The notes under the pieces are model-generated. The model searched no databases and had not been told where the DNA came from. It worked only from the letters and a program-made list of their open reading frames with translations. A program made the position numbers and the translations under genes. Shown piece by piece: positions 1 to 64,000 of a stretch of 64,000 nucleotides of DNA (position 1 is the first letter of the stretch; each line of letters opens with the position of its first letter). The stretch comes from Clostridia bacterium (GTDB lineage Bacteria > Bacillota > Clostridia > Christensenellales > CAG-1252). The stretch lies in assembly GCA_024685775.1 (NCBI GenBank), contig JAIKVL010000033.1, positions 7,908-71,907 of the forward strand. The letters are read 5' to 3'.

Positions 1-2341
1 CCATACCCGACCCACTTACGGTACAATTCGTAAGATTACTCGTTGCGCTCGGATTAGTGGCTCCGATAAGTCCGCCTACGCCGCCTTTGTATCCATAAAT
101 CAAAAACCGATCGTTTGAGCAATTCGTCATTGTCAAGCTGGCGCCCGAGGCAACGTAACCGACGATTCCGCCCACATGACCGCCGTAAGAAGTTAGTCTT
201 TTCTTGGCGGATTTAACAGATACATTTCTCAGCGTAACAGATCCCAAAACGTGCCCAATGACACCGCCGACCTTTGCGCTGTCGTTATCATTATTTAAAC
301 CTCTATCGTCGGAATACTGAATTGTCAAGTTGTTGATCGTCGCAGTGTTCAACCGACGGAAAAAGCCCCACTCGCTTCGATTCGTCTTAGCAAAACTATT
401 GATCGTGATCGTGTGGGAACCGCCCTCAAAGACCGCGCCGTTATTAAGCTCCCAAATGCCCCACCATCTATTAAGCGTCAAATCATTTTGCAATTCATAA
501 TAAGCTCCGCGGAAGCGCACGTATAAACCGGTGCCATTCGCGTTATAATCCATTTCCACACCGCCGACAACGGAATTCGCTTGCGCTTGGTTGTAAATGC
601 GATATCTTGACGTACCGCTTCCGAGACCGACCGGCATCGGACAGCCTTTCGGAATGGGAATCCCGTTTTTGGGGAAATACCAATACGTAGTGCTGTACGG
701 GCTGGAAACGGTGGCAGTGGTGAGACCGTTGGTGGAAAGAATCGTCGGAGGATTGTAATAAAGGTAAGAAGTGTTATCGCATATGGAAAGCTTTGTATTC
801 TCCGTCGAGACAATACAAGTCCCGTTGTGACTGGAATAGGCGGGGCCTTCCCCCGGCTCAATGAGATACTGAACGGTTGTGTTTCCGACTTTGCAGCTCC
901 CCGTCTTGCAGAACAGATTGGTGTTGCTATCCATATAGTCGGTCTTTCCCGCAAGAGTGGAAATGTCGTAGCCGCTGACGCCGCTCGTACACGTGATGTT
1001 ACCCGCGAAATAACATTCGTCGATACACATCCAATTGGAATTCTGTCCTCCGATCATCTGCCCGCAAATGCCGCCGATATAATCGCAGCTCGAACCGCCC
1101 GTTATCTTCATTGCGCTGCCGCAGCGCTGGATCGCCACCCTGCCATAGTGCGTGATATCGGTATGACCGCAAATGCCGCCCGCGTTTTTCAGGACTTTTC
1201 CCGAGGCGTTTATTTCCCCCGTGCTGTAACACTGCGTGATCGACGTATAATCGGTTTTGTTACTGTTTGAGTCGTTTATTCCCGACCACCCGACGACGCC
1301 GCCGATTCCGTCCTTTGTGTAATCGTTATCGACGGTGATCTTCATATGCGAATAGACGTTGGTCACAAAAACGTGATCTTTCATCCAACCGACCAAACCG
1401 CCGACGAATCTGTTGGAGGATTCGTTTACCTTAATCTCTCCGAAAATCGAAAGTCCTCCGATTCCCGAGCAGTAGGCATTGCCATCACCAAGTTCTGAGA
1501 GATAACCGAAAAGCCCGACCGATTCCAAAGCAAGGTTATCGATATACATTCCGGTGATCGAATAACCGCCGCCGCTGAATCTGCCCTTGAACGGATGGCT
1601 TGACGATCCGATCGGAACATCCCAATAGTGATCTTCGAGATCGAGGTTATTGGCGAGTTGAAAGCACCCGCTCGTAAAAGACGTATTGCCTATGTCTTTT
1701 CCGGCATTGATGCGATACGCCATACTCGCGAGTTGCTCCTCGGATCTAATGAGCCAAGGATCCGAATACGTTCCGCTACCGCCGCCATACTTAAACTTCC
1801 CGGAATCGACGCCGTCGCCGGACGCTCTATGCCCACTCCAATTCTCCGAAATCGCCGCTTTCGCCGTTTCGACGGTCGGACTGACGAGCTTTACGTTATC
1901 GTACAAGCCGAGGAGCACGATCGCAAAGACCGCGATCAAAAGAATCGGGACGAGGATCGCTTTGAAAAGAGAAGGCTTTTTCGCTCTATCCGCCGCGCTT
2001 ACGCTTTCGCCGCGCTTCGCAGAAGATTCGCATTGCGACGGAGCCGCACCGCGAGCCTGCCGAAGGATTTTACTTGATTTCATAGTTTCGTCATTCTGCG
2101 CGAAGCGAAGAATCTCATCCGCTTTCATAGTTTCGTCATTCTGCGCGGAGCGAAGAATCTCATCCGCTTTCATAGCTTCGTCATGTTGCACCGAAGGTCC
2201 GCGTAGAGGCGAAGCTTCATAGCGAGCCTGTCGAAACATCTCATCCGCTTTCGAAAGAGAAGAGGCGCCGCGACGCTCACGATCGAGCCCCACGCGCTTT
2301 ACTGCGTATTCGCCGTTTTTATTCGGTTTCGCGCATTTCAT
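1..2341 (-). CDS. GLUG-motif cell-surface protein, 5' part only (gene continues past the left edge)
   Basis: The gene is edge-truncated and therefore absent from the ORF track. By hand translation of the reverse strand, ATG 2341 is preceded by AAGGAG with a 7 nt spacer, and an in-frame alternative ATG lies at 2083. The translation gives a TM anchor LFKAILVPILLIAVFAIVLLGL. It then reads HPFKGRFSGGGYSITGMYI, VGLFGYL, FVGGLVGW ... GGIVGYVASG, GGVGGLIGA, which is the GLUG-type repeat pattern of large adhesin/IgA-protease-like proteins. The frame at positions 2-4 agrees with the frame at 2083/2341. The middle was not translated codon by codon. Confidence 0.7.
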   Translation of the reverse strand, partial: MKCAKPNKNGEYAVKRVGLDRERRGASSLSKADEMFRQARYEASPLRGPSVQHDEAMKADEILRSAQNDETMKADEILRFAQNDETMKSSKILRQARGAAPSQCESSAKRGESVSAADRAKKPSLFKAILVPILLIAVFAIVLLGLYDNVKLVSPTVETAKAAISENWSGHRASGDGVDSGKFKYGGGSGTYSDPWLIRSEEQLASMAYRINAGKDIGNTSFTSGCFQLANNLDLEDHYWDVPIGSSSHPFKGRFSGGGYSITGMYIDNLALESVGLFGYLSELGDGNAYCSGIGGLSIFGEIKVNESSNRFVGGLVGWMKDHVFVTNVYSHMKITVDNDYTKDGIGGVVGWSGINDSNSNKTDYTSITQCYSTGEINASGKVLKNAGGICGHTDITHYGRVAIQRCGSAMKITGGSSCDYIGGICGQMIGGQNSNWMCIDECYFAGNITCTSGVSGYDISTLAGKTDYMDSNTNLFCKTGSCKVGNTTVQYLIEPGEGPAYSSHNGTCIVSTENTKLSICDNTSYLYYNPPTILSTNGLTTATVSSPYSTTYWYFPKNGIPIPKGCPMPVGLGSGTSRYRIYNQAQANSVVGGVEMDYNANGTGLYVRFRGAYYELQNDLTLNRWWGIWELNNGAVFEGGSHTITINSFAKTNRSEWGFFRRLNTATINNLTIQYSDDRGLNNDNDSAKVGGVIGHVLGSVTLRNVSVKSAKKRLTSYGGHVGGIVGYVASGASLTMTNCSNDRFLIYGYKGGVGGLIGATNPSATSNLTNCTVSGSGM
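2081..2170 (+). repeat. Two tandem 45-bp copies of a hairpin repeat (GTC-ATTCT-GCGCGAAGCGA-AGAAT-CTCATCC) inside the 5' end of the GLUG ORF
   Basis: 2081-2125 and 2126-2170 are nearly identical, and a longer variant (arms ATGTT/AACAT) follows at about 2171-2250. In the reverse coding frame they read MKADEILR(S/F)AQNDET twice. Confidence 0.85.
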
Positions 2342-3778
2342 AGTCAAACTCCTTTTTTCTTTGCCGCCCGCAAGCGGCGCGTTGGTTACCGTTTTTCTTT
2401 CGCCCGTTATCGGCGGGCTGCTCTTTTACTAATTCGTCATCCTGAGCTGCGAGAGTATCGAGCGCGCCGAAGGATCTTATCCGCATTACACTTTCGTCAT
2501 CCTGAGCTGCGAGAGTATCGAGCGCGCCGAAGGATCTTATCCATTTCTCGTCGCTTCTTGCCGCTTCTTGCCGCTTCGCCTTAGGGGATTCCTCGACGAC
2601 GGCGCTTTTGCGCCTACTCGGAATGACGTGCCTTTTTTCATTCGTCATGTCGAGCAAAGTCGAGACATCTCATCCGCGAAACCCTGCTTTCTCAACCCGC
2701 CTTGCGGCGGTAAACAGGTAATCGGCGATTTCTCCGCTCCGCTTCGCTTCGGTCGAAATGACAATGTTGCTTTCCTGCGCAGTTTCTTTATTTGTCATCC
2801 TGCACCGAAGGTCCGCGTAGAGGCAAAGCCTCATAGCGAGCCTGTCGAAGGATCTCATCCGCGAAGCCTGTTTCTCGAAGCCTCTCACACGCGAGCGTGT
2901 GCGGGCGCATCGCCTGCAAACGCGAAAGCCGCTACAAGAGAGAACGGAAAATTCCGAGTCCTTGCGCGGTCGCTGCTTTTCATATACCGATTTCGAGGCG
3001 GGGACGCCGCCCGCATTGAGAGCCGCCGCTCTTTTTATTTTATAAAAAGGGAGCCGCATTTCTCGCCGCATTTATATAATAATATATAGCGCGCCCGATT
3101 TCAATACCCCTCGCGAAATTTCTCCGATTTTTTGCCGATTTGTAAGCATCGCTTTGCAAAAATAGCGGGGTTTGTAATAGTTTTTTAACGAAATTTTCAG
3201 AAATATTAAGAAAATTTAATCATTGAGAGGAACCGAAACACCCCCCGCGGGAAGCCGAACCCCCTTAAACCAAACGCCGAATCAAAGCGAGTAATCGGCG
3301 ATTTCTCGACAAGCTCGAAATGACATTGGAACTTTGCCTGCGCAGACACTTTCTGTTCCGTCATCCCGAGGAATTCGAGGGATCGCCTTGCATTCTCCCC
3401 CCGCAAAGCCATGCTTTTTCAACCCGCCTTGCGGCGGTAAGCAGTAATCGGCGATTTCTCCGCTCCGCTTCGCTTCGGTCGAAATGACAAGATAGGCTTA
3501 GTCCGTGCTGTCATTTTCTTTTTTGTCATCCTGAGCCGCCGTCAGGCGCGCCGAAGGATCGCCTTGTACCGCCACCCGCAAAGTCCTGCTTCTCCGTCCG
3601 CCCTTCGGCGGTAAGCAGTAATCGGCGATTTCTCGACAAGCTCGAAATGACATTGGAACTTTGCCTGCGCAGACACTTTCTGTTCCGTCTTCCCGAGGAA
3701 TTCGAAGGATCGCCCTGTACCGTTACCCGCAAAGCCGCGCCTTCAAAAATTGCAAGCATTATTCGCACATTACAAGAA
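2342..3778 (+). repeat. Intergenic array of modular hairpin repeats, left of the GIY-YIG gene
   Basis: There are repeated modules, all in the same orientation. H1 is CCGCC-loop-GGCGG. L is GCG-ATTTC...GAAAT-GACA (copies starting at 2719, 3292, 3445, 3619). M is the inverted repeat ATGACA...TGTCAT around a 25-35 nt spacer that often carries CTGCGCAG. R is GTC-ATCCT...AGGAT-C with variants. A 50-bp identical core occurs twice with a 60-bp period (2433-2482 and 2493-2542). An AT-rich island with promoter-like hexamers lies at about 3040-3230. Confidence 0.85.
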
Positions 3779-4072
3779 TTAGTCTTCTTCCGTAAACGTT
3801 TCGGATAAATCCTTCCAAAACGGATTATTTTCATTGATAAGAGCGACTTTTTTCTCGCGACGCCAGCCTTTCAGTTGCTTCTCCCTCGAAATGGCGGCAT
3901 ACGCATCGCCGCAGGATTCCGCATACACGAGTTTATGAACGGCGTAACGCTTGGTAAACCCCTCGATCGCGCCGCTTTTATGCTCCGCAATACGACGAAT
4001 CAGATCATTCGTCACCCCGATATAAAGCGTTCGATTGTTTTCACTTGCCAAGATATAGACGTAATAATTCAT
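3779..4072 (-). CDS. GIY-YIG nuclease family protein (small UPF0213/YhbQ-SLX1-like type)
   Basis: The translation MNYYVYILASENNRTLYIGVTNDLIRRIAEHKSG...KRYAVHKLVYAE...AISREKQLKGWRREKK carries the GIY/YIG, Arg and Glu motifs of the family. ATG 4072 follows a purine-rich GGTGGGGAAGAAA. The ORF track starts 12 nt upstream at GTG 4084. Confidence 0.85.
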   Translation of the reverse strand: MNYYVYILASENNRTLYIGVTNDLIRRIAEHKSGAIEGFTKRYAVHKLVYAESCGDAYAAISREKQLKGWRREKKVALINENNPFWKDLSETFTEED

Positions 4073-4626
4073 TTTCTTCCCCACCCGCCCTGCGGCGGTA
4101 AACAGTAATCGGCGATTTCTCCGCTCCGCTTCGCTTCGGTCGAAATGACATGTAGCTTTCCTGCGCAGTTTCTTTATTTGTCATCCTGAGCCGCGAGAAC
4201 ATCGAGCGTGCCGAAGGATCGCCTTGTACTTTCGACCCGCAAAACCCTGCTTCTCATCCCGCTCTTTGAGCGGTAAACAGGTAATCGGCGATTTCTCGAC
4301 AAGTTCGAAATGACATTAAAACTATGCCTGCGCAGACAAATTCTATTCCGTCATCCCGAGGAATTCGAGGGATCGCCTTGTACATCGACCCGCAAAGCCA
4401 TGCTTCTCCGTCCGCCCTATGAGCGGTAAGCAGGTAATCGGCGATTTCTCCGCTCCGCTTCGCTTCGGTCGAAATGACAAGATAGGCTTAGTCCGTGCTG
4501 TGACTTCCTCTTTTGTCATCCTGAGCCACGAAAGTATCGAGCGTGTCGAAGGATCGCCTTGTACTCTCACCCGCGAAGCTCTGCCTCTCCGTCCGTGCTA
4601 CGGGCGCTATTTGATCTTATGCGATT
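4073..4626 (+). repeat. Intergenic array of the same modular hairpin repeats, right of the GIY-YIG gene
   Basis: Three head-to-tail H1-L-M-R units have L modules starting at 4106, 4282 and 4435 (spacing 176 and 153 bp). This mirrors the 153/174 bp spacing left of the gene. The H1 variant CCGCTC-TTT-GAGCGG at 4259-4273 shows compensatory changes. Confidence 0.85.
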
Positions 4627-6789
4627 TTATGCAATGGTATAGGAGAAATACGTAATCAACCCATCAAACGACACCGACGCGTAGAACGTCCCCTTTTCGG
4701 AGGAGTCGTAGCCGCCGATCATATCGTAGGTCAAAAAGACGGGCGTCGAAGAGCCGTCGGAATAGTTTGCGTAAAGGACGTAGCCGGAAATATCGAGCCC
4801 TTCGCCGACCGCGAAGGTCGTCTTGCCGCCCGATGTATCCACCCAAATTCCGCTCAAAGTGATTTCCTGCATACGGACGACGACCCAGCCGAAATCGCTG
4901 AATCCTAGGTAAGAAACGCGGATAACGTAGCTATCCGGAACGTTTGGATCGAAGGCAGGGTCATCGAAAGAGTACGTTGCACCGAGAGGGATTAACGCCG
5001 CAAGCGTCTTTTCCTCCTGCCGCTTTCCGCCCTCGTAATCGAGGACGACGACGCATTTTTCGGGATCGAACGCTTCGCCGACGTCATACTCCTGCATTTT
5101 GATCGAAAGCCCCGTTATGCCGAGGACGGTGTCGTCCGCGACGTTTACGTTATATTCGAGCGACTTGCCTTTATAGCGGATCGTGATGCGCTGCGAGCCC
5201 ACGACGCCCGGAGAAAAACCTTCGATCGAGACGGCGGCATTCGATAAAAGGACGCTGCCCGTCCGCGCGCCGTAACCGAATTCGAGCGTCAGCCGCGCGC
5301 CCGAGGGGATGACGAGCGCAGGCGAGGTCTTATAGGTCTTATCTTCCCATCCGGTCAAGCCCGTTATTGCCGTCAAAACGTCGGAATCATCGGGCGAAAC
5401 GACGGTTACGGACTGCGTCGCCGAAAAGCCTTGATAGGTCAAAGTCAGATCCTGCAATCCGGGCGTGTTCGGGTCGTAACCCGAGACGTATTCCGCAGTC
5501 AACGGGACGCTTTTATGCGAATAACCGTAGCCGTATTCGACCATCAGCGTGTAGTCGCCGAAAGTGAGGGCGTCACCGAGGTAAAGCCGCCCGTCCGCCG
5601 CGCCGCGCCAAAGCGTCGAAAGCCCCGTGATCCGCTTCGAATCCTCGTTTGAGACGACGCGAACGGTCGCGGATTCGGAGATCCCCATATAGGAGATCGT
5701 GAATTCGACTTGCTCACCGGGCGAATCGAACGGTCCTTTGGTAACGACCATTTCTTCCGTCAGCGCCACGCGCACCGAACCCGTGTAATATCGGTACTTA
5801 ACGCTTAAAAATGCCTCTTCGAGATCGGGCTTTTCGCCGACTTTATAGACGCGCTTCGGCAAAATCAGCTCCATATTTTCGATCGCGTACTGCTCGCCTT
5901 TCAGATACGCTTCTGCGTTGAAAACGAAGGTTTTTCCGCGATAAGATAGTTCCAAAGTCGTCTGGTAATTTTCCGCTCGCTCTTCGAGCCAAGAAGTCTT
6001 GATCTCGACGTATTCGTTATAAATCGAGACGTTTTCCGTCGTCAGATCGGTGTAGGTGACGAGGATGGTCCCGTTTCCCATAACGTTCTCTTTGGTCAGC
6101 GGCGCGCCCTGCTCCGCATAGAGTTTTCCCGCCGCTTCAAGGGATTTTATGACCTTCATTACCGTGTAACGGTAAACGCAGGAAATCGAGCCTCGGAAAG
6201 TCACCGTCGCTTCATATTCCCCGCTCTTCGCGCTGTCGAATCCCGAGATCATATCGGGCGTAATCGGGAAGGATCGGAAGGGCTTATCTTTATATGACAA
6301 GTCCAATATTCCACCTGTGGAAATAGCTTCGTTCGGCTCGTATTCCGTCTTCATACTGCCGACCCGTACCGAACATTCGGTTTCTTCCAACGAGACGACG
6401 AGGACGGTCGCGGGGATCGAACGATTTTTATAAGTGACCGTAACGTCCTTTTCGCCCCGCTCCTGTGTGTCGAACGGCGAAAGCATATAAGGCTTTACTT
6501 CGACGCGCGTTTTCTTCCCGGATCGCCGCGTAACGACGAGGAAAAGCCCGCCGTCATACTCTTCTCCCGCGAGGAGGACGGCGCCGCCTTCGGCGGTCAC
6601 GCTCTTGATCGGGAGCGTCAAGCCGAGCGAAAGCCCCAGCGCCAAAACGACGAGAAAAGCGCAGATTATCGCGATCGCGACGATCTTTTGCTTCGCCGTC
6701 CAAGCGGCGAAGAACTCTTTGATTTTTATCAGCTTTTCCCGTATTTTCATTTCAGTCCGTTTTACTCTTTTGCTCCGATTTCTCAGCAT
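4627..6789 (-). CDS. Membrane-anchored envelope protein made of bacterial Ig-like (Big_3-like) repeats
   Basis: This is a 720-aa ORF with an N-terminal TM (IVAIAIICAFLVVLALGLSLGL). It has repeated ~85-aa units ending in G(F/Y)DS..G.y...V.Y.G.s....V.V, for example SGFDSAKSGEYEATVTFRG and SGYDPNTPGLQDLTLTYQGFSATQSVTVV. The start is uncertain (ATG 6789 or 6750). Confidence 0.8.
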   Translation of the reverse strand: MLRNRSKRVKRTEMKIREKLIKIKEFFAAWTAKQKIVAIAIICAFLVVLALGLSLGLTLPIKSVTAEGGAVLLAGEEYDGGLFLVVTRRSGKKTRVEVKPYMLSPFDTQERGEKDVTVTYKNRSIPATVLVVSLEETECSVRVGSMKTEYEPNEAISTGGILDLSYKDKPFRSFPITPDMISGFDSAKSGEYEATVTFRGSISCVYRYTVMKVIKSLEAAGKLYAEQGAPLTKENVMGNGTILVTYTDLTTENVSIYNEYVEIKTSWLEERAENYQTTLELSYRGKTFVFNAEAYLKGEQYAIENMELILPKRVYKVGEKPDLEEAFLSVKYRYYTGSVRVALTEEMVVTKGPFDSPGEQVEFTISYMGISESATVRVVSNEDSKRITGLSTLWRGAADGRLYLGDALTFGDYTLMVEYGYGYSHKSVPLTAEYVSGYDPNTPGLQDLTLTYQGFSATQSVTVVSPDDSDVLTAITGLTGWEDKTYKTSPALVIPSGARLTLEFGYGARTGSVLLSNAAVSIEGFSPGVVGSQRITIRYKGKSLEYNVNVADDTVLGITGLSIKMQEYDVGEAFDPEKCVVVLDYEGGKRQEEKTLAALIPLGATYSFDDPAFDPNVPDSYVIRVSYLGFSDFGWVVVRMQEITLSGIWVDTSGGKTTFAVGEGLDISGYVLYANYSDGSSTPVFLTYDMIGGYDSSEKGTFYASVSFDGLITYFSYTIA

Positions 6790-7313
6790 TTTTCGTTAGT
6801 TTTCGCGCGCGCCGCGCGCCTTTTCCCGCTTCACATCAGGGGATCCTTCACTGCGTTCAGGATGACGCATTATTACCCAATTCGTCATGTTGAGCGAAGT
6901 CGAAACATCTCATTATTTCTTGCCGCTTCGCATTAGGGGATTCCTCGACGACGGCGCTTTTGCGCCTGCTCGGAATGACGCGCTTTTTTTCGTTCGTCAT
7001 CCTGAGCCGCGAGAACATCGAGCGTGTCGAAGGATCTCATCCGCTTCCTCCATTTCGTCATCCTGAGCCGCCGTTAGGCGTGTCGAAGGATCTCATCCTA
7101 TTCCCGTCCGCCCTGCGGCGGTAAACAGGTAATCGGCGATTTCTCCGCTCCGCTTCGCTTCGGTCGAAATGACATTGTAGTCGGAGTCTGCGCCGTCACT
7201 TTCTTTTTTTGTCATCCTGAGCCGCGAGAGTATCGAGCGAGCCGAAGGATCGCCTTGCACCGCTACCCGCGAAGCCCTGCTTAAACCTTTCCGCTTTCCT
7301 TCCGTAAGCGCCG
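6790..7313 (+). repeat. Third block of the modular hairpin repeats, between the two Ig-repeat genes
   Basis: It contains R-type hairpins at about 6883, 6994, 7054 and 7210, and an L module at 7130. A 62-bp module at 6919-6980 matches 2567-2628 with 2 mismatches. All copies have the same orientation as in 2081-4626. Confidence 0.85.
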
Positions 7314-9824
7314 CTATACGCGCTCGCGTACGGAATACGCGTACACCGCGCTCTTTCCCCCATACGCGATCGTTATCGCGTAATCGCCCGAATTTTCCGT
7401 CGAAAACTCGGGAGCCATATCCGCCGTTACGTTGACATGAGCCGACTCGCCCGACGCATACGACACCGAAAGGACGACGCCCGAAAGCGCGCTTCCCTTT
7501 TCGAACTCGGTCACCGAAGAACCGTCGATCTCGATCCGATCGACGACCGCTTCGCCGCCCGCTGCCGCAAAGGAAACGAGCGCATGGCAGGTTTTGCCCT
7601 TATAGGTGATCTCGACGCGTTCGACGCCGACTCTATCCACGGAGAACGGCGAAATTTCGACGCCCGCGGACGAAAGAGGAATATAGACGCGCCTGAGTCC
7701 GTAGCCGTATTCAAGCGTCAGAGGAGCCTTGGTAAGATCGGGATAGACGCCGACCGAAGAGCGGATCTCCTCGGCGTAGATCGCCGTGATCTCGGTTTTT
7801 TCGGAGACCGGATGCACCGCCACCGCAAAGGACTTTTCAAAGCCCTGATAGCGGAAAAGGACGGAGCTTTGCCCTTCTTCCGCAAAAGGCCCGCCGGAAA
7901 GCATCGAGGCTTCGAGCGGCAGGGTCTGCTCGGAATAACCGTAACCGAGCGTCAAAAGGACGCTTGCTCCCGCGATCGCTTCCGCGGTCAAAGAATCGCC
8001 CGCGAAAAGGACGGGATTGAAATCCAAAAGCAACGCATCCGTCGGTTTGTCTTTATCTTCCGCGGCGATCACGCGGATCGTTGCGGAGCAGGAAACGCCC
8101 TCGTAGGCGATCGTAATCGTCGTCTCGCCCGGCGCGGAAGAATCGAAGCCCGAGATCGCGGCGCTCGAAAGCGGAATCTCGCTCTCCAAGCGATAATTCC
8201 CGCCGTAATAGGCGATCAGCCCCGCTTGCGGGAATTCGGGCGAGCTCCCCGTCAAGACGATCGAGGGGAGATTATAGACGGCGATCGACGTTACGCGCGC
8301 GGCGTATGCGGCGGAAAGGACGTTTACGGTCGATTCGACGGTCTTCCCGAGCAGGCTGACCGTGATCGGGCGCGTCTCGTAATCTCCCGTTACGGGAGAA
8401 GAAGCGTCGAACGCGATCATCGACGATTCGAGCGGGACCGAAGCGGGTTCGAGGTATTTATAGCGGACGAAGACCATCATCCCCTCGACATCCGGTTCTT
8501 CTCCCGCAAGAATGGGCTTGAACGCGCCGCTGAGCTCGATCTCTTCGACGGCGTTTCGCTCTTCGGGATCATAGACCGTTACGGTAAAGAAGCATTCTTC
8601 TTCGCGGAAGACGACCTTTTGCCGCGTTTCGCCCACGGCGGACGTAATATACGTCAAGGTCAGCCTCGGATCGTTCAGCGGGATATTCTCCGTTTCACCG
8701 TCCTCATACGAGATCGCGAGGAAGCCGAATCCATCGAACGCGGAATCCTTCGGGACGGCTTCGGTAAACCCAACCGCCGTCGCTTGCGTTATGCTTCGCA
8801 GGACGACGTAAGAATAAGCGACGGTCTGACCCTGCGCGGTGATCTCCGCTTCGAACCGCCCGGCTTTCGAAGAATCGAACCCGACGACCTCCGCCGCGGT
8901 AACGGGGATATCCGCCGTCGTCCCGTCGTCATACGAGACCCGAATGACGCCGCCTTCGGGGAAGGCGCTCCGCTTTTCGATCTCGCGCGGAAGCAAATTC
9001 TCGACGAGGACCGCCGAGACCGATTTTTTGCCGACCGAATAATAGTAATCGCAAGAATAGGAAGAAAGCGAGACGCGGGCGCGGAAACTTCCGCCGAGAG
9101 CCGTCGAGAAATCGGAGACCATTTCCGCCGTAAGCGCGCGGAGAACGGTCCTGCCGCTCGCGTATTGGAATTTAACGTTCACGCCGCTCGTAAAAAGCGG
9201 TTCGCCGACGGAGTACTCCGACTTCGCGCCCACAAGCGAGACCGACGCGACGGAATCTTCTTTTACCGTCAGCTCGAAAGAATCGGACTCTCCCGCGTAG
9301 GTCACGCTGACGACCTGCGCCCCGAGCCGCATGGGATCGAAGCCGCCGAGCATCGAAGCCGTGATCGGGACGCCCGTTCGGGCGGCGCCGTTTATCATCG
9401 TCGCGCTGAGCGTCGCGCCTTCGGGGAAAGGTTGCCCCTTATAGACGACGCGCGGCAACGTTTCCTCATCCAAGGAGATCGCGGTCGCGACGAGCGGCCA
9501 AATGCGAAGACGCACTTTCGTTTTTTTCCCGGCGAAGGTGATCGTGATCATACAATCGCCTTGCTCGGAACTGTCGAACCCGGAAATCATATCCGCCGTA
9601 ATCGGAGTTACGCCGAAATAATCGGTTTGGTACCCGACTTTCAAAGTCCCCGTCGGATCCAACTCGTCGCCGACGAAATACTCGGTCTTGAAATCATCCA
9701 TAACGGAGAGATACAAAGGTCCGTCCGAAGAGCTTTTTTTACACGCGGAAAAAAGCACGCTCGAAATCAAAGCGAGCGCCGCGATCAAAAAAACAAACGT
9801 CGAAATTTTTATACTCTTCCGCAT
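7314..9824 (-). CDS. Lipoprotein made of bacterial Ig-like (Big_3-like) repeats, paralog of 4627-6789
   Basis: ATG 9824 is preceded by GAAGGA, and the N-terminus MRKSIKISTFVFLIAALALISSVLFSAC has a lipobox. There are eight or so repeats with GFDSS..G motifs (SGFDSSEQGDCMITITFAGK, VGFDSSKAGRFEAEITAQGQ, SGFDSSAPGETTITIAYEGV). The ORF track starts at 9854. Confidence 0.85.
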   Translation of the reverse strand: MRKSIKISTFVFLIAALALISSVLFSACKKSSSDGPLYLSVMDDFKTEYFVGDELDPTGTLKVGYQTDYFGVTPITADMISGFDSSEQGDCMITITFAGKKTKVRLRIWPLVATAISLDEETLPRVVYKGQPFPEGATLSATMINGAARTGVPITASMLGGFDPMRLGAQVVSVTYAGESDSFELTVKEDSVASVSLVGAKSEYSVGEPLFTSGVNVKFQYASGRTVLRALTAEMVSDFSTALGGSFRARVSLSSYSCDYYYSVGKKSVSAVLVENLLPREIEKRSAFPEGGVIRVSYDDGTTADIPVTAAEVVGFDSSKAGRFEAEITAQGQTVAYSYVVLRSITQATAVGFTEAVPKDSAFDGFGFLAISYEDGETENIPLNDPRLTLTYITSAVGETRQKVVFREEECFFTVTVYDPEERNAVEEIELSGAFKPILAGEEPDVEGMMVFVRYKYLEPASVPLESSMIAFDASSPVTGDYETRPITVSLLGKTVESTVNVLSAAYAARVTSIAVYNLPSIVLTGSSPEFPQAGLIAYYGGNYRLESEIPLSSAAISGFDSSAPGETTITIAYEGVSCSATIRVIAAEDKDKPTDALLLDFNPVLFAGDSLTAEAIAGASVLLTLGYGYSEQTLPLEASMLSGGPFAEEGQSSVLFRYQGFEKSFAVAVHPVSEKTEITAIYAEEIRSSVGVYPDLTKAPLTLEYGYGLRRVYIPLSSAGVEISPFSVDRVGVERVEITYKGKTCHALVSFAAAGGEAVVDRIEIDGSSVTEFEKGSALSGVVLSVSYASGESAHVNVTADMAPEFSTENSGDYAITIAYGGKSAVYAYSVRERV

Positions 9825-9866
9825 ACGGTTTCCTTCGCTCAGCAAGCGCGCCAAGCACTATAAGAC

Positions 9867-9896
9867 ATTATAAAGAATAAGGTGGGGTTTTGTCAA
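9867..9896 (-). promoter_or_regulatory. Sigma-70-type promoter for the Ig-repeat lipoprotein gene
   Basis: On the minus strand it reads TTGACA (9896-9891), an 18 nt spacer, then TATAAT (9872-9867). Confidence 0.6.
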
Positions 9897-10051
9897 GGCT
9901 CGGCGAAAGCCAAAAGCTACCAAACCGAATAGGTTCTCTTAATCAAAGTTGAGAAAGCATTAAAAATCGGAAAAGACGGGATAAAAGCGGCGAGCTTCGG
10001 GGTTTTCGCAAAAACGGAAAAAAGAGACGGATCAAGCCGCCTCCCGAAGGA

Positions 10052-10471
10052 TCATTCGCCGAACCGCTTCGCAAGGCTTGCGGGATAGCGCTCGGGATAA
10101 AAATCGAAACGCGAGAGTCCTCTCTCCGCGCGTTTCCTCTCGACGGACGGAATGCGGGAAAGAAAGCTCGGGATCGTTATGACGAAAAGGAAGAGCGGGC
10201 CCCACGCCAAGGACGCGAGATAATGCCCGTAAGCCGCGCCGCGCGCCGCTTCGGGAGCGGAAACGCGATTCGAGATAAAGGCGAATTCGCCGAGGCGCAA
10301 GGTAAAATCGAAGGGATGATACAAGACGATCATACCGCGATATTCGGAAAAGGTCGAAAACGGGAAAAGGAGGACGGCGAAAAGAAGCCCGAGAGCCGTC
10401 GAAGGCAAGCACCAAACGACGCTCAGCAAAAGAAGCCCGAGTCCTTTGAAAAACCTCTGCGCTTTTCTCAT
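10052..10471 (-). CDS. Small integral membrane protein, unknown function
   Basis: ATG 10471 is preceded by GGGGGAGG. The translation MRKAQRFFKGLGLLLLSVVWCLPSTALGLLFAVLLFPF has hydrophobic segments. I recognise no family. Confidence 0.55.
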   Translation of the reverse strand: MRKAQRFFKGLGLLLLSVVWCLPSTALGLLFAVLLFPFSTFSEYRGMIVLYHPFDFTLRLGEFAFISNRVSAPEAARGAAYGHYLASLAWGPLFLFVITIPSFLSRIPSVERKRAERGLSRFDFYPERYPASLAKRFGE

Positions 10472-10626
10472 TTTTCCTCCCCCGAGCGCTCGCGGGACTC
10501 CCCGCGCCGCGTTCCGTTTTATTCTATCACACCCCGCCCGATTATTCAAGCGAAAACGCGTCCCGTTTCTCTCGGAAAGATCGACGCGGGCTTGACGAAT
10601 CCCACGAATTATTGTATGCTGAATCC

Positions 10627-11427
10627 ATGAAAAAAATCGACCGAAAAAAAGTCCTGCTCTCCCTTGAAAGCCCTTTGGGAGAACCGCCCGCGAACGTTTG
10701 GGCGCGCTGCGGGAATTTCCCCGTCGAAATCGTCGCGAAGACGGGATCGACGAACGACGACTTGAAAGAAGCCGCGCGAAACGGCTCTGCGTGCCGCGCG
10801 CTGATCGCGGAAAAGCAGACGGCGGGAAAAGGCAGGCAGGAAAGAAGCTTTTTCAGCGAAGGCGGCGTCTATCTGAGCGCGATCCTTCCCCCGCTCGGCG
10901 AAGCCGCGCCTTTCGTCACGCATATCGCGGCGGTGGCGGTCGCGGAAGCTCTTCGCGCTTTGACGGGGAAAAACGCCGAGATAAAATGGGTAAACGACGT
11001 CTACATAGACGGGAAAAAAGTCTGCGGGATCTTATGCGAGAGCGTCGTTACGGAAAAAGGCAGAGCGTACGTCGCGGGGATCGGCGTCAACACGTCGGAG
11101 CCCAAAGGCGGGTTCCCCTCGGAGATCGCGGAAACGGCGGGCGCCGTTCCTTGCGACCGAAGCGCGCTCGCGGGCGAAATCCTGAAACGCCTTTTTTATC
11201 AACTTGTCTGTTTTGATCGGAAAAATCTGCAAAAATCCTACACGGAACTCTGCTTTTTACAGGGGAAAGAAGTCGTCGTCGTGCAAAACGAAAGCGAAAG
11301 ACCCGCGACTGTCCTCGGACTGACGGAAGATCTCGGATTGACCGTCCGCTATTCGGACGGATCAAAAGAGGATCTCCGTTCGGGCGAAGTCCGCTTACGC
11401 CTCCGGCGCGCTGACCGTGATCTTTAA
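10627..11427 (+). CDS. birA: Biotin--[acetyl-CoA-carboxylase] ligase, short form without an N-terminal HTH
   Basis: It carries the motifs AEKQTAGKGRQERSFFSEGGVYLSAIL and KWVNDVYIDGKKVCGILCE. The likely start is ATG 10627 (MKKIDRKK); the ORF track begins at TTG 10612. Its 3' end overlaps the convergent gene by 33 nt. Confidence 0.85.
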   Translation: MKKIDRKKVLLSLESPLGEPPANVWARCGNFPVEIVAKTGSTNDDLKEAARNGSACRALIAEKQTAGKGRQERSFFSEGGVYLSAILPPLGEAAPFVTHIAAVAVAEALRALTGKNAEIKWVNDVYIDGKKVCGILCESVVTEKGRAYVAGIGVNTSEPKGGFPSEIAETAGAVPCDRSALAGEILKRLFYQLVCFDRKNLQKSYTELCFLQGKEVVVVQNESERPATVLGLTEDLGLTVRYSDGSKEDLRSGEVRLRLRRADRDL

Positions 11428-12237
11428 TTTCGCATACGGAGGGAGCGCGGATTCCGCGATTTCGATCTCGATCTCGTAAATCCTTTCGCCGAAATCCAGC
11501 CGCGCATTCGCGTACTTCATTCCGGCGCTTTCTTCATAAAAGGTAACGTCCGCAGCGTTGAGCGCAATATAAGCGGAAACCAGATCGCTTTCCGTCATGT
11601 GCGTGATCGAGAAGCGATACGTCGTCGAATACGCCCCGACCGTCTCTTTCAAATCTTCGGGAAATCCCCCGAAATATCCGAGTAATTCTTCGAGAAAATC
11701 ATTTTTCCCTTCAAAGGAAACGTAATGCGGGCAGTTTTGCAAATGACCGTTGCCGCTTTTCTTTTCGATCCCGCAGACTTCGCACCGCTCCGCGTTTTCC
11801 GAAGAAGGTCTCGCGACGACCGTTTCGTCTTCTTTCTTCGGCGCCTCGCCGTTCGGGTCGATCGGCTCTTTCCCCGCGCCTTCGTTCGCATTTTCGTTTG
11901 TCTTGTTTTCGTCCGAAAAACCAGGCGTTTCCGCATTTTCCGCGTTTGGATCGGTCGGAGGTTCGGAGGGCGCGTCTTCTTCTTTCGATCCCGTCTCGTT
12001 TTTCTCTTCCGTAGGGGTCGGTTGCGCTTCTTCGGGTGTTTCGGACGTTTCGGCGGGCGATTCTTCTTTCCCGATCGACTCCGATCCGTCGCCGCCGACC
12101 GCTCTTTCTTCCGACTCCAAAACGGAAGGTATCTCGCCGCGAAGAGAATTCCGCGCGACCTCACCGCAAGCGGCAAGCCCGAGAAGCAAAAATACAGCCG
12201 CTAGAACGGCGATCGCGAAACGGATTTTTCCTTTCAT
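11395..12237 (-). CDS. Lipoprotein with an acidic Pro/Glu-rich linker and a Cys/His-containing C-terminal domain
   Basis: MKGKIRFAIAVLAAVFLLLGLAACGE carries a lipobox. A long E/P/T/N low-complexity stretch follows, then CEVCG...HLQNCPHY and a globular tail. Confidence 0.7.
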   Translation of the reverse strand: MKGKIRFAIAVLAAVFLLLGLAACGEVARNSLRGEIPSVLESEERAVGGDGSESIGKEESPAETSETPEEAQPTPTEEKNETGSKEEDAPSEPPTDPNAENAETPGFSDENKTNENANEGAGKEPIDPNGEAPKKEDETVVARPSSENAERCEVCGIEKKSGNGHLQNCPHYVSFEGKNDFLEELLGYFGGFPEDLKETVGAYSTTYRFSITHMTESDLVSAYIALNAADVTFYEESAGMKYANARLDFGERIYEIEIEIAESALPPYAKLKITVSAPEA

Positions 12238-12294
12238 AACGATCTTATTCTACCGTTTTTCGACAAATTTCGCAACATCGCAAGCGATATTGAT

Positions 12295-12332
12295 AAAAAA
12301 AAAGGATAGGGAATCTTTGAGACTCCCTATCC
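12295..12332 (-). terminator. Intrinsic terminator after the ABC gene
   Basis: The stem is GGATAGGGA (12304-12312) paired with TCCCTATCC (12324-12332), with an 11-nt loop. On the minus strand a run of 9 T follows (the + strand A-run at 12295-12303). Confidence 0.8.
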
Positions 12333-12347
12333 CGCTTTTCTTTTCGA

Positions 12348-15300
12348 TTACAGCGCGCGGATGCTTTCGACCGGAGATTTCTTCGCCGCGAAGAAGACGG
12401 GAAGGAATGTCGCGAGAACGGAAATGAAGATCGAGACTCCGAAGATCAAAGCGACGTTGATCGGTCCGAAATTCAAAAGCTGCATCGAGACCGCATCGAC
12501 CAGCGACCGATTCAGGAAGAAGCAGACGATAAACGATCCGACCGACGCGAGAATAAAGCAAATAAACGCGATGATGAACGCTTCCGCGTAGAAAATCTTG
12601 AAGACGTCCGATCCTCTTGCGCCGACCGCGCGCAGGATCCCGATATCTTTGCGCTTCGCGGAGATCGAAACCGCAATGAAGTTCAAAAGGAACAGCGCGG
12701 CGATCGCACCGACGACCAATCCGACGATCAGGAAAATTTTCTGCAACATTTTGATCATGGAAAGGAACATTTCGAGTTGCTCGTAGACTCTGCTCTCGAC
12801 GCCGTACTTCACGTTGTCGCCCCCTTTCAGCGCAGAAGTGATCTGCGCTTGCGAATTATCCGTCGGAGAGAAAATCAGATTGTACTTCGCATCGTCCGGG
12901 CGAACGTAATCGGTTTTATACGACATACTCCAATGATAGCCGCCGTCTTGATTCATCGTGGCGTGCGCTTCCATCCAAGACTCGGAAATCGCATAATAAG
13001 CGCCGAGGTTTGCGACCGAAGAATCAAAGTAACCCGCGATTTCAAGCGTTCCCGAGGCGTTATACTTGTCGCGGAACCAAAGCGTTCGTACGAAAGAATC
13101 TACGTCGCACGCAAAAACTTTATCGATCTCATCGACGCTTTTCCCTTTTCCCGCGAGGAACGCGTCGACGGCCGCTTTGTACTCTCTGAATTCATCTTCT
13201 CCGCAACTCCGGTTTTTGAGGGAATCGATAACGTTCCACACGATATCGTTATCAAAGATGGATTCGTTAACGTTCCAATAGTATTCAACGATCAAGCCGT
13301 ATACTGTTTGGAGATAATCCGTCTTGAAATCCGAAGAAACGACGGCTTCGATCGCAGCCCAATCCGCGGCGGTCGGCTCGATCGCGTTTTCCGACATATT
13401 CACATAATATTGAATTTTTTCGTAGGCAGCCGAGAAATTTTCCGTAGAATACCCGTTATTCCGAAGAATGGACGCGGCGTCGTACAAATATTTTCTGTAC
13501 ATAAGCTTTTGAAACCAAGTTTGAACGTATCCGACGTACGGCGCGGGATCGGTCGAATTCCAAAAAGCGTTCGTCAAATCGTCGTTGAAAAGCGCGCGCG
13601 CCTCCGGATCGAAAAGCGCATTATCTCGGCAGCGATTGAAATAGTTTGCGAGCGCGTTTTTCAACATCTCGCGATACGTTGAAAAATTCAGATATATTTT
13701 TCCGTCTTCGAAAGAGGGCTCCGCGATCACGGTTCCGTTCGGCGCATAAAAAACGATTTCGCTTTTATGATTGTTGCAAAAACGATCGGTAAAGATCGTT
13801 TCGCCTGCCCACTGTTCGAGGTCTTGATCGTTTCTTTCATTCGAAAATCGGATGCTTTTGAAATAGCGCCCGTCGAGGTTTCTCATATTACTGTTTTTCG
13901 GCATCCGATCCTTATAGGCGTCGTAAAAAGAAGCGCCGACGAAAATCACGGTATTGAAACTGTTTCTCAAATAATCTTCAAAAGAACGTTTCAAATTTTC
14001 TCGGTTTTCCTCGCTGATGGAATTCGGCGAGGTTTTCAAAACGTCGAACTTGAACGGAATCGATTCGACTGAGACGATGCCTTTGATCGTAAACTTGGAA
14101 TCTTCGCCTCGGAAAACATCCCTGCCGCCCGACAAGCGGATGGTTTTCCCGATCAGATCGGAGACGGAATTCACGTTCGCGCCTTCGGTTTCCGCAAAGA
14201 GTTCGGCGAGATACTCGGGAAGCGCGATCTCGTTTTTCGCCGAAGGATATTCCCCGATCAGGCGATACCCGACGGAAGAAAGATACTCCGCGCCGCAATC
14301 GGAAAAACCGAGAGCCGTCGTAACGGAATAAAACGACCGATGGTCCGAACCGACGGAAACGGGAATATAGCTATCTCCCGAAACGAGATCCAAAGTATAG
14401 CCGGAACGCTCGTAATACGAGTAGTCCGAAAAGTCGAAAACGCCCGCGAATTTGAGCCCGTCTTTGCTCTTCGATCCGACTTCGGACGCGCCGAATAACG
14501 TCGTAACGTAGTCCGTGTCGCGATCCATGACTTCTTCATTCCCGGAAGAATCCATGCGAATTTGTTCACACATCACCTTATAGGATTTGCTCAGCGTGAG
14601 CATAGGATAATTCGCTTCTTTCAGCGCTTTGGAAATCGAATAGTTCGAATCGTACAGCATAAAGGTGGAAGCGACACCGAACATGACGAACGCCGCGACC
14701 GATAAAAGGATCGTAAAGATCAAGCGGATCGGCTTGCTTTTGAGACCGCTCGCGCCCATCTTGATCGCGTGCCCCATCGGCAGGCGCGACTTGATAAACT
14801 TCGTCTCTTTTCCGTTATACGCTTTCGTTTCTACGGCGTCGGTCTGCTTAAAGGATTCTTTCGAGCCGTCGTCATTGATCTTGCAGGCGCGCTTTACGTC
14901 TTTGAGCTCGCGCTCCCCTGCCGCGATGATCGCTTCGCCGCCTTTCTTTTTCAAAACTTCCGCGATCTTTTTAATATCCGCATCCGTGATCGCCGCGCCG
15001 TCCTTGACACGGATCGTGTCGTCCATAACGACGACGTTCTCGTCGGAATTTTCGGGTTCGATATAGGTTTTGCTGACGTCCGAAAGGATCTTTCCGTCTT
15101 TCAGTTCGATGATCCTGTCGCCGTAAAACTCCGCGAACTCCCGATCGTGAGAAACGACGATGACGAGTTTGGTTTCGGACAGCTTCTTCAAAGTGTCCAA
15201 GACCTGCTTTCCCGTGTTGGAATCGAGCGCGCCCGTCGGTTCGTCCGCCATAATGATCTCGGGCTGTTTGATAAGAGCGCGCGCGATCGCGACCCTCTGC

Positions 15301-15737
15301 TTCTGACCGCCGGACAAGGTGTTCGGTTTTCTCTTCCCGTACCCCTTCAAATCCACCTGCTCCAAAAGATCGGCGACCGCCTTTTTATCGTTCGGTTTGT
15401 TTTGAAGTTGCAGAGCGAGCGCGATATTCTGCTCGATCGTAAACTCGTTCAAAATGTTGTACTCTTGGAAGACGAATCCGATAAAGGTATTCCGATAGCT
15501 GTCGAAATCCGCTCCGGAGAATTCCTTACTGCTTCGCCCTTTCACGAGGATCTCGCCGCCGTCCGGCTTATCCAAGCCGCCCGCGACGTTCAAAAGCGTC
15601 GATTTACCCGAACCGCTCTTACCGAGCAAAAAGACCATTCCTTTTTCGGGGAACGTTACGGAAACGTCGTCGAGCGCGCGCACTTCGACGCCGCCCTTTC
15701 CTGCGTAGACTTTGGTCAGGTTTTTAACCTCTAACAT
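12348..15737 (-). CDS. Fused ABC transporter: N-terminal ATPase plus FtsX/MacB-type permease with a very large extracytoplasmic domain
   Basis: This is a 1129-aa ORF. It has Walker A GKSGSGKST, signature LSGGQKQR and Walker B IIMADEPT. A TM lies near aa 335-360, about 640 aa of soluble region follows, and three C-terminal TMs are typical of FtsX (…GILRAVGARGSDVFKIF…). Confidence 0.85.
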   Translation of the reverse strand: MLEVKNLTKVYAGKGGVEVRALDDVSVTFPEKGMVFLLGKSGSGKSTLLNVAGGLDKPDGGEILVKGRSSKEFSGADFDSYRNTFIGFVFQEYNILNEFTIEQNIALALQLQNKPNDKKAVADLLEQVDLKGYGKRKPNTLSGGQKQRVAIARALIKQPEIIMADEPTGALDSNTGKQVLDTLKKLSETKLVIVVSHDREFAEFYGDRIIELKDGKILSDVSKTYIEPENSDENVVVMDDTIRVKDGAAITDADIKKIAEVLKKKGGEAIIAAGERELKDVKRACKINDDGSKESFKQTDAVETKAYNGKETKFIKSRLPMGHAIKMGASGLKSKPIRLIFTILLSVAAFVMFGVASTFMLYDSNYSISKALKEANYPMLTLSKSYKVMCEQIRMDSSGNEEVMDRDTDYVTTLFGASEVGSKSKDGLKFAGVFDFSDYSYYERSGYTLDLVSGDSYIPVSVGSDHRSFYSVTTALGFSDCGAEYLSSVGYRLIGEYPSAKNEIALPEYLAELFAETEGANVNSVSDLIGKTIRLSGGRDVFRGEDSKFTIKGIVSVESIPFKFDVLKTSPNSISEENRENLKRSFEDYLRNSFNTVIFVGASFYDAYKDRMPKNSNMRNLDGRYFKSIRFSNERNDQDLEQWAGETIFTDRFCNNHKSEIVFYAPNGTVIAEPSFEDGKIYLNFSTYREMLKNALANYFNRCRDNALFDPEARALFNDDLTNAFWNSTDPAPYVGYVQTWFQKLMYRKYLYDAASILRNNGYSTENFSAAYEKIQYYVNMSENAIEPTAADWAAIEAVVSSDFKTDYLQTVYGLIVEYYWNVNESIFDNDIVWNVIDSLKNRSCGEDEFREYKAAVDAFLAGKGKSVDEIDKVFACDVDSFVRTLWFRDKYNASGTLEIAGYFDSSVANLGAYYAISESWMEAHATMNQDGGYHWSMSYKTDYVRPDDAKYNLIFSPTDNSQAQITSALKGGDNVKYGVESRVYEQLEMFLSMIKMLQKIFLIVGLVVGAIAALFLLNFIAVSISAKRKDIGILRAVGARGSDVFKIFYAEAFIIAFICFILASVGSFIVCFFLNRSLVDAVSMQLLNFGPINVALIFGVSIFISVLATFLPVFFAAKKSPVESIRAL

Positions 15738-15765
15738 ATTTATTCTCCCTTTTTGTAATACTTTA

Positions 15766-15794
15766 ATTATATATGATTCTATTCCTTATATCAA
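15766..15794 (-). promoter_or_regulatory. Sigma-70-type promoter for the ABC gene
   Basis: On the minus strand it reads TTGATA (15794-15789), a 17 nt spacer, then TATAAT (15771-15766). The site lies 29 nt upstream of ATG 15737. Confidence 0.6.
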
Positions 15795-15804
15795 TAGGAA
15801 AAAT

Positions 15805-15829
15805 AAAAAAAAGGGAAGAACCCTTCCCC
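15805..15829 (-). terminator. Intrinsic terminator closing the six-gene McrB-like/SipW operon
   Basis: On the minus strand it reads GGGAAG-GGTT-CTTCCC followed by T8. It begins 7 nt after the stop codon at 15836-15838. Confidence 0.8.
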
Positions 15830-15835
15830 TTTTCG

Positions 15836-16588
15836 TTACTTTCTGCGTTTTCTCTGCGCTTCTTCCAGGCGCTTTTTGCTCGCGATATACTCCTCGACGG
15901 CTTTTCTTTTGATCTCGTCCTCTCTCTGCTTGATGAGTTCTTCGGGAGTGAGCTGCTCTTTCTTCAATTCCGCGTCGTCCTTCATCTTGCAAGCGCGCAC
16001 GAAATTGATGATTTGGATGACGAGCAAGCAAAAGAGCGGGACGAAGACGATCAATCCGAAGCCGAGCTTACTGCGGAACGCATTGTAGACGAAGGTCATG
16101 ACGACGGACGTCCGAACGTACTTCCCGATGACGTCGGTATACTCGATCGGTTTATCCGCGATCCCGTAATTCGCGTCGCCGCAGGTCGTCAGTTTCCCGT
16201 CCTCGACGCCTTCGCTTATGATCCTATGCGTAACGATCTTGCCCGAGAGCTCGCCTTTCCCGACGAAGGTAACGATATCTCCCTTTTTGAGTTCGTTTTC
16301 GGAACCCACTTTTTTAACGATAATGACGTCGCCGACGTCCAAAGTCGGGCGCATGGATCCCGAAATAACGGTATAGACCCCGTAACCGAAGAGATTCGGA
16401 CGCTTCGCCGTCTTCACCTGAATGAGCGTAAAGATCACGAACCCGAGCAAAAGAAGCAGAAACACCGTTACGACGGTGCTTACGATCTTTTGGGCGACGG
16501 ACGGCTTTTTTCCGTTCGTTTCTTGTTTTTTAACGCTTTCTTTTTCTTTCATAGTCGCGTAAAGAGACGGCGAACCGTCTCTTCTCAA
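15836..16588 (-). CDS. SipW-type (ER/archaeal-type) signal peptidase I, copy 2, with a charged C-terminal tail
   Basis: It has a TM (VVTVFLLLLLGFVIFTLI), catalytic-region motifs ISGSMRPTLDVGDVIIV, VTHRII and CGDANYGIAD, a second TM, and a K/E-rich tail containing EIKRKAVEEYI. The start is ambiguous: TTG 16588 lies 3 nt after the upstream stop, and ATG 16552 is the alternative. Confidence 0.8.
   Translation of the reverse strand: MRRDGSPSLYATMKEKESVKKQETNGKKPSVAQKIVSTVVTVFLLLLLGFVIFTLIQVKTAKRPNLFGYGVYTVISGSMRPTLDVGDVIIVKKVGSENELKKGDIVTFVGKGELSGKIVTHRIISEGVEDGKLTTCGDANYGIADKPIEYTDVIGKYVRTSVVMTFVYNAFRSKLGFGLIVFVPLFCLLVIQIINFVRACKMKDDAELKKEQLTPEELIKQREDEIKRKAVEEYIASKKRLEEAQRKRRK
16563..16582 (-). 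other. Perfect 8-bp hairpin at the junction between the McrC-like gene and sipW copy 2
   Basis: AGAGACGG-(4 nt loop)-CCGTCTCT lies between the stop at 16592 and ATG 16552. No clear U-tract follows. Confidence 0.5.
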
Positions 16589-16591
16589 TGC

Positions 16592-19228
16592 TTATTTCTT
16601 TTTATCTTTCTTTTTGTCTTTCTCTTTTTTATCCCCGATCACGTCGTGAACGTTCTGCGGCGTTATGGAAAGAGGCGTGTAAGAACGCGGGATAAACGTG
16701 CGGGCGCGGCCGCCGTCCGAGGGATTCGGAGTGACTTCCGAGATCTTCGGCTCTTCTCTCTCGATCGAGTTTTCTTCAAACGAACGCGCATCTTCGGAAG
16801 GCGACGTCGGCGCAAACGGTTTCGGCGCCAAAATATCCTTCGCGGACGGCGTGTAGGGGTTGGGCGCGGCGGGCTTCTTCGATTTGGGCGAGGTCGGAGC
16901 GAAGCTGGTGGCGCCTTGCGCCTTGTTCTCCTCTTCGAGTCTCTTCAACTTCTCTTTGAATTCCGCCTTCTCTTGCGCTTTCTTCGCCTTTTCCTCTTCC
17001 TTCTTCGCTCTCGCTTCTTCTTTCTTTCTGAGCTTGAAGGCTTTTCTCTCCTCTTTCGAAGTCGCGACGTTCTCGCGATCTTCCTCGGGGGTCAGCTTCA
17101 TCGCGGACACGTCCTTGTTGATGAGCTTCTCGTCCACGTTCAATTCGTCGATAAAGCTCCAATCGTCCTCCGCGGTCGGGAGCTCTTCTTCCTCTTCTTC
17201 TTGGGGCGCTTCTTCGGGTTCGGGCTCGGGCTCTTCCTCGGGAACGAAGTCGAAGACGACCTCTTCCGCGTTCTGACCGAGCTCCGTATAGCCGATATCG
17301 CCGACTTCGGGCGTAGGCGCGACCGCCTCTTCCTTCTCTTTTTCAAGCTCTTCCGGCGTAAGTTTATCGTTCAGAATCTCGTTGATCTGTTCCTTTCCGT
17401 AGGTCAGGACGTTGACGTCTTCCGCCTCCATCGCGTCGGCGCGCTCTTCTTCGGTCGCGGTCACGCTGTCGAAGTTAATGAGCTGCGCAAGCTCTTCCAT
17501 ATCGATAATCGCCTGCTTTTGCTGGGCTTCCATATCGGCGTAGTGCGTGCTGATGAGCTCCTGCATCGTGTGCTCTTGCTCGCGGCGCATTTCCTCGATC
17601 CTGCGGATCTCTTTTTTACGAAGCAATAACAGCGCTTCGCCTTCGATCGGAGCGATATAGGTCATCGTCTTTTCGCGTTCGAGCTGCTCGGCGAGAAGTT
17701 GCTTTTCGGTCGCCATACGCTCTTCTTCCGAGCGTTGGATCGCAAGCAGTCTTTCCTTTTCCGCGGCGAGGCGCTTCTCCATTTCCGCTTCTTCTTTGCA
17801 GAGGCGCAAACGCATGAGTCTTTCTTCCGCGCGAACGATGCGATCGTGCATCTCTTTCTTTTCGCGTTTGATGCGCTCTTGTTCTTCCTTCTGCGCGAGC
17901 TTCATCGCCTTTTCCGCTTCTTTCTCCGCGCGGATACGCTCTCTTTCTTCGGCTTTGCGGCGTTTTTCTGCGTCCTTCGCGTCCTTCTCCGCCTGCCTGA
18001 GCGCTTCGAGTTTAAGCTCGGCTTCCTCTTTGAGCTGTTGCTTCAACAAGGCTTTTTGCCGCGCGCTGTCTTCCTTGGCGGTGTTGATCTTATACTGGCG
18101 AATGACGCGATCCAAAGCCGCGTTCATCTTGCGAACGTCGTCCATTGGGACTTCGCGCTCGCCCGGAACCGTCGTGTACAAACGGCGGATCTCGTGAAGA
18201 TCCATATGGAGCTGCGGGAAATCGTCCGGGACGAAATCGTCGATATTCTTGGTCAGGTATTCGTTCTCGACGTTCTTTTCTTTTTCGAGATCTTTCTCTT
18301 CCACGAGCCCGCCTTCGGCTTTCGCCGCCATCGACTCGATGATAAGAGTGTTCAAATAAATAAGGTCGCGATACTTTTCGGAAACGGAAGGCGAAAGATC
18401 GCGCGTCTCCGTAACCGTTTCGACTTCGAAACCGATCTTGTTATACGATTCGATGAACTGCCAAAGGACCAGAGCTTTTTTGAAGTTCGGGTCTTTCAAG
18501 ATGACGTTCGTACGGGTGATCGGCGGGCGGACCAGCGCGCAACTGACCATTTCCTTCGCGAACGGGCTCGCAAGGAAGCTCGAAACGATGCTGTTGATCC
18601 TTTCCACGCGTTGAACCAACGTTCGGTTGTCGTCCGCGCCCATTAAGTTTTCCACCGGCATATTCGCGGTGGTGGACATTGTGTAGCTGATCGAATTATC
18701 ATTTTTCAGTCCGAAATCGGAAGTAACGTTGACGACGATCTGGTCGCTGTTCGCGTTCGCCTGCTTGATCAAATTAAAGCGGCGGGTAATGAAATCCTTC
18801 GTCTTCAAAAGGAGGGTATAGATAAAACGGTTCTCGTAAATCTCGTACGACTCTTCTTTCGACGTGTTCAGGATTTTACTCGGAATGACCATTCCGTCTT
18901 TGGTAACGGAAGAAATGTAGTTCGTGTGCTGCGCAAGGTGCTTGACGGACTCGACGGAAATACTCCTCGCGAGAGAGATATCGACGATATCTTCTTCGAC
19001 GACGATGAACTTACGCGGGTTACGAACGATCGTGTCGAGCGCGACGATACAATCTTCGAGGGTGTCGATCCAACTCTCGTCGAAGATCTGCTTTTGGAAG
19101 CGCTGCGACACTTGAAAACTATTCTTACCCTGCGCGATATAATCCGAATAATCGGAATAAAAGTCCTCCTGTTTGAGGAGCGTACTCAGGTAATATAGAT
19201 ATTCTTCGTACCTTTTCTTGTCTGCCAT
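16592..19228 (-). CDS. McrC/DUF2357-like N-domain protein with a ~200-aa coiled coil and a Pro/Lys-rich tail; no nuclease motif seen
   Basis: This is an 878-aa ORF starting 20 nt after the McrB-like gene. The N-domain (aa 1-305) has SYEIYENRFIYTLLL and ITRTNVILKDPNFKKALVLWQFI, which resemble the ENRF and YxxLxxW segments of McrC-N/DUF2357 proteins. That judgement is by eye only. Residues 385-580 form an E/K/R heptad-like coiled coil. The rest is acidic, then P/K-rich, and ends in KKEKDKKKDKKK. I found no D...(D/E)xK nuclease core. Confidence 0.55.
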   Translation of the reverse strand: MADKKRYEEYLYYLSTLLKQEDFYSDYSDYIAQGKNSFQVSQRFQKQIFDESWIDTLEDCIVALDTIVRNPRKFIVVEEDIVDISLARSISVESVKHLAQHTNYISSVTKDGMVIPSKILNTSKEESYEIYENRFIYTLLLKTKDFITRRFNLIKQANANSDQIVVNVTSDFGLKNDNSISYTMSTTANMPVENLMGADDNRTLVQRVERINSIVSSFLASPFAKEMVSCALVRPPITRTNVILKDPNFKKALVLWQFIESYNKIGFEVETVTETRDLSPSVSEKYRDLIYLNTLIIESMAAKAEGGLVEEKDLEKEKNVENEYLTKNIDDFVPDDFPQLHMDLHEIRRLYTTVPGEREVPMDDVRKMNAALDRVIRQYKINTAKEDSARQKALLKQQLKEEAELKLEALRQAEKDAKDAEKRRKAEERERIRAEKEAEKAMKLAQKEEQERIKREKKEMHDRIVRAEERLMRLRLCKEEAEMEKRLAAEKERLLAIQRSEEERMATEKQLLAEQLEREKTMTYIAPIEGEALLLLRKKEIRRIEEMRREQEHTMQELISTHYADMEAQQKQAIIDMEELAQLINFDSVTATEEERADAMEAEDVNVLTYGKEQINEILNDKLTPEELEKEKEEAVAPTPEVGDIGYTELGQNAEEVVFDFVPEEEPEPEPEEAPQEEEEEELPTAEDDWSFIDELNVDEKLINKDVSAMKLTPEEDRENVATSKEERKAFKLRKKEEARAKKEEEKAKKAQEKAEFKEKLKRLEEENKAQGATSFAPTSPKSKKPAAPNPYTPSAKDILAPKPFAPTSPSEDARSFEENSIEREEPKISEVTPNPSDGGRARTFIPRSYTPLSITPQNVHDVIGDKKEKDKKKDKKK

Positions 19229-19248
19229 TCCCTATCTTTCCCTTACCG

Positions 19249-20829
19249 TTAGAAGAGTTTCTTCAACCTTTCGAGGTATTCCTTACATTCGGTCATGTTT
19301 TCCTCTCCGAAGTGATCGGAAAGGTATTGGATATAGTCGTCAACCTCGTCGCGGATGTAGGCAAGGTTCAAGGATTCGAATTTACGAAGGATCTTGTTAC
19401 AGAGGACGTAGTCCAAGCCGTCGATCTCCGTTCCGCCGCAAGCGACGTACACGGGGACGAATTCTCTTAATTGCTTAACGATACGGTTACCGAACGCCAA
19501 GCGGAAATGCTCGATAACGTAATCATCCATCTCTTCGAATTTTCTCAGGTTCTCTTCGCTGACCTTATGCTCTTCCTGCGCTTTTGCAAACAGGGATTCG
19601 AGATACTTATAAGACAGCGGCATCATATTCGTCAAAGGCGCGTCGAAAGGCTTCGCCTTGCTGTTGATGTTGATCGGCATACCACGGTCGTAAACCTTAT
19701 CGGAGATCGCGAACGTCGAGTCATCGTTGTTCGCCGTTCCGACGAACCACATGTTTTCCGGCAAACGGAAACGACCTTTTTCAACGTGCTTCGGGTCGGA
19801 AGGCCAACCGCTCGGAACGAGGTCGACGATCCATTGATCACGCGACGGCATTTCGAGAATGGACAACATTTCCGCGAAGTAGTACTCGACACGCGCGATG
19901 TTCATTTCGTCGAGGACGGTCAGATACATATCTTCGTTATAGGTCGCGTCGTACATCGCTTTCAGCGTTTCCGTTTCGTTGAACCTCTTGGTAAATTCGT
20001 TGAAGTATCCGAAGATTTCGGTTCTATCACGCCAAGACGGCTGAACGGAAGCGATCGTCGTCGGGTTGTCGATAAAGTGACCGATACATTCGGGAAGTGA
20101 GGTTTTACCGGTACCGGATATACCTTGCAGGATGATGAGCCTCGTCGTTGCAAGACTTGCGAAGAACAATCGAATGATCTTGGGTTCGTAATAAAGCTTA
20201 CGCCACGGTCTGTCGGGGTTATTCGCCGCGTAATTTCGGAAGGTGTCGCAAAGCTCCGAAAGCGTAAAATCCTTTCGGAATTCGGTATGACGCTGCGAGC
20301 CTTCTTCCGCGTATTGGTTATCGACTTCCGTCAGCTTGTAGAAACGGCTCTCGCCTTCCTTTTTCGCGCTGGACGTGTCTTCGCCTTCGTTTCCTTCCAA
20401 AACGTCGTAGCCTTGATAGCCGATCTTCAAACCGAGGATGCGGTCTTTTTCTTTCGTCAATTTAACGATCTGACCTTTTAAGTTTCCGATCTCGTCCACG
20501 AGGTCTTGATTCAAAACCCTCGAACCGAAGAGTCTTTTGAAGAAACGGACGAGGAAGTAAGCGCCGACGACGACGATCGCAAGAAGAGCGAGAACGACGA
20601 GGATAATGATCACCCAAGCGCCGATCCATTGCCCGGTACTCATCTGCTTCATCGCTTGGAATTTTTCTACGACCGCAATATAGCTGTCTATCGCGAACAA
20701 TTGACGGAACGCGCCGAAGAAACCGCCGTACCAATTAAAACCGGAAATACCGTGCGGTTGCGTATAGAAAAAGCCAAGAAATCCAAAGAAGAATACTTGC
20801 AAAAATTCTTTTATAAAATCAGTAAACAT
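19249..20829 (-). CDS. Membrane-anchored McrB-type AAA+ (AAA_5) GTPase
   Basis: This is a 526-aa ORF with a TM helix WIGAWVIIILVVLALLAIVVVGAYFLVRFF (aa 67-95) and a short coiled coil. Walker A is ILQGISGTGKTS. SVQPSWRDRTEIFGYFNEF compares with McrB vqFHpsYsYeDFveG. Walker B and following, LTVLDEMNIARVEYYFAEMLSILE, compares with lIiDEiNRanlskifGEl..llE. RLPENMWFVGTANNDDSTFAISDKVYDRG compares with f.iP.Nl.iiGTmNtaDrs...lD.AlrRRF and includes the NxxD GTP motif. Confidence 0.75.
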   Translation of the reverse strand: MFTDFIKEFLQVFFFGFLGFFYTQPHGISGFNWYGGFFGAFRQLFAIDSYIAVVEKFQAMKQMSTGQWIGAWVIIILVVLALLAIVVVGAYFLVRFFKRLFGSRVLNQDLVDEIGNLKGQIVKLTKEKDRILGLKIGYQGYDVLEGNEGEDTSSAKKEGESRFYKLTEVDNQYAEEGSQRHTEFRKDFTLSELCDTFRNYAANNPDRPWRKLYYEPKIIRLFFASLATTRLIILQGISGTGKTSLPECIGHFIDNPTTIASVQPSWRDRTEIFGYFNEFTKRFNETETLKAMYDATYNEDMYLTVLDEMNIARVEYYFAEMLSILEMPSRDQWIVDLVPSGWPSDPKHVEKGRFRLPENMWFVGTANNDDSTFAISDKVYDRGMPININSKAKPFDAPLTNMMPLSYKYLESLFAKAQEEHKVSEENLRKFEEMDDYVIEHFRLAFGNRIVKQLREFVPVYVACGGTEIDGLDYVLCNKILRKFESLNLAYIRDEVDDYIQYLSDHFGEENMTECKEYLERLKKLF

Positions 20830-20906
20830 AGGCTTTACCCTTCCTTTCCCATTTTCGCTCGGGCGCGACGAACGCGCCTTCGCTCTTTCGTTTCACGCGC
20901 CGAAAC

Positions 20907-21806
20907 TTACGCTTTTGTCTCTTCTCCTTTTTGATCGGAAGCGCCGCCATCTCCCGCAGCGGGGCTGAGCCCCTGACTCTTCAAATACTCTTCGATCGCC
21001 TTGCGCTTGATCGCTTCTTCGTCGATCGATGCGAGAGCCGCCTGCTTCGCGCTTTCCGCCGCCGCCGCTTTCGCCTTCTTCATCTTGTTTTCGACGACGA
21101 TCTGCGCGACCAAATAAATATTATAGATCAGCAACAATCCGAGAGGAATGATGATGACGTAGATGAAATGGTATCCGTCGCGGATCCAAGTCAACGCCGA
21201 ACCGAGTCCGTTGATATGGAACGCATAAACGGCGAGGATATCGCCCGCGAGCTTATCCGCTTCGTCCGGGAGCGGGTTGGCGTCGCCCTGCGTCCTGTAC
21301 TTCTTGACGCCGTCGACGTCTTTGACTTCGATAATTCTGTGCGTTACGAGAATGACTTGACGGCTGTTGTCTTCAAGCATCTTGAACGTCACGATGTCGC
21401 CGACTTTCAGATCGTTCCCGCCTTTTTTCGGGCTCGTCGCGAAAACGAGCGCGCCTTCGGGGAAACTGTCCTTTTTATCCCCGTCCATTGATCCCGTCAA
21501 AACGGGAAGTAACTTCAACCCGACGGGAGAGACCTTGTCGCCCGATTGCGGGTTCAGCATAACGACCAAACAAATGACGATCGCGAGGACGACGAAAGCG
21601 ATCTGCACGGCGAGAACAACCGCGTTCGCGATCCTTTTGCCTTTGCTCATCGGTTTCTTTTCCCTTTCGTCGATTTTTTTCGCCGCAGATTCGACTGCGG
21701 GAGCCGCCTCGACCGTTTCCGCATTTTCTTCGACCGCTTCGGTGACGGGCGTCGCCGCGGTTTCTTCCGTTTCGGTTTCGTTACTCAATTTCTTGTCTTT
21801 TTCCAT
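20907..21806 (-). CDS. SipW-type (ER/archaeal-type) signal peptidase I, copy 1, with an acidic N-extension and a charged C-terminal tail
   Basis: ATG 21806 has GAGGAG 11 nt upstream; the ORF track starts at 21941 inside the previous gene. It has a TM (AVVLAVQIAFVVLAIVICLVVML), the motifs VLTGSM, VGDIVTF, VTHRII and QGDANPLPDE, a second TM, and a tail containing AIKRKAIEEYL. Confidence 0.8.
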   Translation of the reverse strand: MEKDKKLSNETETEETAATPVTEAVEENAETVEAAPAVESAAKKIDEREKKPMSKGKRIANAVVLAVQIAFVVLAIVICLVVMLNPQSGDKVSPVGLKLLPVLTGSMDGDKKDSFPEGALVFATSPKKGGNDLKVGDIVTFKMLEDNSRQVILVTHRIIEVKDVDGVKKYRTQGDANPLPDEADKLAGDILAVYAFHINGLGSALTWIRDGYHFIYVIIIPLGLLLIYNIYLVAQIVVENKMKKAKAAAAESAKQAALASIDEEAIKRKAIEEYLKSQGLSPAAGDGGASDQKGEETKA

Positions 21807-21823
21807 TTCAGTTTGTTCTCCTC

Positions 21824-22777
21824 TTAGCTTTGGGTGACGAATTCGACCGCAAGTTTGACTTGCCCGCCGAGAATACCTCTTTCGCTGTCTACCGTGCTGG
21901 ACGCGTCGCCGATACACTGCGGATCCTCGCCTTCCAGCCAAATAATGATCGTGTACTTAATGATCTCGCCGGGGTTTAAGGGGAAGAGTTCGCTGTTCAG
22001 GACGTAGCCGCCGCCTTGGAAAGGCTTCGCAAGCCAGACGCCGTCTTCCGCGATCGTTCCTTCCTCAAACGTGAATCCGTTGAAAACGTCGATCGTCTGC
22101 GGTTTGTAATTCTTCCCGGGGACGACTTCTTCCGGAATCACGTTTCCTCCTTCGTCGAGAAGGTTTTTGCCTCTTTGATCGGTCTGCGGCGCGGAGTAGA
22201 CCGAGATCGTTCCGTAGTTCTCGTCCGTCAGATCGGAATCCTTGATGACGAGGACGCGGATCGCTTTATCCATATTCCGCATCGCGCGTTCGATCGAGAT
22301 CATTTCCCGATAGCCGACCGCGCCGGTTCCGCTGTTTTTCAAATAGAACGACGTCGCGATAAAGAAATCCTGCGTGCCTTCGCCCTTGTAGGGACCGTTC
22401 GACTCGTAAATATCTTTAATCTTTCCGTCGATATAGTTGCACAAAGTACTGTTGTCCATATTCTTCGGCGCGGCGACGTCCAAAACGCTGGTCGGGTTCG
22501 TAAACTCGAAGTCCTTGGAAAGAGAGAGCCACGAAGTACCCGTCTGCGAAACGGTAACGCGGAAGTTGTTGTTATCCACGAAACGCATAATCGCGTACGT
22601 TATGCCCGCGAGAAGGGTGACGATAAGCAAGAAGAGCAGAAGAATGATAATGACCGCTCTTCTGCGCGCTTGCCGACGGACGCGTTTGTTTTTGATAACG
22701 TACTCGTTCTCCGCCGCCAATTGCTCCTGAATCAGTTGATCGGGAGTTTTTTCAACGTCACTCTTTGTTTTCGCCAT
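21824..22777 (-). CDS. TasA/camelysin-like (Peptidase_M73-like) secreted beta-rich protein with a signal-anchor
   Basis: This is a 317-aa ORF. A 40-aa charged N-extension precedes the TM/signal segment AVIIILLLFLLIVTLLAGITYAIMRF, which compares with the SipW-type signal ..GGTyAyF. FYLKNSGTGAVGYREMISIE compares with TasA F.F.N.GSL. The C-terminal WLEGEDPQC...GGQVKLAVEFVTQ compares with TasA yQGNSIKLQFSFEATQ. The assignment is by motif only. Confidence 0.5.
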   Translation of the reverse strand: MAKTKSDVEKTPDQLIQEQLAAENEYVIKNKRVRRQARRRAVIIILLLFLLIVTLLAGITYAIMRFVDNNNFRVTVSQTGTSWLSLSKDFEFTNPTSVLDVAAPKNMDNSTLCNYIDGKIKDIYESNGPYKGEGTQDFFIATSFYLKNSGTGAVGYREMISIERAMRNMDKAIRVLVIKDSDLTDENYGTISVYSAPQTDQRGKNLLDEGGNVIPEEVVPGKNYKPQTIDVFNGFTFEEGTIAEDGVWLAKPFQGGGYVLNSELFPLNPGEIIKYTIIIWLEGEDPQCIGDASSTVDSERGILGGQVKLAVEFVTQS

Positions 22778-25571
22778 TGTTCTTTACCTTAGGCACCGGC
22801 TTTATGTTCGTCAGCGCCAAATTGATAATTCTCATCGGGCGCGCGACCGCATCGCCCTGTATGACCTTTACGCCGTGATCGAGAAGGATCCTCGCCTCCT
22901 CTTTATGCTCGCAGTTGATGGACGTCGTTACGATATTCTGAACGTCCGCATACCCCGTTATCATATCGAGGTGAGAAAGCCGCTTGGAGCTGTCGCCGCT
23001 GTAATAGCGGGCGTCCAAACGGAGATAATCGAATTCGTACTCGGTCAAGACGCGCATACTCGCGCTTTCCGCGTTGTCGATCATAATGAGCGCGCCTTGC
23101 GTTTTCAAAGTGTTGATCGCGCTGATGCCGACGTAGCCGACCGCTTCGAGCATCGCGCAGTCGAACGCGAGAATCAGGTTCTTATGCTCGGTCTGCATTT
23201 TGTCGACGAGCTTCGTCAAGGTTTCCTGTTTCAGCAAAAGACGGCAACTGATCTTGACCGCGAAACGAATATCCGGGTTCTCGTTGCAATCCTTTACGAC
23301 GTTGTCGAGCGCGATATAATTCAATTCCTCGATACGGGAGCTGCCCTCCGCGATCGCGAAATACTCCTGCGGGATCATCTTGCCGAGGAATTTATCGTTC
23401 AGGACCTGATACACGTTCAGATACTGGACGACGCCTTCCTCATTGATCGCCGCGTCGTAAAAGAAGACGATCGGAGTCGCGAGCGCCACGCCCGCATTCA
23501 GGGTCTTGGCTTTGCTTCTTTGCAGTTCGAGAAGGTCGCGCGCGGTGAGACCGTCGTCCGGCTTATACCCCTTCGGGACGCCCCAAGCGTCCGTCGCGCC
23601 CATCTGCTCGCGAAGATGCTCGGTCAATTCGCCGTAAACGTCGGCGTACTCTTCCCCTTCGCGTTTTACGAACGGTTTATCCTCTTCGCCTTTGAAGACG
23701 GCGTTTTTGATATACGGGTATTTCTCCGCGAACGGAACGTACGCATAGCGCTTGTTGCGTTCGAGCCCGTTTTCCTTCATCAACTCCGTGATGAGTTTGA
23801 CGGCTGCGTCGCGCTCCTTTTCGTTCTCGATCTTCAAAAGGAGCTTCGTGCCTTCGTAACCGATCTGATCCGAAGCGTCCTTATGCTTATACTTCCGCGT
23901 CGGATATTTTTTCGGATCGAGCGCAAGATAGAGCCTGACGATCTCCGCGACGATCGTAATACGCGCGATCAGCTTTTTGCCCGACTTGAAATTGTCGTTC
24001 TTGACCGTCATTTCGGATTTGACCGTCTTGTAGGACAAAAGCTCGTTTTTGATCTTGCTGTATAAGATCTTGATCGTGTTCGGGCACTGGTGGATCTTGT
24101 TTTCGAGCGTCAGAGGAAGGACGCTTAACGGCTGCGCTTCTTCTTGGACGATTTGGATCTCCTGCTCCGGCTCTTCGGAAAGACCCGCGGCTTTTCTTTC
24201 TTCCGCGCGCTTTTCCTTGATGAGGTTTTGCTCGTCCTTCTCTTCGAGAGAAAGATATTTGCCTTTCGTGTCCAGAACCGCGTCGCTTCTTCTCGGGAAG
24301 TTCGGGAGATAATCCACCGTTTCCGGATTTTCAAGGCGGCTTATATTGAATTTGCCCATCATCAGGGCGAGAAGCTCGATCACGATCGCGAATTCGTCGT
24401 CGTTACGGACGCGAAGCAACATTCTCGCGTCGTCGAAATCGACTTCGGAACGATCCGCCTGCTTATAGCGATCCACGTCGAATTCCACGGGATCGAGCGC
24501 GAAATAGATGCGGGTGAAACCGGCGACGGACAAACGCGCCAAAACCTGCTTCCCGCGACGGAAAACCTCGGTCGCCGTCTGCATTTCCGCCTTGACGCCA
24601 TCATACGCCAAGATCTCGTTTTTGAGCTTGTTGTAATACCTGCGCTCGCGCGTGTCGGCGAGGGCGAGTTTATTTTCGAGGCTGCGCTTCAAAACGGCTT
24701 TGCCGTCTTCGTTCAAAAGCTCGCCTCGCTCGTTATACTTCGGCTCCGCTTTCTTCGCCTCTTCCTTTTCCTGCTCTTGCTTTTCGAGGTACTCCGTTCC
24801 ATCTTCGGCTAAGGTCTCGGCGTTATCCGCGATCTGATCCAAGAGCTCTTGCCTTTCTTCGAAGTTGCCGCCGTAGACGAAGTCGTCCATCGCGCCTTCC
24901 GCCATGAAGGCTTGCATATAGTCGTCGTCCATAACGAAGGCCTCGCCTTCACCGTTTCCTTCCGCGGGAGTCGAAGACGTTTCCTGCGACGCCTCGTTCG
25001 ACGATTCCGCAGACTCGGACTCAGTCGGTTCTTCCTGCGCGCTCATCGCGGGCGCGACGGCAAAAACGACGTCCGAAGGCTCGGCGGACATAATCCCGTC
25101 GTCCATCGCCTGCACTTCGGCGAGAAGCGCGGCTTCTTCTTCGGGATCGAGCGGCGCATCCTGCGACGTCGCGGATTCTTCCGCGGCTTCGGATCCGTCA
25201 ACCGAACTTTCCGCTTCTTCGGGAGCGGGCTCTTCCGTCTCGGTTTGCGGCTCGGTGGGACTTTCCGGCGCCGTCTCTTCGGCGGAGGCTTCGGATCCGA
25301 GATCTTCCGATGCGGGATCGGGGTTCTCGGTCGGTTCCGTTTCTTCTTCGGGGACGAAGGGCGTTACGGCAGTCGCGTCTTCACTGACGGGACGAAAAGA
25401 ATTCGCCCGCTTGGGCGCTTCCGTTTCTTCGGTTAACGCTTTTTGATTCTCGGCGTCGAATTCTTCTCCGTACAAAACGGAGGAATCCTCTTTACGCTTC
25501 TTCTTATCAGTCCGCCATTTGAATGCCAAAGCAACCTCCCGACCAGTGTCAACAACCCAAAAGAATCGCAA
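22758..25571 (-). CDS. Large cytoplasmic protein: acidic IDR, two ~105-aa internal repeats, and a C-terminal degenerate EAL-like domain
   Basis: This is a 937-aa ORF. EAL-like landmarks at aa 698-915 are IPQEYFAIAEGSSRIEELNYIAL (matching P.eFi..AE..g.I), AVKIS (for VNlS), LAFDCAM (for lEiTE), LIMIDNAESAS (for alDDFGtG), YLRLD (for lKiD), VTTSINCE (for vAEGVE) and VIQGDAVARPM (for QGy.f.rP). The start is uncertain. It is either TTG 25571 or TTG 25529, which lies 5 nt after GGGAGG. Confidence 0.7.
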   Translation of the reverse strand: MRFFWVVDTGREVALAFKWRTDKKKRKEDSSVLYGEEFDAENQKALTEETEAPKRANSFRPVSEDATAVTPFVPEEETEPTENPDPASEDLGSEASAEETAPESPTEPQTETEEPAPEEAESSVDGSEAAEESATSQDAPLDPEEEAALLAEVQAMDDGIMSAEPSDVVFAVAPAMSAQEEPTESESAESSNEASQETSSTPAEGNGEGEAFVMDDDYMQAFMAEGAMDDFVYGGNFEERQELLDQIADNAETLAEDGTEYLEKQEQEKEEAKKAEPKYNERGELLNEDGKAVLKRSLENKLALADTRERRYYNKLKNEILAYDGVKAEMQTATEVFRRGKQVLARLSVAGFTRIYFALDPVEFDVDRYKQADRSEVDFDDARMLLRVRNDDEFAIVIELLALMMGKFNISRLENPETVDYLPNFPRRSDAVLDTKGKYLSLEEKDEQNLIKEKRAEERKAAGLSEEPEQEIQIVQEEAQPLSVLPLTLENKIHQCPNTIKILYSKIKNELLSYKTVKSEMTVKNDNFKSGKKLIARITIVAEIVRLYLALDPKKYPTRKYKHKDASDQIGYEGTKLLLKIENEKERDAAVKLITELMKENGLERNKRYAYVPFAEKYPYIKNAVFKGEEDKPFVKREGEEYADVYGELTEHLREQMGATDAWGVPKGYKPDDGLTARDLLELQRSKAKTLNAGVALATPIVFFYDAAINEEGVVQYLNVYQVLNDKFLGKMIPQEYFAIAEGSSRIEELNYIALDNVVKDCNENPDIRFAVKISCRLLLKQETLTKLVDKMQTEHKNLILAFDCAMLEAVGYVGISAINTLKTQGALIMIDNAESASMRVLTEYEFDYLRLDARYYSGDSSKRLSHLDMITGYADVQNIVTTSINCEHKEEARILLDHGVKVIQGDAVARPMRIINLALTNIKPVPKVKNNGENKE

Positions 25572-25718
25572 AACACCGATTACTTATCGGAGATGCGCTC
25601 TTTCGTTTATTTTTATTCGCTTCGAGATCGGGAAATTCTACTCACTTTTCATTGAAAACCGCGCAAATATTCGCATTTTTCAAAATTTGAAGCAAGGCAT
25701 ACCCTCTCCCGTTTAATC

Positions 25719-25727
25719 ATTATACCA
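25719..25727 (-). promoter_or_regulatory. Extended -10 promoter element (TGGTATAAT) upstream of the six-gene operon
   Basis: The reverse complement of 25719-25727 reads TGGTATAAT. It would give a leader of roughly 150-190 nt. The -35 region is weak. Confidence 0.45.
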
Positions 25728-25751
25728 TACATTCCTTTTCGATACGGAATT

Positions 25752-25767
25752 ATTAAGAATTCTTAAT
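25752..25767. promoter_or_regulatory. Perfect 16-bp palindrome ATTAAGAATTCTTAAT, candidate operator in the divergent control region
   Basis: The sequence is self-complementary over 16/16 positions. It sits immediately upstream of the -35 position of the minus-strand extended -10 promoter. Confidence 0.4.
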
Positions 25768-25879
25768 GTTGCTAATTCCTGTAAAAATCCAGCTTTTTCG
25801 GGACATTTCGACTTATGTTAGAGCAAATTTACAAGAATGTATAAATGCGGTTACAAAATGACGGAAAAACTCACCCCTA

Positions 25880-25908
25880 TTGAATTTTCTTCTTTTATTT
25901 GGTATAAT
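25880..25908 (+). promoter_or_regulatory. Sigma-70-type promoter for the 25933 membrane-protein gene
   Basis: It reads TTGAAT (25880-25885), a 17 nt spacer, then TATAAT (25903-25908). The TGG preceding the -10 makes it an extended -10. Confidence 0.6.
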
Positions 25909-25932
25909 ATTTTTCACAAAGGAGGTACGTTT

Positions 25933-26424
25933 ATGGACAATCCCATCGGAGAAAAAGAAGCGCTCGCCGCCGAAGCGGAAACGAAAAACGCGGAAGTTGT
26001 CGCAGATCCGATCGAAGAGCCGACCCCGCAAAATCTTCTTTCCGAAAACGCGCTTTGCGCCGTTAAAAAGGGACCGAAAAAAGCAAGTTACGTCTTTTTC
26101 GTGCTTGCCGTTTTGACCTTTATTCCGTTCATTTTTCTGACGATGCCGTTCTTGGGCGCCTTCTTTGACAGCTCGCCCGAGGACCTCGGCGAAGCGCTCG
26201 GAAAAGTCTTCGGGCTGCTCTTCGTGATCATCTTTATGGCCATCACGGGGATCCCGAATTTCATCTTTTCTTTGCTCTCCACGATCTTTTTCGGGACGGC
26301 GATCGGAAAGACGGATCCCAAGCGCAAGGTGAAAACCATCGTCTTTTTCGCGATCTCGCTCGCGCTTTTGATCGCCGTCGTTACGATCGCGCTGATCAGT
26401 TTCATCGTCATAAAAAGGAACTGA
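25933..26424 (+). CDS. Four-TM membrane protein, unknown function
   Basis: ATG 25933 is preceded by AAGGAGGT. The translation is MDNPIGEKEALAAEAETKNAE... followed by four hydrophobic helices. The ORF track starts earlier, at 25837. Confidence 0.65.
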   Translation: MDNPIGEKEALAAEAETKNAEVVADPIEEPTPQNLLSENALCAVKKGPKKASYVFFVLAVLTFIPFIFLTMPFLGAFFDSSPEDLGEALGKVFGLLFVIIFMAITGIPNFIFSLLSTIFFGTAIGKTDPKRKVKTIVFFAISLALLIAVVTIALISFIVIKRN

Positions 26425-26451
26425 ACCGGTCGATCCTTCCAAACACAGCAT

Positions 26452-26489
26452 AAAAAAATCGCTCGCAATATGCGAGCGATTTTTCTTTG
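26452..26489. terminator. Bidirectional intrinsic terminator (end of the ribosomal alpha operon and of the 25933 gene)
   Basis: It has a 10-bp perfect stem ATCGCTCGCA-ATA-TGCGAGCGAT, flanked by A7 on the left and T-rich sequence on the right. Confidence 0.85.
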
Positions 26490-26504
26490 TTAAACGTTTT
26501 CCGA

Positions 26505-27014
26505 TCAAAGCATCTCGATGATCGCCATTTCCGCGGCGTCGCCTTTTCTTTGACCGAGCCTAAGGATGCGGGTATATCCGCCGCCTTGGGTCTGTTTGTC
26601 GTTGCGCTCTTTATACTTCGGAGCGTACTCGTTGAAGATCTTCTCGATCAAAGGATGATTGATGTCCTTCGTCCTCGCAGCGTACTTGCTCTTGCTCTCT
26701 TTCTCGCCCTTCTTCTCTTGAATATCGTAAAGCTCAGCCATCAAACGACGCCTTGCCGCGAGCTTTTTCGGACCGTCGTTCGTAAATTTGACGGACACTT
26801 TCTCGTCTTTGAGGTTGACTTTTTCTTTGACAACTTCAACGGTGTCTTGATAGGTGTTGATAGCGAGAGTGAGAAGTTTTTCAGCCATACGACTTACCTC
26901 TTTGGCGCGGTCGAAGGTGATCTCGATCTTTCCGTACCACAAAAGGTCGGAAACTTCGTTCTTCAACATCGCCATACGTTGGTCTGTCGGTCTTCCTAAT
27001 TTTCTTTGATTCAT
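26505..27014 (-). CDS. rplQ: 50S ribosomal protein L17 (with an internal insertion)
   Basis: MNQRKLGRPTDQRMAMLKN...GGYTRILRLGQRKGDAAEMAIIE. It is the last gene of the alpha operon. Confidence 0.95.
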   Translation of the reverse strand: MNQRKLGRPTDQRMAMLKNEVSDLLWYGKIEITFDRAKEVSRMAEKLLTLAINTYQDTVEVVKEKVNLKDEKVSVKFTNDGPKKLAARRRLMAELYDIQEKKGEKESKSKYAARTKDINHPLIEKIFNEYAPKYKERNDKQTQGGGYTRILRLGQRKGDAAEMAIIEML

Positions 27015-27028
27015 ATCAAGCCTCCCAA

Positions 27029-27988
27029 TTATTCCTCGTTACTGCGGAGAGAAAGCCCCAATTCCGCAAGTTTGAATTTGACTTCTTCCAGCGATTTTTG
27101 TCCCAAGTTACGCACTTTGAGCATATCCCCTTCCGACTTCTCGACGAGATCGCCGACAGTGTGGATACCCGCTCTCTTCAAGCAGTTGTAAGAACGGACG
27201 GAGAGATCGAGCTCTTCGATCGTCTTTTCAAGGTGCGTATCGCGGGGATCGGGCTCGTCCGGTTCGAGGATCGGACCCATCTCTTCCACGCTCTCGCAAA
27301 GATTGATGAAGAGTTTCGCGTGATCGTCGAGGATCTTCGCCGCGAGAGACAGAGTTTCCTTCGCGGGAGTCGTCCCATTCGTCTTGACGTTCAAAACGAG
27401 CCTGTCGTAGTTGATATCTTGACCCACACGAGCGTCCTCAACGGTGTAACTCGCCGAAAGAACGGGGGTAAAGATGCTGTCCACGGGGATGTAGCCGATC
27501 GGTGCGGAAGCGTCTTTGTTCTTATCCGCGCCGACGTAACCTCTGCCGCTCATAACGGTGATCTCCATATCGAGCTCGCCGCCTTCGTTGATCGTGCAGA
27601 TGTGGTGATCTTGGTTCACCACGGAAACCGCCATGCCGCAATCGATATCCTTACCGAGGACGGGACCGGGCTTGTTGGTTTTGATCGTAACGACGACTTT
27701 TTGATTGTCTTCGAGAGCGGTGTTCGCCTTGAAAGCCAAACCTTTGATGTTAAGGATGATATCCACGACGTCCTCAACGATATTGGGGATCGTGGAAAAT
27801 TCGTGCATAACGCCGGCAATTTTGATGCCGACCGCCGCGACGCCCGGAAGATCGGATAACAGCATCCTGCGAAGAGCGTTTCCGAGAGTGGTGCCGAGAC
27901 CTTTTTCAAGCGGCTCCACGGTAACGACCGCGATCGACCCGTCTTGATTCTCCGATGCGTTGATTTGCGGTGTTTTGATTTTTATCAT
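27029..27988 (-). CDS. rpoA: DNA-directed RNA polymerase subunit alpha
   Basis: VEPLEKGLGTTLGNALRRMLLSDLPG... and C-terminal IEELDLSVRSYNCLKRAGIHTVGDL. Confidence 0.97.
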   Translation of the reverse strand: MIKIKTPQINASENQDGSIAVVTVEPLEKGLGTTLGNALRRMLLSDLPGVAAVGIKIAGVMHEFSTIPNIVEDVVDIILNIKGLAFKANTALEDNQKVVVTIKTNKPGPVLGKDIDCGMAVSVVNQDHHICTINEGGELDMEITVMSGRGYVGADKNKDASAPIGYIPVDSIFTPVLSASYTVEDARVGQDINYDRLVLNVKTNGTTPAKETLSLAAKILDDHAKLFINLCESVEEMGPILEPDEPDPRDTHLEKTIEELDLSVRSYNCLKRAGIHTVGDLVEKSEGDMLKVRNLGQKSLEEVKFKLAELGLSLRSNEE

Positions 27989-28003
27989 AATATTCCTCCT
28001 TTA

Positions 28004-28660
28004 TTACTTGGAGTACAACTCGACGATCATGTGCTCCTTGATTCTGAGGTCGATATCCTCGCGCTTCGGCATTTGCAGGACTTTACCGGTAAGGGTGGTC
28101 TTGTCAAATTCGAGCCACTGGGGAAGAGCGGACTTCGCGCCCACTTCTTTGACCGCCTCGAATAATTTCTTGCCCTGCTTATTCTCTTTCACGGCGATAA
28201 CGTCGCCCGGAGAGACCAAATAAGAAGGAATATTAACGTTTTTGCCGTTCACGGAAATGTGGCCGTGATTGACGATTTGTCTGGCTTGCGCTCTGCTGCC
28301 GCCGATTCCGAGACGGAAGACGACGTTGTCCAGTCTGCGCTCGATGAGGATAAGCATGTTTTCACCCGTGATACCCTTCATGCGCTCCGCTTTCTCGTGG
28401 TACATACGGAATTGCTTTTCCATAATGCCGTACGCTCTCTTGGTCTTCTGCTTTTCGCGAAGCTGCAAAGCGTAAGCGGACACTTTTCTTCTGCCGGTTT
28501 TGACGGGACCCGGGGGATTGATGCGCCCTTTCTCCAAGGGGCAAAGCTTCCTGCCTTGCGTTCCGTCGCTGCTGATATTATAACATCTGTCGCCTTTGAG
28601 GTATAATTTTTCACCCTCTCTTCTGCACAAGCGACAATCGGGACCTGTGTACTTAGCCAT
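28004..28660 (-). CDS. rpsD: 30S ribosomal protein S4 (Cys-containing N-terminal form)
   Basis: MAKYTGPDCRLCRREGEKLYLKGDRC...RLDNVVFRLG...QIVNHGHISVNG. Confidence 0.97.
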   Translation of the reverse strand: MAKYTGPDCRLCRREGEKLYLKGDRCYNISSDGTQGRKLCPLEKGRINPPGPVKTGRRKVSAYALQLREKQKTKRAYGIMEKQFRMYHEKAERMKGITGENMLILIERRLDNVVFRLGIGGSRAQARQIVNHGHISVNGKNVNIPSYLVSPGDVIAVKENKQGKKLFEAVKEVGAKSALPQWLEFDKTTLTGKVLQMPKREDIDLRIKEHMIVELYSK

Positions 28661-28674
28661 ATCTTTTCTACCTC

Positions 28675-29067
28675 CTATAACCTTCTGCGCTTAGGCGGAC
28701 GGCATCCGTTGTGCGGAATGGGCGAAACGTCTTGAATCGAAGTAACCGCGATCTCCGCGTTTTGAAGCGCGCGAATTGCGGATTCTCTGCCCTGACCGGG
28801 GCCTTTTACGAAGACGTCGACGCTCTTCAAGCCGTGCTCTTTCGCCGCTCTCGCCGCGTCTTCCATAACCATTTGCGCCGCATACGGCGTGCTCTTCTTC
28901 GAACCGCGAAGACCGAGCTTACCCGCGCTGGACGCGCTGATCGCGTTGCCTTGGATATCGGTTATGGTAATGATCGTGTTGTTAAAGGAACATTGGATAT
29001 GCGCCTGTCCCCTGTCAACGCGCGTAATGTCCTTACGCTTTTTGGTTGCACTTTTCTTTACTGCCAT
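28675..29067 (-). CDS. rpsK: 30S ribosomal protein S11
   Basis: [30 protein letters not shown]...[17 protein letters not shown]. Confidence 0.97.
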
Positions 29068-29081
29068 TGTTGCGTCCTCCC

Positions 29082-29450
29082 TTATTTCTTAGAACGGCCG
29101 ACGGTACGTCTCGGGCCTTTGCGGGTACGAGCGTTCCTCTTGCTGCTTTGTCCTCTTACGGGCAAACCCTTTCTATGACGGACGCCGCGGTAGCAACCGA
29201 TTTCGCGAAGTCTTTTGATATTCATATCGATTTCACGTTTGAGATCGCCTTCCACGCGCAAATTCTTTTCGATGTACTCTCTGAGTACGGCAACGTCGCT
29301 CTCTGCCAAATCTTTTACCCTTATGTCGGGACTGATTCCCGTCTCTGCCAAAATTTTGCGCGAAGTGGCAAGACCTATACCGAAAATATACGTCAAACCG
29401 ATTTCGAGCCTTTTTTCTCTTGGCAAATCTACACCGGATATACGAGCCAT
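29082..29450 (-). CDS. rpsM: 30S ribosomal protein S13
   Basis: [26 protein letters not shown]...[18 protein letters not shown]. Confidence 0.97.
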
Positions 29451-29561
29451 TAAAATACCTCCATTTAATCTTTGATGTTTATCTTGTTACCCGACCGAGA
29501 GGACGAAATGTGATTTGGAATGAATTCGTCCAGCCGCTCCCCGACCGAATAAAGGATTTAC

Positions 29562-29678
29562 TTAACCTTGAACCTGCTTGTGGCTCTTGCTCTTGGAGCA
29601 AATAACCATAACCTTTCCGTGACGCCTAATGATCTTGCATTTGTCGCACATGGGTTTAACCGACGGTCTAACTTTCAT
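29562..29678 (-). CDS. rpmJ: 50S ribosomal protein L36 (zinc-binding form)
   Basis: It is too short for the ORF track. Hand translation gives [38 protein letters not shown]. Confidence 0.95.
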
Positions 29679-29691
29679 ACTATCCTCCCTG

Positions 29692-29916
29692 TTAGTTCTT
29701 ATCTCTCCAAACGATGCGACCCTTGGTCAGATCGTAGGGACTGATTTCGACTTTTACCGAATCGCCTTCGATGATCTTGATGCTTTTGATCCGCATCTTT
29801 CCCGACGGATAGGCGATGATCTGCGCGCCGCTCTTTTCAAGTTCTACTCTGTAAGATTGATACGGCAACACCTCAATTACTTTGCCTTGGACCTCAATAA
29901 CGTCTTCCTTTGACAA
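29692..29916 (-). CDS. infA: Translation initiation factor IF-1
   Basis: [42 protein letters not shown]... Confidence 0.97.
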
Positions 29917-29926
29917 AATGACCTCC

Positions 29927-30199
29927 TTATTTGCCCGAGTACAGCCTCAGCGCGCTCTTGATCTCGCTGTCGAACACTTGTTTTTCCGACAACAATTTTT
30001 CCTGTATCGTATCGTTAACTTCGCCGATCGGTTCGAGATGCTTGACGTTCTTTCGTTTGGGAGCCGACAGGGATTTTTCGCTTCCGTTCGCGACGTAGGC
30101 GTATCCTTTATCGTCTAACCTTACTATTATATAACACTTTCCGCGATCTCGTCCAGCCTTTGAATAAACAATACTGCCGACGAAAACTTCTTTTTGCAT
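29927..30199 (-). CDS. KOW domain-containing small RNA-binding protein
   Basis: [21 protein letters not shown]. It occupies the map-infA position typical of Clostridia. Confidence 0.8.
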
Positions 30200-30209
30200 A
30201 TTTTTTTCC

Positions 30210-30956
30210 TTAAAGCGTCAGAATCTCGACGCCGTCTTCCCAAATCACCACGGTATTCTCGTAATGCGCGGAAGGCGAGCGGTCTTTCGTCCTGACCGTC
30301 CAGCCGTCGCGTTCGGTATAGACGTCGAACCTTCCGAGGTTGATCATCGGCTCGACCGCCAGCGTAAGTCCGCTGTGCAATCGAAGCCCGCGACCTTTCA
30401 CCCCATAGTTGGGAACGGAAGGATCTTCGTGCATTTCGCGCCCGATCCCGTGCCCGGTGAGCGCTCGAACGACGGAGTAACCTCTGCTTTCAACGTACTC
30501 CTGAATCGCGCCGGAAATATCTCCGAGGCGAGAGGACGCGTTGATCCCTTCGATCCCTTTGAAAAAGGCTTTTTCGGCGGTTTCCACGAGATCTCTTTTC
30601 TCGCGACTGACCTTTCCGATCATAAACGTCCGCGCGCCGTCGCCGTGATATCCGTCGATATACGCGCACAGGTCGACGCCGACGATCTGACCTTCTTCGA
30701 TATACGTCTTTTTCGAGGGGATCCCGTGCACGACGACGTCGTCGACCGACACGCACGCACTGGCGGGATAACCTTCATAACCGAGGCAGGAAGGGATCGC
30801 TCCCTGACTCTCGATGTACTCTTTGACCCACGAATCGACGTCCGCGGTCGTGACGCCTTCTTTGATCCTGTCACCGACGTAAAGAAGGGTATCGCGAACG
30901 ACGCGGCAAGCTTTCCGCATCACGTCGACTTCTTCTTTTGTCTTAACGAAAATCAT
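30210..30956 (-). CDS. map: Type I methionine aminopeptidase
   Basis: VVHGIP...GQIVGVDLCAYIDGYHGDGARTF...TGHGIGREMHEDP...LTLAVEPM. Confidence 0.95.
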   Translation of the reverse strand: MIFVKTKEEVDVMRKACRVVRDTLLYVGDRIKEGVTTADVDSWVKEYIESQGAIPSCLGYEGYPASACVSVDDVVVHGIPSKKTYIEEGQIVGVDLCAYIDGYHGDGARTFMIGKVSREKRDLVETAEKAFFKGIEGINASSRLGDISGAIQEYVESRGYSVVRALTGHGIGREMHEDPSVPNYGVKGRGLRLHSGLTLAVEPMINLGRFDVYTERDGWTVRTKDRSPSAHYENTVVIWEDGVEILTL

Positions 30957-31570
30957 TTCAGCACCTTCATAATGTCCGCGTAGACCGCTTCGATCCCCTG
31001 CGCGCCGTCAATATTTTTCAAAAGATCTTTTTTCGCGTAGTAATCGATCAGGGGCGCGGTTTCCGCGTGATACACGGCAAGCCTGTTTTTGACGGTCTCT
31101 TCTTTGTCGTCCTCGCGTTGGTACAGCTCTCCGCCGCACTTCTCGCAGGTCGTCCTGCCGTTCAGGAATGCGACGTTGTACGTTTCGCCGCAACGGCACA
31201 TTCTTCTTCCCGCGACGCGCTTTACGATCGCTTCGTCATCCACGACGAGGTTGACGACGACGTCGATCGAGGTGATCGCTTCGAGCGCCTCTGCTTGCGA
31301 GATCGTTCTCGGGAATCCGTCCAAAATGAAACCGGCTTTGCAGTCTTCTTGCGAAAGGCGATCCGCCACGATCTTGATGACGACGTCATCGGGAACGAGC
31401 GCGCCTTTATCGATATAACTCTTCGCAAGAAGCCCGAGCGGGGTGCCGCCTTTGATATTCGCGCGGAAGATGTCTCCCGTGGAAATATGCGGCACGCCGA
31501 GCTCTGTTTTTACGCGCGTCGCGTGGGTGCCTTTTCCGCTCCCCGGCGCGCCTAAGAAAATCACTTTCAT
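30953..31570 (-). CDS. adk: Adenylate kinase (zinc-lid form)
   Basis: MKVIFLGAPGSGKGTHA...GFILDGFPRT...CRCGETY...CEKCGGELYQREDD. Confidence 0.97.
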   Translation of the reverse strand: MKVIFLGAPGSGKGTHATRVKTELGVPHISTGDIFRANIKGGTPLGLLAKSYIDKGALVPDDVVIKIVADRLSQEDCKAGFILDGFPRTISQAEALEAITSIDVVVNLVVDDEAIVKRVAGRRMCRCGETYNVAFLNGRTTCEKCGGELYQREDDKEETVKNRLAVYHAETAPLIDYYAKKDLLKNIDGAQGIEAVYADIMKVLK

Positions 31571-31571
31571 A

Positions 31572-32855
31572 TTACTTCAAGAAGCCCTTGTAGTGCTTCA
31601 TCATCAACTGATTCTGCAACTGCGTATCGAATTCCATCGCAACGCTGACGACGATCAGAAGACCCGTCGCGCTGAACGCGTTCGCAAGACCGTTGGATTG
31701 ACCGAGGGCAGCGAAGACGACGCTCGGGACGAGAGCGATGATCGCGAGGAAGATCGCGCCGAACAGGGTGATCCTGTTGTTGATCCTCTTCAAAAATTCG
31801 CTCGTCGGTCTGCCCGGACGGATGCCCGGGATGAACCCGCCGTTTTGTTGGATGTTGCGGCTGATGTCTTCCGGATTGAACTGGATCTGCGAATAGAAGA
31901 ACGAGAAGAACAAGATCAGCAAGCACATGACCGCGATATAGATCGGAGTTCCGATGCCGAGCCACTTCGCCCACCAAAGGTAGAACTTGCTCGTCGGCCA
32001 GAAGCTCGCGATCATTTGCGGGAACATCAGGAAGGACGAAGCGAAGATGATCGGCATAACGCCGCTCGCGTTGACCTTCATCGGGATGTGGGTAGATTGA
32101 CCGCCGTACATCTTATTTCCCTTGATCTGCTTCGCGTATTGGATCGTGATCTTTCTCTCCGCGAGATCCACGAAGATGATGAAGACGAAGACGAACAAGA
32201 CGACGAGCAGGAACGCGATAATGAGCCACACGTTTTTCGCGACGTTGCCGTCACCGATATTCTTGAAAGCGGTAACGAGGGATTGCGCCGCGGAAGCGAG
32301 GATACCGACGAAGATGATCAGCGACGTTCCGTTTCCGATCCCGTACTCGGTGATGCGGTCGCCGATCCACATAACGAGGCAGCTGCCGCCGACGAGCATA
32401 ACGATGACCAAAGCCATCGAAAATTTCTGGGATCCGAAGGTCGCGTCGAACATATCCGCGCCCCAAGCGAGGCAGATACCCACGCCTTGGATGATCGCGA
32501 GAACGATCGCCATGTAACGCGTGATTTGCGTAAGTTTTTTTCTTCCGTCCTCACCCTGCTTCGAAAGTCTGTCGAGAGGCGGGATGACGAGCGTCAGAAG
32601 TTGCATGATAATGAAAGCGTTGATAAATGGGAGAATACCGAGCGCAAACAGAGTGCCGTTTGCGAGCGATCCGCCGGTGATGGTGGACATAACGCTGAAA
32701 AAGTCGTTGCTCGCAAGGTTCTGGAAGCTTGTTGACGCGATGCCCGGGACGGGAATGAAGCACCCGATCCTGAACACCAACAGCATCAAAAGCGTCAGGA
32801 GCATTTTCTTTCGTATTTCCTTCTCACGGAAGGCATTTATCAGCGTATTTAACAT
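31572..32855 (-). CDS. secY: Preprotein translocase subunit SecY
   Basis: This is a 427-aa polytopic protein with ...GSLANGTLFALGILPFINAFIIMQLL... and GGFIPGIRPGRPTSEFL. Confidence 0.97.
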   Translation of the reverse strand: MLNTLINAFREKEIRKKMLLTLLMLLVFRIGCFIPVPGIASTSFQNLASNDFFSVMSTITGGSLANGTLFALGILPFINAFIIMQLLTLVIPPLDRLSKQGEDGRKKLTQITRYMAIVLAIIQGVGICLAWGADMFDATFGSQKFSMALVIVMLVGGSCLVMWIGDRITEYGIGNGTSLIIFVGILASAAQSLVTAFKNIGDGNVAKNVWLIIAFLLVVLFVFVFIIFVDLAERKITIQYAKQIKGNKMYGGQSTHIPMKVNASGVMPIIFASSFLMFPQMIASFWPTSKFYLWWAKWLGIGTPIYIAVMCLLILFFSFFYSQIQFNPEDISRNIQQNGGFIPGIRPGRPTSEFLKRINNRITLFGAIFLAIIALVPSVVFAALGQSNGLANAFSATGLLIVVSVAMEFDTQLQNQLMMKHYKGFLK

Positions 32856-33298
32856 TACAGCACCTCGACTTTGCCGCCGGCTTTCTCGATCGCTTCTTTC
32901 GCGGTCTCGGTGAAGTACGCCGCTTGAACGGTAAGCGCTTTGGTCAGCTCGCCGCCGCCGAGGACTTTGAGTCCGTAGGGCTGCGCCTTAGAGAGGATCC
33001 CGGTCGCGAGGAGGACTTCCTCGTTAATGACCGCACCCGCCTCGAAGCATTCGAGATCCCAAAGGTTAACGATGTTGTATTCTTTCTTAAAGATGTTCGT
33101 GAAGCCGCGCTTCGGAAGGCGCCTCGTCAAAGGCATTTGACCGCCTTCGAATCCGGGACGTACGCCGCCGCCGCTTCTCGCCCATTGACCTTTATGGCCC
33201 TTGCCCGAAGTCTTTCCGAGACCGGAACCGATACCTCTGCCGAGTCTTTTCGCGGAAGTTTTTGAATTCGGAGCGGGCGCTATGGTGTGCAATTTCAT
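32855..33298 (-). CDS. rplO: 50S ribosomal protein L15
   Basis: [40 protein letters not shown]. Confidence 0.97.
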
Positions 33299-33310
33299 TT
33301 TTCTACCTCC

Positions 33311-33493
33311 TCAATCGGCGTTCTCTACTTTTACGAGGTGAGAAACGACCTTAATCATTCCGCGCGTGGTAGCGGTGTCTTCGAGAACGTTGGAGCTACC
33401 GACTTTACGAAGACCGAGCGCGGCTACGTTTGCCTTTTGCTTTTCGAGCGCGCCAATGGTGCTCTTAACGAGAGTAACTTTGATCTTAGCCAT
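33311..33493 (-). CDS. rpmD: 50S ribosomal protein L30
   Basis: [33 protein letters not shown]. Confidence 0.95.
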   Translation of the reverse strand: MAKIKVTLVKSTIGALEKQKANVAALGLRKVGSSNVLEDTATTRGMIKVVSHLVKVENAD

Positions 33494-34029
33494 TATTCTT
33501 GCGCCTCCTTACCGAGAATTTCCTCAACGGTCTTGCCGCGAAGCGCCGAGATCTGCTCGACGGTCATAAGACGGGAAAGTCCGTCCATCGTCGCCTTCGC
33601 GCAGTTGATCGGGTTGTTCGTTCCGATCGCCTTCGTGCGGATGTCTTGGATACCCGCCATTTCGAGAACGGCACGAACCGGACCGCCCGCGATAACGCCG
33701 GTACCGACTTCGGCGGGCATCAGGAGAACTTGACCGCGACCGAACACGCCGGTGATTTGGTGCGGGATCGTCGTTCCGACGATAGGCACTTTGATCAGGC
33801 TGTTCTTCGCAGCGGTCGTCGCCTTCTCGATCGCGTCCGTCGCTTCGGTGGCTTTACCCATTCCGAGTCCGACTTGACCGTTCTTGTCGCCGACGACGAT
33901 GAGCGCCGCTTGACGCATCGTTCTACCGCCTTTAACGACCTTCGTGACGCGGTTCATCGCGATCGTCACTTTGTCGAATCCGTCTTTTACTTCTCTGTCT
34001 TTATTGAATTTATCATCACGTCTTGCCAT
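33493..34029 (-). CDS. rpsE: 30S ribosomal protein S5
   Basis: ATG 34029 is preceded by AAGGAG ([10 protein letters not shown]...). It contains [33 protein letters not shown]. The ORF track start at 34077 overlaps rplR. Confidence 0.95.
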
Positions 34030-34039
34030 AACTATCTCC

Positions 34040-34408
34040 TTAGAACTGCAAACCGGCTTCTCTCGCGCCGTCCGCAAGGGCTTCCAAACGGCCCATGTAA
34101 AGGTAGCCGCTTCTATCGAACACGCAAGTCGAGACTCCTTTTTCGACCGCGCGCTGACCGAGGATCGTGCCGACGTATTTCGCTTGCTCGCTCTTGGTCA
34201 TATCTTTCACCGCTTCGGCGATCGCCTTTTCGACGGTGGACGCGGCGGCGATGGTCACGCCGGCGACGTCATCGATAAGTTGCGCGTAGATGTGTTTGCT
34301 GCTTCTGAAAACCGAAAGGCGGGGGCGCTCCGCCGAGCCGCTGATCTTATTTCTGATGCGCTTATGCCTTTTGATTCTTTCGGAATTTTTATCGATCTTG
34401 GTTATCAT
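34040..34408 (-). CDS. rplR: 50S ribosomal protein L18
   Basis: [34 protein letters not shown]...[26 protein letters not shown]. Confidence 0.97.
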
Positions 34409-34422
34409 ATCAATTCACTCCT

Positions 34423-34965
34423 TTATTTACCCGCGGTCTTACCGACTTTCTTTACGATGACCTCGTCTTTATAACGGATACCGTAAATGTGATAGGGATC
34501 GGGTCTCTTGATGTCGCGAAGGTTCGCCGCGAACTGTCCGACAAGCTCTTTATCGATACCGGTAACGGTGAGTTCAAGACCGTTTTCCGCTTTCGCTTTG
34601 ATGCCTTCGGGGATCTCGACGGGAACGTTGTGAGAGAAACCGACGTTAAACACGACTTTGTTTCCTTCCACAGCAACTTTGTAACCGACGCCGTTTACCA
34701 CGAGCGTTTTGCTGAATCCCTTGGTGACGCCGACGACCATATTGTTGATAAGGACGCGCGTAAGACCATGGATTGCTTTGCTTTCTTTTTCGTCGTTCGT
34801 ACGGGCGACGTGAACGCGATTGCCTTCCATCGTGATGACCGAGGAAGCGGGAAGCGCGCGCGTCAAGGTTCCGAGGGGACCTTTGACCGTAACGACGTTA
34901 TTCTCCCCGAGCGTAACGGTAACGCCCGCGGGGATCTCAACGGGAAGTCTTCCGATTCTTGACAT
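34423..34965 (-). CDS. rplF: 50S ribosomal protein L6
   Basis: MSRIGRLPVEIPAGVTVTL...VGVTKGFSKTLVVNGVGYK. Confidence 0.97.
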   Translation of the reverse strand: MSRIGRLPVEIPAGVTVTLGENNVVTVKGPLGTLTRALPASSVITMEGNRVHVARTNDEKESKAIHGLTRVLINNMVVGVTKGFSKTLVVNGVGYKVAVEGNKVVFNVGFSHNVPVEIPEGIKAKAENGLELTVTGIDKELVGQFAANLRDIKRPDPYHIYGIRYKDEVIVKKVGKTAGK

Positions 34966-34978
34966 CTTTCTACCTCCC

Positions 34979-35374
34979 TTACCAGACGTAAGCCATCACT
35001 TCGCCGCCGACGTTTGCGGTGCGAGCGTTCTTATCCGTCATGATGCCCTTCGAAGTCGAGATGATCGCGATGCCGAGACCGTTCAGAACTTTCGGAAGGT
35101 CTTCGCAGTTCGCGTACACCCTGAGGCCCGGCTTGCTGATGCGCTTCAAACCGTTGATAACGCTTCTGCCCGCGCCGTACTTCAAAGTAATGTTCAAATA
35201 GCTGTTAACGCCGTCTTCGACTTTCTCGACGGCTTCGATATATCCCTCTTCGAGCAAGATGTCCGCGATCGCGGCTTTCACCTTGGAGGTCGGGATTTTA
35301 ACGTCGGAATGCTTCGCGGTAAGGGCGTTCCTTATCCTCGTGAGCATATCCGCAATAGGATCGGTCACTACCAT
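34979..35374 (-). CDS. rpsH: 30S ribosomal protein S8
   Basis: ATG 35374 is preceded by AAGGAGGAG. The translation is [17 protein letters not shown]... Confidence 0.95.
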
Positions 35375-35391
35375 TTCTATCTCCTCCTTAA

Positions 35392-35577
35392 TTACCAACT
35401 GGACTTCTTAATGCCGGGTATTTGGCCTTTGTAAGCAAGCTCTCTGAAACAAACCCTGCAAATTCCGTACTTTTTCAAGACGGCGTGCGGTCTGCCGCAA
35501 ATCGAACATCTCGTGTATTCGCGGGTCGAGAACTTTTGAGGTGCTTTTTGCTTATTTTTAAGCGCCATTCTTGCCAT
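35392..35577 (-). CDS. rpsN: 30S ribosomal protein S14 type Z (zinc form)
   Basis: The protein is 61 aa: [37 protein letters not shown]. Confidence 0.95.
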
Positions 35578-35591
35578 ACTCTTTACCTCCG

Positions 35592-36182
35592 TTAGTTACG
35601 AGCAAAAGGCATACCGAGCAAATCCAAAAGCTCTTTTGCCTCCTCGTCCGTCTTTGCCGTGGTCACCACGCAGATGTCAAGGCCTCTCGTCTTTTCCACT
35701 TGATCGTAGGAGATCTCCGGGAAGATAAGTTGCTCTTTCAGTCCCATCGCGTAATTGCCCCTTCCGTCGAAAGACTTGGTGGAAACGCCTTTGAAGTCTC
35801 TGACGCGGGGAAGGACGATGCTGATCAACTTGTCGAGGAAGTCATACATCTTGCCCGAGCGAAGGGTAACTTTCGCTCCGATGCTTTGACCTTCTCTGAC
35901 TTTGAAGTTCGCAACGCTCTTTTTCGCTTTGGTAACGACGGGTTTTTGACCGCTGATGAGTTTAAGCTCTTCGACGGCGAGCTGGAAGCTCTTGCCGTTG
36001 TCTTTCTCATCGCCGAGACCCATGTTCAAAACGATCTTTTCAAGCTTCGGAACTTCGTTCACGTTCTTGTAGTTGAACTTGCTCATCAGAGCGGGAACGA
36101 CTTTCTCGGCATAATAGGTTTTAAGCCTGTATTCTCTTTTGGTATCAGCCGCGCTTGCAGCTTGATTTTTCTTCTCTGCCAC
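35592..36182 (-). CDS. rplE: 50S ribosomal protein L5
   Basis: [37 protein letters not shown]...[15 protein letters not shown]. Confidence 0.95.
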
Positions 36183-36197
36183 TTTCTGTACCTCCGT

Positions 36198-36656
36198 TTA
36201 CGCTTCCGCCTTGGGAGCCGCTTTCTTGGTCGCCTTCTTGGTGGCGGTCGCAGTTACGGTCTGTTCGGTGGTTTCCACAGCCTCGGTTTCTTTGGTCGCT
36301 TTCTTGGCGGTGGCTTTCTTAGCGGTCGCTTTCTTCGGAGCCGCTTTCGTGTCGATCACGGCGCCGCATTTTTTGCATTTTCTGACGTTCTTGCCGTCAA
36401 CCTTCTCGTGAGCGACTTTGGTCGCTTTGCCGCAAGAGGGGCAAACGAGCATAACGTTGGAAGCGTCGATCGCGGCGGGTTGCTCGACTTTGCCGCCCGG
36501 TTGCTGCGCGCTTCTTGCCTTAACGTGCTTGGTGACCATATTGAGGCCTTCGAGCACAACTTTATTATCCGCGGGGTACGCCTTGATAACGGCTGCTTTC
36601 TTGCCCTTATCTTTGCCGGTAAGTACCACTACGCTATCACCTTTCTTAATCTCCAT
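36198..36656 (-). CDS. rplX: 50S ribosomal protein L24 with a CxxC...CxxC segment and a Lys/Ala/Thr-rich C-terminal extension
   Basis: ATG 36656 is preceded by AAGGAGGA. The translation is MEIKKGDSVVVLTGKDKGKKAAVIKAYPADNKVVLEGLNMVTKH..., then MLVCPSCGKATKV...RKCKKCGAV, then AAPKKATAKKATAKKATKE...KKATKKAAPKAEA. Confidence 0.93.
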   Translation of the reverse strand: MEIKKGDSVVVLTGKDKGKKAAVIKAYPADNKVVLEGLNMVTKHVKARSAQQPGGKVEQPAAIDASNVMLVCPSCGKATKVAHEKVDGKNVRKCKKCGAVIDTKAAPKKATAKKATAKKATKETEAVETTEQTVTATATKKATKKAAPKAEA

Positions 36657-36666
36657 ACTGTCCTCC

Positions 36667-37035
36667 TTAAAGCACTTCGGGTGCAAGAGAGATGATCTTC
36701 ATATAGTCTTTATCTCTCAACTCTCTCGCGATCGGCCCAAAGATACGGGTTCCGCGCGGTTGCTTTTGGTTGTCGATGATGACTGCCGCGTTCTCGTCGA
36801 ACTTGATATGGGAGCCGTCTTTTCTGCCGATGCCGCGAACGGATCTTACGATGACCGCCTTGACGACGTCGCCTTTCTTGACCGTGCCGCCCGGAGTTGC
36901 GGTCTTAACGGACGCGACGATAACGTCGCCGATATTACCGAACTTTCTGAACGAGCCGCCCAGCACTTTGATACACATGATTTCTTTGGCGCCGGTGTTA
37001 TCCGCGACGACCAATCTGGTTTGAGGTTGTATCAT
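36667..37035 (-). CDS. rplN: 50S ribosomal protein L14
   Basis: [28 protein letters not shown]. Confidence 0.97.
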
Positions 37036-37050
37036 ATTCGCTGCTCCTCC

Positions 37051-37317
37051 TTACTTCGCCTTGCTGATGATCTCGACGAGACGCCAGCGCTTTTCTTTGC
37101 TCAAAGGACGGGTCTCGGTGATCTCGACGGTGTCGCCGACGTGCGCGGCGTTCTCTTCGTCGTGCACTTTGTATTTATTGGTGATACGAACCGTCTTCTT
37201 ATAGAGGGGATGCTTATATTTGACTTCCACCGCAACGACGATGGTCTTTTCCATCTTGTCGCTGACGACGATGCCCACCCTGCTCTTTCTCAAATTTCTT
37301 TCCATAGCATTTTCCAT
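37051..37317 (-). CDS. rpsQ: 30S ribosomal protein S17
   Basis: [22 protein letters not shown]...[37 protein letters not shown] lies 9 nt upstream of ATG 37317. Confidence 0.95.
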
Positions 37318-37330
37318 TGCGTTCTACCTC

Positions 37331-37546
37331 CTACTTCGCCGAAGCCTCGCCTTTGAGCTGCAATTCTCTCTGACGAAGTATGGTGTTTACTCTTGCGATA
37401 TCGCGCTTCACGTTCTTCAACGCGCTGTTGTTGGTAAGTTGTCCGGCAGCGTGTTGAAAACGAAGATTGAAAAGTTGCGACTTCAACTTCGCGAGCTCTT
37501 TATCGAGTTCGCCCGTGCTCATTTCAAAATATTGCTTAGCTTTCAT
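37331..37546 (-). CDS. rpmC: 50S ribosomal protein L29
   Basis: ELAKLKSQLFNLRFQHAAGQLTNNSALKNVKRDIARVNT. Confidence 0.95.
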   Translation of the reverse strand: MKAKQYFEMSTGELDKELAKLKSQLFNLRFQHAAGQLTNNSALKNVKRDIARVNTILRQRELQLKGEASAK

Positions 37547-37983
37547 TATTCTTCACCGCCTTCCGCTGCGACGGGGATCTCCTTCACAACGATTTTAGAC
37601 TTAACGGGTAATTTGTGGGAAGCAAGTCTCAACGCCTCTTTTGCGACTTCGAGGTCGATACCCGCCATTTCAAACATAACTCTGCCCGGCTTAACGACCG
37701 CAACCCAGTATTCCGGGGAACCCTTACCGCTACCCATGCGCGTTTCGGCGGGTTTCTTCGTTACGGGTTTGTGGGGGAAGATGTCGATCCAGACCTTTCC
37801 GCCCCTCTTGGTGAAACGAGTCATCGCGATACGAGCCGCCTCGATTTGGTTCGAGGTAACCCATCCGCATTCGTCCGCCACCAAAGCGATCTCGCCGTAA
37901 GCGATAACATTGCCTTTATTTGCTTTTCCTTTCATACGGCCGCGAGAAACTTTTCTACGCTTGACCCTCTTCGGCATTAACAT
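37546..37983 (-). CDS. rplP: 50S ribosomal protein L16
   Basis: [21 protein letters not shown]...[20 protein letters not shown]. Confidence 0.97.
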
Positions 37984-38741
37984 TACGCTTCACCTCCTTC
38001 ACTCTGAGCAGGCTGCGCTTTCTTCACAAGCACTTCGCCTTTGTAAATCCACACTTTGACGCCGATACGCCCGTAAGTCGTGTGCGCCTCCGCGAAACCG
38101 TAATCGATATCCGCGCGCAACGTTTGAAGGGGGATCGAGCCTTCGTGATACTGCTCGGTACGCGCGATCTCCGCGCCGTCCAATCTGCCGGAAACCATCG
38201 TCTTGATACCCTTCGCGCCGGCTTTATTCGCTCTGGACATCGCAAGCTTCATCGCTCTGCGGAAGCTGATTCTCTTTTCGAGTTGATTCGCGATATCTTC
38301 CGCGACGAGTTGCGCGTCCGCATCCGCCACTTTGACGGGGATGAACTCGATCAACACGGTCGGATAGTTGTGTCCGTTCTTCTTCGCGATCTTGATGACC
38401 TGCGCGCGAATCTTTTCCGTTCCGACGCCTTTTTGTCCGATCAAGAGACCGGGGCGGGCGGTAAAGACCTTGACTTTGAGATACTTGTCGCATCTCTCGA
38501 TGTCCACGCGGGAGATTCTGGGTCTGTCGTCAAGCTTTTTGACGAACTTTTCGCCTTCTTGCTGAACGGGTTCTTCGCTGGTCGTTTTGAGCTCGGGCTT
38601 GTAAACGTCCTTGATGAAGTGACGGATCTGATTGTCTTCAAGGAGATAGCTGCCGAAATCTTTCTTACCGGCAAACCATTGGGCTTCCCATTCTTTATTG
38701 ATTCCTATTCTAAGTCCGTTAGGATTAACTTTCTGTCCCAT
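37983..38741 (-). CDS. rpsC: 30S ribosomal protein S3
   Basis: [24 protein letters not shown]...[31 protein letters not shown]. Confidence 0.97.
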
Positions 38742-38752
38742 TGTTTACCTCC

Positions 38753-39139
38753 TCAGTTGTTCGCGCTGTCAAGGATCACGGTGATGTGGCTCGTGCGCTT
38801 TAAGATGCGGTATGCGCGGCCTTTCGCACGCGGCATGATTCTCTTTAACGTGGGGCCTTGATCCGCAAACGCTTCCGCTACGAACAAGTCGCTCTTGCTG
38901 ATGTTCTTGTACTCGGCGTTCGCCGCGGCGGAGTCGAGGACTTTGAGGACCACGGGAGCGGCGGACTTGTTGGTATTCTTCAAGATAGCCGCGGCTTCGG
39001 TGTAATTCTTGCCTCTGATGATGTCGAGTACGATTCTTACTTTATAAGGGGAGATCCTTATATATTTGGCAGTTGCCTTGGGACGCTTGTCCGCGTTCTC
39101 AATGCGCGCTGCGCTCTTTTCTTTCATACGAGTTGCCAT
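38753..39139 (-). CDS. rplV: 50S ribosomal protein L22
   Basis: [23 protein letters not shown]...[24 protein letters not shown]. Confidence 0.97.
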
Positions 39140-39147
39140 ATTTCCTC

Positions 39148-39426
39148 CTACTTGGAAGCAGCGCTCTTGCTGCCGGGGTGTCCTTTGAACGTTCTGGTGG
39201 GCACGAACTCACCGAGTTTGCAACCGACCATATCTTCGGTGATATAGACGGGTACGTGCTTTCTGCCGTCATGAACCGCGATCGTGTGACCGATCATATC
39301 GGGGAATATCGTGCTCGCCCTCGACCACGTCTTGATCGCTTTCTTTTCGTTCGCGTCGTTCATGGCTTGGATTCTTTTCAACAACCTTTCTTCAACGTAA
39401 GGTCCTTTTTTAACTGATCTGCTCAT
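39148..39426 (-). CDS. rpsS: 30S ribosomal protein S19
   Basis: [19 protein letters not shown]...[28 protein letters not shown]. Confidence 0.97.
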
Positions 39427-39437
39427 ATTCCCTCCTA

Positions 39438-40268
39438 TTAGTTCACGCGCTTAATGATGAACTTGTCAGACGCGTTCTTCTTCTTGCGAGTCTTGTAACC
39501 GAGCGCGGGTTTACCCCAAGGCGTAACAGGACTTGCCATACCGACCGGGCTCTTGCCCTCGCCGCCGCCGTGCGGGTGATCGCAGGGGTTCATAACCACA
39601 CCGCGAACCGTCGGACGGGTTCCCATATGTCTTTTCCTACCCGCTTTACCGAGGGAGACGATCTCGTTATCTTTGTTGCCGAGTTCGCCGACCGTCGCGC
39701 GGCAGTTCAGCGGAACGTATCTCATTTCGCCGCTGGGCATCTTGATGATCGCGCCTTTGCTTTCTTTCGCCATAAGCTGCGCGCTGATGCCCGCCGAACG
39801 AGCGATCACGCCGCCGCGGCCCGCGTGCATCTCGATGTTGTGGATAAACGTACCGACCGGGATCGAGGAAAGCGGCAAGCTGTTTCCGAGTTTGATATCG
39901 ACGTCCGCGCCGCTGACGACCGTGTCGCCGACTTTCAAACCGTCCGGAGCGAGGATATATCTCTTTTCGCCGTCCTCATATTGGAGAAGCGCGATGTTGA
40001 CCGTGCGGTTCGGATCGTATTGAACGCCGATCACTTTCGCGGGAACGTTGTCCTTATTTCTCTTGAAGTCGATCACTCTGTACTTTTGTCTGTTCCCACC
40101 GCCGATGTGTCTGACCGTGATTCTTCCGGTCGCGTTTCTACCGCCGCTCTTTTTCTTGTTTTCAAGCAAGGATTTTTCGGGGGATTGAACGCCTTGGAGC
40201 TCGTCGAACGCCGAAACGCTCATTCCGCGGCGACCCGCCGTTGTGGGGTTATATCTCTTGATAGCCAT
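39438..40268 (-). CDS. rplB: 50S ribosomal protein L2
   Basis: [17 protein letters not shown]...[20 protein letters not shown]. Confidence 0.97.
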
Positions 40269-40284
40269 CTCTGTGTCCTCCCTA

Positions 40285-40575
40285 TTACGTCAAACTGTCG
40301 AAGAACTCGATGCTCTTACTCGACTCGGTAAGTTGCACGATCGCTTTCTTGTAGTCCGGTCTCTTGCCTTCCGTCGCGCCGCGTCTCTTGATCTTGCCTT
40401 GCACGTTAACGGTGTTGACTTTCGCGACCTCGACGCCGAACACTTCTTCAACCGCTCTCTTGATATCCACCTTGGTCGCGTTCTTCGCAACTTTGAAGGT
40501 GTATCTCTTCATTTGAATGCCGCTGAAACTTTTTTCGGATAAGATCGGCTTGATTATAATATCGTAATTGTTCAT
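40285..40575 (-). CDS. rplW: 50S ribosomal protein L23
   Basis: [14 protein letters not shown]...[26 protein letters not shown]. Confidence 0.97.
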
Positions 40576-40585
40576 ACCTTTCCTC

Positions 40586-41212
40586 CTACGCCTCTAACTG
40601 ATTCTTTTCGATCTGCTCCGCGGCTTCCTTCGTGAAAAGGCATTTCGCGTTCGCGACGACGTCGAGCACGCTGATGAGATTCGCGTTCACCGTCGTTACG
40701 TTCGGGATGTTGCGGGAAGCGACGACCGCTCCGTCGTCATGATCGCCGAGCACGATAAGGGTGCTCTTATCCATATTGAAATTTTTAAGCACGGAAGCGA
40801 TCTCTTTGGTCTTCGCGTTTTCGAGAGCGAGCGAATCGACGACGACGGCTTCCTCGTTTTGGAATTTATAGGAGAGCGCGCTCTTCAACGCTTCTCTTCT
40901 CATAACCTTATTGACTTTCTGGGAGAAGTCGCGGGGCTTCGGAGCGAAGACTACGCCGCCTTTGACCCATTGCGGAGCGCGGGTGCTACCCTGACGAGCG
41001 TTACCGGTTCCCTTTTGTCTCCAAGGTTTCCTGCCGCCGCCGCGGACTTCCGTCCTCGTCAAGGTGCTCTTCGTGCCTTGGCGCATATTGTTTCTTTGCG
41101 CGACGACGCATTGATGAATGATGGCTTCGTTGTACTCTCTCGCGAAGACTTCGTCCGAGAGATCCATGCTGCCCACTTCTTTTGCCTGTTTATCGTAAAT
41201 CTTAACCAACAT
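40586..41212 (-). CDS. rplD: 50S ribosomal protein L4
   Basis: GTKSTLTRTEVRGGGRKPWRQKGTGNARQGSTRAPQW. Confidence 0.97.
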   Translation of the reverse strand: MLVKIYDKQAKEVGSMDLSDEVFAREYNEAIIHQCVVAQRNNMRQGTKSTLTRTEVRGGGRKPWRQKGTGNARQGSTRAPQWVKGGVVFAPKPRDFSQKVNKVMRREALKSALSYKFQNEEAVVVDSLALENAKTKEIASVLKNFNMDKSTLIVLGDHDDGAVVASRNIPNVTTVNANLISVLDVVANAKCLFTKEAAEQIEKNQLEA

Positions 41213-41225
41213 AACTTTCTTCTCC

Positions 41226-41855
41226 TTACGCCTTCACGGAGTTCCTCAAAACGAGGAGACCACCCTTGGGTCCGGGCACGCCGCCCTTCACGAGGATCAG
41301 ATTACGCTCGGCGTCCACCTTGACGACTTCAAGGTTTTGCACGGTGACGTTCTCATGACCGTATTGACCCGCCATATGCTTGTTCTTGAACACGCGGCTC
41401 GGGTCGGAGTTCGCAGCCATGGAACCGACCGAACGGTGGATCGGACCGGTACCGTGGGACATGGATCCGACGCGCTGCGCGTTCCATCTCTTGATAACGC
41501 CCGAGAAACCGTGACCTTTGGAAACGCCGCTGACGTCCACCTTGTCGCCGACTTCGAACTGCGCCGCCGTAAGGACGGTCTTGCCGACCTCGGCTCCCGC
41601 GATATCGAGTTTGAGTTCTTTCAGGTAACGCGCGTTCTTCACGCCCGCCTTTTGGAACACGCCCTTTTGCGGCTTGTTGAGTTTTTCGGACTCACCGAAC
41701 GCGACTTGAAGCGCTTCGTAGCCGTCTTTCTCGACTGTCTTGATATGCACGACGGGACATGGGCCTGCTTCGATGACCGTCACGGGAATGACTTGCCCAT
41801 CCTGTGCAAACACTTGGCTCATACCAAGTTTCTTTCCGACGATTGCTTTACTCAT
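41226..41855 (-). CDS. rplC: 50S ribosomal protein L3
   Basis: [30 protein letters not shown]...[16 protein letters not shown]. Confidence 0.97.
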
Positions 41856-41886
41856 AGATAAAGTTCACCTCCAAATTATTTCCGAA

Positions 41887-42195
41887 TTAAAGTTTGATTT
41901 TGATATCCACGCCCGCCGGCACGTCGACGTTCATCAAGCATTGAACGACTTTCGCCGAAGGATTGTAAATATCGATAAGACGCTTATGCGTCCTCATCTC
42001 GAATTGCTCGCGCGAATCCTTATATTTGTGCGTCGCACGAAGGATCGTTACGATTTCACGCTCGGTCGGAAGGGGGATCGGTCCCGAGATCTTCGCGCCG
42101 CATTTCGTGATCGCGTCGACGATTTTGGTCGCGACACCGTCAACGAGTTCGTGATCGTAGCTTTTAAGTTTGATTCTGATCGTTTGTCCTGCCAT
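41887..42195 (-). CDS. rpsJ: 30S ribosomal protein S10
   Basis: [19 protein letters not shown]...[39 protein letters not shown]. Confidence 0.97.
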
Positions 42196-42398
42196 TTGTT
42201 ACTTCCTCCTGTTATTTCTAACTCGATATTCCGCGCTGCCGTGTGTTTCTTGCTCCCTGTAAATTTAAGGCAGCTCTCGCTGCCGATCTATTTACGAGTT
42301 AGCGCCCGATCGACTCGAACTGGTCCGCGCGAACTAGCCCCGGATTGGGAAACCTCGCGCATCATCCGTAACGGAGCGTCACTTGGCAATGCTTGTTT

Positions 42399-42427
42399 AT
42401 TATATAAAAGCCCAAACTTCTTGTCAA
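42399..42427 (-). promoter_or_regulatory. Consensus sigma-70 promoter of the S10 operon
   Basis: On the minus strand it reads TTGACA (42427-42422), a 17 nt spacer, then TATAAT (42404-42399). It is followed by a ~200-nt GC-rich leader before rpsJ. Confidence 0.75.
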
Positions 42428-42699
42428 ATAAAGTTTTATTAAATTTTCTTAATGTTTGATTTTCGGGTGTTTTTTCCTCGAAAAACGGGGTTTTCCACCC
42501 CGCTCGGCGCCGCCGCGCGCCCCTTTCTCGCCGAAATCCCCCGCAAAGTCGCCGCGTTTCTCTCCCGGTTTCGCCCCGACGACGCGGCTTATATAATATA
42601 GTCACGCGCGCGGGTATTGACATAAACAGACGGAATATGCTATATTTATACTTACGCGGCGCGAACGCGCGCTCCGCCGCGTCCACAGGAGGGCAACGG

Positions 42700-44382
42700 A
42701 TGAAATTCCCCGTAAAAAGACTTATCAAAAATGCGAAACGGAGAAAGACCTTGATCGGGATTGCGATCGCTGCGGCGGTCATTGCGCTGATCGTCGGCGT
42801 TGCCGTTTTTATGGACGCAAGTTCCGTCACTTTGATCAACACGAACGCCAAAGCCGGTAGCATCATCGGCGGCGGCAGGATCAGCAGCGGCAGCAACGCG
42901 ACGATGCGTGCGGTCGCCTTCGACGGATACGTCTTTACGGAGTGGACGAATAAAGACGGTTCGGTCGCAAGCCGCGAGCCGAGCTACAAAATGCAGATCC
43001 CCGCGTCCGACATTACTCTTTACGCGAATTGGAAACTCATCGACTGGTCTTTGGAGCTCAATCTGAACAGCAACGACAACACGACCGAATACCCTAAGAC
43101 CTTTACCGTCGAATCCGAAACCATCTTTTTGAATCCGCCGACGCGAACCGGCTACACCTTCCTCGGTTGGTATCTCGACGAAAATTTTCTGAAACCCTAC
43201 AAATACGATTACATCCCCCAAGGCACGGCGGAAGAGATCACGCTTTACGCAAAATGGGCGCCGTCTTACAAGATCACCTACGATCTCGACGTCCGAGTTT
43301 CGAACGATCCCGATAATCCCACGACCTACACCGAGTTCAATTCCGTCCTTCTCGAAAGCCCCGTTTGGTACGAGCTGAACGACCGCGGACAATCGACGGG
43401 CGGCAGCTATAAGTTCCTCGGTTGGTACGACGAAGGCAACAATCGCGTTACGGAGATTCCCAAAGAATGGAAGCGCGACGTTACCCTTCACGCGCGCTGG
43501 GATATGACAGACCCCGTTTATTACAACATCTACACGAAAGGCAACTACATCTACGTCGACCTCGGGCATTACCCCAACCATATCCTCGAAGACCCCGCGA
43601 CCTTATATTTCCTCAAAGAAGCAATCCGAACCGGCGCGATCGAGCCCGACCCCGAAACGCATCTTTTCAGCTATCAAAACACGCTGTACGCGCAAGCGAC
43701 CGCGTCACCCTATCAAAGCGGAACGTATTTCAGCGACGACACCTACGTTAAAAAAGGCGAATCCTTCTTCTTCATCGTGGAGCCGATCCGTTGGCGCGTC
43801 CTCTCGGGCGATCCGAACGACCCGAATTCCGTCGTCACCCTTCTTTCGGAAGACATCTTGACCGCCTCCCCGTTCCAGACCTCGCTGCAAGTCCGCTCCT
43901 ATGCGGGCGTCCCCGTCTACGCGAACAACTGGGAAAAGAGTATGCTGCGCGAGTTTCTGAACGGAACCTTCTACGCCGAAGCGTTCAAAGAAGGCGAAGC
44001 GAAATTCATTCAAACGACGCAAGTGGATATCGGTAGGGGCGTTTCTCACTTCGACACCTTCGCAAACGGCAAAAAGTGCGACGATAAGGTTTACCTTTTG
44101 AGCTACAAAGATCTCGCGAATTCGAAATATCATTGGGATCACTGGACGAAGACCGAAGATTCCCGCAAAGTCGCGAAAGCGACCGATTACGCCAAAGCGA
44201 TGGGCGTTTACAGCAGCCTGAACGGCGGGAAAGAGCGCGACGCTTGCCACTGGTGGCTTCGCACGCCGGGCGACTTTGAGGACACCGCGTCTTTGACGAC
44301 GGCGCTCGGAACGGTCGGCACTTATAACGTAAAAACGTCTTGCATCGGAGTCCGCCCCGCGATCACCGTCAAACTCGGCTGA
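42700..44382 (+). CDS. Secreted/anchored surface protein: Listeria-Bacteroides (InlB B-type, Flg_new) repeats plus a DUF6273-like C-terminal domain
   Basis: ATG 42700 is preceded by AGGAGGG, and the signal-anchor is KTLIGIAIAAAVIALIVGVAVF. The repeats are GYVFTEWTNKDG...ITLYANW, GYTFLGWYLDENF...ITLYAKW and YKFLGWYDEGNN...VTLHARW. The C-terminal part has FFIVEPIRWRVL, YLLSYKDL, WWLRTPG and GVRPAITV. Confidence 0.8.
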   Translation: MKFPVKRLIKNAKRRKTLIGIAIAAAVIALIVGVAVFMDASSVTLINTNAKAGSIIGGGRISSGSNATMRAVAFDGYVFTEWTNKDGSVASREPSYKMQIPASDITLYANWKLIDWSLELNLNSNDNTTEYPKTFTVESETIFLNPPTRTGYTFLGWYLDENFLKPYKYDYIPQGTAEEITLYAKWAPSYKITYDLDVRVSNDPDNPTTYTEFNSVLLESPVWYELNDRGQSTGGSYKFLGWYDEGNNRVTEIPKEWKRDVTLHARWDMTDPVYYNIYTKGNYIYVDLGHYPNHILEDPATLYFLKEAIRTGAIEPDPETHLFSYQNTLYAQATASPYQSGTYFSDDTYVKKGESFFFIVEPIRWRVLSGDPNDPNSVVTLLSEDILTASPFQTSLQVRSYAGVPVYANNWEKSMLREFLNGTFYAEAFKEGEAKFIQTTQVDIGRGVSHFDTFANGKKCDDKVYLLSYKDLANSKYHWDHWTKTEDSRKVAKATDYAKAMGVYSSLNGGKERDACHWWLRTPGDFEDTASLTTALGTVGTYNVKTSCIGVRPAITVKLG

Positions 44383-44608
44383 TCCTCTCGGACCTCGAAG
44401 CGATAAGAACATGAAACGTTGCGCCCGACTTACGGCTTTTTGACGTTTTTCGCGATCATTACGGCGACCGCCCTTTCTTCCGAAAACGCGGAAGAGTCGG
44501 TCGCCCGTTCTTTTGTTATCGCGCGTACGAAGAGAAAAACGCCCGCCGAACCTCGTAACGGCGGACGTCAATCAAACGAAATCGAAAATCAACAAGGAGA
44601 GACTCATT

Positions 44609-45532
44609 ATGCGGGAATTTAAGCTCAAAAGTTTTGACGAAACGGAAATCTATTGCACTATCTGGGACGACGTGCACGCGCCGAAAGGCGTCGTCCAACT
44701 CCTTCACGGGATGAGCGAGTACGGCGGGCATTACGCGGGATTCGCCGAGTATCTGAATTCCCGCGGCTATATCGTCTTCGCGGACGATCACCGCGCGCAC
44801 GGAAGAACGGAAACGGAAAAAGAGCGCGGCAGGCATAAGGGCAACATTTTCCGCGACACGTTGAAGGACGAACTCTTCTTCCGCGAGTGGCTCAAAGAGC
44901 AATACGACCTTCCGATCTTTTTGGCGGGGCATTCCTACGGCAGTTTTCTCTGTCAGGCGTTCGCCGAATCCGAGACGGACGTCCCCGCGATCGCGATCTT
45001 CGGGACGGGACACATGCGCACGCTTTGCACGATCGGCAAGATCCTGACGATCCCCCTCTTCCTCGTGGCGAGGAATTGGCGACCTAAATTCGTAAACTTC
45101 CTTTCGGACAACCTGTTTCGCTTCAAGGGAGACAAAGGTAAAGCGCAATGGATCAACGACACCGCGGCGGTCCGCGAAGCCTTTATCCGCGGCGAATACA
45201 CCCACACCGACATGAGCGTCGCTTTCGACTACTATATGATGAGTGAAGCAATCAAACTATATAAGAAAAAGAATCTCGCTAAGCTGAACCCGAAAACTCC
45301 GATCGGCATTTTCTGCGGCACGCAGGACGTCGTCGGACTTTGCACGAGAGGCGCGAAAAAGCTCGACCGCACCTATAAAGAATGCGGCGTGCCGAGCGAA
45401 CTCCGCTTCTACGAAGGCTCCCGCCACGAGATCGTCTACGGTAAAAACGCCGATCGGGCGAGAGCGGATATCGCGGACTTTTTCGATCGCGTCCTCGAAG
45501 GCTCTTCGCAAAGCGGCGCGGAGGAAAACTGA
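44609..45532 (+). CDS. Alpha/beta hydrolase (lysophospholipase / monoacylglycerol-lipase-like)
   Basis: ATG 44609 is preceded by AAGGAGA. It has VVQLLHGMSEYGGHYAGFAEYL, the nucleophile elbow LAGHSYGSF, and C-terminal GSRHEI. Confidence 0.75.
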   Translation: MREFKLKSFDETEIYCTIWDDVHAPKGVVQLLHGMSEYGGHYAGFAEYLNSRGYIVFADDHRAHGRTETEKERGRHKGNIFRDTLKDELFFREWLKEQYDLPIFLAGHSYGSFLCQAFAESETDVPAIAIFGTGHMRTLCTIGKILTIPLFLVARNWRPKFVNFLSDNLFRFKGDKGKAQWINDTAAVREAFIRGEYTHTDMSVAFDYYMMSEAIKLYKKKNLAKLNPKTPIGIFCGTQDVVGLCTRGAKKLDRTYKECGVPSELRFYEGSRHEIVYGKNADRARADIADFFDRVLEGSSQSGAEEN

Positions 45533-45587
45533 CGCTCTCCGCAATGCGCTCCCAAAAACCGCGGTCTTCCCCACCCCCGCGAAACGT

Positions 45588-45616
45588 TTGCGTCGTGGCG
45601 GGGCGCGTGCTATAAT
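45588..45616 (+). promoter_or_regulatory. Sigma-70-type promoter for the 45645 gene
   Basis: It reads TTGCGT (45588-45593), a 17 nt spacer, then TATAAT (45611-45616) with TGc immediately upstream. Confidence 0.5.
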
Positions 45617-45644
45617 AAAATAACTCTTTTCGGAGGATATAAAA

Positions 45645-46373
45645 ATGGTAACCTATATTTTGCTCGCCCTCGGCGGCGTCAGTTTGATTTTCTTTTTACT
45701 TTTCCGCGATCAGGACGGCGGAATCCTTCCGCTCGCGCTGAAAACCGTGACCAGCCTGCTCTTCGTCGGAACGGCGATCGCGGCTGCCGTCGGGAATTAC
45801 AACTTGACAGGGACGGAATCCTTCGGCAAGATCGCGTTTATGGGGCTCGTTCTTATGGGACTCGTCTGCGGTTTGGTCGGCGACATCGCGCTCGACCTCA
45901 AAATCACCTATTTCGAAACCAGCGTTCGTCACAGCGATCTGTACACCTTTATGGGGATCAGTTCGTTCGGGATCGGGCACATCTTCTACGTTATCGCGAT
46001 CGCAACGCTTTTCGGTTTCTCGCCTTGGGCGATTTTGATCGCCGCCGCCGCGACCGCCGCGGTCTTCGGGATCGGAAAATTCCTCTTTAAGATCAATTTC
46101 GGAAAGTTCTTTATCCTCTGCGTGATCTACGCGTTCCTTTTGACGCTCTTCCTCTCTTCCGCGATCGTGGGCGGGATTTTGAGCGGATTCGGTCTGTCCG
46201 TGATCCTTTTGATCGTCGGCGCGTCGCTTTTCCTCGGCTCCAACCTGCTCCTCGCTTTCATTTATTTCGACGGGAACGACAGCCGCATTATGATCATCCT
46301 CGACAACGTCCTTTACTACGGCGGGCAGTTCGCGATCGCGCTCAGCCTTTTCTACCTCGGAACGTTGCTTTGA
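45645..46373 (+). CDS. Polytopic membrane protein, possibly of the YhhN/lysoplasmalogenase family
   Basis: The protein is 242 aa with about 7-8 hydrophobic helices and a GGAGGA RBS. The YhhN assignment rests on size and topology only and is tentative. Confidence 0.35.
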   Translation: MVTYILLALGGVSLIFFLLFRDQDGGILPLALKTVTSLLFVGTAIAAAVGNYNLTGTESFGKIAFMGLVLMGLVCGLVGDIALDLKITYFETSVRHSDLYTFMGISSFGIGHIFYVIAIATLFGFSPWAILIAAAATAAVFGIGKFLFKINFGKFFILCVIYAFLLTLFLSSAIVGGILSGFGLSVILLIVGASLFLGSNLLLAFIYFDGNDSRIMIILDNVLYYGGQFAIALSLFYLGTLL

Positions 46374-46396
46374 TCTTTTCCAAATCGCAATACGAC

Positions 46397-46427
46397 AAAA
46401 AAAGCGATCCGTTCGGATCGCTTTTTT
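46397..46427. terminator. Bidirectional intrinsic terminator between convergent genes
   Basis: The stem-loop is AGCGATCC-GTTC-GGATCGCT, flanked by A7 upstream and T6 downstream. Confidence 0.85.
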
Positions 46428-46445
46428 CTATGCTTGCAGATTCTC

Positions 46446-48722
46446 CTATTTCCCGATGACCGCTTGCGCGATCTTGACCGTTTCGAGCGCGTCTTTCCCG
46501 TAATAGTCCGCGCCGACTTCCGCGGCGTACTCCTTCGTCAGGACCGCGCCGCCGACCGCGACTTTCGCGGTGGACCCCGCCGCCTTCAACGCTTCGATCG
46601 TCCGTTTCATCGAAGGAACGGTCGTCGTCATAAGCGCGGAAAGCCCCACAAGGGGCGCTTTCGTCTTTTTCCAAGCTTCCACGACCGTTTCCTCGGGGAC
46701 GTCCTTCCCGAGATCCAAAACTTTGAACCCGTAGCTTTGCAGAAGCATCTTGACGATATTCTTTCCGATATCGTGGATATCGCCTCGGACGGTTGCGAGG
46801 ATCACGTCGGGCAGAGCCTCGCCGTCCTCTTCCTTTTTCATTACTTCCATTCCGCGTTTAACGACTTCCGCCGCCGCGATCAATCGAGGCAGGAACACCT
46901 CTCCTTTCTCGAATTTCGCGCCGATCTCGTTCAGCGCGGGGATAAATTCTTCGTTTATGACGTCGAGCGGCGCGCGCGTTTTCAGCGCTTCTTCGACCGC
47001 GCTCTCGATCCCGCCAACGACGCCGCAAAAGATCATTCCGCGGATCCCTTCCGCGCCGTCCTTATCGAACGTAAAATAGGACGAGGTATCGAGCGAAATG
47101 AGTTTGCCCGAAAGCGGTTCCGCATACTCTTGAACGAGCGGATTCAAAATCGGAGCGGAAAGCCCCGCTCTCAGACAGCGCGACAAAAACGCCGCGTTGA
47201 TCTTCAATCTGTCCGGCATTCCGAAACTGACGTTACTGACGCCGAGCACCGTCTTTACGCCGAGCTCTTTCGTCACCTTTTCCACGGCGAGCGCAGTCTC
47301 TTCGGCTTGCGTCTCGTCCGTCGCGATCGTCATGACCAAACAGTCGATCAAAATATCCTTCTTGGGAATCCCGCGCTCCGTCAAAGCGGAGACAAGCTCT
47401 TTCGCGAACGCGAAACGCTCTTCGTGCGTCTTCGGCATCGTCTCGCCGAGACACAGCCCGACGAGCGCCGCGCCGTACTTCTTCGCGATCGGCGCGATCC
47501 TTTCCACGCTCTCTTTTTTGAGGTTTACGGAATTGATGATGGGCTTACCCGCGTAGATACGGCAAGCGGCTTCGAGCGCCTCTTTCGACGAGGAATCGAG
47601 TTGGAGCGGAAGATCGATCGTCCCTTGCAGTTCCTTGACGACTTTCGTCAAAACCGTCTTTTCGTCGATCTCGGGAAGCCCGACGTTTACGTCCAGAATG
47701 TCCGCGCCGGCGCGTTCTTGGTCGATCGCTTCGCGCAGGAGATAATCCATATCCCCTTCGATCAAAGCGGCTTTGAGTTTCTTTTTTCCGGTCGGGTTCA
47801 ACCTTTCGCCGATGATCTTGACTCCCTCGTCCAAAATGACGGTCTTCGTGGCGCTCGTGGCGGCGGTGACCTCTTTCACCTCTCTCCGAACGGGCGTCAT
47901 ACCTTGCAGGATTTGTTTCAGCGCGGAAATATGCTCGGGGGTCGTTCCGCAGCACCCGCCGAGGATGGACGCGCCCGCCTTCGCGATCTCTTTCATCGCG
48001 GCGGCAAAAGAAGTCGGCGTGTCGTCGTACACGGTTTTTCCGTCCACGACTTTCGGAAGCCCCGCGTTCGGCTGGACGATGACGGGACAGGTCGCGTACT
48101 TGCAAACCTTTTCGACCATCGGAAGCATATCCTTCGCGCCGAGAGAGCAGTTGATCCCGACCGCGTCCGCGTGAAGCGCGGAAAGCGTGATCGTGGCGGT
48201 GACGGGATCCGTCCCGAGGAAGGTTCTTCCGTCCTCCATATAGGTCATCGTAACGTAAACGGGGAGCGAGGTATTCTCTTTTGCGGCAAGGAGCGCGCAT
48301 TTCGCTTCCAAAAGATCGCTCATCGTCTCGATGAGGATCAAGTCCGCGCCCGCTTCTTCGCCCCAAATCACGATCTTTTTATAGTTTTCGTAGGCTTCGT
48401 CGAAGCCGAGCGTCCCGTTCGGTTCGAGAAGCGCGCCGTGAGAAGAGACGTCAAGCGCGACCTTTTTCGCGCCCGATTCCTTCGCGATCTTCACGCCGCT
48501 CTTGATGACCGCCTCGACGTCCGCGCCTTTCATTTTGAAAGGATTCGCGCCGAAGGTATTGGCGGTGACGACGTCCGCGCCCGCTTGAACGTAGGCTTTG
48601 TGGATCTCGGAAACGATCTCGGGATGCGTCAGATTATAAAGCTCGGGGAATGCGCCGGCTTTCAGCCCGCGCGCCTGCAACATCGTCCCCATTGCGCCGT
48701 CGAACAATAAAAACTCTTTCAT
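46446..48722 (-). CDS. metH: Cobalamin-dependent methionine synthase core (Hcy-binding, pterin-binding and B12-binding domains), lacking the activation domain
   Basis: ATG 48722 begins MKEFLLFDGAMGTMLQ. The Hcy S-methyltransferase region contains GINCSLG and GGCCGTTP. The B12 motif is GDIHDIGKNIV...LGKDVP...LVGLSALMTTT. The ORF track starts at 48752. Confidence 0.9.
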   Translation of the reverse strand: MKEFLLFDGAMGTMLQARGLKAGAFPELYNLTHPEIVSEIHKAYVQAGADVVTANTFGANPFKMKGADVEAVIKSGVKIAKESGAKKVALDVSSHGALLEPNGTLGFDEAYENYKKIVIWGEEAGADLILIETMSDLLEAKCALLAAKENTSLPVYVTMTYMEDGRTFLGTDPVTATITLSALHADAVGINCSLGAKDMLPMVEKVCKYATCPVIVQPNAGLPKVVDGKTVYDDTPTSFAAAMKEIAKAGASILGGCCGTTPEHISALKQILQGMTPVRREVKEVTAATSATKTVILDEGVKIIGERLNPTGKKKLKAALIEGDMDYLLREAIDQERAGADILDVNVGLPEIDEKTVLTKVVKELQGTIDLPLQLDSSSKEALEAACRIYAGKPIINSVNLKKESVERIAPIAKKYGAALVGLCLGETMPKTHEERFAFAKELVSALTERGIPKKDILIDCLVMTIATDETQAEETALAVEKVTKELGVKTVLGVSNVSFGMPDRLKINAAFLSRCLRAGLSAPILNPLVQEYAEPLSGKLISLDTSSYFTFDKDGAEGIRGMIFCGVVGGIESAVEEALKTRAPLDVINEEFIPALNEIGAKFEKGEVFLPRLIAAAEVVKRGMEVMKKEEDGEALPDVILATVRGDIHDIGKNIVKMLLQSYGFKVLDLGKDVPEETVVEAWKKTKAPLVGLSALMTTTVPSMKRTIEALKAAGSTAKVAVGGAVLTKEYAAEVGADYYGKDALETVKIAQAVIGK

Positions 48723-48723
48723 A

Positions 48724-49326
48724 TCATTCCCCCGCATCCGCTTTTTTCTCAAACACGCCGACGATCCCGACGACGCTTTTTCTCGGAAGCAACAGTCCGC
48801 CTTCCGTCACGGAAAGCCCGATCTTTTTCGCCGCGTTCAAAGCGCGGGCGACGCTCTCGTTAAAAAGAAGCGATAAGTCTCCGTAGCCGGGGCAAAAGCG
48901 GAAATTCGTCCTCAACCCTTTTGCCGCAAAGGCGTCTCTTTCCTTTTGAAGTTCTTCATCCGCCGCGAGTTCGGCGTACACGCTTGCGATCGCATTCAAA
49001 GCGACGCTCTCCGACGGGCGCGAATACGAGAGTTCTTTGATCCTTTTATCCGCGAGCGCGCCGAGCGTAAACGCGTTCAGAAGCGCGAAAGACGCGCCGT
49101 CCAAATGCTTTTTTATGCTGTCACCCGTCAAGCAAACGTCCGTTCCTTCGAGGCAAACGCCCTCGCTCGAAAAGAGAACGGGGAACGCCGCGAAAAGAGA
49201 ACGCGGACAAAAGCACGAGACGTTCTCGTCGTACACCCTTTCCAAAAGGCTCTCGGAAGACGGGTCCGACTGCTTCGCGCCGAGAGAAAGGCAGGCGGCT
49301 TTCAGGACGCGCGCTTCCTCCATCAT
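48724..49326 (-). CDS. Stand-alone methionine synthase activation (reactivation) domain-like protein
   Basis: The protein is 200 aa. FRFCPGYGDLSL and LLLPRKSVVGIVGV resemble the Met_synt_B12 domain. Its start overlaps the metF stop as ATGA. Confidence 0.65.
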   Translation of the reverse strand: MMEEARVLKAACLSLGAKQSDPSSESLLERVYDENVSCFCPRSLFAAFPVLFSSEGVCLEGTDVCLTGDSIKKHLDGASFALLNAFTLGALADKRIKELSYSRPSESVALNAIASVYAELAADEELQKERDAFAAKGLRTNFRFCPGYGDLSLLFNESVARALNAAKKIGLSVTEGGLLLPRKSVVGIVGVFEKKADAGE

Positions 49327-50189
49327 TTCAAGTAGCCGAGCGCTTTCAGTCTCTCCACGAGACCGCGCGCGACTTCGGGACGATTCATCGTGTAAAAGTG
49401 GATATCGTCCACGCCCATATCGAAAAGCTCCGCGACTTGCTTCGCCGCGTAATCGAGACCGGCGGACAACAGCCCCTCTTTATCGAACTCGTAACGATTC
49501 AAAATGCGGATGATCTCCCCGGGAAGCGAAACGGCGCACATATAGATCATTCGATTGACCTGCGCTTTGCTCATAATCGGCATAATGCCCGCGCAAACGG
49601 GCGATTCGATCCCCGCTTTGTCCACGCGGTCGAAAAACTCTTTGAAGCGCCGATTGTCAAAGCAGAGCTGCGACACGAAATAGGACGCGCCGAGCTCTTC
49701 TTTTTTCTTCATATATTTGATATCTTCGTCCAAACACGGGGAAGAAGGATGTCCCTCGGGATAGCAACTCGCGCCGACGCAAAACCCTTTTTCGACGAGA
49801 TACGGCATGATCTCGGTCGGATGCGAATATCCGTCTTTGACGGCGAGATCTTCGATTCGATCGCCGCGGAGCGCGAGGACGTTCTCGATCCCTCTCGCCG
49901 CGAAGGAATCCACGACGCGCTTCACCTCGCTCTTTTCGCTGTTGATGACCGTGACGTGACAACAGGAAGGCATATGATAATCGCTTTGCGCCATATACGC
50001 GATCTCTTCGGTCAAAGCGTCGTTTTTGGAACCGCCCGCGCTGTACGTCACGCTGACGTAAGAAGGAGCGAGCGGAGAAAGCTCCGCAAGAAGGGAACGC
50101 ACGACGAAGACATCGAATTCGCCTTTCGGCGGAAAGATTTCGAAAGAAAGCGTGTTTCCTCTTTTTTTGATAACGTCCCGAATTTTCAT
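49323..50189 (-). CDS. metF: Methylenetetrahydrofolate reductase
   Basis: LSFEIFPPKGE...SVTYSAGGS...ALRGD...AGIMPI. The RBS is AGAGGTGA. Confidence 0.9.
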   Translation of the reverse strand: MKIRDVIKKRGNTLSFEIFPPKGEFDVFVVRSLLAELSPLAPSYVSVTYSAGGSKNDALTEEIAYMAQSDYHMPSCCHVTVINSEKSEVKRVVDSFAARGIENVLALRGDRIEDLAVKDGYSHPTEIMPYLVEKGFCVGASCYPEGHPSSPCLDEDIKYMKKKEELGASYFVSQLCFDNRRFKEFFDRVDKAGIESPVCAGIMPIMSKAQVNRMIYMCAVSLPGEIIRILNRYEFDKEGLLSAGLDYAAKQVAELFDMGVDDIHFYTMNRPEVARGLVERLKALGYLK

Positions 50190-50223
50190 TTTTCACCTCT
50201 ATTGCGATTTTCGCTTATTATAA

Positions 50224-50252
50224 ATTATAATTTCCCGAGGTTTCAAAGTCAA
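50224..50252 (-). promoter_or_regulatory. Sigma-70-type promoter for metF / activation domain / metH
   Basis: On the minus strand it reads TTGACT (50252-50247), a 17 nt spacer, then TATAAT (50229-50224). The leader is only about 30 nt. Confidence 0.65.
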
Positions 50253-50277
50253 TGTTTTCGTTCACGCAAACTTGTTG

Positions 50278-50305
50278 TTGCAATACGAATAAAGTATGAT
50301 ATAAT
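50278..50305 (+). promoter_or_regulatory. Sigma-70-type promoter for the 50343 gene
   Basis: It reads TTGCAA (50278-50283), a 16 nt spacer, then TATAAT (50300-50305) with the TGa extended -10. Confidence 0.6.
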
Positions 50306-50342
50306 AAAATATAACGATCCGAACGAAAAGCGAGGTTAAATT

Positions 50343-51644
50343 ATGCGTAGCAACAATTCGAAAGAAAGGAACGACAAACCGATCGGTTTCTTCCCGACCC
50401 CACGCGACGAAGAAGAATCTCTTCCCGAAGTTTACGCAGCTTCGGAGGAAGAAGACGCTTCTCCGATCGAAAGCGCGGAGGCGCCCGAAGAAGCTCCCGC
50501 CTTGGAAATAGAAGAACCCGCGGTACCGGAAAAACCCGCGGTACCGGAAGAGATCGCAGTCCCGGAGGAAGTTCCTTTTCCGACCGAAGAGTCCGCTCCC
50601 GCGCCCCAAGAAGAGGAAGCGCCGAGGGAGTACGGCGCGCCGCAACCCCTTTTCGAAGATATCATCCCCGCCGGATTCTCGCTCGAAGAGAAAAAGAAAG
50701 AGCGTGAAAGGGAAAAAGAGCGCATCGCCGCGATCAAGCGGGCGGAAGCCGAAGAAAAGCGCCGCCAAAAAGAATGGGAAGAAGGCGAAAAGAAGCGCAA
50801 AAAGGAAGAAGAAGCCGACGCGAAAAAGCAGTCGAAAAACGATAAGAAGAAATCGAAGAGCGCCGAGGCGATCGCGATCGAAGATGCGGAAGCCGCCGAG
50901 ATCCCGAGCGAAGAAAACGCCGGAACCTCCAAGAAAAAGAAAAAAGAAGCTCCCATCCTCGCGGACGATTTCTTCGCTTCTCCCGCCAAAGAGTACACGA
51001 AGGCGGAAGCGCGCCTCCGCAGAAAATACAAAATGAATAACGACGTCCTCCTTTCGGAAAACGACGTCGTCCCGGGGTTCGTCATCGCGAAAGGCGAAAA
51101 CATCGTCCGCACCTATAACTGCCTTTCCGGAAAAGGCGGCGGCACGATCTGCCTGACGAATAAACGCCTTTTGATCAACGCGACGGAACGCTCCGAAATG
51201 GACATCAAACAGGTCTCGGGGATCAAATTCAGCAACTACACGAATTTCAATTTCTTAAAATTCCTGTTCGGTCTTATTTTCGTCGCGCTCGGCGGCTTTT
51301 TGATCGCCGTTCCCGCGATCCGCAATTCGGTCGCGATCCCCTATCTCACGGGCGAAGCGTACAAATCTTGGTTTGCCTACGTCCTTTATCCGTGCGGCGG
51401 CGTCTCCGCCTTGATCGGTCTGCCGCTTCTTTTTACGACGATCAAGACGTCGTTCTATTTCTACGTCTACGCGCGCGTGGAAACGCCCTTCCTCGAATGC
51501 AAGAGCGCGGCGCTGGCAAAGCGCGAGCGCAAAGAAAAAGCCTACAAATTTATGGTCGCGAAACCGGGCAAAGAAAGCGACAAAGCCGCTCGCGAACTCG
51601 GCGCGCTGATCATTGAAGTCAAAGACGGGAAGTACGATAACTGA
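50343..51644 (+). CDS. Membrane protein with a long acidic/Lys-rich disordered N-terminus, a PH/GRAM-like segment and TM helices
   Basis: The protein is 433 aa. Residues 1-200 are E/P/A/K low complexity. Then come NIVRTYNCLSGKGGGTICLTNKRLLINATE and hydrophobic helices (FLFGLIFVALGGFLIAVPAI, YVLYPCGGVSALIGLPLLF). Confidence 0.6.
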   Translation: MRSNNSKERNDKPIGFFPTPRDEEESLPEVYAASEEEDASPIESAEAPEEAPALEIEEPAVPEKPAVPEEIAVPEEVPFPTEESAPAPQEEEAPREYGAPQPLFEDIIPAGFSLEEKKKEREREKERIAAIKRAEAEEKRRQKEWEEGEKKRKKEEEADAKKQSKNDKKKSKSAEAIAIEDAEAAEIPSEENAGTSKKKKKEAPILADDFFASPAKEYTKAEARLRRKYKMNNDVLLSENDVVPGFVIAKGENIVRTYNCLSGKGGGTICLTNKRLLINATERSEMDIKQVSGIKFSNYTNFNFLKFLFGLIFVALGGFLIAVPAIRNSVAIPYLTGEAYKSWFAYVLYPCGGVSALIGLPLLFTTIKTSFYFYVYARVETPFLECKSAALAKRERKEKAYKFMVAKPGKESDKAARELGALIIEVKDGKYDN

Positions 51645-51647
51645 ACT

Positions 51648-52271
51648 ATGAAACGAGGAAAATTCATCGTCTTCGAAGGAATCGACGGCAGCGGGAAAAG
51701 CACGCACGCCGCCCTTCTTAAAGAAAAGCTCGAAGCATCGGGTGAAAAAGTATATTTGACCGCGGAGCCGTCGGAAGGCGAAGCGGGCAAGCTCCTGCGC
51801 CGCTGTTTGCGGGGAGAATCCGATCTTCCCGAAGAGGCGATCGCGGGGCTTTTTATGACCGATCGACTGGATCATATCAAGAACCCGAACGGCGGTCTTC
51901 TCTCCCGCTTGGAAAAGGGCGAGATCATCCTTTGCGACCGCTATTATTTCTCTTCTTTCGCCTATAACGGCGCTTATGCGCCCCTTGATTGGGTCATGGC
52001 GATCAACGCGCTTCCCCGCGCCCTGCTCCGCCCCGATCTGACGCTTTTTTTGGACATTCCGCCCGAGCGTTTTTTAAGCCGCATCGAGAACCGCTCCGAA
52101 ACCGAACGCTACGAAAAGCTCGAAGTGTTGAAGCGCGTTCGCGAAAACTATTTCGCGGCGTTTGAAAAATTCCCCGACGAGAACGTCGCCGTGATCGATA
52201 ACGACAAACCCCTCGCCGAAGCCGCGGAGGACGTCTACCTCGCGGTCAAATCGCTTTTCGAAGCCCGCTGA
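51648..52271 (+). CDS. tmk: Thymidylate kinase
   Basis: KFIVFEGIDGSGKSTHAALL...LCDRYYFSSFAY. Confidence 0.93.
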   Translation: MKRGKFIVFEGIDGSGKSTHAALLKEKLEASGEKVYLTAEPSEGEAGKLLRRCLRGESDLPEEAIAGLFMTDRLDHIKNPNGGLLSRLEKGEIILCDRYYFSSFAYNGAYAPLDWVMAINALPRALLRPDLTLFLDIPPERFLSRIENRSETERYEKLEVLKRVRENYFAAFEKFPDENVAVIDNDKPLAEAAEDVYLAVKSLFEAR

Positions 52272-52286
52272 CGGGCTTTTCTTCTT

Positions 52287-53810
52287 ATGCCGGAGATCCA
52301 GAACCTGATCCTTCCCCTCGGCGCGAGTCAAGCCGAGATCAAAAAAGCCGCCGCGAAAAAAGCGGGGCTTGATCTTTCGCGCGTAAAAACTTTTCTCATT
52401 ACAAAAGAATCCATCGACGCCCGCCGCAAAAGCGAGATCAAAAAGGTCTATTCCGTCCTGATCTCCGAAGCGGTCGAAAAGGAAGCGGAACTCTCGATCC
52501 CGAAGATCGGCGAACGCTCCTTCCGCCCGATCGTCGTCGGATTCGGTCCCGCCGGGATCTTCGCGTCTTACGTCCTTGCGCGCGCGGGAATGAAACCCAT
52601 CGTCCTCGAACGCGGGTTTCCGATCGAAGAGCGCGTAAAAGGCGTGGAATCCCTGTGGAAAAAGGGCGTCCTTATGAAAGACGCGAACGCGGAGTACGGC
52701 GAAGGCGGCGCGGGCGCATTCTCGGACGGAAAACTAAACAGCGGCGTTAAGGACAAAGAACTTTCCTCGTTCGTCTTAAAGACGTTCGTTTCCTGCGGCG
52801 CGCCCGAAGAGATCGCCTATCTCGCAAAACCCCATATCGGGACGGATCGGCTGAGAGAAGCCGTCGTTTCGCTCAGAAAAAAGATCGAAAGCCTCGGCGG
52901 CGAGATCCGCTTTTCCGCGCAAATGACCGATATAAGAAAAGAAGGAAACCTGATCCGCGTCCGCGCGGACGAGGACTACGAGACCGACCGACTGATCCTC
53001 GCGATCGGACACAGCGCGCGCGACACCTACGAGCTTCTCGAGCGGCGCGGCTTTTTGATGGAGAACAAACCCTTCGCCGTCGGCGTCCGCATCGAACAGT
53101 TGCAAAAAAGAATCAATCTCGCGATGTTCGGAAAAGAAAGCGATCCCCTGCTCCCGCCCGCGGATTACAAGATCTGGGAACACACGAAGGCGGGCGGCGC
53201 GTACAGCTTCTGTATGTGCCCCGGGGGCTTCGTCGTCTGCGCCTCGTCGGAAGACGGCGGCGTCGTAACGAACGGAATGAGCTATCACGCGCGCGACGGG
53301 AAGAACGCGAACGCCGCGCTCCTCGTCGGCGTGGACGAAGCGGATTACGGAAAAAAACTGCTCGGCGGCGTTTCCTATCAACGCGCGCTCGAACAAAGCG
53401 CGTTCCGCGCGGCGGGCGGCGGTTTCAAAGCCCCTTGCCAACGCGTCGCGGACTTTATGAAGAAACAAAAAGGAACGCTTGACGGCGCGGTCGCCCCGAC
53501 CTACGCGCCGGGAGTCGCCCCTTGCGACTTAAACGCGATCCTTCCCCCTCGCGTTTCGGAAGCGTTGCGCCTCGCGCTCCCCGTTTTCGACCGAAAGATC
53601 AAAGGATTCTCCGCTCCGGACAACCTTTTGACGGGCGTGGAAACGCGCAGTTCTTCCCCCGTTCGCGTTCTGCGCGGCGAAGATTATCAAAGCGTTTCTC
53701 ACCCGCGCGTTTATCCTTGCGGCGAAGGTTGCGGCTATGCGGGCGGCATTATGAGCGCGGCGATGGACGGGATCAAAATCGCGCTGCAAATCATTAAGGA
53801 ATCCCGATAG
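52287..53810 (+). CDS. FAD-dependent oxidoreductase of the COG2509 type
   Basis: The N-terminal alpha/beta part is KESIDARRK. It has the dinucleotide motif VVGFGPAGIFASYVLARAG...ERG and the C-terminal CGEGCGYAGGIMSAAMDG. Confidence 0.8.
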   Translation: MPEIQNLILPLGASQAEIKKAAAKKAGLDLSRVKTFLITKESIDARRKSEIKKVYSVLISEAVEKEAELSIPKIGERSFRPIVVGFGPAGIFASYVLARAGMKPIVLERGFPIEERVKGVESLWKKGVLMKDANAEYGEGGAGAFSDGKLNSGVKDKELSSFVLKTFVSCGAPEEIAYLAKPHIGTDRLREAVVSLRKKIESLGGEIRFSAQMTDIRKEGNLIRVRADEDYETDRLILAIGHSARDTYELLERRGFLMENKPFAVGVRIEQLQKRINLAMFGKESDPLLPPADYKIWEHTKAGGAYSFCMCPGGFVVCASSEDGGVVTNGMSYHARDGKNANAALLVGVDEADYGKKLLGGVSYQRALEQSAFRAAGGGFKAPCQRVADFMKKQKGTLDGAVAPTYAPGVAPCDLNAILPPRVSEALRLALPVFDRKIKGFSAPDNLLTGVETRSSSPVRVLRGEDYQSVSHPRVYPCGEGCGYAGGIMSAAMDGIKIALQIIKESR

Positions 53811-53840
53811 AAAAAGGTCGCCTGCGCGACCTTTCTTTTT
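53811..53840. terminator. Bidirectional intrinsic terminator between the FAD protein gene and nrdG
   Basis: The stem-loop is AGGTCGC-CTGC-GCGACCT, followed by TTCTTTTT and preceded by AAAA. Confidence 0.8.
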
Positions 53841-53863
53841 GCTTTTTCGATCTCCGCGATCCC

Positions 53864-54556
53864 TCAATACCCTCTGAGTCCGACCGTCGGCACGACTTTC
53901 GAGACTTCGGCGAGGAACTTTTTCGCCTCGGCTTCGGGGAGTTCGTGTAAAAGCCCTTGGGTCAGATTATTTTCTCCGTCTTTGAATTTCTGAATAAAGA
54001 AGCGTTTCGCGCCGCGAACGATCTCCGCGATCGCCGCGAAGTTTTTCTCGCTGTGGAATTCCGCGATCGCCGTCGTCCGAAACTCGTACTCGATCGGAGA
54101 ATTTTTCAAAAGTTCCACGCTCGATTTGACTCGTTCGAGGAGCGCGGGACTTTCCACGCCGATGACTTCGGCGTAACCCGCGAAATCGCTCTTGATATCC
54201 ATCGCCACGTAATCGAGAAGCCCCTCTCCGATCAATTCTTCGAGAAGGGCGGGGTTCGTTCCGTTGGAATCGAGCTTGACCTTATAGCCGAGCGCGCGCA
54301 CGCGTTTGATAAAATCTTTGAGGTCGGATTGCAGCGTCGGTTCGCCCCCCGTTATGCAGACGGCGTCCACAAGCCCTTTTCTCTTATTCAGATAGTCGAA
54401 CACCTCGCTTTCGGGGATCTCCGCCGCGCCGCCCGTAACGAGAATCGCGTTATGGCAAAACGGACAGCGAAAATTGCAGCCCGGCGTAAACACCGTGCAG
54501 GAAATATAGCCGTCGTAATCCACCATGGAAAACTTTTCCATTCCGCAAATCTTCAT
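53864..54556 (-). CDS. nrdG: Anaerobic ribonucleoside-triphosphate reductase activating protein (radical SAM)
   Basis: ATG 54556 is preceded by AAGGAGAA. The translation begins MKICGMEKFSMVDYDGYISCTVFTPGCNFRCPFCHN. The ORF track starts at 54682. Confidence 0.9.
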   Translation of the reverse strand: MKICGMEKFSMVDYDGYISCTVFTPGCNFRCPFCHNAILVTGGAAEIPESEVFDYLNKRKGLVDAVCITGGEPTLQSDLKDFIKRVRALGYKVKLDSNGTNPALLEELIGEGLLDYVAMDIKSDFAGYAEVIGVESPALLERVKSSVELLKNSPIEYEFRTTAIAEFHSEKNFAAIAEIVRGAKRFFIQKFKDGENNLTQGLLHELPEAEAKKFLAEVSKVVPTVGLRGY

Positions 54557-54621
54557 TTCTTCTCCTTTTGCGCCCGAACCTCGGGGGAACAAAAAAGGGC
54601 GGATACCGCCCTTTCCCTTTT

Positions 54622-55545
54622 TTATTTTAAGGCGTCGATATAACTCGCCGCGGCGATCGCCGCGACCGATCCGTCCGCGCAAGCGGTCGTCACCTGTCGG
54701 ATCTTTTTCGATCGGCAGTCTCCCGCGACGAAAAGCCCCGCGGTCTTCGTCATCGTGTCTTCGCCCGCGAGGACGTAGCCTCCGCGATCGAGATCGACGA
54801 GGTTTTTGATCGCGTCGTTATTCGGGACTTGCCCGACTGCGATAAAGCAACCTTTGACCTTATACTCTTTGATGCTCTTGTCCTTCGTGTTTTCGAAAAC
54901 CAATCCCGCAAGTTCGCCCTTCTCGTTCGTCAGGAACTTTTGAAGGGAAAGATTATGCTCGTAAGAAACGTTTTCGCGCGCGAGGACGGCGTCTACCATC
55001 GCTTTTTCGCCGAAGAAACGGTCGAAGAGCGTGCAGATATAGACGTGACGGCAGCAATTCGAAAGAAACATCGTGTAGGAAAGAGCGGTATTCGCGTCGC
55101 CGATCATGACGACGTCTTCGCCCGTAAAGAACGCGCCGTCGCAAAGGGCGCAATAGGAAACGCCTTTGCCGATGAGTTCTTCCTCGCCTTGGACGCCGAT
55201 ATGGCGATGCTTCGCCCCCGTTGCCCAAATCACGGCTTTCGCTTCGAATTCGTTGTACTCGCAACGGACGAGGAAATCCCCTTCCCCTCTTTTTACGACT
55301 TCCGAAACGCGGTCGAGTTCGAGTTCCGCGCCGAACGCGGTCATTTGCTCGAACATTTTATCCGCGAGATCGCTTCCAGAGGACGCTTGCACCGTCGGGA
55401 AATTCTCGATACGCGGAGAGTTGGACATTTGCCCGCCGATGGTTTCCGCTTCGACGACGAGGACGCTTTTTCCTGCGCGGAGCGCGTAGGTCGCCGCGCT
55501 CATTCCGGCGGGACCCGCTCCTATGATAACGATATCGTATTTCAT
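54622..55545 (-). CDS. Thioredoxin-reductase-like flavoprotein with a CxxC site but degenerate NADPH-binding motifs
   Basis: YDIVIIGAGPAGMSAA is the FAD motif, VSYCALCDGAFF the redox CxxC, and GLFVAGDC follows. Where E. coli TrxB has VIGGGNTAVEEA and HLIHRRDGFRA, this protein has MIGDANTALSYT and YICTLFDRFFG. Its start overlaps the nrdD stop (TAATG). Confidence 0.8.
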   Translation of the reverse strand: MKYDIVIIGAGPAGMSAATYALRAGKSVLVVEAETIGGQMSNSPRIENFPTVQASSGSDLADKMFEQMTAFGAELELDRVSEVVKRGEGDFLVRCEYNEFEAKAVIWATGAKHRHIGVQGEEELIGKGVSYCALCDGAFFTGEDVVMIGDANTALSYTMFLSNCCRHVYICTLFDRFFGEKAMVDAVLARENVSYEHNLSLQKFLTNEKGELAGLVFENTKDKSIKEYKVKGCFIAVGQVPNNDAIKNLVDLDRGGYVLAGEDTMTKTAGLFVAGDCRSKKIRQVTTACADGSVAAIAAASYIDALK

Positions 55546-57926
55546 TATTTCTTGCAGTTTTCGATGAAGCCTTTGATCTCGCTGGCGTTCTCGAAACGAT
55601 CGTAGCCGCCCGCCGCGTTCGGGACGAGGAGAGTCGGAGCCTTGCGAACGCCCATCTTGACGGTTTGATCTTTATTGTCTTCCGCGTCGATCGGGGTGTA
55701 CGCGATGCCCGCTTTGTCGAGCATCATTTTGCTCATTTTGCAGTTCGGGCAGGTCTTGGTCGTAAAGAGGATCATCCCTTCCGCCGCCGCGGCTTGCGCT
55801 TCTTTCGCGACCGCGCCTTCCGCGTCGTTTTTGACGTCGCCGCCCTTAAAGACCGAACCCGCGATATCGTAGGTCTTTCTGTGTTTGAACTCTTCGACCT
55901 TGCCGTCGTTCCAGTTTTGGACGGGGCGATAGTAGCCCGTGATACGGCTGTACACTTCGGTGGATCTGCCGCAGACGGGGCACTTTCTGACCTCGCCGGA
56001 GAGATATCCGTGTTCGGCGCAGATCGAGTACGTCGGGCTCATCGTGTAGTACGGAAGCTTATAGTTCTCCGCGATCTTTCTGACGAGGTTCGCCGCCGCC
56101 TGCCAGCTGTCGAGTTTCTGACCGAGGAAAGCGTGGAAGACCGTTCCGGAGGTGTAAAGCGTTTGGAGATCGTCTTGGATATCCAAAGCGTCGAAGATAT
56201 CGGAAGTAAAGCCGACGGGAAGGTGCGAGCTGTTGGTGTAGTACGGAGTCGCGTCTCCTTCCGAAGCGGTGATGATATCGGGGAATCTCTTCTTGTCGTG
56301 CTTCGCGAGGCGATACGCGGTGGATTCCGCGGGAGTCGCTTCGAGGTTATAAAGATCGCCGTACTCTTCTTGATAATCGGAGAGCTTTTCTCTCATAAAG
56401 TTCAAGGTCTTCTTCGTAAACTCCTGCGCCTCTTTGTGCGTCAGATCCTTACCGATCCAATTCGCGTTCAGGCAGGCTTCGTTCATACCGACGAGACCGA
56501 TCGTCGAGAAGTGGTTATTGAAGGTGCCGAGGTAACGCTTCGTGTAGGGATACAAGCCTTCGTTCAAAAGCTTGGTGATGACATTTCTTTTGATCTTCAA
56601 AGAACGCGCCGCGAGATCCATCAAGCGGGTCAATCTTTGGAAATACTCGTCTTCGGTCTTGGAAAGATAGGCGATACGCGGCATATTGATCGTAACGACG
56701 CCGACGCTGCCCGTGCTTTCGCCGCTGCCGAAGAAACCGCCGGACTTTTTCCTGAGCTCGCGGAGATCGAGGCGCAAGCGGCAGCACATCGAACGGACGT
56801 CGGACGGCTCCATATCGCTGTTGATATAGTTGCTGAAATACGGCGTTCCGTACTTTGCGGTCATTTCGAAAAGGAGTTTGTTGTTCTCGGTTTCGGACCA
56901 GTCGAAATTGCGGGTGATCGAATAGGTCGGGATCGGATATTGAAAGCCGCGGCCGTTCGCGTCGCCTTCGATCATGATCTCGATAAAGGCTTTATTGACC
57001 ATCGCCATTTCTTTGACGCAGTCCTTATACTTGAAGTCCATTTCCTTGCCGCCGACGATTGCGTTCAGCTCCGCCATATCGTTCGGAACGACCCAGTCAA
57101 GCGTGATATTCGTAAACGGAGATTGCGTGCCCCAGCGAGAGGGGGTGTTGACGCCGTAAATGAAGGATTGGATGCATTGCTTGGTCTCTTTGTAAGAAAG
57201 GTTATCCACCTTTACGAACGGCGCGAGATAGGTGTCGAACGAGGAGAACGCCTGCGCGCCCGCCCATTCGTTCTGCATAATGCCGAGAAAGTTCACCATT
57301 TGGTTACACAGGGTGGAAAGGTGACCCGCGGGAGCGGAAGTGATCTTTCCGGGGACGCCGCCGAGACCTTCTTGGATCAGCTGCTTCAAGCTCCAACCCG
57401 CGCAATAACCGGTCAGCATCGAAAGGTCGTGGATATGGATATCCGCGTTACGGTGCGCGTCCGCGATCTCGTCGTCATAGATCTCGCTGAGCCAGTAGTT
57501 CGCGGTGACCGCGCCGCTGTTGGAAAGAATCAAACCGCCGACCGAATAGGTCACGGTGCTGTTTTCCTTAACGCGCCAGTCGTTGATCTTCAAATAGTTA
57601 TCGACGGTGGACTTATAGTCGACGAGCGTGGAGCGCATATTACGCACTTTCTCGTGTTGCTTTCTGTAAAGAATGTAACTCTTGGAAACGTCCACGAAGC
57701 TCGCTTGGATCAAGACGACCTCGACGCTGTCCTGAATGTCTTCGACGGTTACGCAATCGTCTTTAACCTTATTCTGGAAATCCGCGCAAACTTTCAGCGC
57801 GATTAAATCAATGATGTCGTCCGTATGCGCGCGGTTGACCGAATCGAATGCTTTTACGATCGCGACTTTGATCTTTCCGAGATCGAAAGGCACGATTTGT
57901 CCGTCTCTTTTCTTTACGTTTAACAT
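55545..57926 (-). CDS. nrdD: Anaerobic (class III) ribonucleoside-triphosphate reductase with an N-terminal ATP-cone and a C-terminal fused glutaredoxin/NrdH-like domain
   Basis: The protein is 793 aa. The ATP-cone is MLNVKKRDGQIVPFDLGKIKVAI. The Zn site and glycyl radical region are CAEHGYLSGEVRKCPVCG...YSRITGYYRPVQNWNDGK. About 40 aa of linker follow, then ILFTTKTCPNCKMSKMMLDKAGIAYTPIDAE...APTLLV. Confidence 0.93.
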   Translation of the reverse strand: MLNVKKRDGQIVPFDLGKIKVAIVKAFDSVNRAHTDDIIDLIALKVCADFQNKVKDDCVTVEDIQDSVEVVLIQASFVDVSKSYILYRKQHEKVRNMRSTLVDYKSTVDNYLKINDWRVKENSTVTYSVGGLILSNSGAVTANYWLSEIYDDEIADAHRNADIHIHDLSMLTGYCAGWSLKQLIQEGLGGVPGKITSAPAGHLSTLCNQMVNFLGIMQNEWAGAQAFSSFDTYLAPFVKVDNLSYKETKQCIQSFIYGVNTPSRWGTQSPFTNITLDWVVPNDMAELNAIVGGKEMDFKYKDCVKEMAMVNKAFIEIMIEGDANGRGFQYPIPTYSITRNFDWSETENNKLLFEMTAKYGTPYFSNYINSDMEPSDVRSMCCRLRLDLRELRKKSGGFFGSGESTGSVGVVTINMPRIAYLSKTEDEYFQRLTRLMDLAARSLKIKRNVITKLLNEGLYPYTKRYLGTFNNHFSTIGLVGMNEACLNANWIGKDLTHKEAQEFTKKTLNFMREKLSDYQEEYGDLYNLEATPAESTAYRLAKHDKKRFPDIITASEGDATPYYTNSSHLPVGFTSDIFDALDIQDDLQTLYTSGTVFHAFLGQKLDSWQAAANLVRKIAENYKLPYYTMSPTYSICAEHGYLSGEVRKCPVCGRSTEVYSRITGYYRPVQNWNDGKVEEFKHRKTYDIAGSVFKGGDVKNDAEGAVAKEAQAAAAEGMILFTTKTCPNCKMSKMMLDKAGIAYTPIDAEDNKDQTVKMGVRKAPTLLVPNAAGGYDRFENASEIKGFIENCKK

Positions 57927-57977
57927 AGTTCCTCCAAATAGCGGGTCTCCCGCTTCTCAAAAATTTCGTACTCGTTT

Positions 57978-58006
57978 AGTATAGCAACCGAACCCGCCTT
58001 TGTCAA
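57978..58006 (-). promoter_or_regulatory. Sigma-70-type promoter for the nrdD operon
   Basis: On the minus strand it reads TTGACA (58006-58001), a 17 nt spacer, then TATACT (57983-57978). Confidence 0.6.
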
Positions 58007-58015
58007 TAGGAAAAA

Positions 58016-58063
58016 TTACAAAATATTGCGATTTTTCAAATTCGTCAACACAAGATATTGTGG
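58016..58063. promoter_or_regulatory. Tandem NrdR-box-like operators
   Basis: ACACAAGATATTGTGG (58048-58063) matches 14/16 positions of the ACACAATATATTGTGT-type consensus. TTACAAAATATTGCGA (58016-58031) matches 11/16. The box starts are 32 bp apart, about three helical turns. Confidence 0.6.
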
Positions 58064-58216
58064 TTTTATTCGATTTCAACCACAACCGTTTTTTCAAGGA
58101 TTTTCGCTTTGTTCGACAATTTCCGCATTTTTTAAGATTTTTTAATAATTCGTCTGCGGGCAAAACCGTTTCAATAATTTTTCAAAACGCCGACATACTA
58201 TGCGCGAGGTATGTTT

Positions 58217-58423
58217 ATGAAAATTTGGTCGTACGTTTTACTCGCCGTCTTAGTCGTCGCCGCGCTGTTTTTGTACTTCGTGCCGACCGTGATCGCGTTT
58301 AAGAGCGGAAGAGACGGGAAATGGCTGATCTTCGCGCTGAACGCCCTGCTCGGCGTAACGATCCTCGGTTGGATCGGCGCGCTTCTTTGGGCGACCTCGC
58401 CGAGAACTTCCGCGCAAAAATGA
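58217..58423 (+). CDS. Superinfection-immunity (Imm_superinfect) family small membrane protein
   Basis: MKIWSYVLLAVLVVAALFLYFVPTVIAFKSGRDGKWLIFALNALLGVTILGWIGALLWA matches the family pattern (YFlPtiiA..r.h.....IfllNlllGwT.lGWi.aLiWA). GAGGT lies 6 nt before ATG 58217. The ORF track starts at 58211. Confidence 0.75.
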   Translation: MKIWSYVLLAVLVVAALFLYFVPTVIAFKSGRDGKWLIFALNALLGVTILGWIGALLWATSPRTSAQK

Positions 58424-59718
58424 AAAAGTTCGTCGCCGTGGCGTTCCTCGCCGCGCTTTTTCTTCTCCTCTTCGGAGGGAGCGCGCCTTACGTCAAAAAG
58501 CCCCTGACCGTCGCGATCGACGGAGAGACGGTTTTCGAGGGAGAGATCAGGATCGACGCGATCGTAAGCCGCCGCGCGGTCAAACACGGCGGGTATCTTC
58601 GATTTTATAAAGACTTGCGCGCGCGTTACGGGGAAAAGGAATCGCTGAACTATCTTTCGCGAGGACTCGGCGATTTCCTTTCGGCGGCGTGCGAGCGAAA
58701 AAGGATCGATCCTTTGTCCGCCGCGATGGAATGGACGAAAGATCTCTCTTCCCCTTTCATCTACTACGAAGCGCGCGATGGGCGGGAGATCCCCTCGGAC
58801 GAGCTCGGGCGAAGGGTCGCGGCGGCGCTCGACGGAAAGGGCGAAGCGAAAGTCTTTTCCGCTTCGGTTCGACCCGAAGTTACGGTCTCGGATCTCAAAG
58901 CCCGAACGCGCGAAATGGGGAGATTTACGACCTACTTTCACACTTCGGGCGAAAACAGGCGACATAATCTGAAACTCGCCGCCGAAGCGATCTCGGGGAC
59001 CGTCCTCGGCGCGGGCGAGACCTTTTCCTTTAACGAAGCGGTCGGCGAACGGACGGAAGAGAGGGGTTTTCGGATCGCGACCGTCGTCGTCGGCGGCGAC
59101 TTCGTTAAAGGCGTCGGCGGCGGGGTCTGCCAAGTCAGCACGACCCTTTATAACGCCGCGCTGCTCTCCTCTCTTCCGATCGGGAAAGCCGCGGCGCATT
59201 CCCGCCCCGTCTCCTACGTCCCCTATGCGAGAGACTGCACCGTCTCTTCCGCGATCGACTTTACCTTTACGAACGACACGCCCCACCCCGTCTATCTCGC
59301 GGCGAAGATCGAAGAGGGCGCGCTGACGTTCGCGCTGTTCGGCGAAAGGAAAGAAGGCTCGGTCACGCTTCAAAGCGAAGTCACGGAGAGGATCCCCTTT
59401 CGCGCCCTAACCGAGGACGGCGCTCCCGCCTCGCTCGAAGCAAAGCAGCTTTCTCCCGGAAGAGAAGGGATCAAAAGCCGCCTGTACCTCGTCCGAACGA
59501 AGAACGGCGTCACGACGAAGACCCTCGTTCGGGAAGCCTACTATCCGCCGAAAAACGCAATCTACGCAAACGAATGCGAAACCGTCGCGCTATGTAGCGG
59601 GCGCGGCGCGCCCTCCCCTTACTCCTTGGTGAAAGAAGTATTCGTGCATTTCGGGCAAGGCGGAATCTTGTCGTTCTTGCCGAGGCAGACGTCCGTGCCG
59701 CAGTTCGTGCAGCTGTAA
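58420..59718 (+). CDS. VanW family protein with an N-terminal signal/anchor
   Basis: ATG 58420 overlaps the upstream stop as ATGA. The N-terminus is MKKFVAVAFLAALFLLLFGG. The VanW core is GETFSFNEAVGERTEERGF...GGGVCQVSTTLYNAAL...AHSRPVSYVPYARDCTV. The last ~100 nt overlap a convergent small gene. Confidence 0.8.
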   Translation: MKKFVAVAFLAALFLLLFGGSAPYVKKPLTVAIDGETVFEGEIRIDAIVSRRAVKHGGYLRFYKDLRARYGEKESLNYLSRGLGDFLSAACERKRIDPLSAAMEWTKDLSSPFIYYEARDGREIPSDELGRRVAAALDGKGEAKVFSASVRPEVTVSDLKARTREMGRFTTYFHTSGENRRHNLKLAAEAISGTVLGAGETFSFNEAVGERTEERGFRIATVVVGGDFVKGVGGGVCQVSTTLYNAALLSSLPIGKAAAHSRPVSYVPYARDCTVSSAIDFTFTNDTPHPVYLAAKIEEGALTFALFGERKEGSVTLQSEVTERIPFRALTEDGAPASLEAKQLSPGREGIKSRLYLVRTKNGVTTKTLVREAYYPPKNAIYANECETVALCSGRGAPSPYSLVKEVFVHFGQGGILSFLPRQTSVPQFVQL

Positions 59719-59759
59719 ACGCCGTCGCCGGGTTTTTCGCCGGTGTGATAGTACTTCAT
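59619..59759 (-). CDS. Small zinc-ribbon protein (46 aa), not in the ORF track
   Basis: Hand translation gives MKYYHTGEKPGDGVYSCTNCGTDVCLGKNDKIPPCPKCTNTSFTKE. GGAGGG lies 6 nt upstream of ATG 59759. It has two CxxC pairs. Confidence 0.7.
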   Translation of the reverse strand: MKYYHTGEKPGDGVYSCTNCGTDVCLGKNDKIPPCPKCTNTSFTKE

Positions 59760-59814
59760 GCGTCACCCTCCTTTTTTTGATATCCGAATTATGGACGAAC
59801 GGCGAAAAACTATA

Positions 59815-60321
59815 CTATAAAACGCGACAAAGCAAGCAGGAAAAAACCGTCCCCGCAAAAGTCGCCGCAAGGGCGATCGCGATCGCGCCTTTATATTTTT
59901 TGATCTTCGTTCCGCTCGCATACAAAGCCGCGACGTAAAACACCGTTTCGCTGCTTCCGACGATGACGCTCGCGACGCGCGCCGGATAACTATCCGCGCC
60001 GAAACGCGCGTAGACGTCGGACAGAAGCGCGAGGGAACCGGAGCCGCTCATCGGGCGGACGACGATGAGTTCGGTGAGTTCCGAGGGGATCCCCAAGACG
60101 CGAAAGGCGGGCGAAAGGAAGGAAGCGAGCGCGGAAGACAGACCGCTCGACTCGAAAAGCGACACCGCGATCAGGACGGCGGCAAGATAGGGAAAAAGAT
60201 CCGCCGCAAGGCGAACCGCGCCTTTCGCGCCCTCGATAAACGCATCGAACACGGGGACGCGGCGAATGGCGGCGATCAAAAAATTCAACCCGATAAACGC
60301 GGGAAGGACGTAGACGCTCAT
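59815..60321 (-). CDS. spmB: Spore maturation protein B (nucleoside-recognition/Gate-domain membrane protein)
   Basis: ATG 60321 overlaps the spmA stop as ATGA. The translation is MSVYVLPAFIGLNFLIAAIRRVPVFDAFIEGAKGAV...VRPMSGSGSLALL. The ORF track starts at 60474. Confidence 0.8.
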   Translation of the reverse strand: MSVYVLPAFIGLNFLIAAIRRVPVFDAFIEGAKGAVRLAADLFPYLAAVLIAVSLFESSGLSSALASFLSPAFRVLGIPSELTELIVVRPMSGSGSLALLSDVYARFGADSYPARVASVIVGSSETVFYVAALYASGTKIKKYKGAIAIALAATFAGTVFSCLLCRVL

Positions 60322-60872
60322 TTCCGTCTGCGAAAGAGAAAGCAAAGCAAAACGCCGATCCCCGCCGTAAGAAGAGTGCAAAGCGCGGTCGGCAAAAAGA
60401 TATCGGACGGCGACGCGCTCCCCGCGCCCGCGCGCAGGGCGATGATCGTCCCCGGGATCAACTGCACGCCGCAAGCGTTTAAGACGATAAAAAGGACGGC
60501 GTTATCCGTCGCCTCTTCCTTTTCCCCCTGCATCAAGGCGGTCGCGCGGATCCCGAGCGGTGTGGCGGCGCCGCCCACTCCGAGGAAATTCGCCGCGAGG
60601 TTTTGGGAAATAAGATCGTGCGCCTCGTCCGATTCCCCCTTGAATAATCTCCTCGTCAGAGGGCGAAACAGGCGCGAAACCGCCTTCGTTACGCCGTTTC
60701 TTTGCATCACGCCGAGGACGCCGAGCCATAAGGCGTAGACCGCGAGCATCTTGATCGACAGCGCGACGGCATTTTCCGCGCCCGCAAGCGCGGCGGAGAT
60801 CGCCCCTTCGGGATCCGTGAAAAGTATATATCCGATCGAAGAAAAAACCATCAGAAAAAAGACGACGCTCAT
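60318..60872 (-). CDS. spmA: Spore maturation protein A (nucleoside-recognition/Gate-domain membrane protein)
   Basis: AENAVALSIKMLAVYALWLGVLGVMQRNGV...ISQNLAANFLGVGGAATPLGIRA. Confidence 0.8.
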   Translation of the reverse strand: MSVVFFLMVFSSIGYILFTDPEGAISAALAGAENAVALSIKMLAVYALWLGVLGVMQRNGVTKAVSRLFRPLTRRLFKGESDEAHDLISQNLAANFLGVGGAATPLGIRATALMQGEKEEATDNAVLFIVLNACGVQLIPGTIIALRAGAGSASPSDIFLPTALCTLLTAGIGVLLCFLFRRRK

Positions 60873-60920
60873 AAAAATATGCTATTCCGCAAAAGCGCGA
60901 AATAGCACGAAACGAAACGA

Positions 60921-60945
60921 AAAAAAGGGGGCGAGCCCCTTTTTA
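60921..60945 (-). terminator. Intrinsic terminator after the 105-aa gene
   Basis: On the minus strand it reads GGGG-CTCG-CCCC followed by T7. The stem is short, and an A/T run on the other side makes it potentially bidirectional. Confidence 0.5.
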
Positions 60946-60950
60946 TCCTT

Positions 60951-61268
60951 TCAAATCGAACTTTCCGAAAGCGATTCCCATTCCCACTCGCCGTTCGTTG
61001 TTTCTACGTCAGAACCCAAAAGTAATTCCTTGCAGTTGGGTTCAAACCAAGGGTTCTTACAAAGTATCATATAAGCAGCAGTACATCTGCCCCAATCCTC
61101 ATTGCTGTCGTTTCCCCAATACGTCAAGACACCGCCTTCTTCAATCTCACCCTTACGCAACCCGGCTTCGTCGAAGATCTCGTCAATCGCCTGATACACC
61201 TTCTTCAGATTGATGACGTTCTCCCGCAGGATCTTTTCTTCATTCATTTGGATCTTCATTCCGAACAT
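60951..61268 (-). CDS. Hypothetical 105-aa acidic, Trp-rich protein
   Basis: ATG 61268 is preceded by AAGGAGAAAGG. The translation is MFGMKIQMNEEKILRENVINLKKVYQAIDEIFDEAGL...EWEWESLSESSI. I recognise no family. Confidence 0.55.
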   Translation of the reverse strand: MFGMKIQMNEEKILRENVINLKKVYQAIDEIFDEAGLRKGEIEEGGVLTYWGNDSNEDWGRCTAAYMILCKNPWFEPNCKELLLGSDVETTNGEWEWESLSESSI

Positions 61269-61310
61269 ATTCCTTTCTCCTTTTTGTATTAAAATGAATC
61301 CGGTAAGCCT

Positions 61311-62081
61311 TTACTCCGCGTGAGAAGATTCTTTCGGCGACAGCAACGCTTGATACGCGCGCCGATCCCGCTCGGAGAAAACGCAGAAAACGACCTTTTC
61401 AAGGCTTCGGTTTTCGGACGAAAGAAAGGCGCGCACCGCGCCGACCGCGATCGCGGCGGCTTCCCCGTTCGGATAGCCGAAAACGCCCGTCGATAAAGAG
61501 CAAAACGCAAGGGAAGAAAGCCCCGTTTCGTTCGCTTTTCTCAAACACGACTCGTAGCAGCTTTTGAGATCCTCGGCGTCCTTTTCACTTCCCGAATAAA
61601 TAGGTCCGACCGTATGGAAAACGTACTTTGCGGGGAGATTATAGCCTTTCGTAACCTTGCACTTTCCGTTCGGCTCGTCATGCCCCTGCTCTTTCATGAC
61701 CTTCATCAGATCCCGCCTGACCTGCAAACCCGCGAAGGAATGGATCGCGTTGTCCACGCAATGACACCCGGGCGCGAAGCATCCGAGCAACCTGCGATTG
61801 CAAGCGTTTACGATCGCGTCAACCGCGAGAAGGGTGATATCCCCTTGATACAGGCAGATCTTCCCCTCGATCGATTCGATCTCGCCCGCGGAAACGACTT
61901 TTTTCGACGCAAGGATCGTTTGCAAGACGGCGTCCTGCCTCTCGTAAAATTCATCGCCGAGCGAAAACGGCATCGTGACGTTTTGCAGCGCGCGGAACGT
62001 CTCCTCGCTCGAAGAAAACGCGCTGGGATCTTCCCCGTTTTGCTTCGCGAGATATTCGACGCACCAAGAAAGATCGCTCAT
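61311..62081 (-). CDS. Macrodomain protein-ADP-ribose hydrolase
   Basis: ATG 62081 overlaps the upstream stop as ATGA. It has LYQGDITLLAVDAIVNACN, VDNAIHSFAG, VTKGYNLPAKYVFHTVGP and LAFCSLSTGVFGYP. The ORF track start at 62288 lies inside the upstream gene. Confidence 0.8.
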   Translation of the reverse strand: MSDLSWCVEYLAKQNGEDPSAFSSSEETFRALQNVTMPFSLGDEFYERQDAVLQTILASKKVVSAGEIESIEGKICLYQGDITLLAVDAIVNACNRRLLGCFAPGCHCVDNAIHSFAGLQVRRDLMKVMKEQGHDEPNGKCKVTKGYNLPAKYVFHTVGPIYSGSEKDAEDLKSCYESCLRKANETGLSSLAFCSLSTGVFGYPNGEAAAIAVGAVRAFLSSENRSLEKVVFCVFSERDRRAYQALLSPKESSHAE

Positions 62082-62470
62082 CGAATCTCTTCGGGCGCGG
62101 TGAAAAAGCTGAATTTGACCGCTTTCGCGTCGGTCAGTTTGAACGTGGCGAAGCGACCGTCGCCCGCCGTATAAAGTCCTTTCGGACCGGTCGGATCCGC
62201 CAGAACCGCGTCTTGGACTTCGATCCGATCGTCCTCTACGAGCGTAGCCGTAACGCGAAGCCACGAAGTTTGATCGTACATTCCGCAAAGTTCCACCTTC
62301 GGATTCGCCGCGATCTGCTTATAGACTTCCTTGAAGTTCCCGCAGCAGATAAACGCTTCCCCTTCGAATTCGGTAACGCTTCCGAACGGGCGAACCCTCG
62401 GCTGATCTTTCTCGACCGTCGCGATATAAAACACGCCGACCTTTTTGAGTTCTTCCACGATTTTATTCAT
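62078..62470 (-). CDS. Pyridoxamine 5'-phosphate oxidase-like (FMN-binding split barrel) family protein
   Basis: The protein is 130 aa: VGVFYIATVEKDQPRVRPFGSV...FICCGNFKEVYKQIAANPKVEL. The RBS is AAAGGAGA. Confidence 0.7.
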   Translation of the reverse strand: MNKIVEELKKVGVFYIATVEKDQPRVRPFGSVTEFEGEAFICCGNFKEVYKQIAANPKVELCGMYDQTSWLRVTATLVEDDRIEVQDAVLADPTGPKGLYTAGDGRFATFKLTDAKAVKFSFFTAPEEIR

Positions 62471-62591
62471 ATTATCTCCTTTTGAAAGGTTACCCTTCCC
62501 GAAAAACGGTTTTACGACACCCGGTCATTCCTTCCGTTTCGTCATGCGGCGACAAAGGCAGTAAACGAAGCAGATGCGCCCTTATCCGCGC

Positions 62592-63992
62592 TCAACCAAG
62601 GGCGCGGAACTTCTTAACCCCCACCACTTTCAACCAATACGCCAAGCCCACGTCGACTCCCGCGAACAAGACCGCGAGGATCAAGACGTAAAATCCGTCC
62701 CACATATATCGACCGACCCAAAGATACAGAGCCATAAGCGCCATCATAAACAGGTACTCCGAAAAGACGGAGATCAAGACGCTTGGCGATTGCTTCAACG
62801 CGACGACTTCGCTCGTCCATTTGAGATCGGGTTTGAGAAGGTTCAAAACCAAGCCGTACTCCGCGGTAAACAGCATAAACGCGAGGACCAAAAAGATCAT
62901 TAAGACCGAGGAGAGCGCGCTCGCCCCGATCGCGTAAAGAGCCGCCGCCGAGACGAAGAGGACGGGGACGACCGTCAAAACGACGTGCATCGCGATCTTC
63001 GCGATGAAAACCTGCTCCGTGCGGATCGGCAGAGAAAGCAAGATCCAAATGCGGTTTCCTTCCAGCGTGACGGAAGGCGCGGTCAGATCATTTCCCGAGG
63101 AAAGCAGGCAGACGATCCCCGCCGCGAGGATCAAGCCTTCGCTTCTCGGCAAGACCTGCCCGATCGCGCCCGTCAAAGCGCGGATCTTCGCGCCCATAAT
63201 GAAGAAGAACACGCCCGCGACGAGCATCATCAGCGTCCCGAACGAGCAGTTCAAAATGTAGTTCGGGCTGGACCCGTACCGTTTGAGTTCGCGCGTCAAA
63301 AGCGAAGCCCCGACTTTCGCCACGCGAATCTTTCCCTTTTTCGCTTTCACGGAAGCGGACTTTTTCGCCGTCGAAAAGCGAATGTAATTCTTCGTCAGAA
63401 GGAAATACGCCAAAAAGAACAAGCCCGCCGAGATCGAAGAGAAGATCAGCATCGACAAAGGATTGCCTTCCGCCGCGACCCCCATATGATAAAACGGGAA
63501 CATCCACTTTTTGATCGCTTCCGGGACGGTCGTCAGTTGCATAAGTTTCATAACCGCCGACTGCGCCTTGAAGTACAGGAAGTAATACAAAGCGAGCATC
63601 AAGATCGAGATCGCGACGGTAAAAACGGTCTTGCTTTTGACCTTTCGGACGATCGCCGCGACGACGAAGCCGAGCGCGATCGACAAGGCGACGACGAACG
63701 CCGTCACGAAGACGGAGAGCAACAGCGTGTTCACGACGCAAAGCACCGTGACTTTGCGATAGATCACACGCGCGAGAAACGCGGGAATCAAGACGAGCGC
63801 TTCATACAGCGCCGCCATGATCGCGACCGAAAACACGCGCACGAGGACGATCTTCGAAGGCGGGATCGGAAGGGAGAGAAGAAGCTCGTTATCCTTCGCG
63901 TCGAACACCGAAAAATAGGTGTTGAAGACGCTGCCGAGGATCCCGAGCGCGATCGCGATCAGACCCATTACGAAATAGTAAAGACTCATCAT
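62592..63992 (-). CDS. ABC-2/putative ABC-exporter type polytopic permease
   Basis: The protein is 466 aa with about 12 hydrophobic helices, including DNELLLSLPIPPSKIVLVRV. The start ATGATG lies 8 nt from the window edge, and a longer N-terminus cannot be excluded. Confidence 0.65.
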   Translation of the reverse strand: MMSLYYFVMGLIAIALGILGSVFNTYFSVFDAKDNELLLSLPIPPSKIVLVRVFSVAIMAALYEALVLIPAFLARVIYRKVTVLCVVNTLLLSVFVTAFVVALSIALGFVVAAIVRKVKSKTVFTVAISILMLALYYFLYFKAQSAVMKLMQLTTVPEAIKKWMFPFYHMGVAAEGNPLSMLIFSSISAGLFFLAYFLLTKNYIRFSTAKKSASVKAKKGKIRVAKVGASLLTRELKRYGSSPNYILNCSFGTLMMLVAGVFFFIMGAKIRALTGAIGQVLPRSEGLILAAGIVCLLSSGNDLTAPSVTLEGNRIWILLSLPIRTEQVFIAKIAMHVVLTVVPVLFVSAAALYAIGASALSSVLMIFLVLAFMLFTAEYGLVLNLLKPDLKWTSEVVALKQSPSVLISVFSEYLFMMALMALYLWVGRYMWDGFYVLILAVLFAGVDVGLAYWLKVVGVKKFRALG

Positions 63993-64000
63993 ATCGTCGC

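Follow-up and report, generated by a model that had tools for sequence, protein, structure and literature searches.

A probable Ssn nuclease gene amid its Ssn-related motifs, arrayed in alternating orientation, in a Clostridia-like genome

The window analysed here, a 64-kb stretch of a Clostridia-like genome, holds a small GIY-YIG nuclease gene, ssn, within an array of short hairpin repeats that surrounds it and runs into neighbouring surface-protein genes. The genes of this neighbourhood all read from the minus strand. We refer to the repeats as SRMs (Ssn-related motifs); the principal features are as follows.

3779-4072, minus strand: ssn gene, an ORF for a 97-aa single-domain GIY-YIG nuclease (Pfam PF01541 GIY-YIG, E = 7.6e-17)
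3687-4149, minus strand: ssn cassette, its ends collinear with gene-less doublets (alignment A3)
3076-3104, minus strand: promoter-like site TTGAAA-17-TATTAT, in a unique AT-rich stretch (~3040-3240)
1976-2262, minus strand: in-frame insertion of SRM-derived DNA, ~96 codons, in the N-terminal tail of a giant surface-protein gene
6842-7251, both strands: second SRM cluster, seven SRMs, between two Big_3 genes

A preliminary description of this DNA had called the ORF at 3779-4072 a GIY-YIG gene. The Pfam search bore this out: the domain spans residues 2-74 of the product, with no other domain and a sub-threshold T5orf172 match over the same region (18.7 bits, cut-off 20). According to Chenal et al. 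(Nat Commun 2025, PMC11893778), Ssn is a ~94-aa single-domain GIY-YIG ssDNA nuclease that binds GTCAT-hairpin-ATC repeats (NTS/SRM) flanking its own gene and cleaves immediately upstream of the repeat. On an N. gonorrhoeae chromosome, the window protein gave a single tblastn match (E = 7e-22), to an ORF of 94 aa flanked by canonical NTS repeats that occur on both strands. BLASTP aligned the two proteins without gaps at 55% identity over 89 residues (E = 3e-32), the comparison protein being the N. gonorrhoeae homologue, taken as the SsnA orthologue, and not N. meningitidis SsnA itself; this homologue scored below the E < 1e-10 against Neisseria SsnA that the Ssn paper uses to define homology. 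Y6, Y17 and E64, the catalytic residues mutated in that paper (PMC11893778), align to equal numbers in the gonococcal protein and are invariant across 21 homologues (alignment A1). Solved UPF0213 proteins matched weakly (E = 9.6e-6 and 0.18). Judged by sequence, the window protein belongs to the Ssn family, whose members are single-domain GIY-YIG nucleases. The kinship to SLX1-type nucleases proposed earlier holds at superfamily level, but Ssn (cd10448) is treated as a family separate from Slx1 (PMC11893778).

The repeats have one directional form, 5′-GTC-AT-NNN-GA-loop-GA-N′N′N′-AT-C-3′, and align with gonococcal NTS and proteobacterial SRMs, hairpins marked by a 5′ (C/T)GTCAT and a C directly 3′ of the palindrome. 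A search pattern fixed at the anchors but unconstrained in the stem triplets (GTCAT N3 G[AC] ..3-50.. GA N3 ATC) returned 27 matches, 16 on the plus and 11 on the minus strand, all in 2090-7251; in dinucleotide-shuffled windows, matches averaged 0.82 and numbered 4 at most. Every one of the 27 lies within ~3.3 kb of ssn, and the remaining 56 kb of the window contain none. The copies, together with one degenerate element, are:

2090-2114, plus: SRM, stem ATTCT/AGAAT, short loop, inside the giant-gene CDS
2135-2159, plus: SRM, stem ATTCT/AGAAT, inside the giant-gene CDS
2180-2240, plus: SRM, stem ATGTT/AACAT, 47-nt loop, inside the giant-gene CDS
2436-2476, plus: SRM, stem ATCCT/AGGAT
2496-2536, plus: SRM, stem ATCCT/AGGAT
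2587-2627, minus: SRM, stem ATTCC/GGAAT
2644-2669, plus: SRM, stem ATGTC/GACAT
2727-2762, minus: SRM, stem ATTTC/GAAAT (module L of the preliminary description)
2794-2854, plus: SRM, stem ATCCT/AGGAT, 47-nt loop
3300-3324, minus: SRM, stem ATTTC/GAAAT, short form
3360-3384, plus: SRM, stem ATCCC/GGGAT
3453-3488, minus: SRM, stem ATTTC/GAAAT, long form
3525-3560, plus: SRM, stem ATCCT/AGGAT
3627-3651, minus: SRM, stem ATTTC/GAAAT, short form
3687-3711, plus: degenerate SRM (GTCTTCCC...AAGGATC), nearest downstream of ssn, antisense
4114-4149, minus: SRM, stem ATTTC/GAAAT, nearest upstream of ssn, sense orientation
4180-4220, plus: SRM, stem ATCCT/AGGAT
4290-4314, minus: SRM, stem ATTTC/GAAAT, short form
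4350-4374, plus: SRM, stem ATCCC/GGGAT
4443-4478, minus: SRM, stem ATTTC/GAAAT, long form
4515-4555, plus: SRM, stem ATCCT/AGGAT
6842-6866, 6939-6979 and 7138-7173, minus: SRMs of the second cluster
6884-6909, 6996-7036, 7057-7092 and 7211-7251, plus: SRMs of the second cluster

All 27 copies have complementary variable triplets, which fall into seven stem types; when the 3′ triplets were permuted 10,000 times, complementary pairs averaged 6.7 and never exceeded 17. Pairing along the 5-bp stem is 100%, with three pairs that vary, always on both sides, and not one one-sided change among the stem pairs counted. Covariation reached 0.644 as compared to 0.244 in shuffles (0/500 as high), a signal that collapsed once the partner columns were slid. 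The compensatory stem changes of the preliminary description are thus upheld, and each stem pair it listed was found in its place. Invariant in the 24 distinct copies are the columns GTC, AT, G, GA, AT and C. Stems are short, at 5 bp, and closed by tandem G·A, with loops often of 20-47 nt, and these are the features for which the published SRM pattern HGTCWYN(0-2)YYVSBRHN(0-5)WNVSBRGN(0-2)RNCYNB, a search tool derived from 29 genomes and not a definition, has no literal match in the window. Folded as ssDNA, neither isolated hairpins nor whole units stand out thermodynamically, whole units scoring not significantly better than shuffles (z from -0.2 to -2.1). Tandem Repeats Finder reported no period of ~160 nt.

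Within the array, SRMs alternate in orientation on both strands, separated by spacers of 16-70 nt that belong to few families. Members of a repeat family lie 153-181 nt and 327-330 nt apart, in line with the head-to-tail units of ~153-176 bp noted earlier; each such unit consists of an antisense and a sense SRM. The preliminary description had instead resolved each unit into four hairpins (H1, L, M and R) abutting as a branched junction, in an array of one orientation. A single orientation does apply to the composite unit, but the elementary hairpins alternate, since "L" is "R" read on the minus strand, with the same GTCAT 5′ flank, GA...GA and ATC 3′ flank. The "M" stem, ATGAC(A)/(T)GTCAT, consists of two GTCAT flanks in inverted orientation and, as it never varies, provides no evidence of its own. 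With L and M so accounted for and units folding no better than shuffles, the branched junction is not sustained. There are two kinds of spacer: the convergent spacer carries H1, a small GC hairpin, and the divergent spacer ends in the two GTCAT flanks. The palindrome said to be frequent in the M spacer, CTGCGCAG, is present in 5/8 long divergent spacers. H1 is always found where two SRMs converge, between their 3′ ends and on the ssn-start side, and both of its earlier-described variants, at 2697-2710 and 4259-4273, are present. In the relative L001 it is replaced by TCTCGC/GCGAGA, and many other loci have none; H1 is a small lineage-specific spacer hairpin.

The ssn cassette runs from the sense SRM at 4114-4149 through H1, a purine-rich RBS-like stretch, the ssn ORF and a ~45-nt tail to the degenerate antisense SRM at 3687-3711. 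Gene-less doublets match both of its ends, the ORF being missing between two GAAG motifs (alignment A3). They look like ORF-less derivatives of the cassette, amplified by tandem duplication or unequal recombination. Doublets and H1 copies lie at:

3525-3651: gene-less doublet of antisense SRM, ~38-nt spacer, H1 and sense SRM
2644-2762, 3360-3488, 4180-4314, 4350-4478 and 7057-7173: other gene-less doublets
2697-2710: H1 spacer hairpin, CCGCC-ttgc-GGCGG
3424-3437, 3598-3611, 4085-4098 and 7108-7121: further H1 copies
4259-4273: H1 variant CCGCTC/GAGCGG
4412-4426: H1 copy with one mismatch
4593-4603: H1 variant CCGT/ACGG

The preliminary description had 2342-4626 built from repeats. Not all of this interval is repetitive: ~2880-3290 is unique, promoter-like and conserved in relatives (its AT-rich part, ~3040-3240, with L001 7010-7200); the repeats extend beyond it, to 2006-2262 inside a CDS and to the second cluster at 6842-7251. 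The giant surface-protein gene, with its start ATG at 2341-2339, is probably driven from the site at 3076-3104, and its leader of ~730 nt would then carry seven SRMs (2436-2854). Inside this gene, the insertion at 1976-2262 is bounded by imperfect direct repeats of 17-18 nt (1958-1975 and 2246-2262). At the orthologous gene junction of relatives the second cluster is missing: L001 has a gap of ~12 nt there, and in L088 the genes overlap.

The association of the repeats with GIY-YIG genes, expected from the earlier reading, recurs in other genomes. Among 80 GTDB homologue loci (53-67% identity), which span more than 10 phyla, SRM-type hairpins occur within 600 nt of the homologue in 70, and on both sides in 51. 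Up to 500 nt from the homologue they number 2.33 per kb, and farther away 0.14-0.28 per kb, an enrichment of ~10-fold over the 80 genomes. The GA-type variant is represented by 160 copies in 42/81 loci, 139 of them fully paired and in 10 stem types, and the published pattern matches only 23/80 GTDB loci. Two relatives, L001 and L086, have the same SRM-gene-SRM layout as the ssn cassette; syntenic relatives keep this layout and differ in their stems (e.g., sense SRM ATTTC to ATTCT).

Taken together, element enrichment, covariation, protein homology and cross-phylum association, along with the published biochemistry, make it very likely that this is an Ssn/SRM locus, i.e., an Ssn nuclease gene amid its Ssn-related motifs. 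The anatomy, the covariation, the family membership by sequence and the association across phyla come from the present analysis. N. meningitidis SsnA depends critically on the upstream GTC for cleavage and, for binding, on the C that directly follows the palindrome (PMC11893778); the invariant GTC and C columns coincide with these positions, which supports the assignment of the window repeats as SRMs. The earlier proposal of a nuclease with cognate structured repeats, analogous to RAYT with REP/REPIN elements, is supported by Ssn family membership, NTS-like flanks and the 70/80 loci. It had been thought not to be formally described; it was published with biochemistry in 2025 (PMC11893778). Nuclease plus cognate repeats is a system known since that year, of which the window locus is a further example, and, the system having been established experimentally, no new class is opened. 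Local twists are stems with tandem G·A, doublets that lack the gene and run collinear with the ssn cassette, and repeats inserted in frame into a gene for a surface protein.

Site-specific cleavage of ssDNA only has been demonstrated for the Neisseria and Wolbachia enzymes (PMC11893778). By homology to these, the hairpin would form when the DNA becomes single-stranded, in replication or as incoming DNA in transformation or conjugation; Ssn would bind it via the stem and the C just after, and then cut the same strand a few nt 5′ of the GTC, with dsDNA and RNA presumably no substrates. Such local ssDNA cutting may modulate recombination and the turnover of the flanked, fast-evolving surface-protein genes. 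We infer that the window protein cuts these particular hairpins and that the cell benefits. In Neisseria, altering the palindrome with its structure kept abolished activity (PMC11893778). Together with seven stem variants beside one ssn, this implies that the enzyme tolerates a variable triplet or that some copies are not substrates.

A reading that partly overlaps with this one, and that we consider unlikely, takes SRM-ssn-SRM as a cassette that is or recently was transposable, with differently stemmed SRMs as its left and right ends and the doublets as MITE- or REPIN-like derivatives mobilised by Ssn ssDNA cleavage. Doublets collinear with both cassette ends but lacking the ORF would fit, as would the orientation of the nearest SRMs, antisense downstream in 57/62 loci and sense upstream in 39/59, a layout resembling inverted ends; SRM pairs share a stem in 74% of cases when in the same orientation and in 25% when in opposite orientation. 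The SRM block lying in frame in a coding gene between imperfect direct repeats, the cluster at 6842-7251 missing from the same junction in relatives, and ssn genes of 76-81% identity with at least three distinct sets of neighbours point the same way, and an IS-like architecture is raised by the authors of the Ssn paper, who compare the system with IS200/IS605 transposases, REP and BIMEs (PMC11893778). Against this, the gene order Big_3, Big_3, ssn, giant gene is kept in relatives at 77-89% identity, and the array of L086 differs from that of the window by a whole number of units, inside the array, as unequal recombination would give. The inter-doublet spacers belong to few conserved families, which argues for duplication of whole units and not independent insertion; the two SRMs of a doublet are on opposite strands, so that any one single strand has one cleavage site per doublet. 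To our knowledge, GIY-YIG enzymes are hydrolytic nucleases with no strand-transfer activity, and among the loci compared no unrelated one showed a clean empty site with a target duplication. The stronger version, in which SRM-H1-ssn-SRM is a new kind of mobile unit driven by a GIY-YIG single-strand nuclease, ended by differently stemmed hairpins and with arrays that are products of insertion and not mere duplications, appears quite unlikely; if true, its MITE- or REPIN-like derivatives, the doublets, could move into intergenic DNA and, in frame, into genes for surface proteins.

The preliminary description had left open whether the selected structure is RNA or ssDNA. Hairpins acting in transcripts, a role open to REP elements, as stabilisers, attenuators or protein-binding motifs, with the nuclease gene a mere neighbour, strike us as very unlikely. 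Located in a probable 5′ leader and between genes that run in one direction, the repeats are probably transcribed, and RNA and ssDNA cannot be told apart by stem covariation alone. Tandem G·A beside a helix is familiar from RNA, and the pairs could form a k-turn-like motif. Yet the nearby genes are all on the minus strand while the elements occur on both, each with GTC...C flanks on its own strand; the 24 distinct copies contain no one-sided change of the G-U type; Rfam gave no match, whether at the gathering score or with E allowed up to 1; across phyla, the elements accompany ssn genes; and neisserial SsnA showed no RNA binding (PMC11893778). Of the two possibilities, RNA is thus disfavoured.

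It is highly improbable that the arrays are inert debris of slippage or unequal crossover that lacks a protein partner, with stems kept by intrastrand templated repair and ssn hitch-hiking. Array copy number does vary between close relatives, folding energies are unremarkable and the lack of one-sided stem changes would fit templated correction, but this leaves unexplained both the GTCAT-hairpin-ATC elements with different stems that flank homologues in more than 10 phyla and the coincidence of the invariant positions with those needed for SsnA binding and cleavage. We give next to no credence to classical REP/BIME or IS200/IS605-type repeats served by an HUH/Y1 tyrosine transposase such as RAYT, since, for all the BIME-like arrangement of alternating hairpins and regular spacers, the repeat-framed gene is GIY-YIG and not Y1 (Pfam), the flanks match NTS/SRM, and neither another repeat-framed gene nor a second nuclease copy was seen within the 64-kb window.

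As an Ssn/SRM locus, the window offers a well-resolved example outside Proteobacteria and extends Ssn-type repeats to NIME- or BIME-like alternating arrays in a Clostridia-like genome. A common variant, with a 5-bp stem, tandem G·A and long loops, escapes the published pattern, so surveys that use the pattern probably undercount the system. Seven perfectly compensated stems beside one enzyme provide a test of whether Ssn reads sequence or structure plus flanks, and the doublets and the in-frame insertion bear on whether the nuclease spreads repeats and whether repeats vary flanking genes.

Among known systems, the closest is Ssn-NTS/SRM, with which the locus shares a ~94-97-aa single-domain GIY-YIG protein (55% identical to the gonococcal homologue, Y6/Y17/E64 kept), a gene framed by directional hairpins (5′ GTCAT, palindrome AT...AT, 3′ C) and repeats clustered near surface-protein genes. 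It differs in its host, an uncultured Clostridia-like bacterium as opposed to Neisseria and Wolbachia in the published experiments; in a 5-bp stem with three covarying positions and tandem G·A closure, where the NTS/SRM stem is continuous and GC-rich; and in loops of up to 47 nt and seven stem types around one gene. NIMEs, in which dRS3 inverted repeats separate RS elements, were said in 2007 not to occur outside Neisseria (PMC1797815). Like them, the window has arrays of short inverted-repeat hairpins with few families of 16-70-nt spacers, which adjoin variable cell-surface protein genes and vary in content between relatives; unlike them, it includes the nuclease gene itself and gene-less copies of the cassette, and dRS3 (ATTCCC-N8-GGGAAT) has no match in the window with up to one mismatch allowed. 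The array is NIME-like in architecture, not a NIME.

REP/BIME and REPIN-RAYT systems (PMC3116915, PMC2817692) resemble the locus in their short extragenic hairpins of alternating orientation and in a cognate nuclease gene flanked by its own repeats, the doublets being candidate non-autonomous units. The window enzyme is, however, a hydrolytic GIY-YIG nuclease and not an HUH/Y1 tyrosine transposase, and the hairpins of a doublet differ in stem and form no single long hairpin, except weakly in one unit type. Rickettsia, in turn, is rich in SRMs (PMC11893778). The in-frame repeat at 1976-2262 has a likeness in Rickettsia palindromic elements. These are palindromic repeats able to sit in frame inside protein-coding genes, as the SRM-derived insertion does in the giant surface-protein gene.

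The genes neighbouring ssn, the small GIY-YIG gene, all lie on the minus strand, and the locus comprises the following features:

3779–4072, minus strand: ssn ORF, 97 codons; GIY-YIG catalytic domain as the sole above-threshold Pfam match (E = 7.6e-17)
running off the left end of the window, minus strand: very large ORF, the giant surface-protein gene
4627–6789, minus strand: gene for a Big_3 (bacterial Ig-like) protein, by Pfam
7314–9854, minus strand: second gene for a Big_3 (bacterial Ig-like) protein, by Pfam

Repeat families occur on both sides of ssn, recurring at 153–181 nt and 327–330 nt, and a second block with the same motifs occupies ~6840–7250. The motifs were not found in the other 56 kb, and the 64-kb window contains no further ssn copy. 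Tandem Repeats Finder detected no ~160-nt period in the window, its sole repeat being a 45-nt one at 2078–2184; the dRS3 sequence was not found there either.

The preliminary description had resolved this array into units of four hairpins, termed H1, L, M and R. A scan that required GTC, then a 5-nt stem and later the reverse complement of that stem, identified R (plus strand) and L (minus strand) as one and the same element, GTC-AT-NNN-GA...loop...GA-N'N'N'-AT-C, which can be aligned with gonococcal copies of the hairpin repeat NTS and with proteobacterial SRMs, the directional hairpin repeats tied to ssn. Since the published degenerate SRM pattern had 0 literal matches in the window, we adopted a pattern made of the constant parts only (GTCAT N3 G[AC] ..3-50.. 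GA N3 ATC), which leaves the stem free and so avoids selecting for pairing, and hence circularity. It matched 27 times, 16 on the plus and 11 on the minus strand, all within 2090–7251, as compared to a mean of 0.82 in dinucleotide-shuffled windows. The free triplets were exactly complementary in all 27 copies and fell into seven types (TCT, CCT, CCC, TCC, TTC, GTC, GTT); permuting the 3′ triplets gave a mean of 6.7 complementary pairs and a maximum of 17. With the 24 distinct copies aligned, pairing in the 5-bp stem was complete (100%); three pairs varied, each change being two-sided, and the covariation score collapsed once partner columns were slid. GTC, AT...AT and the 3′ C were invariant, and covariation extended to a sixth pair, which lies within the G·A step (G-C 16, C-G 4, A-T 1). 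The stem covariation claimed initially is thus borne out.

The larger architecture fared differently. What had been called the M hairpin (ATGACA...TGTCAT) arises where two elements, one on the minus and one on the plus strand, face each other with their GTCAT flanks; as its stem never varies, it contributes no evidence. H1 is a short GC hairpin located in the spacer that separates two convergent elements at their 3′ ends, with the variants CCGCC/GGCGG, CCGCTC/GAGCGG and CCGT/ACGG, and in one relative (locus L001) its position is taken by another hairpin, TCTCGC/GCGAGA. Single-stranded DNA folding of whole units, doublets and single hairpins returned z-scores from +0.15 to −2.06, no better than shuffles for whole units; in one unit type L paired with R into a single long hairpin. 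A four-hairpin junction or other global fold is without support from these scores, and with R and L being one element, M its flanks and whole units folding at z −0.2 to −2.1, the four-hairpin unit is not supported. Of the proposed single orientation, the part concerning the composite unit holds; the elementary hairpins within it alternate. Of the eight long divergent spacers, five (2763–2793, 3325–3359, 3652–3686, 4150–4179, 4315–4349) contain the palindrome CTGCGCAG, near the expected Ssn cleavage site of either strand.

SsnA of Neisseria meningitidis belongs to the cd10448 group; this single-domain GIY-YIG protein of 94 aa is a site-specific nuclease acting on ssDNA only (Chenal et al. 2025, PMC11893778). 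It binds NTS (CGTCATTCCCGCGMAVGCGGGAATCYRG) and cleaves a few nt upstream, cleavage depending most on the three bases preceding the palindrome and binding on the C directly 3′ of it, while RNA and dsDNA are not bound (PMC11893778). In Neisseria, changing the palindrome with the structure kept abolished activity, and the system limits recombination of incoming repeat-bearing ssDNA (PMC11893778); the repeats cluster at surface-protein genes (PMC11893778, PMC1797815). Across bacteria, SRMs flank homologues on at least one side in 71% and on both sides in 42% of cases (PMC11893778).

A tblastn search with the window protein against gonococcal chromosomes in PLSDB returned one match per chromosome (E = 7e-22). 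The match is an ORF of 94 aa surrounded by canonical NTS repeats on both strands, and we take it to be the SsnA orthologue. This comparison was possible because two Neisseria gonorrhoeae records filed as plasmids (NZ_CP119140.1 and NZ_CP119142.1; 2.17 Mb each) are evidently mislabelled chromosomes. By BLASTP, the window protein and this ORF, used as a stand-in for N. meningitidis SsnA, share 55% identity over 89 gapless residues (E = 3e-32), and Y6, Y17 and E64, which were mutated in the published work (PMC11893778), are invariant across 21 aligned homologues. The sole PDB matches were UPF0213 proteins, which are distant, and an exact-sequence look-up found no protein record identical to that of the window.

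Among 80 homologue loci from GTDB species representatives (53–67% identity; Clostridia, Chloroflexota, Patescibacteria, Bacteroidota, Proteobacteria and other phyla), hairpins defined as GTC[AT][CT]-stem...stem-C lay within 600 nt of the homologue in 70 and on both sides in 51, with a density of 2.33 per kb in the first 500 nt versus 0.14–0.28 per kb beyond. The suggestion of a nuclease with cognate repeats was right in substance but not new, the system having been published (PMC11893778). The closest downstream element was antisense in 57 of 62 loci and the closest upstream element sense in 39 of 59, a rule that the window obeys. The G·A-type variant is common, with 160 copies spread over 42 of 81 loci; of these copies, 139 are fully paired, and the stem types number 10. 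The published degenerate pattern misses this variant and matched in just 23 of the 80 loci. Within loci, same-orientation pairs shared a stem in 74% of cases and opposite-orientation pairs in 25%, a figure to which tandem duplication of composite units contributes. A metagenome scan with the 17-mer GTAATCGGCGATTTCTC gave at least 120 single matches and is uninformative on distribution: among the matches listed, 118 were due to chance, outside an SRM context, and only L117 and L140, the latter carrying an ssn gene, were real.

In many homologue loci, two to three tandem copies of just the hairpin's 5′ half (GTCAT-NNN-GAGC plus ~8 nt), with a period of ~20–22 nt, precede the full hairpin (L010 5360–5635; L022 4716–4777 and 5381–5531; L036 30–329; L063 5367–5416; L009 5349–5398); the window has one possible half-site (3511–3519). 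Cutting and repair, repeated on the upstream side of the hairpin, could have left these tandems, as could slippage. The database homologues P0100, P0083 and P0031 bear N- or C-terminal extensions resembling translated repeats (e.g., VYLSFRPERSEVEESL... or ...GPSLRSG), and unannotated ORFs are called across SRM arrays (L214 5524–7281). Gene callers seem to take SRM arrays for coding sequence, in keeping with the earlier remark that translated repeats resemble junk hypothetical proteins.

Contigs with proteins 77–89% identical keep the gene order Big_3, Big_3, ssn, giant gene, and two further gene contexts hold proteins at 76–81% identity. Upstream of ssn, L086 (89% identical) carries a single unit against three in the window, a difference of a whole number of units within the array. 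In L001, the sense element has the stem ATTCT, not ATTTC, and the antisense element retains ATCCC. The junction of the window's Big_3 genes (6790–7313) contains seven SRMs; the orthologous genes lie ~12 nt apart in L001 and overlap in L088, and as neither junction has an SRM cluster, it was gained in the window or lost in the relatives. Upstream of the giant-gene promoter region, L001 (6780–6975) carries about eight short hairpins, all with different stems and with (C)ATCTCAAG, or a sequence close to it, after each. This repeat type differs from SRMs and runs in the direction opposite to that of the ...ATCTCATCC tails in the SRMs of the window.

We aligned the ssn-bearing segment (3680–4160, minus strand) with six doublets, i.e., antisense and sense SRMs around a spacer and H1, and found them collinear at both ends. 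The shared left end comprises the sense element, H1 and a purine-rich RBS-like stretch, and the right end ...CTTTGCGGGT..GGTACAAGGCG followed by the antisense element. The doublets lack the ORF and its 45-nt tail, the gap falling between two GAAG motifs, and so resemble copies of the cassette without the ORF. Inter-doublet spacers belong to a few conserved families, which suggests that whole units were duplicated and not inserted independently.

The giant gene starts at an ATG (2341–2339, minus strand) preceded by an AAGGAG RBS. Compared with L086, it has an in-frame insertion of ~96 codons within 1958–2341 (minus strand), window residues 1–32 aligning with L086 1–32 and window residue 118 onward with L086 22 onward. 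The inserted DNA comprises three SRMs (2090–2114, 2135–2159, 2180–2240) and a degenerate copy (2006–2077), is translated antisense (...ADEILRSAQNDETMK...) and is flanked by imperfect direct repeats (CGCTTTGAAAAGAGAAGG, 1958–1975; CGCTTTCGAAAGAGAAG, 2246–2262). Upstream of both the giant gene (hairpin 2364–2377) and ssn (4085–4098), an H1-type GC hairpin leads into a purine-rich RBS and an ATG, with an SRM-tail remnant, gttatcggcg (2407–2416), just past the giant-gene hairpin; the translation start region of the giant gene may thus be partly repeat-derived.

By homology to SsnA, the hairpins would form in single-stranded DNA, and Ssn would bind the hairpin and cut the same strand 5′ of GTC. This DNA-level reading fits better than one at the RNA level, given that the elements occupy both strands of a cluster with its genes on one strand only, and that G-T intermediates are absent. 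For the tandem G·A, a k-turn or any other RNA-based explanation was set aside because of the same strand distribution and the lack of G-U-type changes; Rfam gave no match for the whole window at gathering thresholds, or for 1900–7400 at E up to 1. That the cassette is a mobile element seems improbable. With seven stem types beside one enzyme in the window, either recognition by Ssn here is confined to the flanks, the A-T pairs and the G·A step, or a part of the copies does not serve as substrate. A putative benefit to the cell we infer from the recombination limit in Neisseria and the arrays flanking Big_3 surface proteins.

The locus is thus of the Ssn/SRM kind already described, set in a NIME-like array; its G·A-type stem, gene-less doublets and in-frame insertion in the giant surface-protein gene are local features worth recording. 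Its elements share the critical flanks of NTS and SRMs, GTC before the palindrome and C after it. The Big_3 proteins of the window (4627–9854) and L001 (919–5745) are just 36–42% identical, with the Ssn between them at 80%, an echo of the raised diversity reported for repeat-flanked genes in Neisseria. The alternation of elementary hairpins is the arrangement of BIME or NIME arrays, and IS200/IS605 transposases, REP and BIMEs are comparisons that Chenal et al. drew themselves (PMC11893778).

Follow-up and report, generated by a model that had tools for sequence, protein, structure and literature searches.

The six minus-strand genes A to F lie together in the window, by which we mean the whole 64,000-nucleotide stretch of Clostridia DNA analysed here, and their sequences assign them with good agreement to CoCoPALM, the association of McrB and McrC homologues with peptidases that was named by Bell, Makarova, Wolf and Koonin (eLife 2024, PMC11090510); nothing that we found contradicts this membership. 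The operon is thus a further member of a named class, to which it adds an EAL pseudoenzyme, TasA-fold subunits, a second peptidase and a peptidase tail motif. From these components we consider it somewhat probable that the operon encodes a GTP-driven, membrane-tethered machine that controls how a TasA-like fibre is processed or assembled. The sequence-only reading of this DNA was partly supported: its preferred interpretation, a machine exapted from McrBC for a TasA-like polymer, fits the evidence and agrees with the proposal made by Bell et al. for CoCoPALM, but its statement that no such system had been described was mistaken (PMC11090510).

An ORF check in the window showed that all six ORFs are real and lie where they had been placed, overlapping or at most 77 nt apart: A (22758-25571), B (21824-22777), C (20907-21806, with its start at the ATG at 21806), D (19249-20829), E (16592-19228), and F (15836-16552), all on the minus strand. 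For A, a TTG start at 25529, with a GGGAGG Shine-Dalgarno sequence (25535-25540) ahead of it, is more likely, and gives a protein of 923 instead of 937 aa. The promoter and terminator signals described earlier are present as consensus matches only, namely an extended -10-like element, TGGTATAAT (25719-25727, minus strand), which is a candidate operon promoter, and a terminator-like GGGAAG/CTTCCC hairpin followed by a T-run (15805-15834, minus strand), but a simple sigma-70 scan listed no full -35/-10 pair at 25719-25727.

D is an McrB-type GTPase of the NxD branch, held at the membrane by an N-terminal TM helix with its NTPase domain in the cytoplasm. Its best PDB and NCBIfam matches were both McrB (E 1.8e-6 and 2.9e-6, respectively), and its place in the McrB family rules out a MoxR-type AAA protein. 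A Gly/Phe-rich N-terminal segment leads into the TM helix (aa 69-87, nt 20569-20625), the one strong TM prediction in D, and a short coiled coil (nt 20425-20517), followed by Walker A GISGTGKT (20101-20124), Walker B VLDEMN (19900-19917), and NNDDS (19717-19731). NNDDS was invariant in D of the window and 65 orthologues from related loci, and N-x-D-[D/E]-S was present in 124 located cases among the 150 best representatives; this pattern, which marks the NxD branch, is the one described by Bell et al. (PMC11090510). The closest GTPase relatives have one to three N-terminal TM helices; coiled coils of about 450 aa, as in CoCoNuTs, occur in relatives further away.

Its partner E (878 aa) is a soluble DUF2357 (McrC N-domain) protein that has a long charged helix and a disordered tail in place of the nuclease. 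Residues 1-386 match Pfam DUF2357 (32.7 bits, cut-off 23.3) with a core at aa 58-163 (nt 18740-19057), and the relationship to McrC comes from this single profile; neither a fold search (Foldseek) nor an hhalign comparison with E. coli McrC gave a match. The helix (aa ~385-520, nt 17669-18076) consists of 50-62% E/K/R, and the tail is of low complexity, acidic, Lys-rich and Pro-rich. A nuclease domain was undetected in E and 24 homologues, as the sequence-only reading had anticipated. The most conserved part of E, aa 70-125, has low pLDDT in the monomer model, which would be expected if this segment folds only inside a ring.

Both C and F passed NCBIfam TIGR02228, the archaeal/SipW-type signal peptidase I family (67 and 79 bits, cut-off 51.85), and their best named match was SipW (model E 9e-21 for C and 2e-26 for F). 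The catalytic Ser (SM) was kept in 18 and the His (THR) in all of 19 aligned peptidase sequences. The predicted topology of the two proteins is the same, with the N-terminus inside, TM1, a catalytic domain outside, TM2, and a cytoplasmic tail. Both are catalytically intact peptidases with outward active sites. Their tails share a conserved C-terminal helix motif, eEEIKRKAIEEYL, represented by EEAIKRKAIEEYL in C (20982-21020, minus strand) and EDEIKRKAVEEYI in F (15884-15922, minus strand).

According to its structural model, B is a TasA-like beta-sandwich anchored in the membrane and exposed outside the cell. This protein of 317 aa has a conserved and unusually long basic cytoplasmic N-region, with 8 K/R residues upstream of a single strong signal-anchor TM helix (aa 41-59, nt 22601-22657), and a TYA motif directly after the helix is a possible signal-peptidase site. 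The AF2 model (pLDDT 81, pTM 0.72) had the TasA fibre 8aur_A as its top PDB match in Foldseek (E 1.6e-4, prob 1.00) and also matched the archaeal bundling pilin 7ueg_A (prob 0.93), with low TM-scores to TasA of 0.25 and 0.33. The earlier description of B as TasA/camelysin-like with a signal-anchor holds for the fold and the anchor helix, but Pfam Peptidase_M73 was not matched. In 38 related loci, one to three further secreted subunits occur with SipW-type signal peptides (...LSTATFA followed by WFSANN), which are remote homologs of B (hmmsearch E 3.3e-5; hhalign 95.5%, E 1.5e-8); like B, all of them fall below the Peptidase_M73 and TIGR04088 cut-offs. No classical cleavable subunit was found in the operon of this window's clade or anywhere in the 64 kb.

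At the head of the operon, A is a cytoplasmic EAL pseudoenzyme. It is a soluble protein composed of an acidic disordered N-terminal part, two repeats as had been recognized before (repeat 1, aa 292-437, 24261-24698; repeat 2, aa 482-630, 23682-24128; both on the minus strand, 31% identity, BLASTP E 2e-26), and a C-terminal degenerate EAL domain (aa 710-912, 22836-23444, minus strand; Pfam EAL 70 bits, cut-off 31.3). The repeat domain had no Pfam or PDB match; one copy of it stands upstream of the EAL domain in four related loci (L001, L019, L026, and L031), and it is found downstream in another (L067). The EAL profile of the A family matched solved EAL structures, the best being Bd1971 (E 1.2e-11), with the EAL domains of FimX and LapD also among the matches. 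Compared with canonical EAL domains, that of A has E(AL) replaced by N, N by K, ExxE by A..C, DDFG by DN, K by R, and E(GVE) by S, and throughout the family none of the metal-binding or catalytic residues is left. Because these residues are lost together with the EALxR Arg, and no c-di-GMP riboswitch was present upstream of the operon, the c-di-GMP control that had been suggested is doubtful.

The linkage of the McrB/McrC genes with the SipW and TasA-like genes is not due to chance. Relatives of E are encoded in 242 species genomes, and synteny was compared in 66 of 80 related loci from other species, namely those that keep a near-full-length McrB homologue, which come mostly from Christensenellales and other Clostridia MAGs, with a few from Erysipelotrichaceae and Bacilli. 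In these 66 loci, D, E, and F were contiguous or had C alone between D and E. The EAL gene and C were present in every locus with sufficient upstream flank, and B was detected in all sufficiently flanked loci except those of Erysipelotrichaceae, where a B-family profile recovers it. Gene order differed by clade (B-C, C-B, B-D-C, or B-C moved downstream of F), and such shuffling points to selection on the linkage itself. Two loci from an exact protein look-up had the same layout as the window. Lack of synteny elsewhere had been posed as a possible refutation of the sequence-only reading; in fact, synteny extends over dozens of species.

In the machine that we favour, D would form a hexameric ring beneath the membrane in the manner of McrB, and the most conserved segment of E (aa ~65-135) would plug into this ring and stimulate GTP hydrolysis as McrC does. 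The complex might then contact the tails of C and F and the N-region of B, a purely conjectural step; no other part of the secretion module is on the cytoplasmic side. GTP hydrolysis could gate or drive the cleavage of TasA-like subunits and their donor-strand polymerisation into a fibre on the cell surface, in which B may be the subunit itself or a membrane-proximal anchor or nucleator. A could serve as a regulatory or scaffold subunit, with FimX as a loose parallel, and its contact with the D/E complex is equally conjectural. TasA-type fibres are known to polymerise extracellularly with no source of energy, which calls into question the need for a cytoplasmic GTPase. PcdA of Staphylococcus aureus, an McrB-family AAA+ protein recruited to cell division, provides a precedent that a McrB relative can take a role outside defence (PMC10602043).

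A membrane-associated anti-phage or abortive-infection system, which the sequence-only reading offered as its alternative, seems to us unlikely. The McrBC-derived pair would here sense an invader, such as DNA or RNA that comes in at the membrane, and respond by way of the envelope module, for instance with the remodelling or release of a layer of surface receptors. Descent from type IV restriction is in keeping with this, as are the CoCoNuT-like architectures among the closest GTPase relatives and the predicted defensive role of CoCoNuT, the sister clade of CoCoPALM (PMC11090510). Two PADLOC defence candidates were also matched, PDC-M26A by D (E 2.6e-37) and PDC-S18 by two stretches in the repeat-bearing N-region of A (E 3e-6; the best, aa 482-609, lies in repeat 2). 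However, searches of the six proteins detected neither a nuclease nor a HEPN domain nor any other effector, D has no nucleic-acid-binding domain but a TM helix in its place, and there were no PHROG matches. Gene context also speaks against defence. The flanking genes are housekeeping genes (rpoA, rplQ, ABC transporter, asd, pdp, and hydrogenase genes) with no defence gene among them, the sole nuclease-family neighbours being two PDDEXK_2 (Rpn-like) genes on the flanks of the Erysipelotrichaceae locus, and inspection of the flanking genes placed the operon in no restriction or defence island. In addition, a whole clade of order level has kept the gene set alongside secreted beta-sandwich subunits.

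Somewhat less probable still is a device for envelope or cell-division morphogenesis instead of fibre assembly, in which a tethered McrB-like ring with an FtsB-like TM helix and coiled coil would organise septal or envelope proteins, and the peptidases would process envelope proteins, a role resembling that of PcdA (PMC10602043). Bell et al. reported FtsB homology for the N-domain of the CoCoPALM GTPase (PMC11090510), and D has a local 13-residue resemblance to FtsB (NQDLVDEIGNLKG versus NDQLFAEIDDLNG in FtsB); the housekeeping context would also suit such a role. In our analysis, however, the match of the D N-terminus to FtsB was insignificant (hhalign prob 0.8%, no Pfam DivIC/FtsB match), and the coiled coil of D is predicted to be cytoplasmic, on the opposite side from that of FtsB. 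No division genes were linked in the two loci from the exact look-up, and the invariable partners are secreted TasA-fold proteins. Finally, a decayed ordinary McrBC pair lying by coincidence beside an unrelated sipW/tasA-like operon is very improbable and in effect refuted by the cross-species synteny, since nothing beyond the mixed ancestry of the parts favours it, one clade has D placed between B and C, the membrane anchor is part of D itself, and the invariant NTPase motifs of D show that it is not decaying.

Compared with known systems, the operon shares with CoCoPALM the NxD McrB-like GTPase, which has a TM helix and coiled coil at its N-terminus, the DUF2357 McrC homologue with a long helix as its partner, signal-peptidase-family genes, and a host in the phylum Bacillota, while the reported FtsB homology was not reproduced for D (PMC11090510). 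Bell et al. give CoCoPALM a single paragraph; their main text and two supplementary files do not mention the EAL pseudoenzyme, the TasA-fold subunits, the duplicated peptidase or the peptidase tail motif, and we found no follow-up work on CoCoPALM in the literature. With E. coli McrB/McrC, the operon has in common the AAA+ GTPase core (Walker A, Walker B, and sensor Asn are kept in D), the DUF2357 partner, and adjacent, tightly packed McrB and McrC genes. It differs in the TM anchor where McrB has its DNA-binding N-domain, in the motif (NxD versus NxxD), in the lack of a PD-(D/E)xK nuclease in E, and in the linkage to secretion genes. CoCoNuTs belong to the same NxD branch, likewise have helical or coiled-coil fusions to McrB/McrC homologues, and often have lost the McrC nuclease, but they are soluble and always paired with HEPN or other nucleases and helicases, whereas the present GTPase is anchored in the membrane, its partners are peptidases and fibre subunits, and the operon has no nuclease.

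As in the biofilm-fibre operon tapA-sipW-tasA of B. subtilis, a dedicated SipW-type peptidase adjoins beta-sandwich subunits, the best structural matches of which (8aur and 7ueg) are to TasA and archaeal bundling pili, and the extra subunits of related loci have TasA-like signal-peptide ends (TFA followed by WF). Here, however, the subunits are below the Peptidase_M73 and TIGR04088 thresholds, and several features are absent in Bacillus: a pair of peptidases that both have the conserved tail motif in the cytoplasm, the long cytoplasmic N-region of B, and the obligatory GTPase/McrC pair and EAL pseudoenzyme. FimX is a degenerate-EAL protein that acts on the type IV pilus ATPase and keeps c-di-GMP-binding residues, including the EVLxR Arg, which are lost in the EAL domain of A. 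In its logic, which couples a degenerate EAL protein to a hexameric NTPase and a fibre, the operon resembles FimX/PilB by analogy only, the NTPase and fibre here being non-homologous to those of type IV pili. PcdA, too, is an AAA+ protein of the McrB family that was exapted for cellular work other than defence, but it is soluble, keeps its EVE domains, has FtsZ and DivIVA as its targets, and lacks an McrC partner as well as peptidase or fibre genes (PMC10602043).

Six open reading frames, referred to as genes A to F from first to last, were found tightly packed on the minus strand of the window, from 15.8 to 25.6 kb: gene A (22758-25571), encoding a degenerate EAL protein, gene B (21824-22777), with a TasA-like fold, genes C (20907-21806) and F (15836-16552), both SipW-type signal peptidases, gene D (19249-20829), a McrB-type GTPase, and gene E (16592-19228), a DUF2357/McrC-like protein. 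Adjacent genes overlap, as A and B do by 20 nt, or are 14-77 nt apart. The sequence TGGTATAAT at 25719-25727 and a GGGAAG/CTTCCC hairpin with a T-run at 15805-15834 were identified as consensus matches only. Folding of the 188-nt leader was mildly better than that of shuffled sequences (z = -2.2). A TTG at 25529, five bases past GGGAGG, is probably the start of gene A.

The ribosomal cluster rpsK-rpsD-rpoA-rplQ lies upstream of the operon. Between rplQ and the operon, a divergent gene on the plus strand (25837-26424) encodes a predicted membrane protein of 195 aa and ends in a strong 14-bp hairpin, AAAAATCGCTCGC...GCGAGCGATTTTT (26454-26484), which could serve as a terminator for both directions; only close relatives conserved this gene and hairpin region. 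Just downstream of the operon, the minus-strand gene at 12348-15737 encodes a 1129-aa protein predicted from its sequence to combine an ABC ATPase and an FtsX-type permease in one chain and to carry a very large extracytoplasmic insert, and it has its own promoter-like site (TTGATA-17-TATAAT at 15794-15766). Since the rpoA/rplQ and ABC-transporter neighbours were kept solely in a clade of ~90% identity, the ABC/FtsX-type gene is probably outside the system. Further on, a minus-strand ORF of 280 aa (11395-12237) starts like a lipoprotein (LLGLAAC) and contains a long low-complexity stretch rich in acidic residues and Pro, and a weak homologue of it was seen at the same relative position in L054, one of the related loci fetched from other species genomes (handles beginning with L). 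A plus-strand ATG ORF of 618 aa (15773-17629), lying antisense to E and F, was rejected as a gene; it is an R/F/L-rich mirror of the charged low-complexity region of E and almost certainly non-genic.

The N-domain of E had 2423 relatives in a large protein collection. When one genome per species was scanned with a pattern, 242 genomes had a relative of E; 80 loci were fetched, and all ORFs of these loci were searched with the six window proteins. The loci came mostly from Christensenellales and other Clostridia MAGs of rumen and gut, with a few from Erysipelotrichaceae or Bacilli, and the nearest one (94% identity) was labelled Christensenella sp. UBA4247. In the 66 loci whose D homologue was near full length, D, E and F were contiguous, with C alone standing between D and E in one clade, and F came after E in nearly all loci extending past E. 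The EAL gene and the second peptidase C were present wherever enough upstream DNA had been fetched, and B was found in all loci with enough flank except those of Erysipelotrichaceae, where a B-family profile recovered a homologue of 351-387 aa. The genes were arranged as EAL-B-C-D-E-F in 14 loci (and in 7 more when the long A protein was scored by its N-part), EAL-C-B-D-E-F in 11, EAL-B-D-C-E-F in 7, and EAL-D-E-F-B-C in 2, and two loci found by exact protein look-up showed the same layout amid housekeeping genes. Since gene order was shuffled and membership stayed constant, the six genes appear to form a functional unit. The six-gene operon described in the sequence-only reading was confirmed, and the association of its genes is real.

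The best PDB matches of D were McrB (6hz4, 6ut6 and 7vsr; E ~2e-6), with E. coli McrB as the nearest solved relative. The NCBIfam McrB model matched with E 2.9e-6, far below its equivalog cut-off, and Pfam AAA_5 was sub-threshold (18.9 vs 22 bits). Walker A (GISGTGKTS) and NNDDS were invariant in D of the window and its 65 orthologues, and Walker B (LDEMN) was kept in all but four of them. When the GTPase domain was scanned against 1.84 billion cluster representatives, giving 8167 matches, the sensor motif could be located in 124 of the best 150 of the 8167, and among these it was N-x-D-[D/E]-S with a variable x. NNDD can be read as NxxD in a gapless alignment to E. coli McrB, but the family-wide pattern decides for NxD, and it is exactly the form reported by Bell et al., in which NxD is "usually followed by E or a second D" (PMC11090510). 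A MoxR-type ATPase was considered for D and rejected by the McrB matches together with the NxD signature.

D has one strong transmembrane (TM) helix (aa 69-87), after which come basic residues, a short coiled coil that is conserved, and a GESRFYKLTEVD motif. The helix with its basic residues, read by the positive-inside rule, places the GTPase in the cytoplasm. TM helix and short coiled coil (VLNQDLVDEI..LK...EKDRILGLK) occurred in all orthologues. Among the best 150 matches, the nearest representatives had 1-3 N-terminal TM helices and the further ones had TM-less, charged, CoCoNuT-like N-termini of ~450 aa. The first ~210 aa of D, comprising a Gly/Phe-rich segment, the TM helix, the coiled coil and a linker, gave no domain match. 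The Gly/Phe-rich segment (aa 1-68, 20626-20829; F..FL..F..G.LG.F....GGIFGG..QMFN...Y) is hydrophobic and conserved, and may sit within the membrane or on its outer side.

Full-length E had no match in Pfam; residues 1-386 matched DUF2357, the McrC N-terminal domain, with 32.7 bits (cut-off 23.3); of 25 family members scanned, 17 matched it as well. Neither E nor 24 full-length homologues gave a Pfam match to a nuclease or McrBC domain. A Foldseek search of the PDB with the N-domain model gave no significant match and did not return McrC, comparison of the E family with one E. coli McrC sequence by hhalign was negative, and the E family profile met charged-helix noise only among PDB sequences, so that the Pfam DUF2357 profile is what links E to McrC. 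C-terminal to DUF2357 no conserved motif was seen: a helix at aa 385-520, which is 50-62% E/K/R and may be a single ER/K helix instead of a coiled coil proper, is followed by a low-complexity tail. The most conserved stretch of E, aa 65-135, had the lowest pLDDT in the AF2 monomer model, which would fit a segment that folds only inside a McrB-like ring. Much of the most invariant sequence is at aa 70-125 (18854-19021; IVRNPRKFIV.EEDIVDISLARSIS.ESVKHLAQHT...PSKILNTSKEES), with pLDDT of 41-59.

On the secretion side, C and F both scored above the cut-off of TIGR02228 (NCBIfam archaeal/SipW-type signal peptidase I), and the SipW equivalog was the best named match for both, below its strict cut-off. 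The Ser of the SM motif was kept in 18 of the 19 aligned sequences of each paralogue and the His of THR in 19/19 C-type and 18/19 F-type sequences (the exception being L061), and the C sequences conserved the GD motif, as the F sequences did in part. According to the predicted topology, both peptidases continue through a second TM helix into a cytoplasmic tail carrying the motif eEEIKRKAIEEYL (20982-21020 in C and 15884-15922 in F), which was conserved in most of 19 diverse loci aligned per paralogue. This motif is a candidate docking site for the cytoplasmic GTPase, McrC-like and EAL proteins.

B had no Pfam match, Peptidase_M73 included. Its basic N-region (E.EYVIKNKRVRRQ.RRR) is long and conserved, and is followed by a single strong TM helix and an ectodomain rich in beta-strands. 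When B was modelled by AF2 from 27 homologues (pLDDT 81, pTM 0.72), the model had as its best PDB match the TasA fibre 8aur_A (E 1.6e-4, prob 1.00), with low TM-scores of 0.25 and 0.33; the archaeal bundling pilin 7ueg_A was found at rank 7 (prob 0.93). Another 1-3 genes, all of one family (199-548 aa), lay in the gaps between the six in 38 loci, for example at 5626-7176 in L001, 6699-7295 in L003, 7528-8394 in L021, and 3391-4353, 6771-7535 and 7620-8402 in L019. These extra subunits have short cleavable signal peptides ending in ...LSTATFA|WFSANN, in the style of TasA and camelysin, and a C-terminal motif W[FY][DE]G...F.F. No curated model captured them, and Peptidase_M73 (E 0.022) and TIGR04088 (14.3 vs 19 bits) stayed sub-threshold. 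Their profile matched B of the window with E 3.3e-5, and hhalign aligned their family to the B family with 95.5% probability (E 1.5e-8). Additionally, TYA directly follows the TM helix of B, in the position matching the TFA site of the extra subunits. Judged by these comparisons, the extra subunits are remote homologues of B, and the operon family thus encodes a set of related secreted subunits, of which B is the divergent member, having kept a long N-region in the cytoplasm. In the window's own clade the operon has B only and no extra subunits, and no classical subunit was found anywhere in the 64-kb window.

Pfam EAL was assigned to A at aa 710-912 with 70 bits (cut-off 31.3). The window EAL domain had no phmmer match in the PDB, and a family profile was needed, which gave 40 matches at E <= 0.01: one to a non-EAL protein and the others to 39 distinct EAL-domain sequences of solved structure. 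Alignment of 17 A orthologues and of the family profile with solved EAL enzymes showed that the window protein has kept no catalytic or metal-binding residue: the E of EAL has become N, N is K, ExxE is A..C, DDFG is DN, K is R, and the E of EGVE is S. None of these positions was conserved among the 17 orthologues. The Arg of EALxR aligns with Val, which argues against c-di-GMP binding by A as far as the sequence can tell. Since the family conserves motifs of its own, such as QVLND..LGK..P..YFA.AE.S.RIE.LN, A is a conserved pseudoenzyme and no decaying gene. The EAL domain is preceded by a low-complexity region of acidic character and by a ~145-aa domain in two copies (31% identical, E 2e-26), a repeat-bearing N-part that was gained in the window's own clade. 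The duplicated domain spans aa 292-630 (23682-24698); a single copy was seen 5' of EAL in L001, L019, L026 and L031 and 3' of EAL in L067. It had no Pfam match, no significant PDB match (the best being a YdhG-like protein, E 0.46) and 2 homologues only in the large protein collection, and its sole database relative was the PADLOC single-gene defence candidate PDC-S18 (E 3e-6).

The interpretation first drawn from sequence alone was partly supported. Its McrB-family assignment of D, its DUF2357 domain in a nuclease-less E and its replaced EAL residues in A all held, and its suggestion of c-di-GMP control is doubtful because the EAL residues are lost and Rfam, searched with a lenient threshold, showed no riboswitch in 15000-27000.

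A defence or abortive-infection system is a possible reading of such an operon, given the McrBC ancestry and the PADLOC similarities, although the locus lacks effectors and bears no mark of a defence island or a phage. A, B, D and E were all without a match in PHROGs. A role in division or the envelope, for which PcdA is a precedent (PMC10602043), lacks supporting gene linkage. Coincidental adjacency of the two modules is excluded by the synteny across loci.

The operon belongs to a kind that is named but uncharacterised. Bell et al. (eLife 2024, PMC11090510) called such McrBC-derived systems CoCoPALM and deferred their analysis to a later paper; their main text mentions neither EAL nor TasA, and two supplementary files of this CoCoNuT paper mention neither CoCoPALM nor its components. 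Our literature search found no later paper using the name and no relevant link between Christensenella and TasA.

The analysis shows the parts, the topology predicted for them and an obligatory linkage, and the most likely mechanism is inferred. D would form a McrB-like hexamer under the membrane, and the conserved segment of E would insert in its ring and stimulate GTP hydrolysis as McrC does, a stimulation established for E. coli and Thermococcus McrBC (PMC6624300). Hydrolysis could then gate or drive the cleavage and polymerisation of the TasA-like subunits. Since the peptidase tails and the N-region of B are the only secretion parts facing the cytoplasm, they are the natural contact points for D and E. 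B would act as a subunit or membrane-proximal nucleator and A as a regulatory scaffold. The main weakness of this proposal is that TasA-type fibres are not known to need energy for polymerisation, so the motor may control assembly without powering it. In a bolder reading, with the odds rather against it, CoCoPALM would be an unrecognised class of fibre-assembly machine. A McrB-derived GTPase hexamer tethered under the membrane and plugged by a nuclease-less McrC would couple GTP hydrolysis mechanically to the outside of the cell, by way of the cytoplasmic tails of the two dedicated SipW peptidases and the long N-region of the anchored subunit. Cleavage of TasA-like subunits and their donor-strand polymerisation would result, and the EAL pseudoenzyme would be the regulatory subunit. 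Pilus assembly would then have a third route, next to that of the type IV pilus ATPases and to those that use no energy (chaperone-usher, sortase and TasA), and a restriction motor would clearly have turned into a secretion motor.

McrBC is the textbook GTP-driven restriction motor. The derivative described here has lost the DNA-binding domain and the nuclease, has gained a membrane anchor, and stays tied in one operon to fibre subunits and their peptidases throughout a large clade of Bacillota from gut and rumen, the Christensenellales and their relatives. Were the proposed function true, a defence motor would have been re-used for a surface structure, and TasA-like fibres, thought to be energy-free, could be placed under nucleotide control. 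Such systems are known to specialists in McrBC diversity, and they are biologically unusual and directly testable. To the named class we add the EAL pseudoenzyme, TasA as the best fold match, SipW-type signal peptides on extra subunits, the duplicated peptidase with its cytoplasmic tail motif, and the predicted topology, details that turn the CoCoPALM name into testable contacts.

Compared with known systems, A has the fold of an EAL phosphodiesterase without its catalytic and metal-binding residues. D shares the AAA+ GTPase core of the McrB family with canonical McrBC, from which the operon differs in that D has no N-terminal DNA-binding or specificity domain and E no PD-(D/E)xK nuclease domain. 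The likeness to SipW/TasA modules is seen in C and F, SipW-type peptidases with catalytic Ser and His. In CoCoPALM, the GTPase is fused to an FtsB-homologous TM and coiled-coil domain (Bell et al., PMC11090510). FtsB homology was the one feature that our searches did not reproduce, since hhalign of the TM/coiled-coil segment of D against E. coli FtsB gave a probability of 0.8% and the D N-terminus had no Pfam DivIC/FtsB match; in addition, the coiled coil of D is predicted to be cytoplasmic, whereas that of FtsB lies on the opposite side. In its other features the operon resembles CoCoPALM: D belongs to the NxD branch, signal peptidases C and F are part of the operon, E carries DUF2357, and there is a short coiled coil on D and a long charged helix on E.

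Follow-up and report, generated by a model that had tools for sequence, protein, structure and literature searches.

Organization of the locus

The stretch of DNA that we analyzed (the window; 64,000 nucleotides from a Clostridia bacterium) carries a six-gene operon whose order is a degenerate EAL protein, a TasA-like protein, a SipW-type signal peptidase, an McrB-like protein, an McrC-like protein, and a second SipW-type peptidase (Table 1). Of these, the McrC-like gene is the focus of this study. Its ORF is intact, opens with an ATG, and encodes 878 residues that are predicted to form a cytoplasmic protein, as no hydrophobic segment for a membrane passage is found in the translation. The upstream 526-residue McrB-like gene stops at 19249, which leaves a measured gap of 20 nt between the two genes and confirms the canonical McrC position that a first-pass annotation had given the gene; a purine-rich AAGGGA/TAGGGA stretch lies inside this gap, ahead of the McrC-like ATG. 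Moreover, the peptides quoted in that annotation were all found in the translation, namely SYEIYENRFIYTLLL (aa 127-141), ITRTNVILKDPNFKKALVLWQFI (aa 237-259), the acidic run PEEEPEPEPEEAPQEEEEEE (at about aa 663-682), and the C-terminal end KKEKDKKKDKKK, and the arithmetic of its nucleotide ranges for the sub-regions is correct.

Table 1. Features at the locus, in window coordinates
Feature	Coordinates	Strand	Basis
MacB-like fused ABC ATPase and FtsX permease, 1129 aa	12348..15737	-	Pfam, NCBIfam, locus comparison
SipW-type signal peptidase, paralogue 2	15836..16588	-	TIGR02228 (79.2 bits); Pfam Peptidase_S26
McrC-like (DUF2357) nuclease-less gene, 878 aa	16592..19228	-	ORF and translation; no hydrophobic segment
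McrC-like aa 701-878: second K/E-rich helix (about aa 720-770), then Pro/Lys-rich tail	16595..17128	-	Composition, alignment
McrC-like aa 581-700: acidic segment with PEPEPE/poly-E run and DDWSFID motif	17129..17488	-	Composition, alignment
McrC-like aa 386-580: E/K/R/A/L-rich helical region	17489..18073	-	Composition, periodicity and charge-pair tests, PDB profile search
McrC-like aa 1-385: N-terminal conserved module (DUF2357 helical bundle, extension, neck)	18074..19228	-	Pfam, AlphaFold2, alignment, tblastn
McrC-like aa 58-163: aligned to DUF2357 profile positions 90-196 of 251	18740..19057	-	Pfam, alignment, AlphaFold2
McrB-like AAA+ GTPase, 526 aa	19249..20829	-	PADLOC, NCBIfam, PDB matches, transmembrane prediction, alignment
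SipW-type signal peptidase, paralogue 1	20907..21806	-	TIGR02228 (66.6 bits)
Candidate TasA-like fibre subunit and SipW substrate, 317 aa	21824..22777	-	AlphaFold2, Foldseek
Protein with C-terminal EAL domain and replaced catalytic motifs, 937 aa	22758..25571	-	Pfam EAL (2.6e-19)

The order and strand of the six genes are kept across the fetched assemblies of Christensenellales, Erysipelotrichaceae, and Bacilli. An McrB-like gene lies within 4 kb upstream of the McrC-like gene and on the same strand in all loci (52/52), 48 of 50 have a SipW-type peptidase upstream and 60 of 62 have one downstream, a TasA-like protein is present in 38 of 40, and the upstream EAL gene accompanies 36 of 37. Homologues of the McrC-like protein are numerous (2415 in a 90%-identity cluster database, with 1494 clusters at 50% identity), and the best 80 genome matches are all to metagenome assemblies or uncultured isolates. 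The ABC/FtsX transporter encoded downstream of the operon was considered as a further component and rejected, for it occurs only in the close clade of the window.

A SipW-type peptidase and TasA-like fibre operon

What had been annotated as a secretion operon is indeed one in kind, and it can be narrowed to a SipW-type signal-peptidase and TasA-like fibre operon on the strength of the TIGR02228 scores and a TasA fold match. Both peptidases pass this NCBIfam model (archaeal-type signal peptidase I; cutoff 51.85 bits), scoring 66.6 and 79.2 bits, and GSM, THRI, and GDAN motifs, which we take to be the catalytic Ser, His, and Asp motifs of SipW, occur in both paralogues and in their orthologues at two other loci (L001 and L003). 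Judged by these motifs, the two paralogues are apparently active. Each ends in a C-terminal transmembrane segment followed by a tail motif, EEAIKRKAIEEYL in the cytoplasmic tail of paralogue 1 and EDEIKRKAVEEYI in paralogue 2, the shared pattern being KRKA[IV]EEY[LI]. For paralogue 1, the ATG at 21806 is the likely start, with the listed ORF extending to a TTG at 21941.

In the 317-residue protein, a single transmembrane segment joins a basic cytoplasmic N-tail, which contains an ENEYVIKNK motif, to a beta-sandwich outside the cell. Its AlphaFold2 model (pLDDT 80.6, pTM 0.71) returned the TasA fibre as the top Foldseek match (8aur_A; E=9e-5, probability 0.99) along with the archaeal bundling pilus AbpA (7ueg_A; probability 0.93), both at low TM-scores of 0.26-0.37. 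NCBIfam detected neither a SipW-cognate signal nor a TasA/camelysin family among the putative fibre subunits, and a profile of the 317-residue protein matched nothing among PDB sequences, so that it is the fold comparison which provides the link to TasA. At other loci, small co-operonic proteins bear signal-peptide ends of the form GT[FY]A|W[YF].

As for the 937-residue protein, a phmmer search of its EAL domain against the PDB gave no match, and we judged its degeneracy from the alignment, wherein the substitutions in the EAL motifs are conserved at three distant loci. The protein is a candidate c-di-GMP sensor or regulator.

The McrB-like partner GTPase

The McrB-like protein is recognized by the PADLOC model PDC-M26A (2.6e-37), by NCBIfam McrB (2.9e-6), and by comparison with the solved E. 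coli McrB (1.8e-6). Its N-terminus is hydrophobic, with a transmembrane segment at about aa 62-101 that is followed by a short leucine-zipper-like helix at aa 105-135, in which L110, I114, L117, I121, L124, I131, and L134 follow a 3-4 spacing. A Pfam search of this N-terminus found no DivIC/FtsB match at E<=1. The nucleotide-binding motifs are intact and comprise Walker A (GISGTGKTS), Walker B (LDEMN), and the signature N367-N-D369-D370, which as G-T-A-N367-N-D369-D370 is invariant across three distant loci.

The NxD branch of McrB GTPases is defined by an NxD rather than an NxxD signature, usually then followed by D or E (Bell et al., 2024; PMC11090510). The window protein has this NxD plus D/E arrangement, but its NNDD can be read as NxxD too, and in an alignment without gaps D370 comes to lie beneath the Asp of the E. 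coli NTAD. Here, the AAA+ domain is 35-37% identical to plasmid-relative AAA ATPases that carry GTANHDETT where the window protein has GTANNDDST. Among the fetched loci, which span classes, identity of the McrB-like protein is 60-95%.

The N-terminal DUF2357 module and its relation to McrC

When aa 1-330 of the McrC-like protein were queried on their own, Pfam returned DUF2357 (PF09823) with E=4.6e-8 and 33 bits (gathering cutoff 23.3), and five family members gave the same family at 31-40 bits. The full-length protein has no Pfam match, presumably because of its low-complexity C-terminal half. Distant tblastn matches over aa 39-288 are, moreover, annotated DUF2357 proteins that adjoin AAA ATPases. 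Based on these sequence comparisons, the DUF2357 similarity of the N-domain is better than chance, and the earlier proposal that this domain is McrC-N/DUF2357-like holds at a significant E-value; its proposed boundary at aa 305 does not, as the conserved module runs to about aa 385 and includes a conserved neck, DDFP...E(V/I)R...A(L/I)DRV, at aa 335-375.

Conservation within the module is concentrated in the DUF2357-aligned stretch (aa 58-163). From an alignment of 46 sequences, 57 columns are invariant in the module, and 41 of these fall within aa 53-150, which is also the least confident stretch of the isolated AlphaFold2 model. That model (aa 1-385) is of moderate confidence overall (mean pLDDT 71.9, pTM 0.49), with low pLDDT at aa 75-125 of the monomer. 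By analogy, and given the published description of DUF2357 (Bell et al., 2024; PMC11090510), aa 58-163 would be the extension that contacts the McrB ring.

Direct comparisons with McrC were negative. Foldseek searches of the PDB and BFVD with the N-domain model produced no match below E=0.04, with neither McrC nor a nuclease among the matches; this null result is uninformative about McrC homology, since the model is moderately confident and its key segment has low pLDDT. Similarly, no signal emerged when the family profile was compared with E. coli McrC by hhalign, and phmmer and the family profile against PDB sequences produced an irrelevant immunity-protein match (E=0.04) and non-significant helical ones. 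E. coli McrC itself belongs to Pfam PF10117, not to DUF2357, and no PADLOC or NCBIfam model matches the McrC-like protein. The link to McrC is accordingly made through DUF2357, the gene position, and the literature.

No nuclease in the McrC-like protein or its operon

The claim that the McrC-like protein has no recognizable nuclease stood up throughout. No PD-(D/E)xK, McrBC, HNH, or other nuclease family was found in it by Pfam, PADLOC, or NCBIfam, and none is seen in the AlphaFold2 model of aa 1-385 or among its Foldseek matches. In fact, aa 230-385 of the model, where a nuclease hidden at aa 230-380 had been considered, are helices and a single strand region, with no four-stranded alpha/beta core. 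What lies beyond aa 385 consists of charged helix and low-complexity sequence. Pfam, PADLOC, and NCBIfam also found no nuclease family in the conserved operon proteins, and cleavage of nucleic acid by this McrBC-derived machine is unlikely.

The charged C-terminal half

Residues 385-580 are 50% charged with 1% Pro+Gly, and if aa 386-580 were one helix, it would be about 29 nm long. This region had been annotated as a heptad coiled coil (aa ~385-580), which we cannot uphold, as its hydrophobic a/d periodicity is at the level of shuffled sequence (z=0.2, versus 9.5 for a tropomyosin control). Opposite-charge pairs at i/i+3 and i/i+4 are enriched in 56 of 75 homologues, and, given this enrichment and the missing heptad signal, aa 386-580 look more like an ER/K single alpha-helix than a heptad coiled coil; pairing through the sub-windows aa 455-482 and 553-580 could still occur. 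A search of the PDB with the family profile gave weak and non-significant matches to long charged-helix or helical proteins, with myosin VI at the top (E=0.11) and zuotin and V-ATPase subunit G also included. Like the ER/K single alpha-helix domains of, for instance, the myosin VI and X lever extensions, the region is ~50% charged, has near-zero Pro and Gly, lacks a hydrophobic heptad seam, and is enriched in opposite-charge pairs at i/i+3 and i/i+4, though this putative resemblance is statistical only.

The composition of what follows agrees with the acidic segment and P/K-rich tail described before. Residues 581-700 have a net charge of -38 and are 74-83% identical among close relatives, aa 761-878 contain 13-15% Pro and 14-15% Lys, and the extreme C-terminus is polybasic. 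The tail is not featureless. Conserved islands are kept within the clade of the window, among them SFAPT, NPYTPSA..IL.PK, and RPRTFIPRSYTPISITPENVHDVLGD, as well as the C-terminal motif RTFIPRSYTPISITPENVHDVLGD.

Comparison with known systems

An McrBC variant lacking a nuclease in a secretion operon had been thought undescribed, but exactly such an arrangement already bears a name. Bell, Makarova, Wolf, and Koonin (eLife 2024, PMC11090510) introduce in their section 7 a class called CoCoPALM, in which NxD-type McrB GTPases are fused to a transmembrane FtsB-like segment, signal peptidases are linked, and coiled coils occur on the McrB and McrC homologues; the class is covered there in one paragraph, with its analysis deferred. 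In the literature searched, we found no follow-up study or experiment on CoCoPALM. The locus fits this uncharacterised but already named class, an assignment that is a match to the verbal description. Shared are the NxD-type McrB GTPase with its N-terminal transmembrane segment and putative short coiled coil, the neighbouring DUF2357 McrC homologue, whose helical extension is long, the signal-peptidase-family genes in the operon, and the Bacillota hosts, and nothing at the locus contradicts membership. The description omits the TasA-fold protein, the degenerate EAL protein, the conserved peptidase tails, and the putative ER/K (non-heptad) helix.

As in E. coli, the McrC-like gene directly follows that for McrB, and its N-terminal module belongs to a class that has been described as entering the McrB hexamer and stimulating GTP hydrolysis. 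Unlike E. coli McrC, the protein has no PD-(D/E)xK nuclease and no detectable sequence or fold match to it, its C-terminus is a 490-residue charged, disordered extension, and its partner is membrane-anchored and without a DNA-binding domain. With the CnuB/CnuC proteins of CoCoNuT systems, the locus has in common the NxD branch, an AAA+ domain at the above 35-37% identity to plasmid relatives, and McrC homologues that are nuclease-less or nuclease-dead and have coiled-coil-like additions. In contrast, CoCoNuTs are described as always being encoded with HEPN or other nucleases, none of which is found here, nor are RNA-binding domains (CSD, YTH), and the context is instead one of membrane and secretion.

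The tapA-sipW-tasA type of fibre operon (B. subtilis TasA, C. perfringens BsaA, and archaeal AbpA) likewise combines a SipW-type peptidase and a TasA-fold subunit. Different here are the two peptidase paralogues with conserved cytoplasmic tails, the long conserved cytoplasmic N-tail of the subunit, and the McrBC-derived GTPase pair and EAL protein; neither TasA nor BsaA is known to have any of these. An NTPase-driven apparatus (type IV pilus) has been proposed to aid the export of the TasA-like BsaA in C. perfringens (PMC11580942).

Proposed role and alternative readings

We regard the 878-residue protein as the McrC-homologous subunit of a CoCoPALM system, that is, of a nuclease-free GTPase machine in a SipW/TasA-like fibre operon rather than of a restriction enzyme, with a probability of roughly 0.7. 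By analogy with E. coli McrBC, aa 58-163 would enter the hexameric ring of the McrB-like protein, beneath the membrane, and would stimulate its GTP hydrolysis. To go by composition, the C-terminal half may take the place of the nuclease with its ~200-residue charged helix, acidic segment, linear motifs, and polybasic end, and could, as a rigid spacer or tether, position or recruit some target; candidates are the surface of the membrane, the cytoplasmic tails that both peptidases carry, and the N-tails of the fibre subunits, among others. The machine would most likely act on the TasA-like subunit by controlling or powering its export, processing, or assembly, with a c-di-GMP input through the degenerate EAL protein being plausible.

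This anatomy presupposes that the long C-terminal half is genuine. It is of low complexity with a strong AT skew, and two long antisense ORFs, 15773-17629 (+) and 17699-18646 (+), overlap it, as might be expected if it were a frameshift-fused or spurious extension of a shorter DUF2357 gene. That chance is vanishingly small. Five species-level relatives have unbroken ORFs of 864-895 residues with conserved islands that reach the last 40 residues, a long charged helical extension (141-601 aa) is present in all 76 complete homologues, and the representative of the 50%-identity cluster has 879 residues; the conserved length and C-terminal motifs effectively refute an artefact. We also consider it unlikely that the system is antiviral or acts by abortive infection, with an McrBC-derived sensor-motor driving an effector other than a nuclease (the peptidases or the secreted protein might, for instance, damage the membrane or envelope) and with the fibre genes as bystander or effector. 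PDC-M26A, the model matched by the McrB-like protein, is a candidate defence model, beyond the family itself the closest relatives are plasmid-borne CoCoNuT-like pairs, and the whole NxD branch has been discussed as defence-related (Bell et al., 2024; PMC11090510). However, the conserved operon contains neither a nuclease nor another recognized toxic effector, no PADLOC model recognizes the McrC-like protein, synteny does not vary between classes, and in the clade of the window the operon sits directly after rpoA-rplQ. Moreover, the unusually high conservation of the McrB-like protein across classes, together with no matches to the system in phages and only four, remote, in plasmids, is not typical of a defence gene.

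Improbable, too, is a more general role at the divisome or envelope, whereby an FtsB-like anchor would set the GTPase ring at the septum and the charged helix would act like TolA domain II, serving septal secretion or envelope integrity generally and not fibres specifically. Its appeal lies partly in the N-tails of the fibre subunits, whose Y-x-I-K-N motif we presume to resemble YSIRK septal-secretion signals. One partial orthologue is named by NCBI as a TolA-like cell-envelope integrity protein, but this name most likely reflects charged low-complexity sequence. The transmembrane segment and ensuing short leucine zipper of the McrB-like protein are arranged as in FtsB/DivIC (Bell et al., 2024; PMC11090510), yet there is no sequence-level match to the DivIC/FtsB or TolA families and no divisome gene is conserved in the operon, and the tight linkage to a TasA-like protein and SipW-type peptidases is the more specific association.

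Returning to the nuclease-free machine of a fibre operon, a bolder version of it, which we offer tentatively and hold to be less likely than not, is that in Bacillota of the gut and rumen an McrB ring and McrC plug, stripped of nuclease and DNA reader and anchored in the membrane, drive or gate the assembly of TasA-type fibres from the cytoplasmic side, with a ~30-nm ER/K ruler or tether, a motif-bearing tail, and c-di-GMP control provided by a catalytically dead EAL protein. If true, this would be a new NTP-driven pathway for fibres that are thought to be assembled without cytoplasmic energy input.

McrBC is the textbook DNA restriction machine, and the locus is a clean example of its core, a GTPase ring with an activating plug, being reused without the nuclease. 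New to the picture are the candidate TasA-fold substrate with its N-tail, the two SipW-type paralogues sharing a tail motif, the degenerate EAL protein, and the probable ER/K-type helix. The reuse is seen in a chromosomal operon for secreted TasA-like fibres whose synteny is strict, in gut and rumen Firmicutes that are abundant but little studied, and this anatomy gives hypotheses on how a defence motor may have been domesticated for cell-surface biogenesis.

Gene layout and N-terminal domain of the McrC-like protein

The McrC-like protein is encoded by an uninterrupted ORF of 878 codons with an ATG start (see table), and the gene ending 20 nt upstream of it, which matches three McrB references, places it in the McrC position, as the first-pass annotation had proposed. 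Within the 20-nt spacer, there is a purine-rich AAGGGA/TAGGGA stretch. All of the peptides cited earlier for the McrC-like protein were found at their expected positions in the translation, and the layout proposed for it is borne out by composition, with aa 385-580 being 50% charged with 1% Pro+Gly, aa 581-700 carrying a net charge of -38, and aa 761-878 containing 13-15% Pro and 14-15% Lys. With no hydrophobic segment found, a cytoplasmic location is predicted for the protein. On the opposite strand, two long antisense ORFs (618 and 315 aa) overlie this gene and that of the second SipW-type peptidase, and probably arise from the GAA/AAG richness of the coding strand (AT skew -0.31).

At full length, the McrC-like protein gave no match to Pfam; aa 1-330 alone matched DUF2357 (PF09823; E=4.6e-8, 33 bits, gathering cutoff 23.3), with aa 58-163 aligned to profile positions 90-196, and five further family members scored 31-40 bits. 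DUF2357 is treated as the N-terminal domain of McrC by Bell et al. (PMC11090510), and hhalign gave no signal to E. coli McrC, which is PF10117. A plasmid tblastn search returned four remote relatives (21-23% identity, aa 39-288, E down to 8e-8), two annotated as DUF2357 proteins and two as hypothetical. In both of those inspected (H1 and H2), the DUF2357 gene lies directly 3' of a gene for an AAA ATPase of 788-800 aa. In Foldseek, aa 1-385 as modelled by AlphaFold2 (mean pLDDT 71.9, pTM 0.49) matched no PDB or viral structure at E below 0.04. An alignment of 46 sequences has 57 invariant columns, of which 41 fall within aa 53-150, and the lowest confidence of the monomer model (aa 75-125) lies inside this same stretch, a combination that would be expected for a partner-binding extension.

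Neither Pfam, PADLOC nor NCBIfam detected a nuclease family in the McrC-like protein, and there was no nuclease among the Foldseek matches of the N-domain model. In the model, aa 230-385 consist of helices (247-261, 280-306, 311-326, 345-351, and 362-384) and a sole strand region (267-277), so a four-stranded alpha/beta core is absent. The conserved residues of this region (VRPPITRTNVILK, FKKAL.LWQ, DDFP, and A.DR) are not arranged as D...(D/E)xK, and the last 490 residues of the protein are charged helix and low complexity. Since families, model, Foldseek, and motif check all failed to reveal one, a hidden nuclease is argued against; both the lack of a nuclease and the DUF2357-like N-domain, which scores above the gathering cutoff, had been read from the sequence and stand. 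Family searches also found no nuclease among the other conserved operon proteins.

The C-terminal half of the McrC-like protein

A charged extension (141-601 aa, 37-55% charged) is present in all 76 complete homologues, most of which have a K/R run at the C-terminal end. The window's aa 385-580 had been taken for a heptad coiled coil, a reading we could not sustain: by a crude test, in which a register-optimised a/d hydrophobicity score is compared with shuffles, the region gave z=0.2 versus 9.5 for a tropomyosin control, and 75 homologue extensions had a median of 0.44, with nine above 2. Enrichment was seen instead for opposite-charge pairs at i/i+3 and i/i+4 (window z=2.2; homologue median 3.05, 56/75 above 2). 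By the lack of heptad signal together with this enrichment, the region resembles an ER/K single alpha-helix more than a canonical coiled coil, though short sub-windows could pair. At 0.15 nm for each of its 196 residues, such a helix would be about 29 nm long. The family profile gave nothing significant against the PDB (best E=0.11), its weak matches all being long charged-helix or helical proteins, including myosin VI, zuotin, and V-ATPase subunit G. Within the window's clade, residues 571-700 share 74-83% identity, and a series of motifs (DDWSFID, EDRENVA, KRLEEENK, SFAPT, NPYTPSA..IL.PK, and RPRTFIPRSYTPISITPENVHDVLGD) precedes the poly-Lys end; judged by sequence, the tail is not random in this clade.

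The McrB-like partner

The McrB-like protein (526 aa) matched PADLOC PDC-M26A (2.6e-37), NCBIfam McrB (2.9e-6), and the solved E. coli McrB (1.8e-6), with Walker A (GISGTGKTS), Walker B (LDEMN), and the PEN...N signature aligned. Its N-terminus is hydrophobic and includes a transmembrane segment (aa 62-101), after which comes a short helix with Leu/Ile at 3-4 spacing. Its signature, A-N367-N-D369-D370, fits the 'NxD then D or E' pattern by which Bell et al. (PMC11090510) set the NxD branch apart, though NNDD is equally readable as NxxD. Identity to the orthologues is 73% in L001 (a JGI metagenome contig) and 61% in L003 (an Erysipelotrichaceae assembly), and 60-95% across 52 loci of different classes, and hardly any variation is seen in its final ~130 aa. 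Outside the family, its nearest relatives share 35-37% identity and the signature GTANHDETT. They lie on two plasmids (L086 and L087), where an AAA ATPase of ~800 aa with this signature is paired with a DUF2357 protein of 608-705 aa, and a further large AAA-domain protein lies upstream; both pairs are probably CoCoNuT-type systems.

Family distribution and operon context

Relatives of the N-domain (E<=1e-3) number 2415 in the 90%-identity cluster database, or 1494 clusters at 50% identity, and the domain is always N-terminal in proteins of 364-1380 aa. With one genome per species, 245 genomes encode the family. Metagenome assemblies and uncultured isolates make up all of the best 80 of these 245; they belong to Christensenellales, other Clostridia, Erysipelotrichaceae, and Bacilli, and rumen and gut are the source of many. 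Christensenella sp. UBA4247 is the closest (94% identity). No phage matches were found. Counting only loci with sufficient flank, so that denominators differ by neighbour, the McrB-like gene is found within 4 kb upstream on the same strand in 52/52, a SipW-type peptidase upstream in 48/50 and downstream in 60/62, a homologue of the window's 317-aa protein in 38/40, and the EAL protein upstream in 36/37. A gene 3' of the operon, encoding a MacB-like ABC ATPase fused to an FtsX permease in a single chain (1129 aa), is confined to the window's close relatives (L008, L009, L011, L012, and L054).

Positions of the features in the window and in compared loci
Feature	Sequence	Positions	Strand
MacB-like ABC/FtsX protein	window	12348-15737	-
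McrC-like protein	window	16592-19228	-
McrB-like protein	window	19249-20829	-
SipW-type peptidase paralogues	window	15836-16588; 20907-21806	-
SipW-type peptidase paralogues	L001	7468-8235; 12052-12747	
SipW-type peptidase paralogues	L003	7419-8354; 11625-12320	
First SipW-type peptidase, ORF from TTG	window	20907-21941	-
317-aa TasA-fold protein	window	21824-22777	-
Protein with related N-tail	L001	5225-6109	
EAL-domain protein	window	22758-25571	-
EAL-domain protein	L001	985-3441	
EAL-domain protein	L003	4065-5204	
231-aa ORF	window	25813-26508	-
Antisense ORF, 618 aa	window	15773-17629	+
Antisense ORF, 315 aa	window	17699-18646	+
AAA ATPase/DUF2357 pair (L086)	Rhodoferax plasmid NZ_CP019242.1	2356-6545	
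AAA ATPase/DUF2357 pair (L087)	Deinococcus plasmid NZ_CP044987.1	2227-6755	

Both SipW-type peptidases score above the NCBIfam archaeal-type signal peptidase I cutoff and retain the GSM, THRI, and GDAN motifs. Each ends in a transmembrane segment followed by a cytoplasmic motif, (I/V)KRKA(I/V)EEY(L/I/M), which is kept in distant loci from Clostridia to Erysipelotrichaceae and may serve the cytoplasmic GTPase machine as a docking site. As listed, the ORF of the first peptidase has a TTG start, a 118-nt overlap with the upstream gene end, and an Arg-rich 45-aa leader; the more likely start is the ATG at 21806, 17 nt past the upstream stop.

The 317-aa protein comprises an unusually long conserved cytoplasmic N-tail (ENEYVIKNKRVRR), basic and including ENEYVIKNK, a single transmembrane segment with G-I-T-Y-A at its end, and a beta-sandwich. 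When the model of this protein (pLDDT 80.6, pTM 0.71) was compared with the PDB, the TasA fibre (8aur_A; E=9e-5, probability 0.99) came out as the top neighbour, and the archaeal bundling pilus AbpA also matched (7ueg_A; probability 0.93); TM-scores were low. In other loci, there are one to three extra small proteins with signal peptides ending GT(F/Y)A|W(Y/F) and a common C-terminal W(L/Y)(E/D)G motif, one of which also has the Y-x-IKN motif of the N-tail (RENQSYRIKNN in L001). We take this N-tail motif to resemble YSIRK-type septal secretion signals.

At the operon head, the EAL domain was detected by Pfam at 2.6e-19. The canonical motifs of this domain are EALxR, NLS, ExTE, DDFGxG, and KxD, and all are substituted here (YQVLND, SCRLL, ILAFDC, IDNxE, and RLD, respectively), in a scheme shared by the window, L001, and L003. 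The protein also has an acidic N-terminal third and two internal repeats of ~75 aa (around aa 297-372 and 489-563). The replaced motifs suggest that it is a non-catalytic c-di-GMP sensor or adaptor. In the 0.9-kb spacer between rplQ and the EAL gene, there is a 231-aa ORF that is probably not a real gene, given its R/D/E/K-rich low-complexity translation and lack of family matches.

Class assignment and proposed function

Bell et al. (PMC11090510) described an NxD GTPase fused to an FtsB-like transmembrane and coiled-coil domain, coined the name CoCoPALM, and left the analysis for a later paper, which we did not find in the literature searched. As the window locus agrees with their description wherever the comparison gave a clear answer, we assign it to this named, uncharacterised class. 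Contrary to what was first thought, its arrangement had thus been described before; overall, the first-pass observation is upheld, and its interpretation survives for DUF2357 and the missing nuclease and falls for the heptads and novelty. Canonical McrC is ruled out because its nuclease was looked for and is lacking, as is CoCoNuT because there is no tandem nuclease. That the McrC-like ORF is an artefact is refuted by its conserved length and C-terminal motifs. Alternatively, the system may serve in defence with a non-nuclease effector, though the extraordinary conservation of the McrB-like protein is, at the sequence level, atypical for a defence gene; it may also have a divisome or envelope role.

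For this CoCoPALM locus, the domain identities, the nuclease absence, the membrane anchoring of the partner, and the strict synteny with SipW, TasA-fold, and EAL genes are established. We propose that the DUF2357 module would plug into and activate a membrane-tethered GTPase hexamer, with the ER/K helix and motif-bearing basic tail as a putative spacer or tether. This GTPase machine, which may receive input via the EAL protein, would control or power the TasA-like subunit's processing, export, or assembly. NTPase-assisted export has a partial precedent in Clostridium perfringens, where type IV pilus proteins have been suggested to carry oligomers of BsaA, a SipW-processed TasA homologue, beyond the wall (PMC11580942). 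The value of the locus lies less in a first sighting than in an anatomy that makes this system, of a class named but unstudied, testable.
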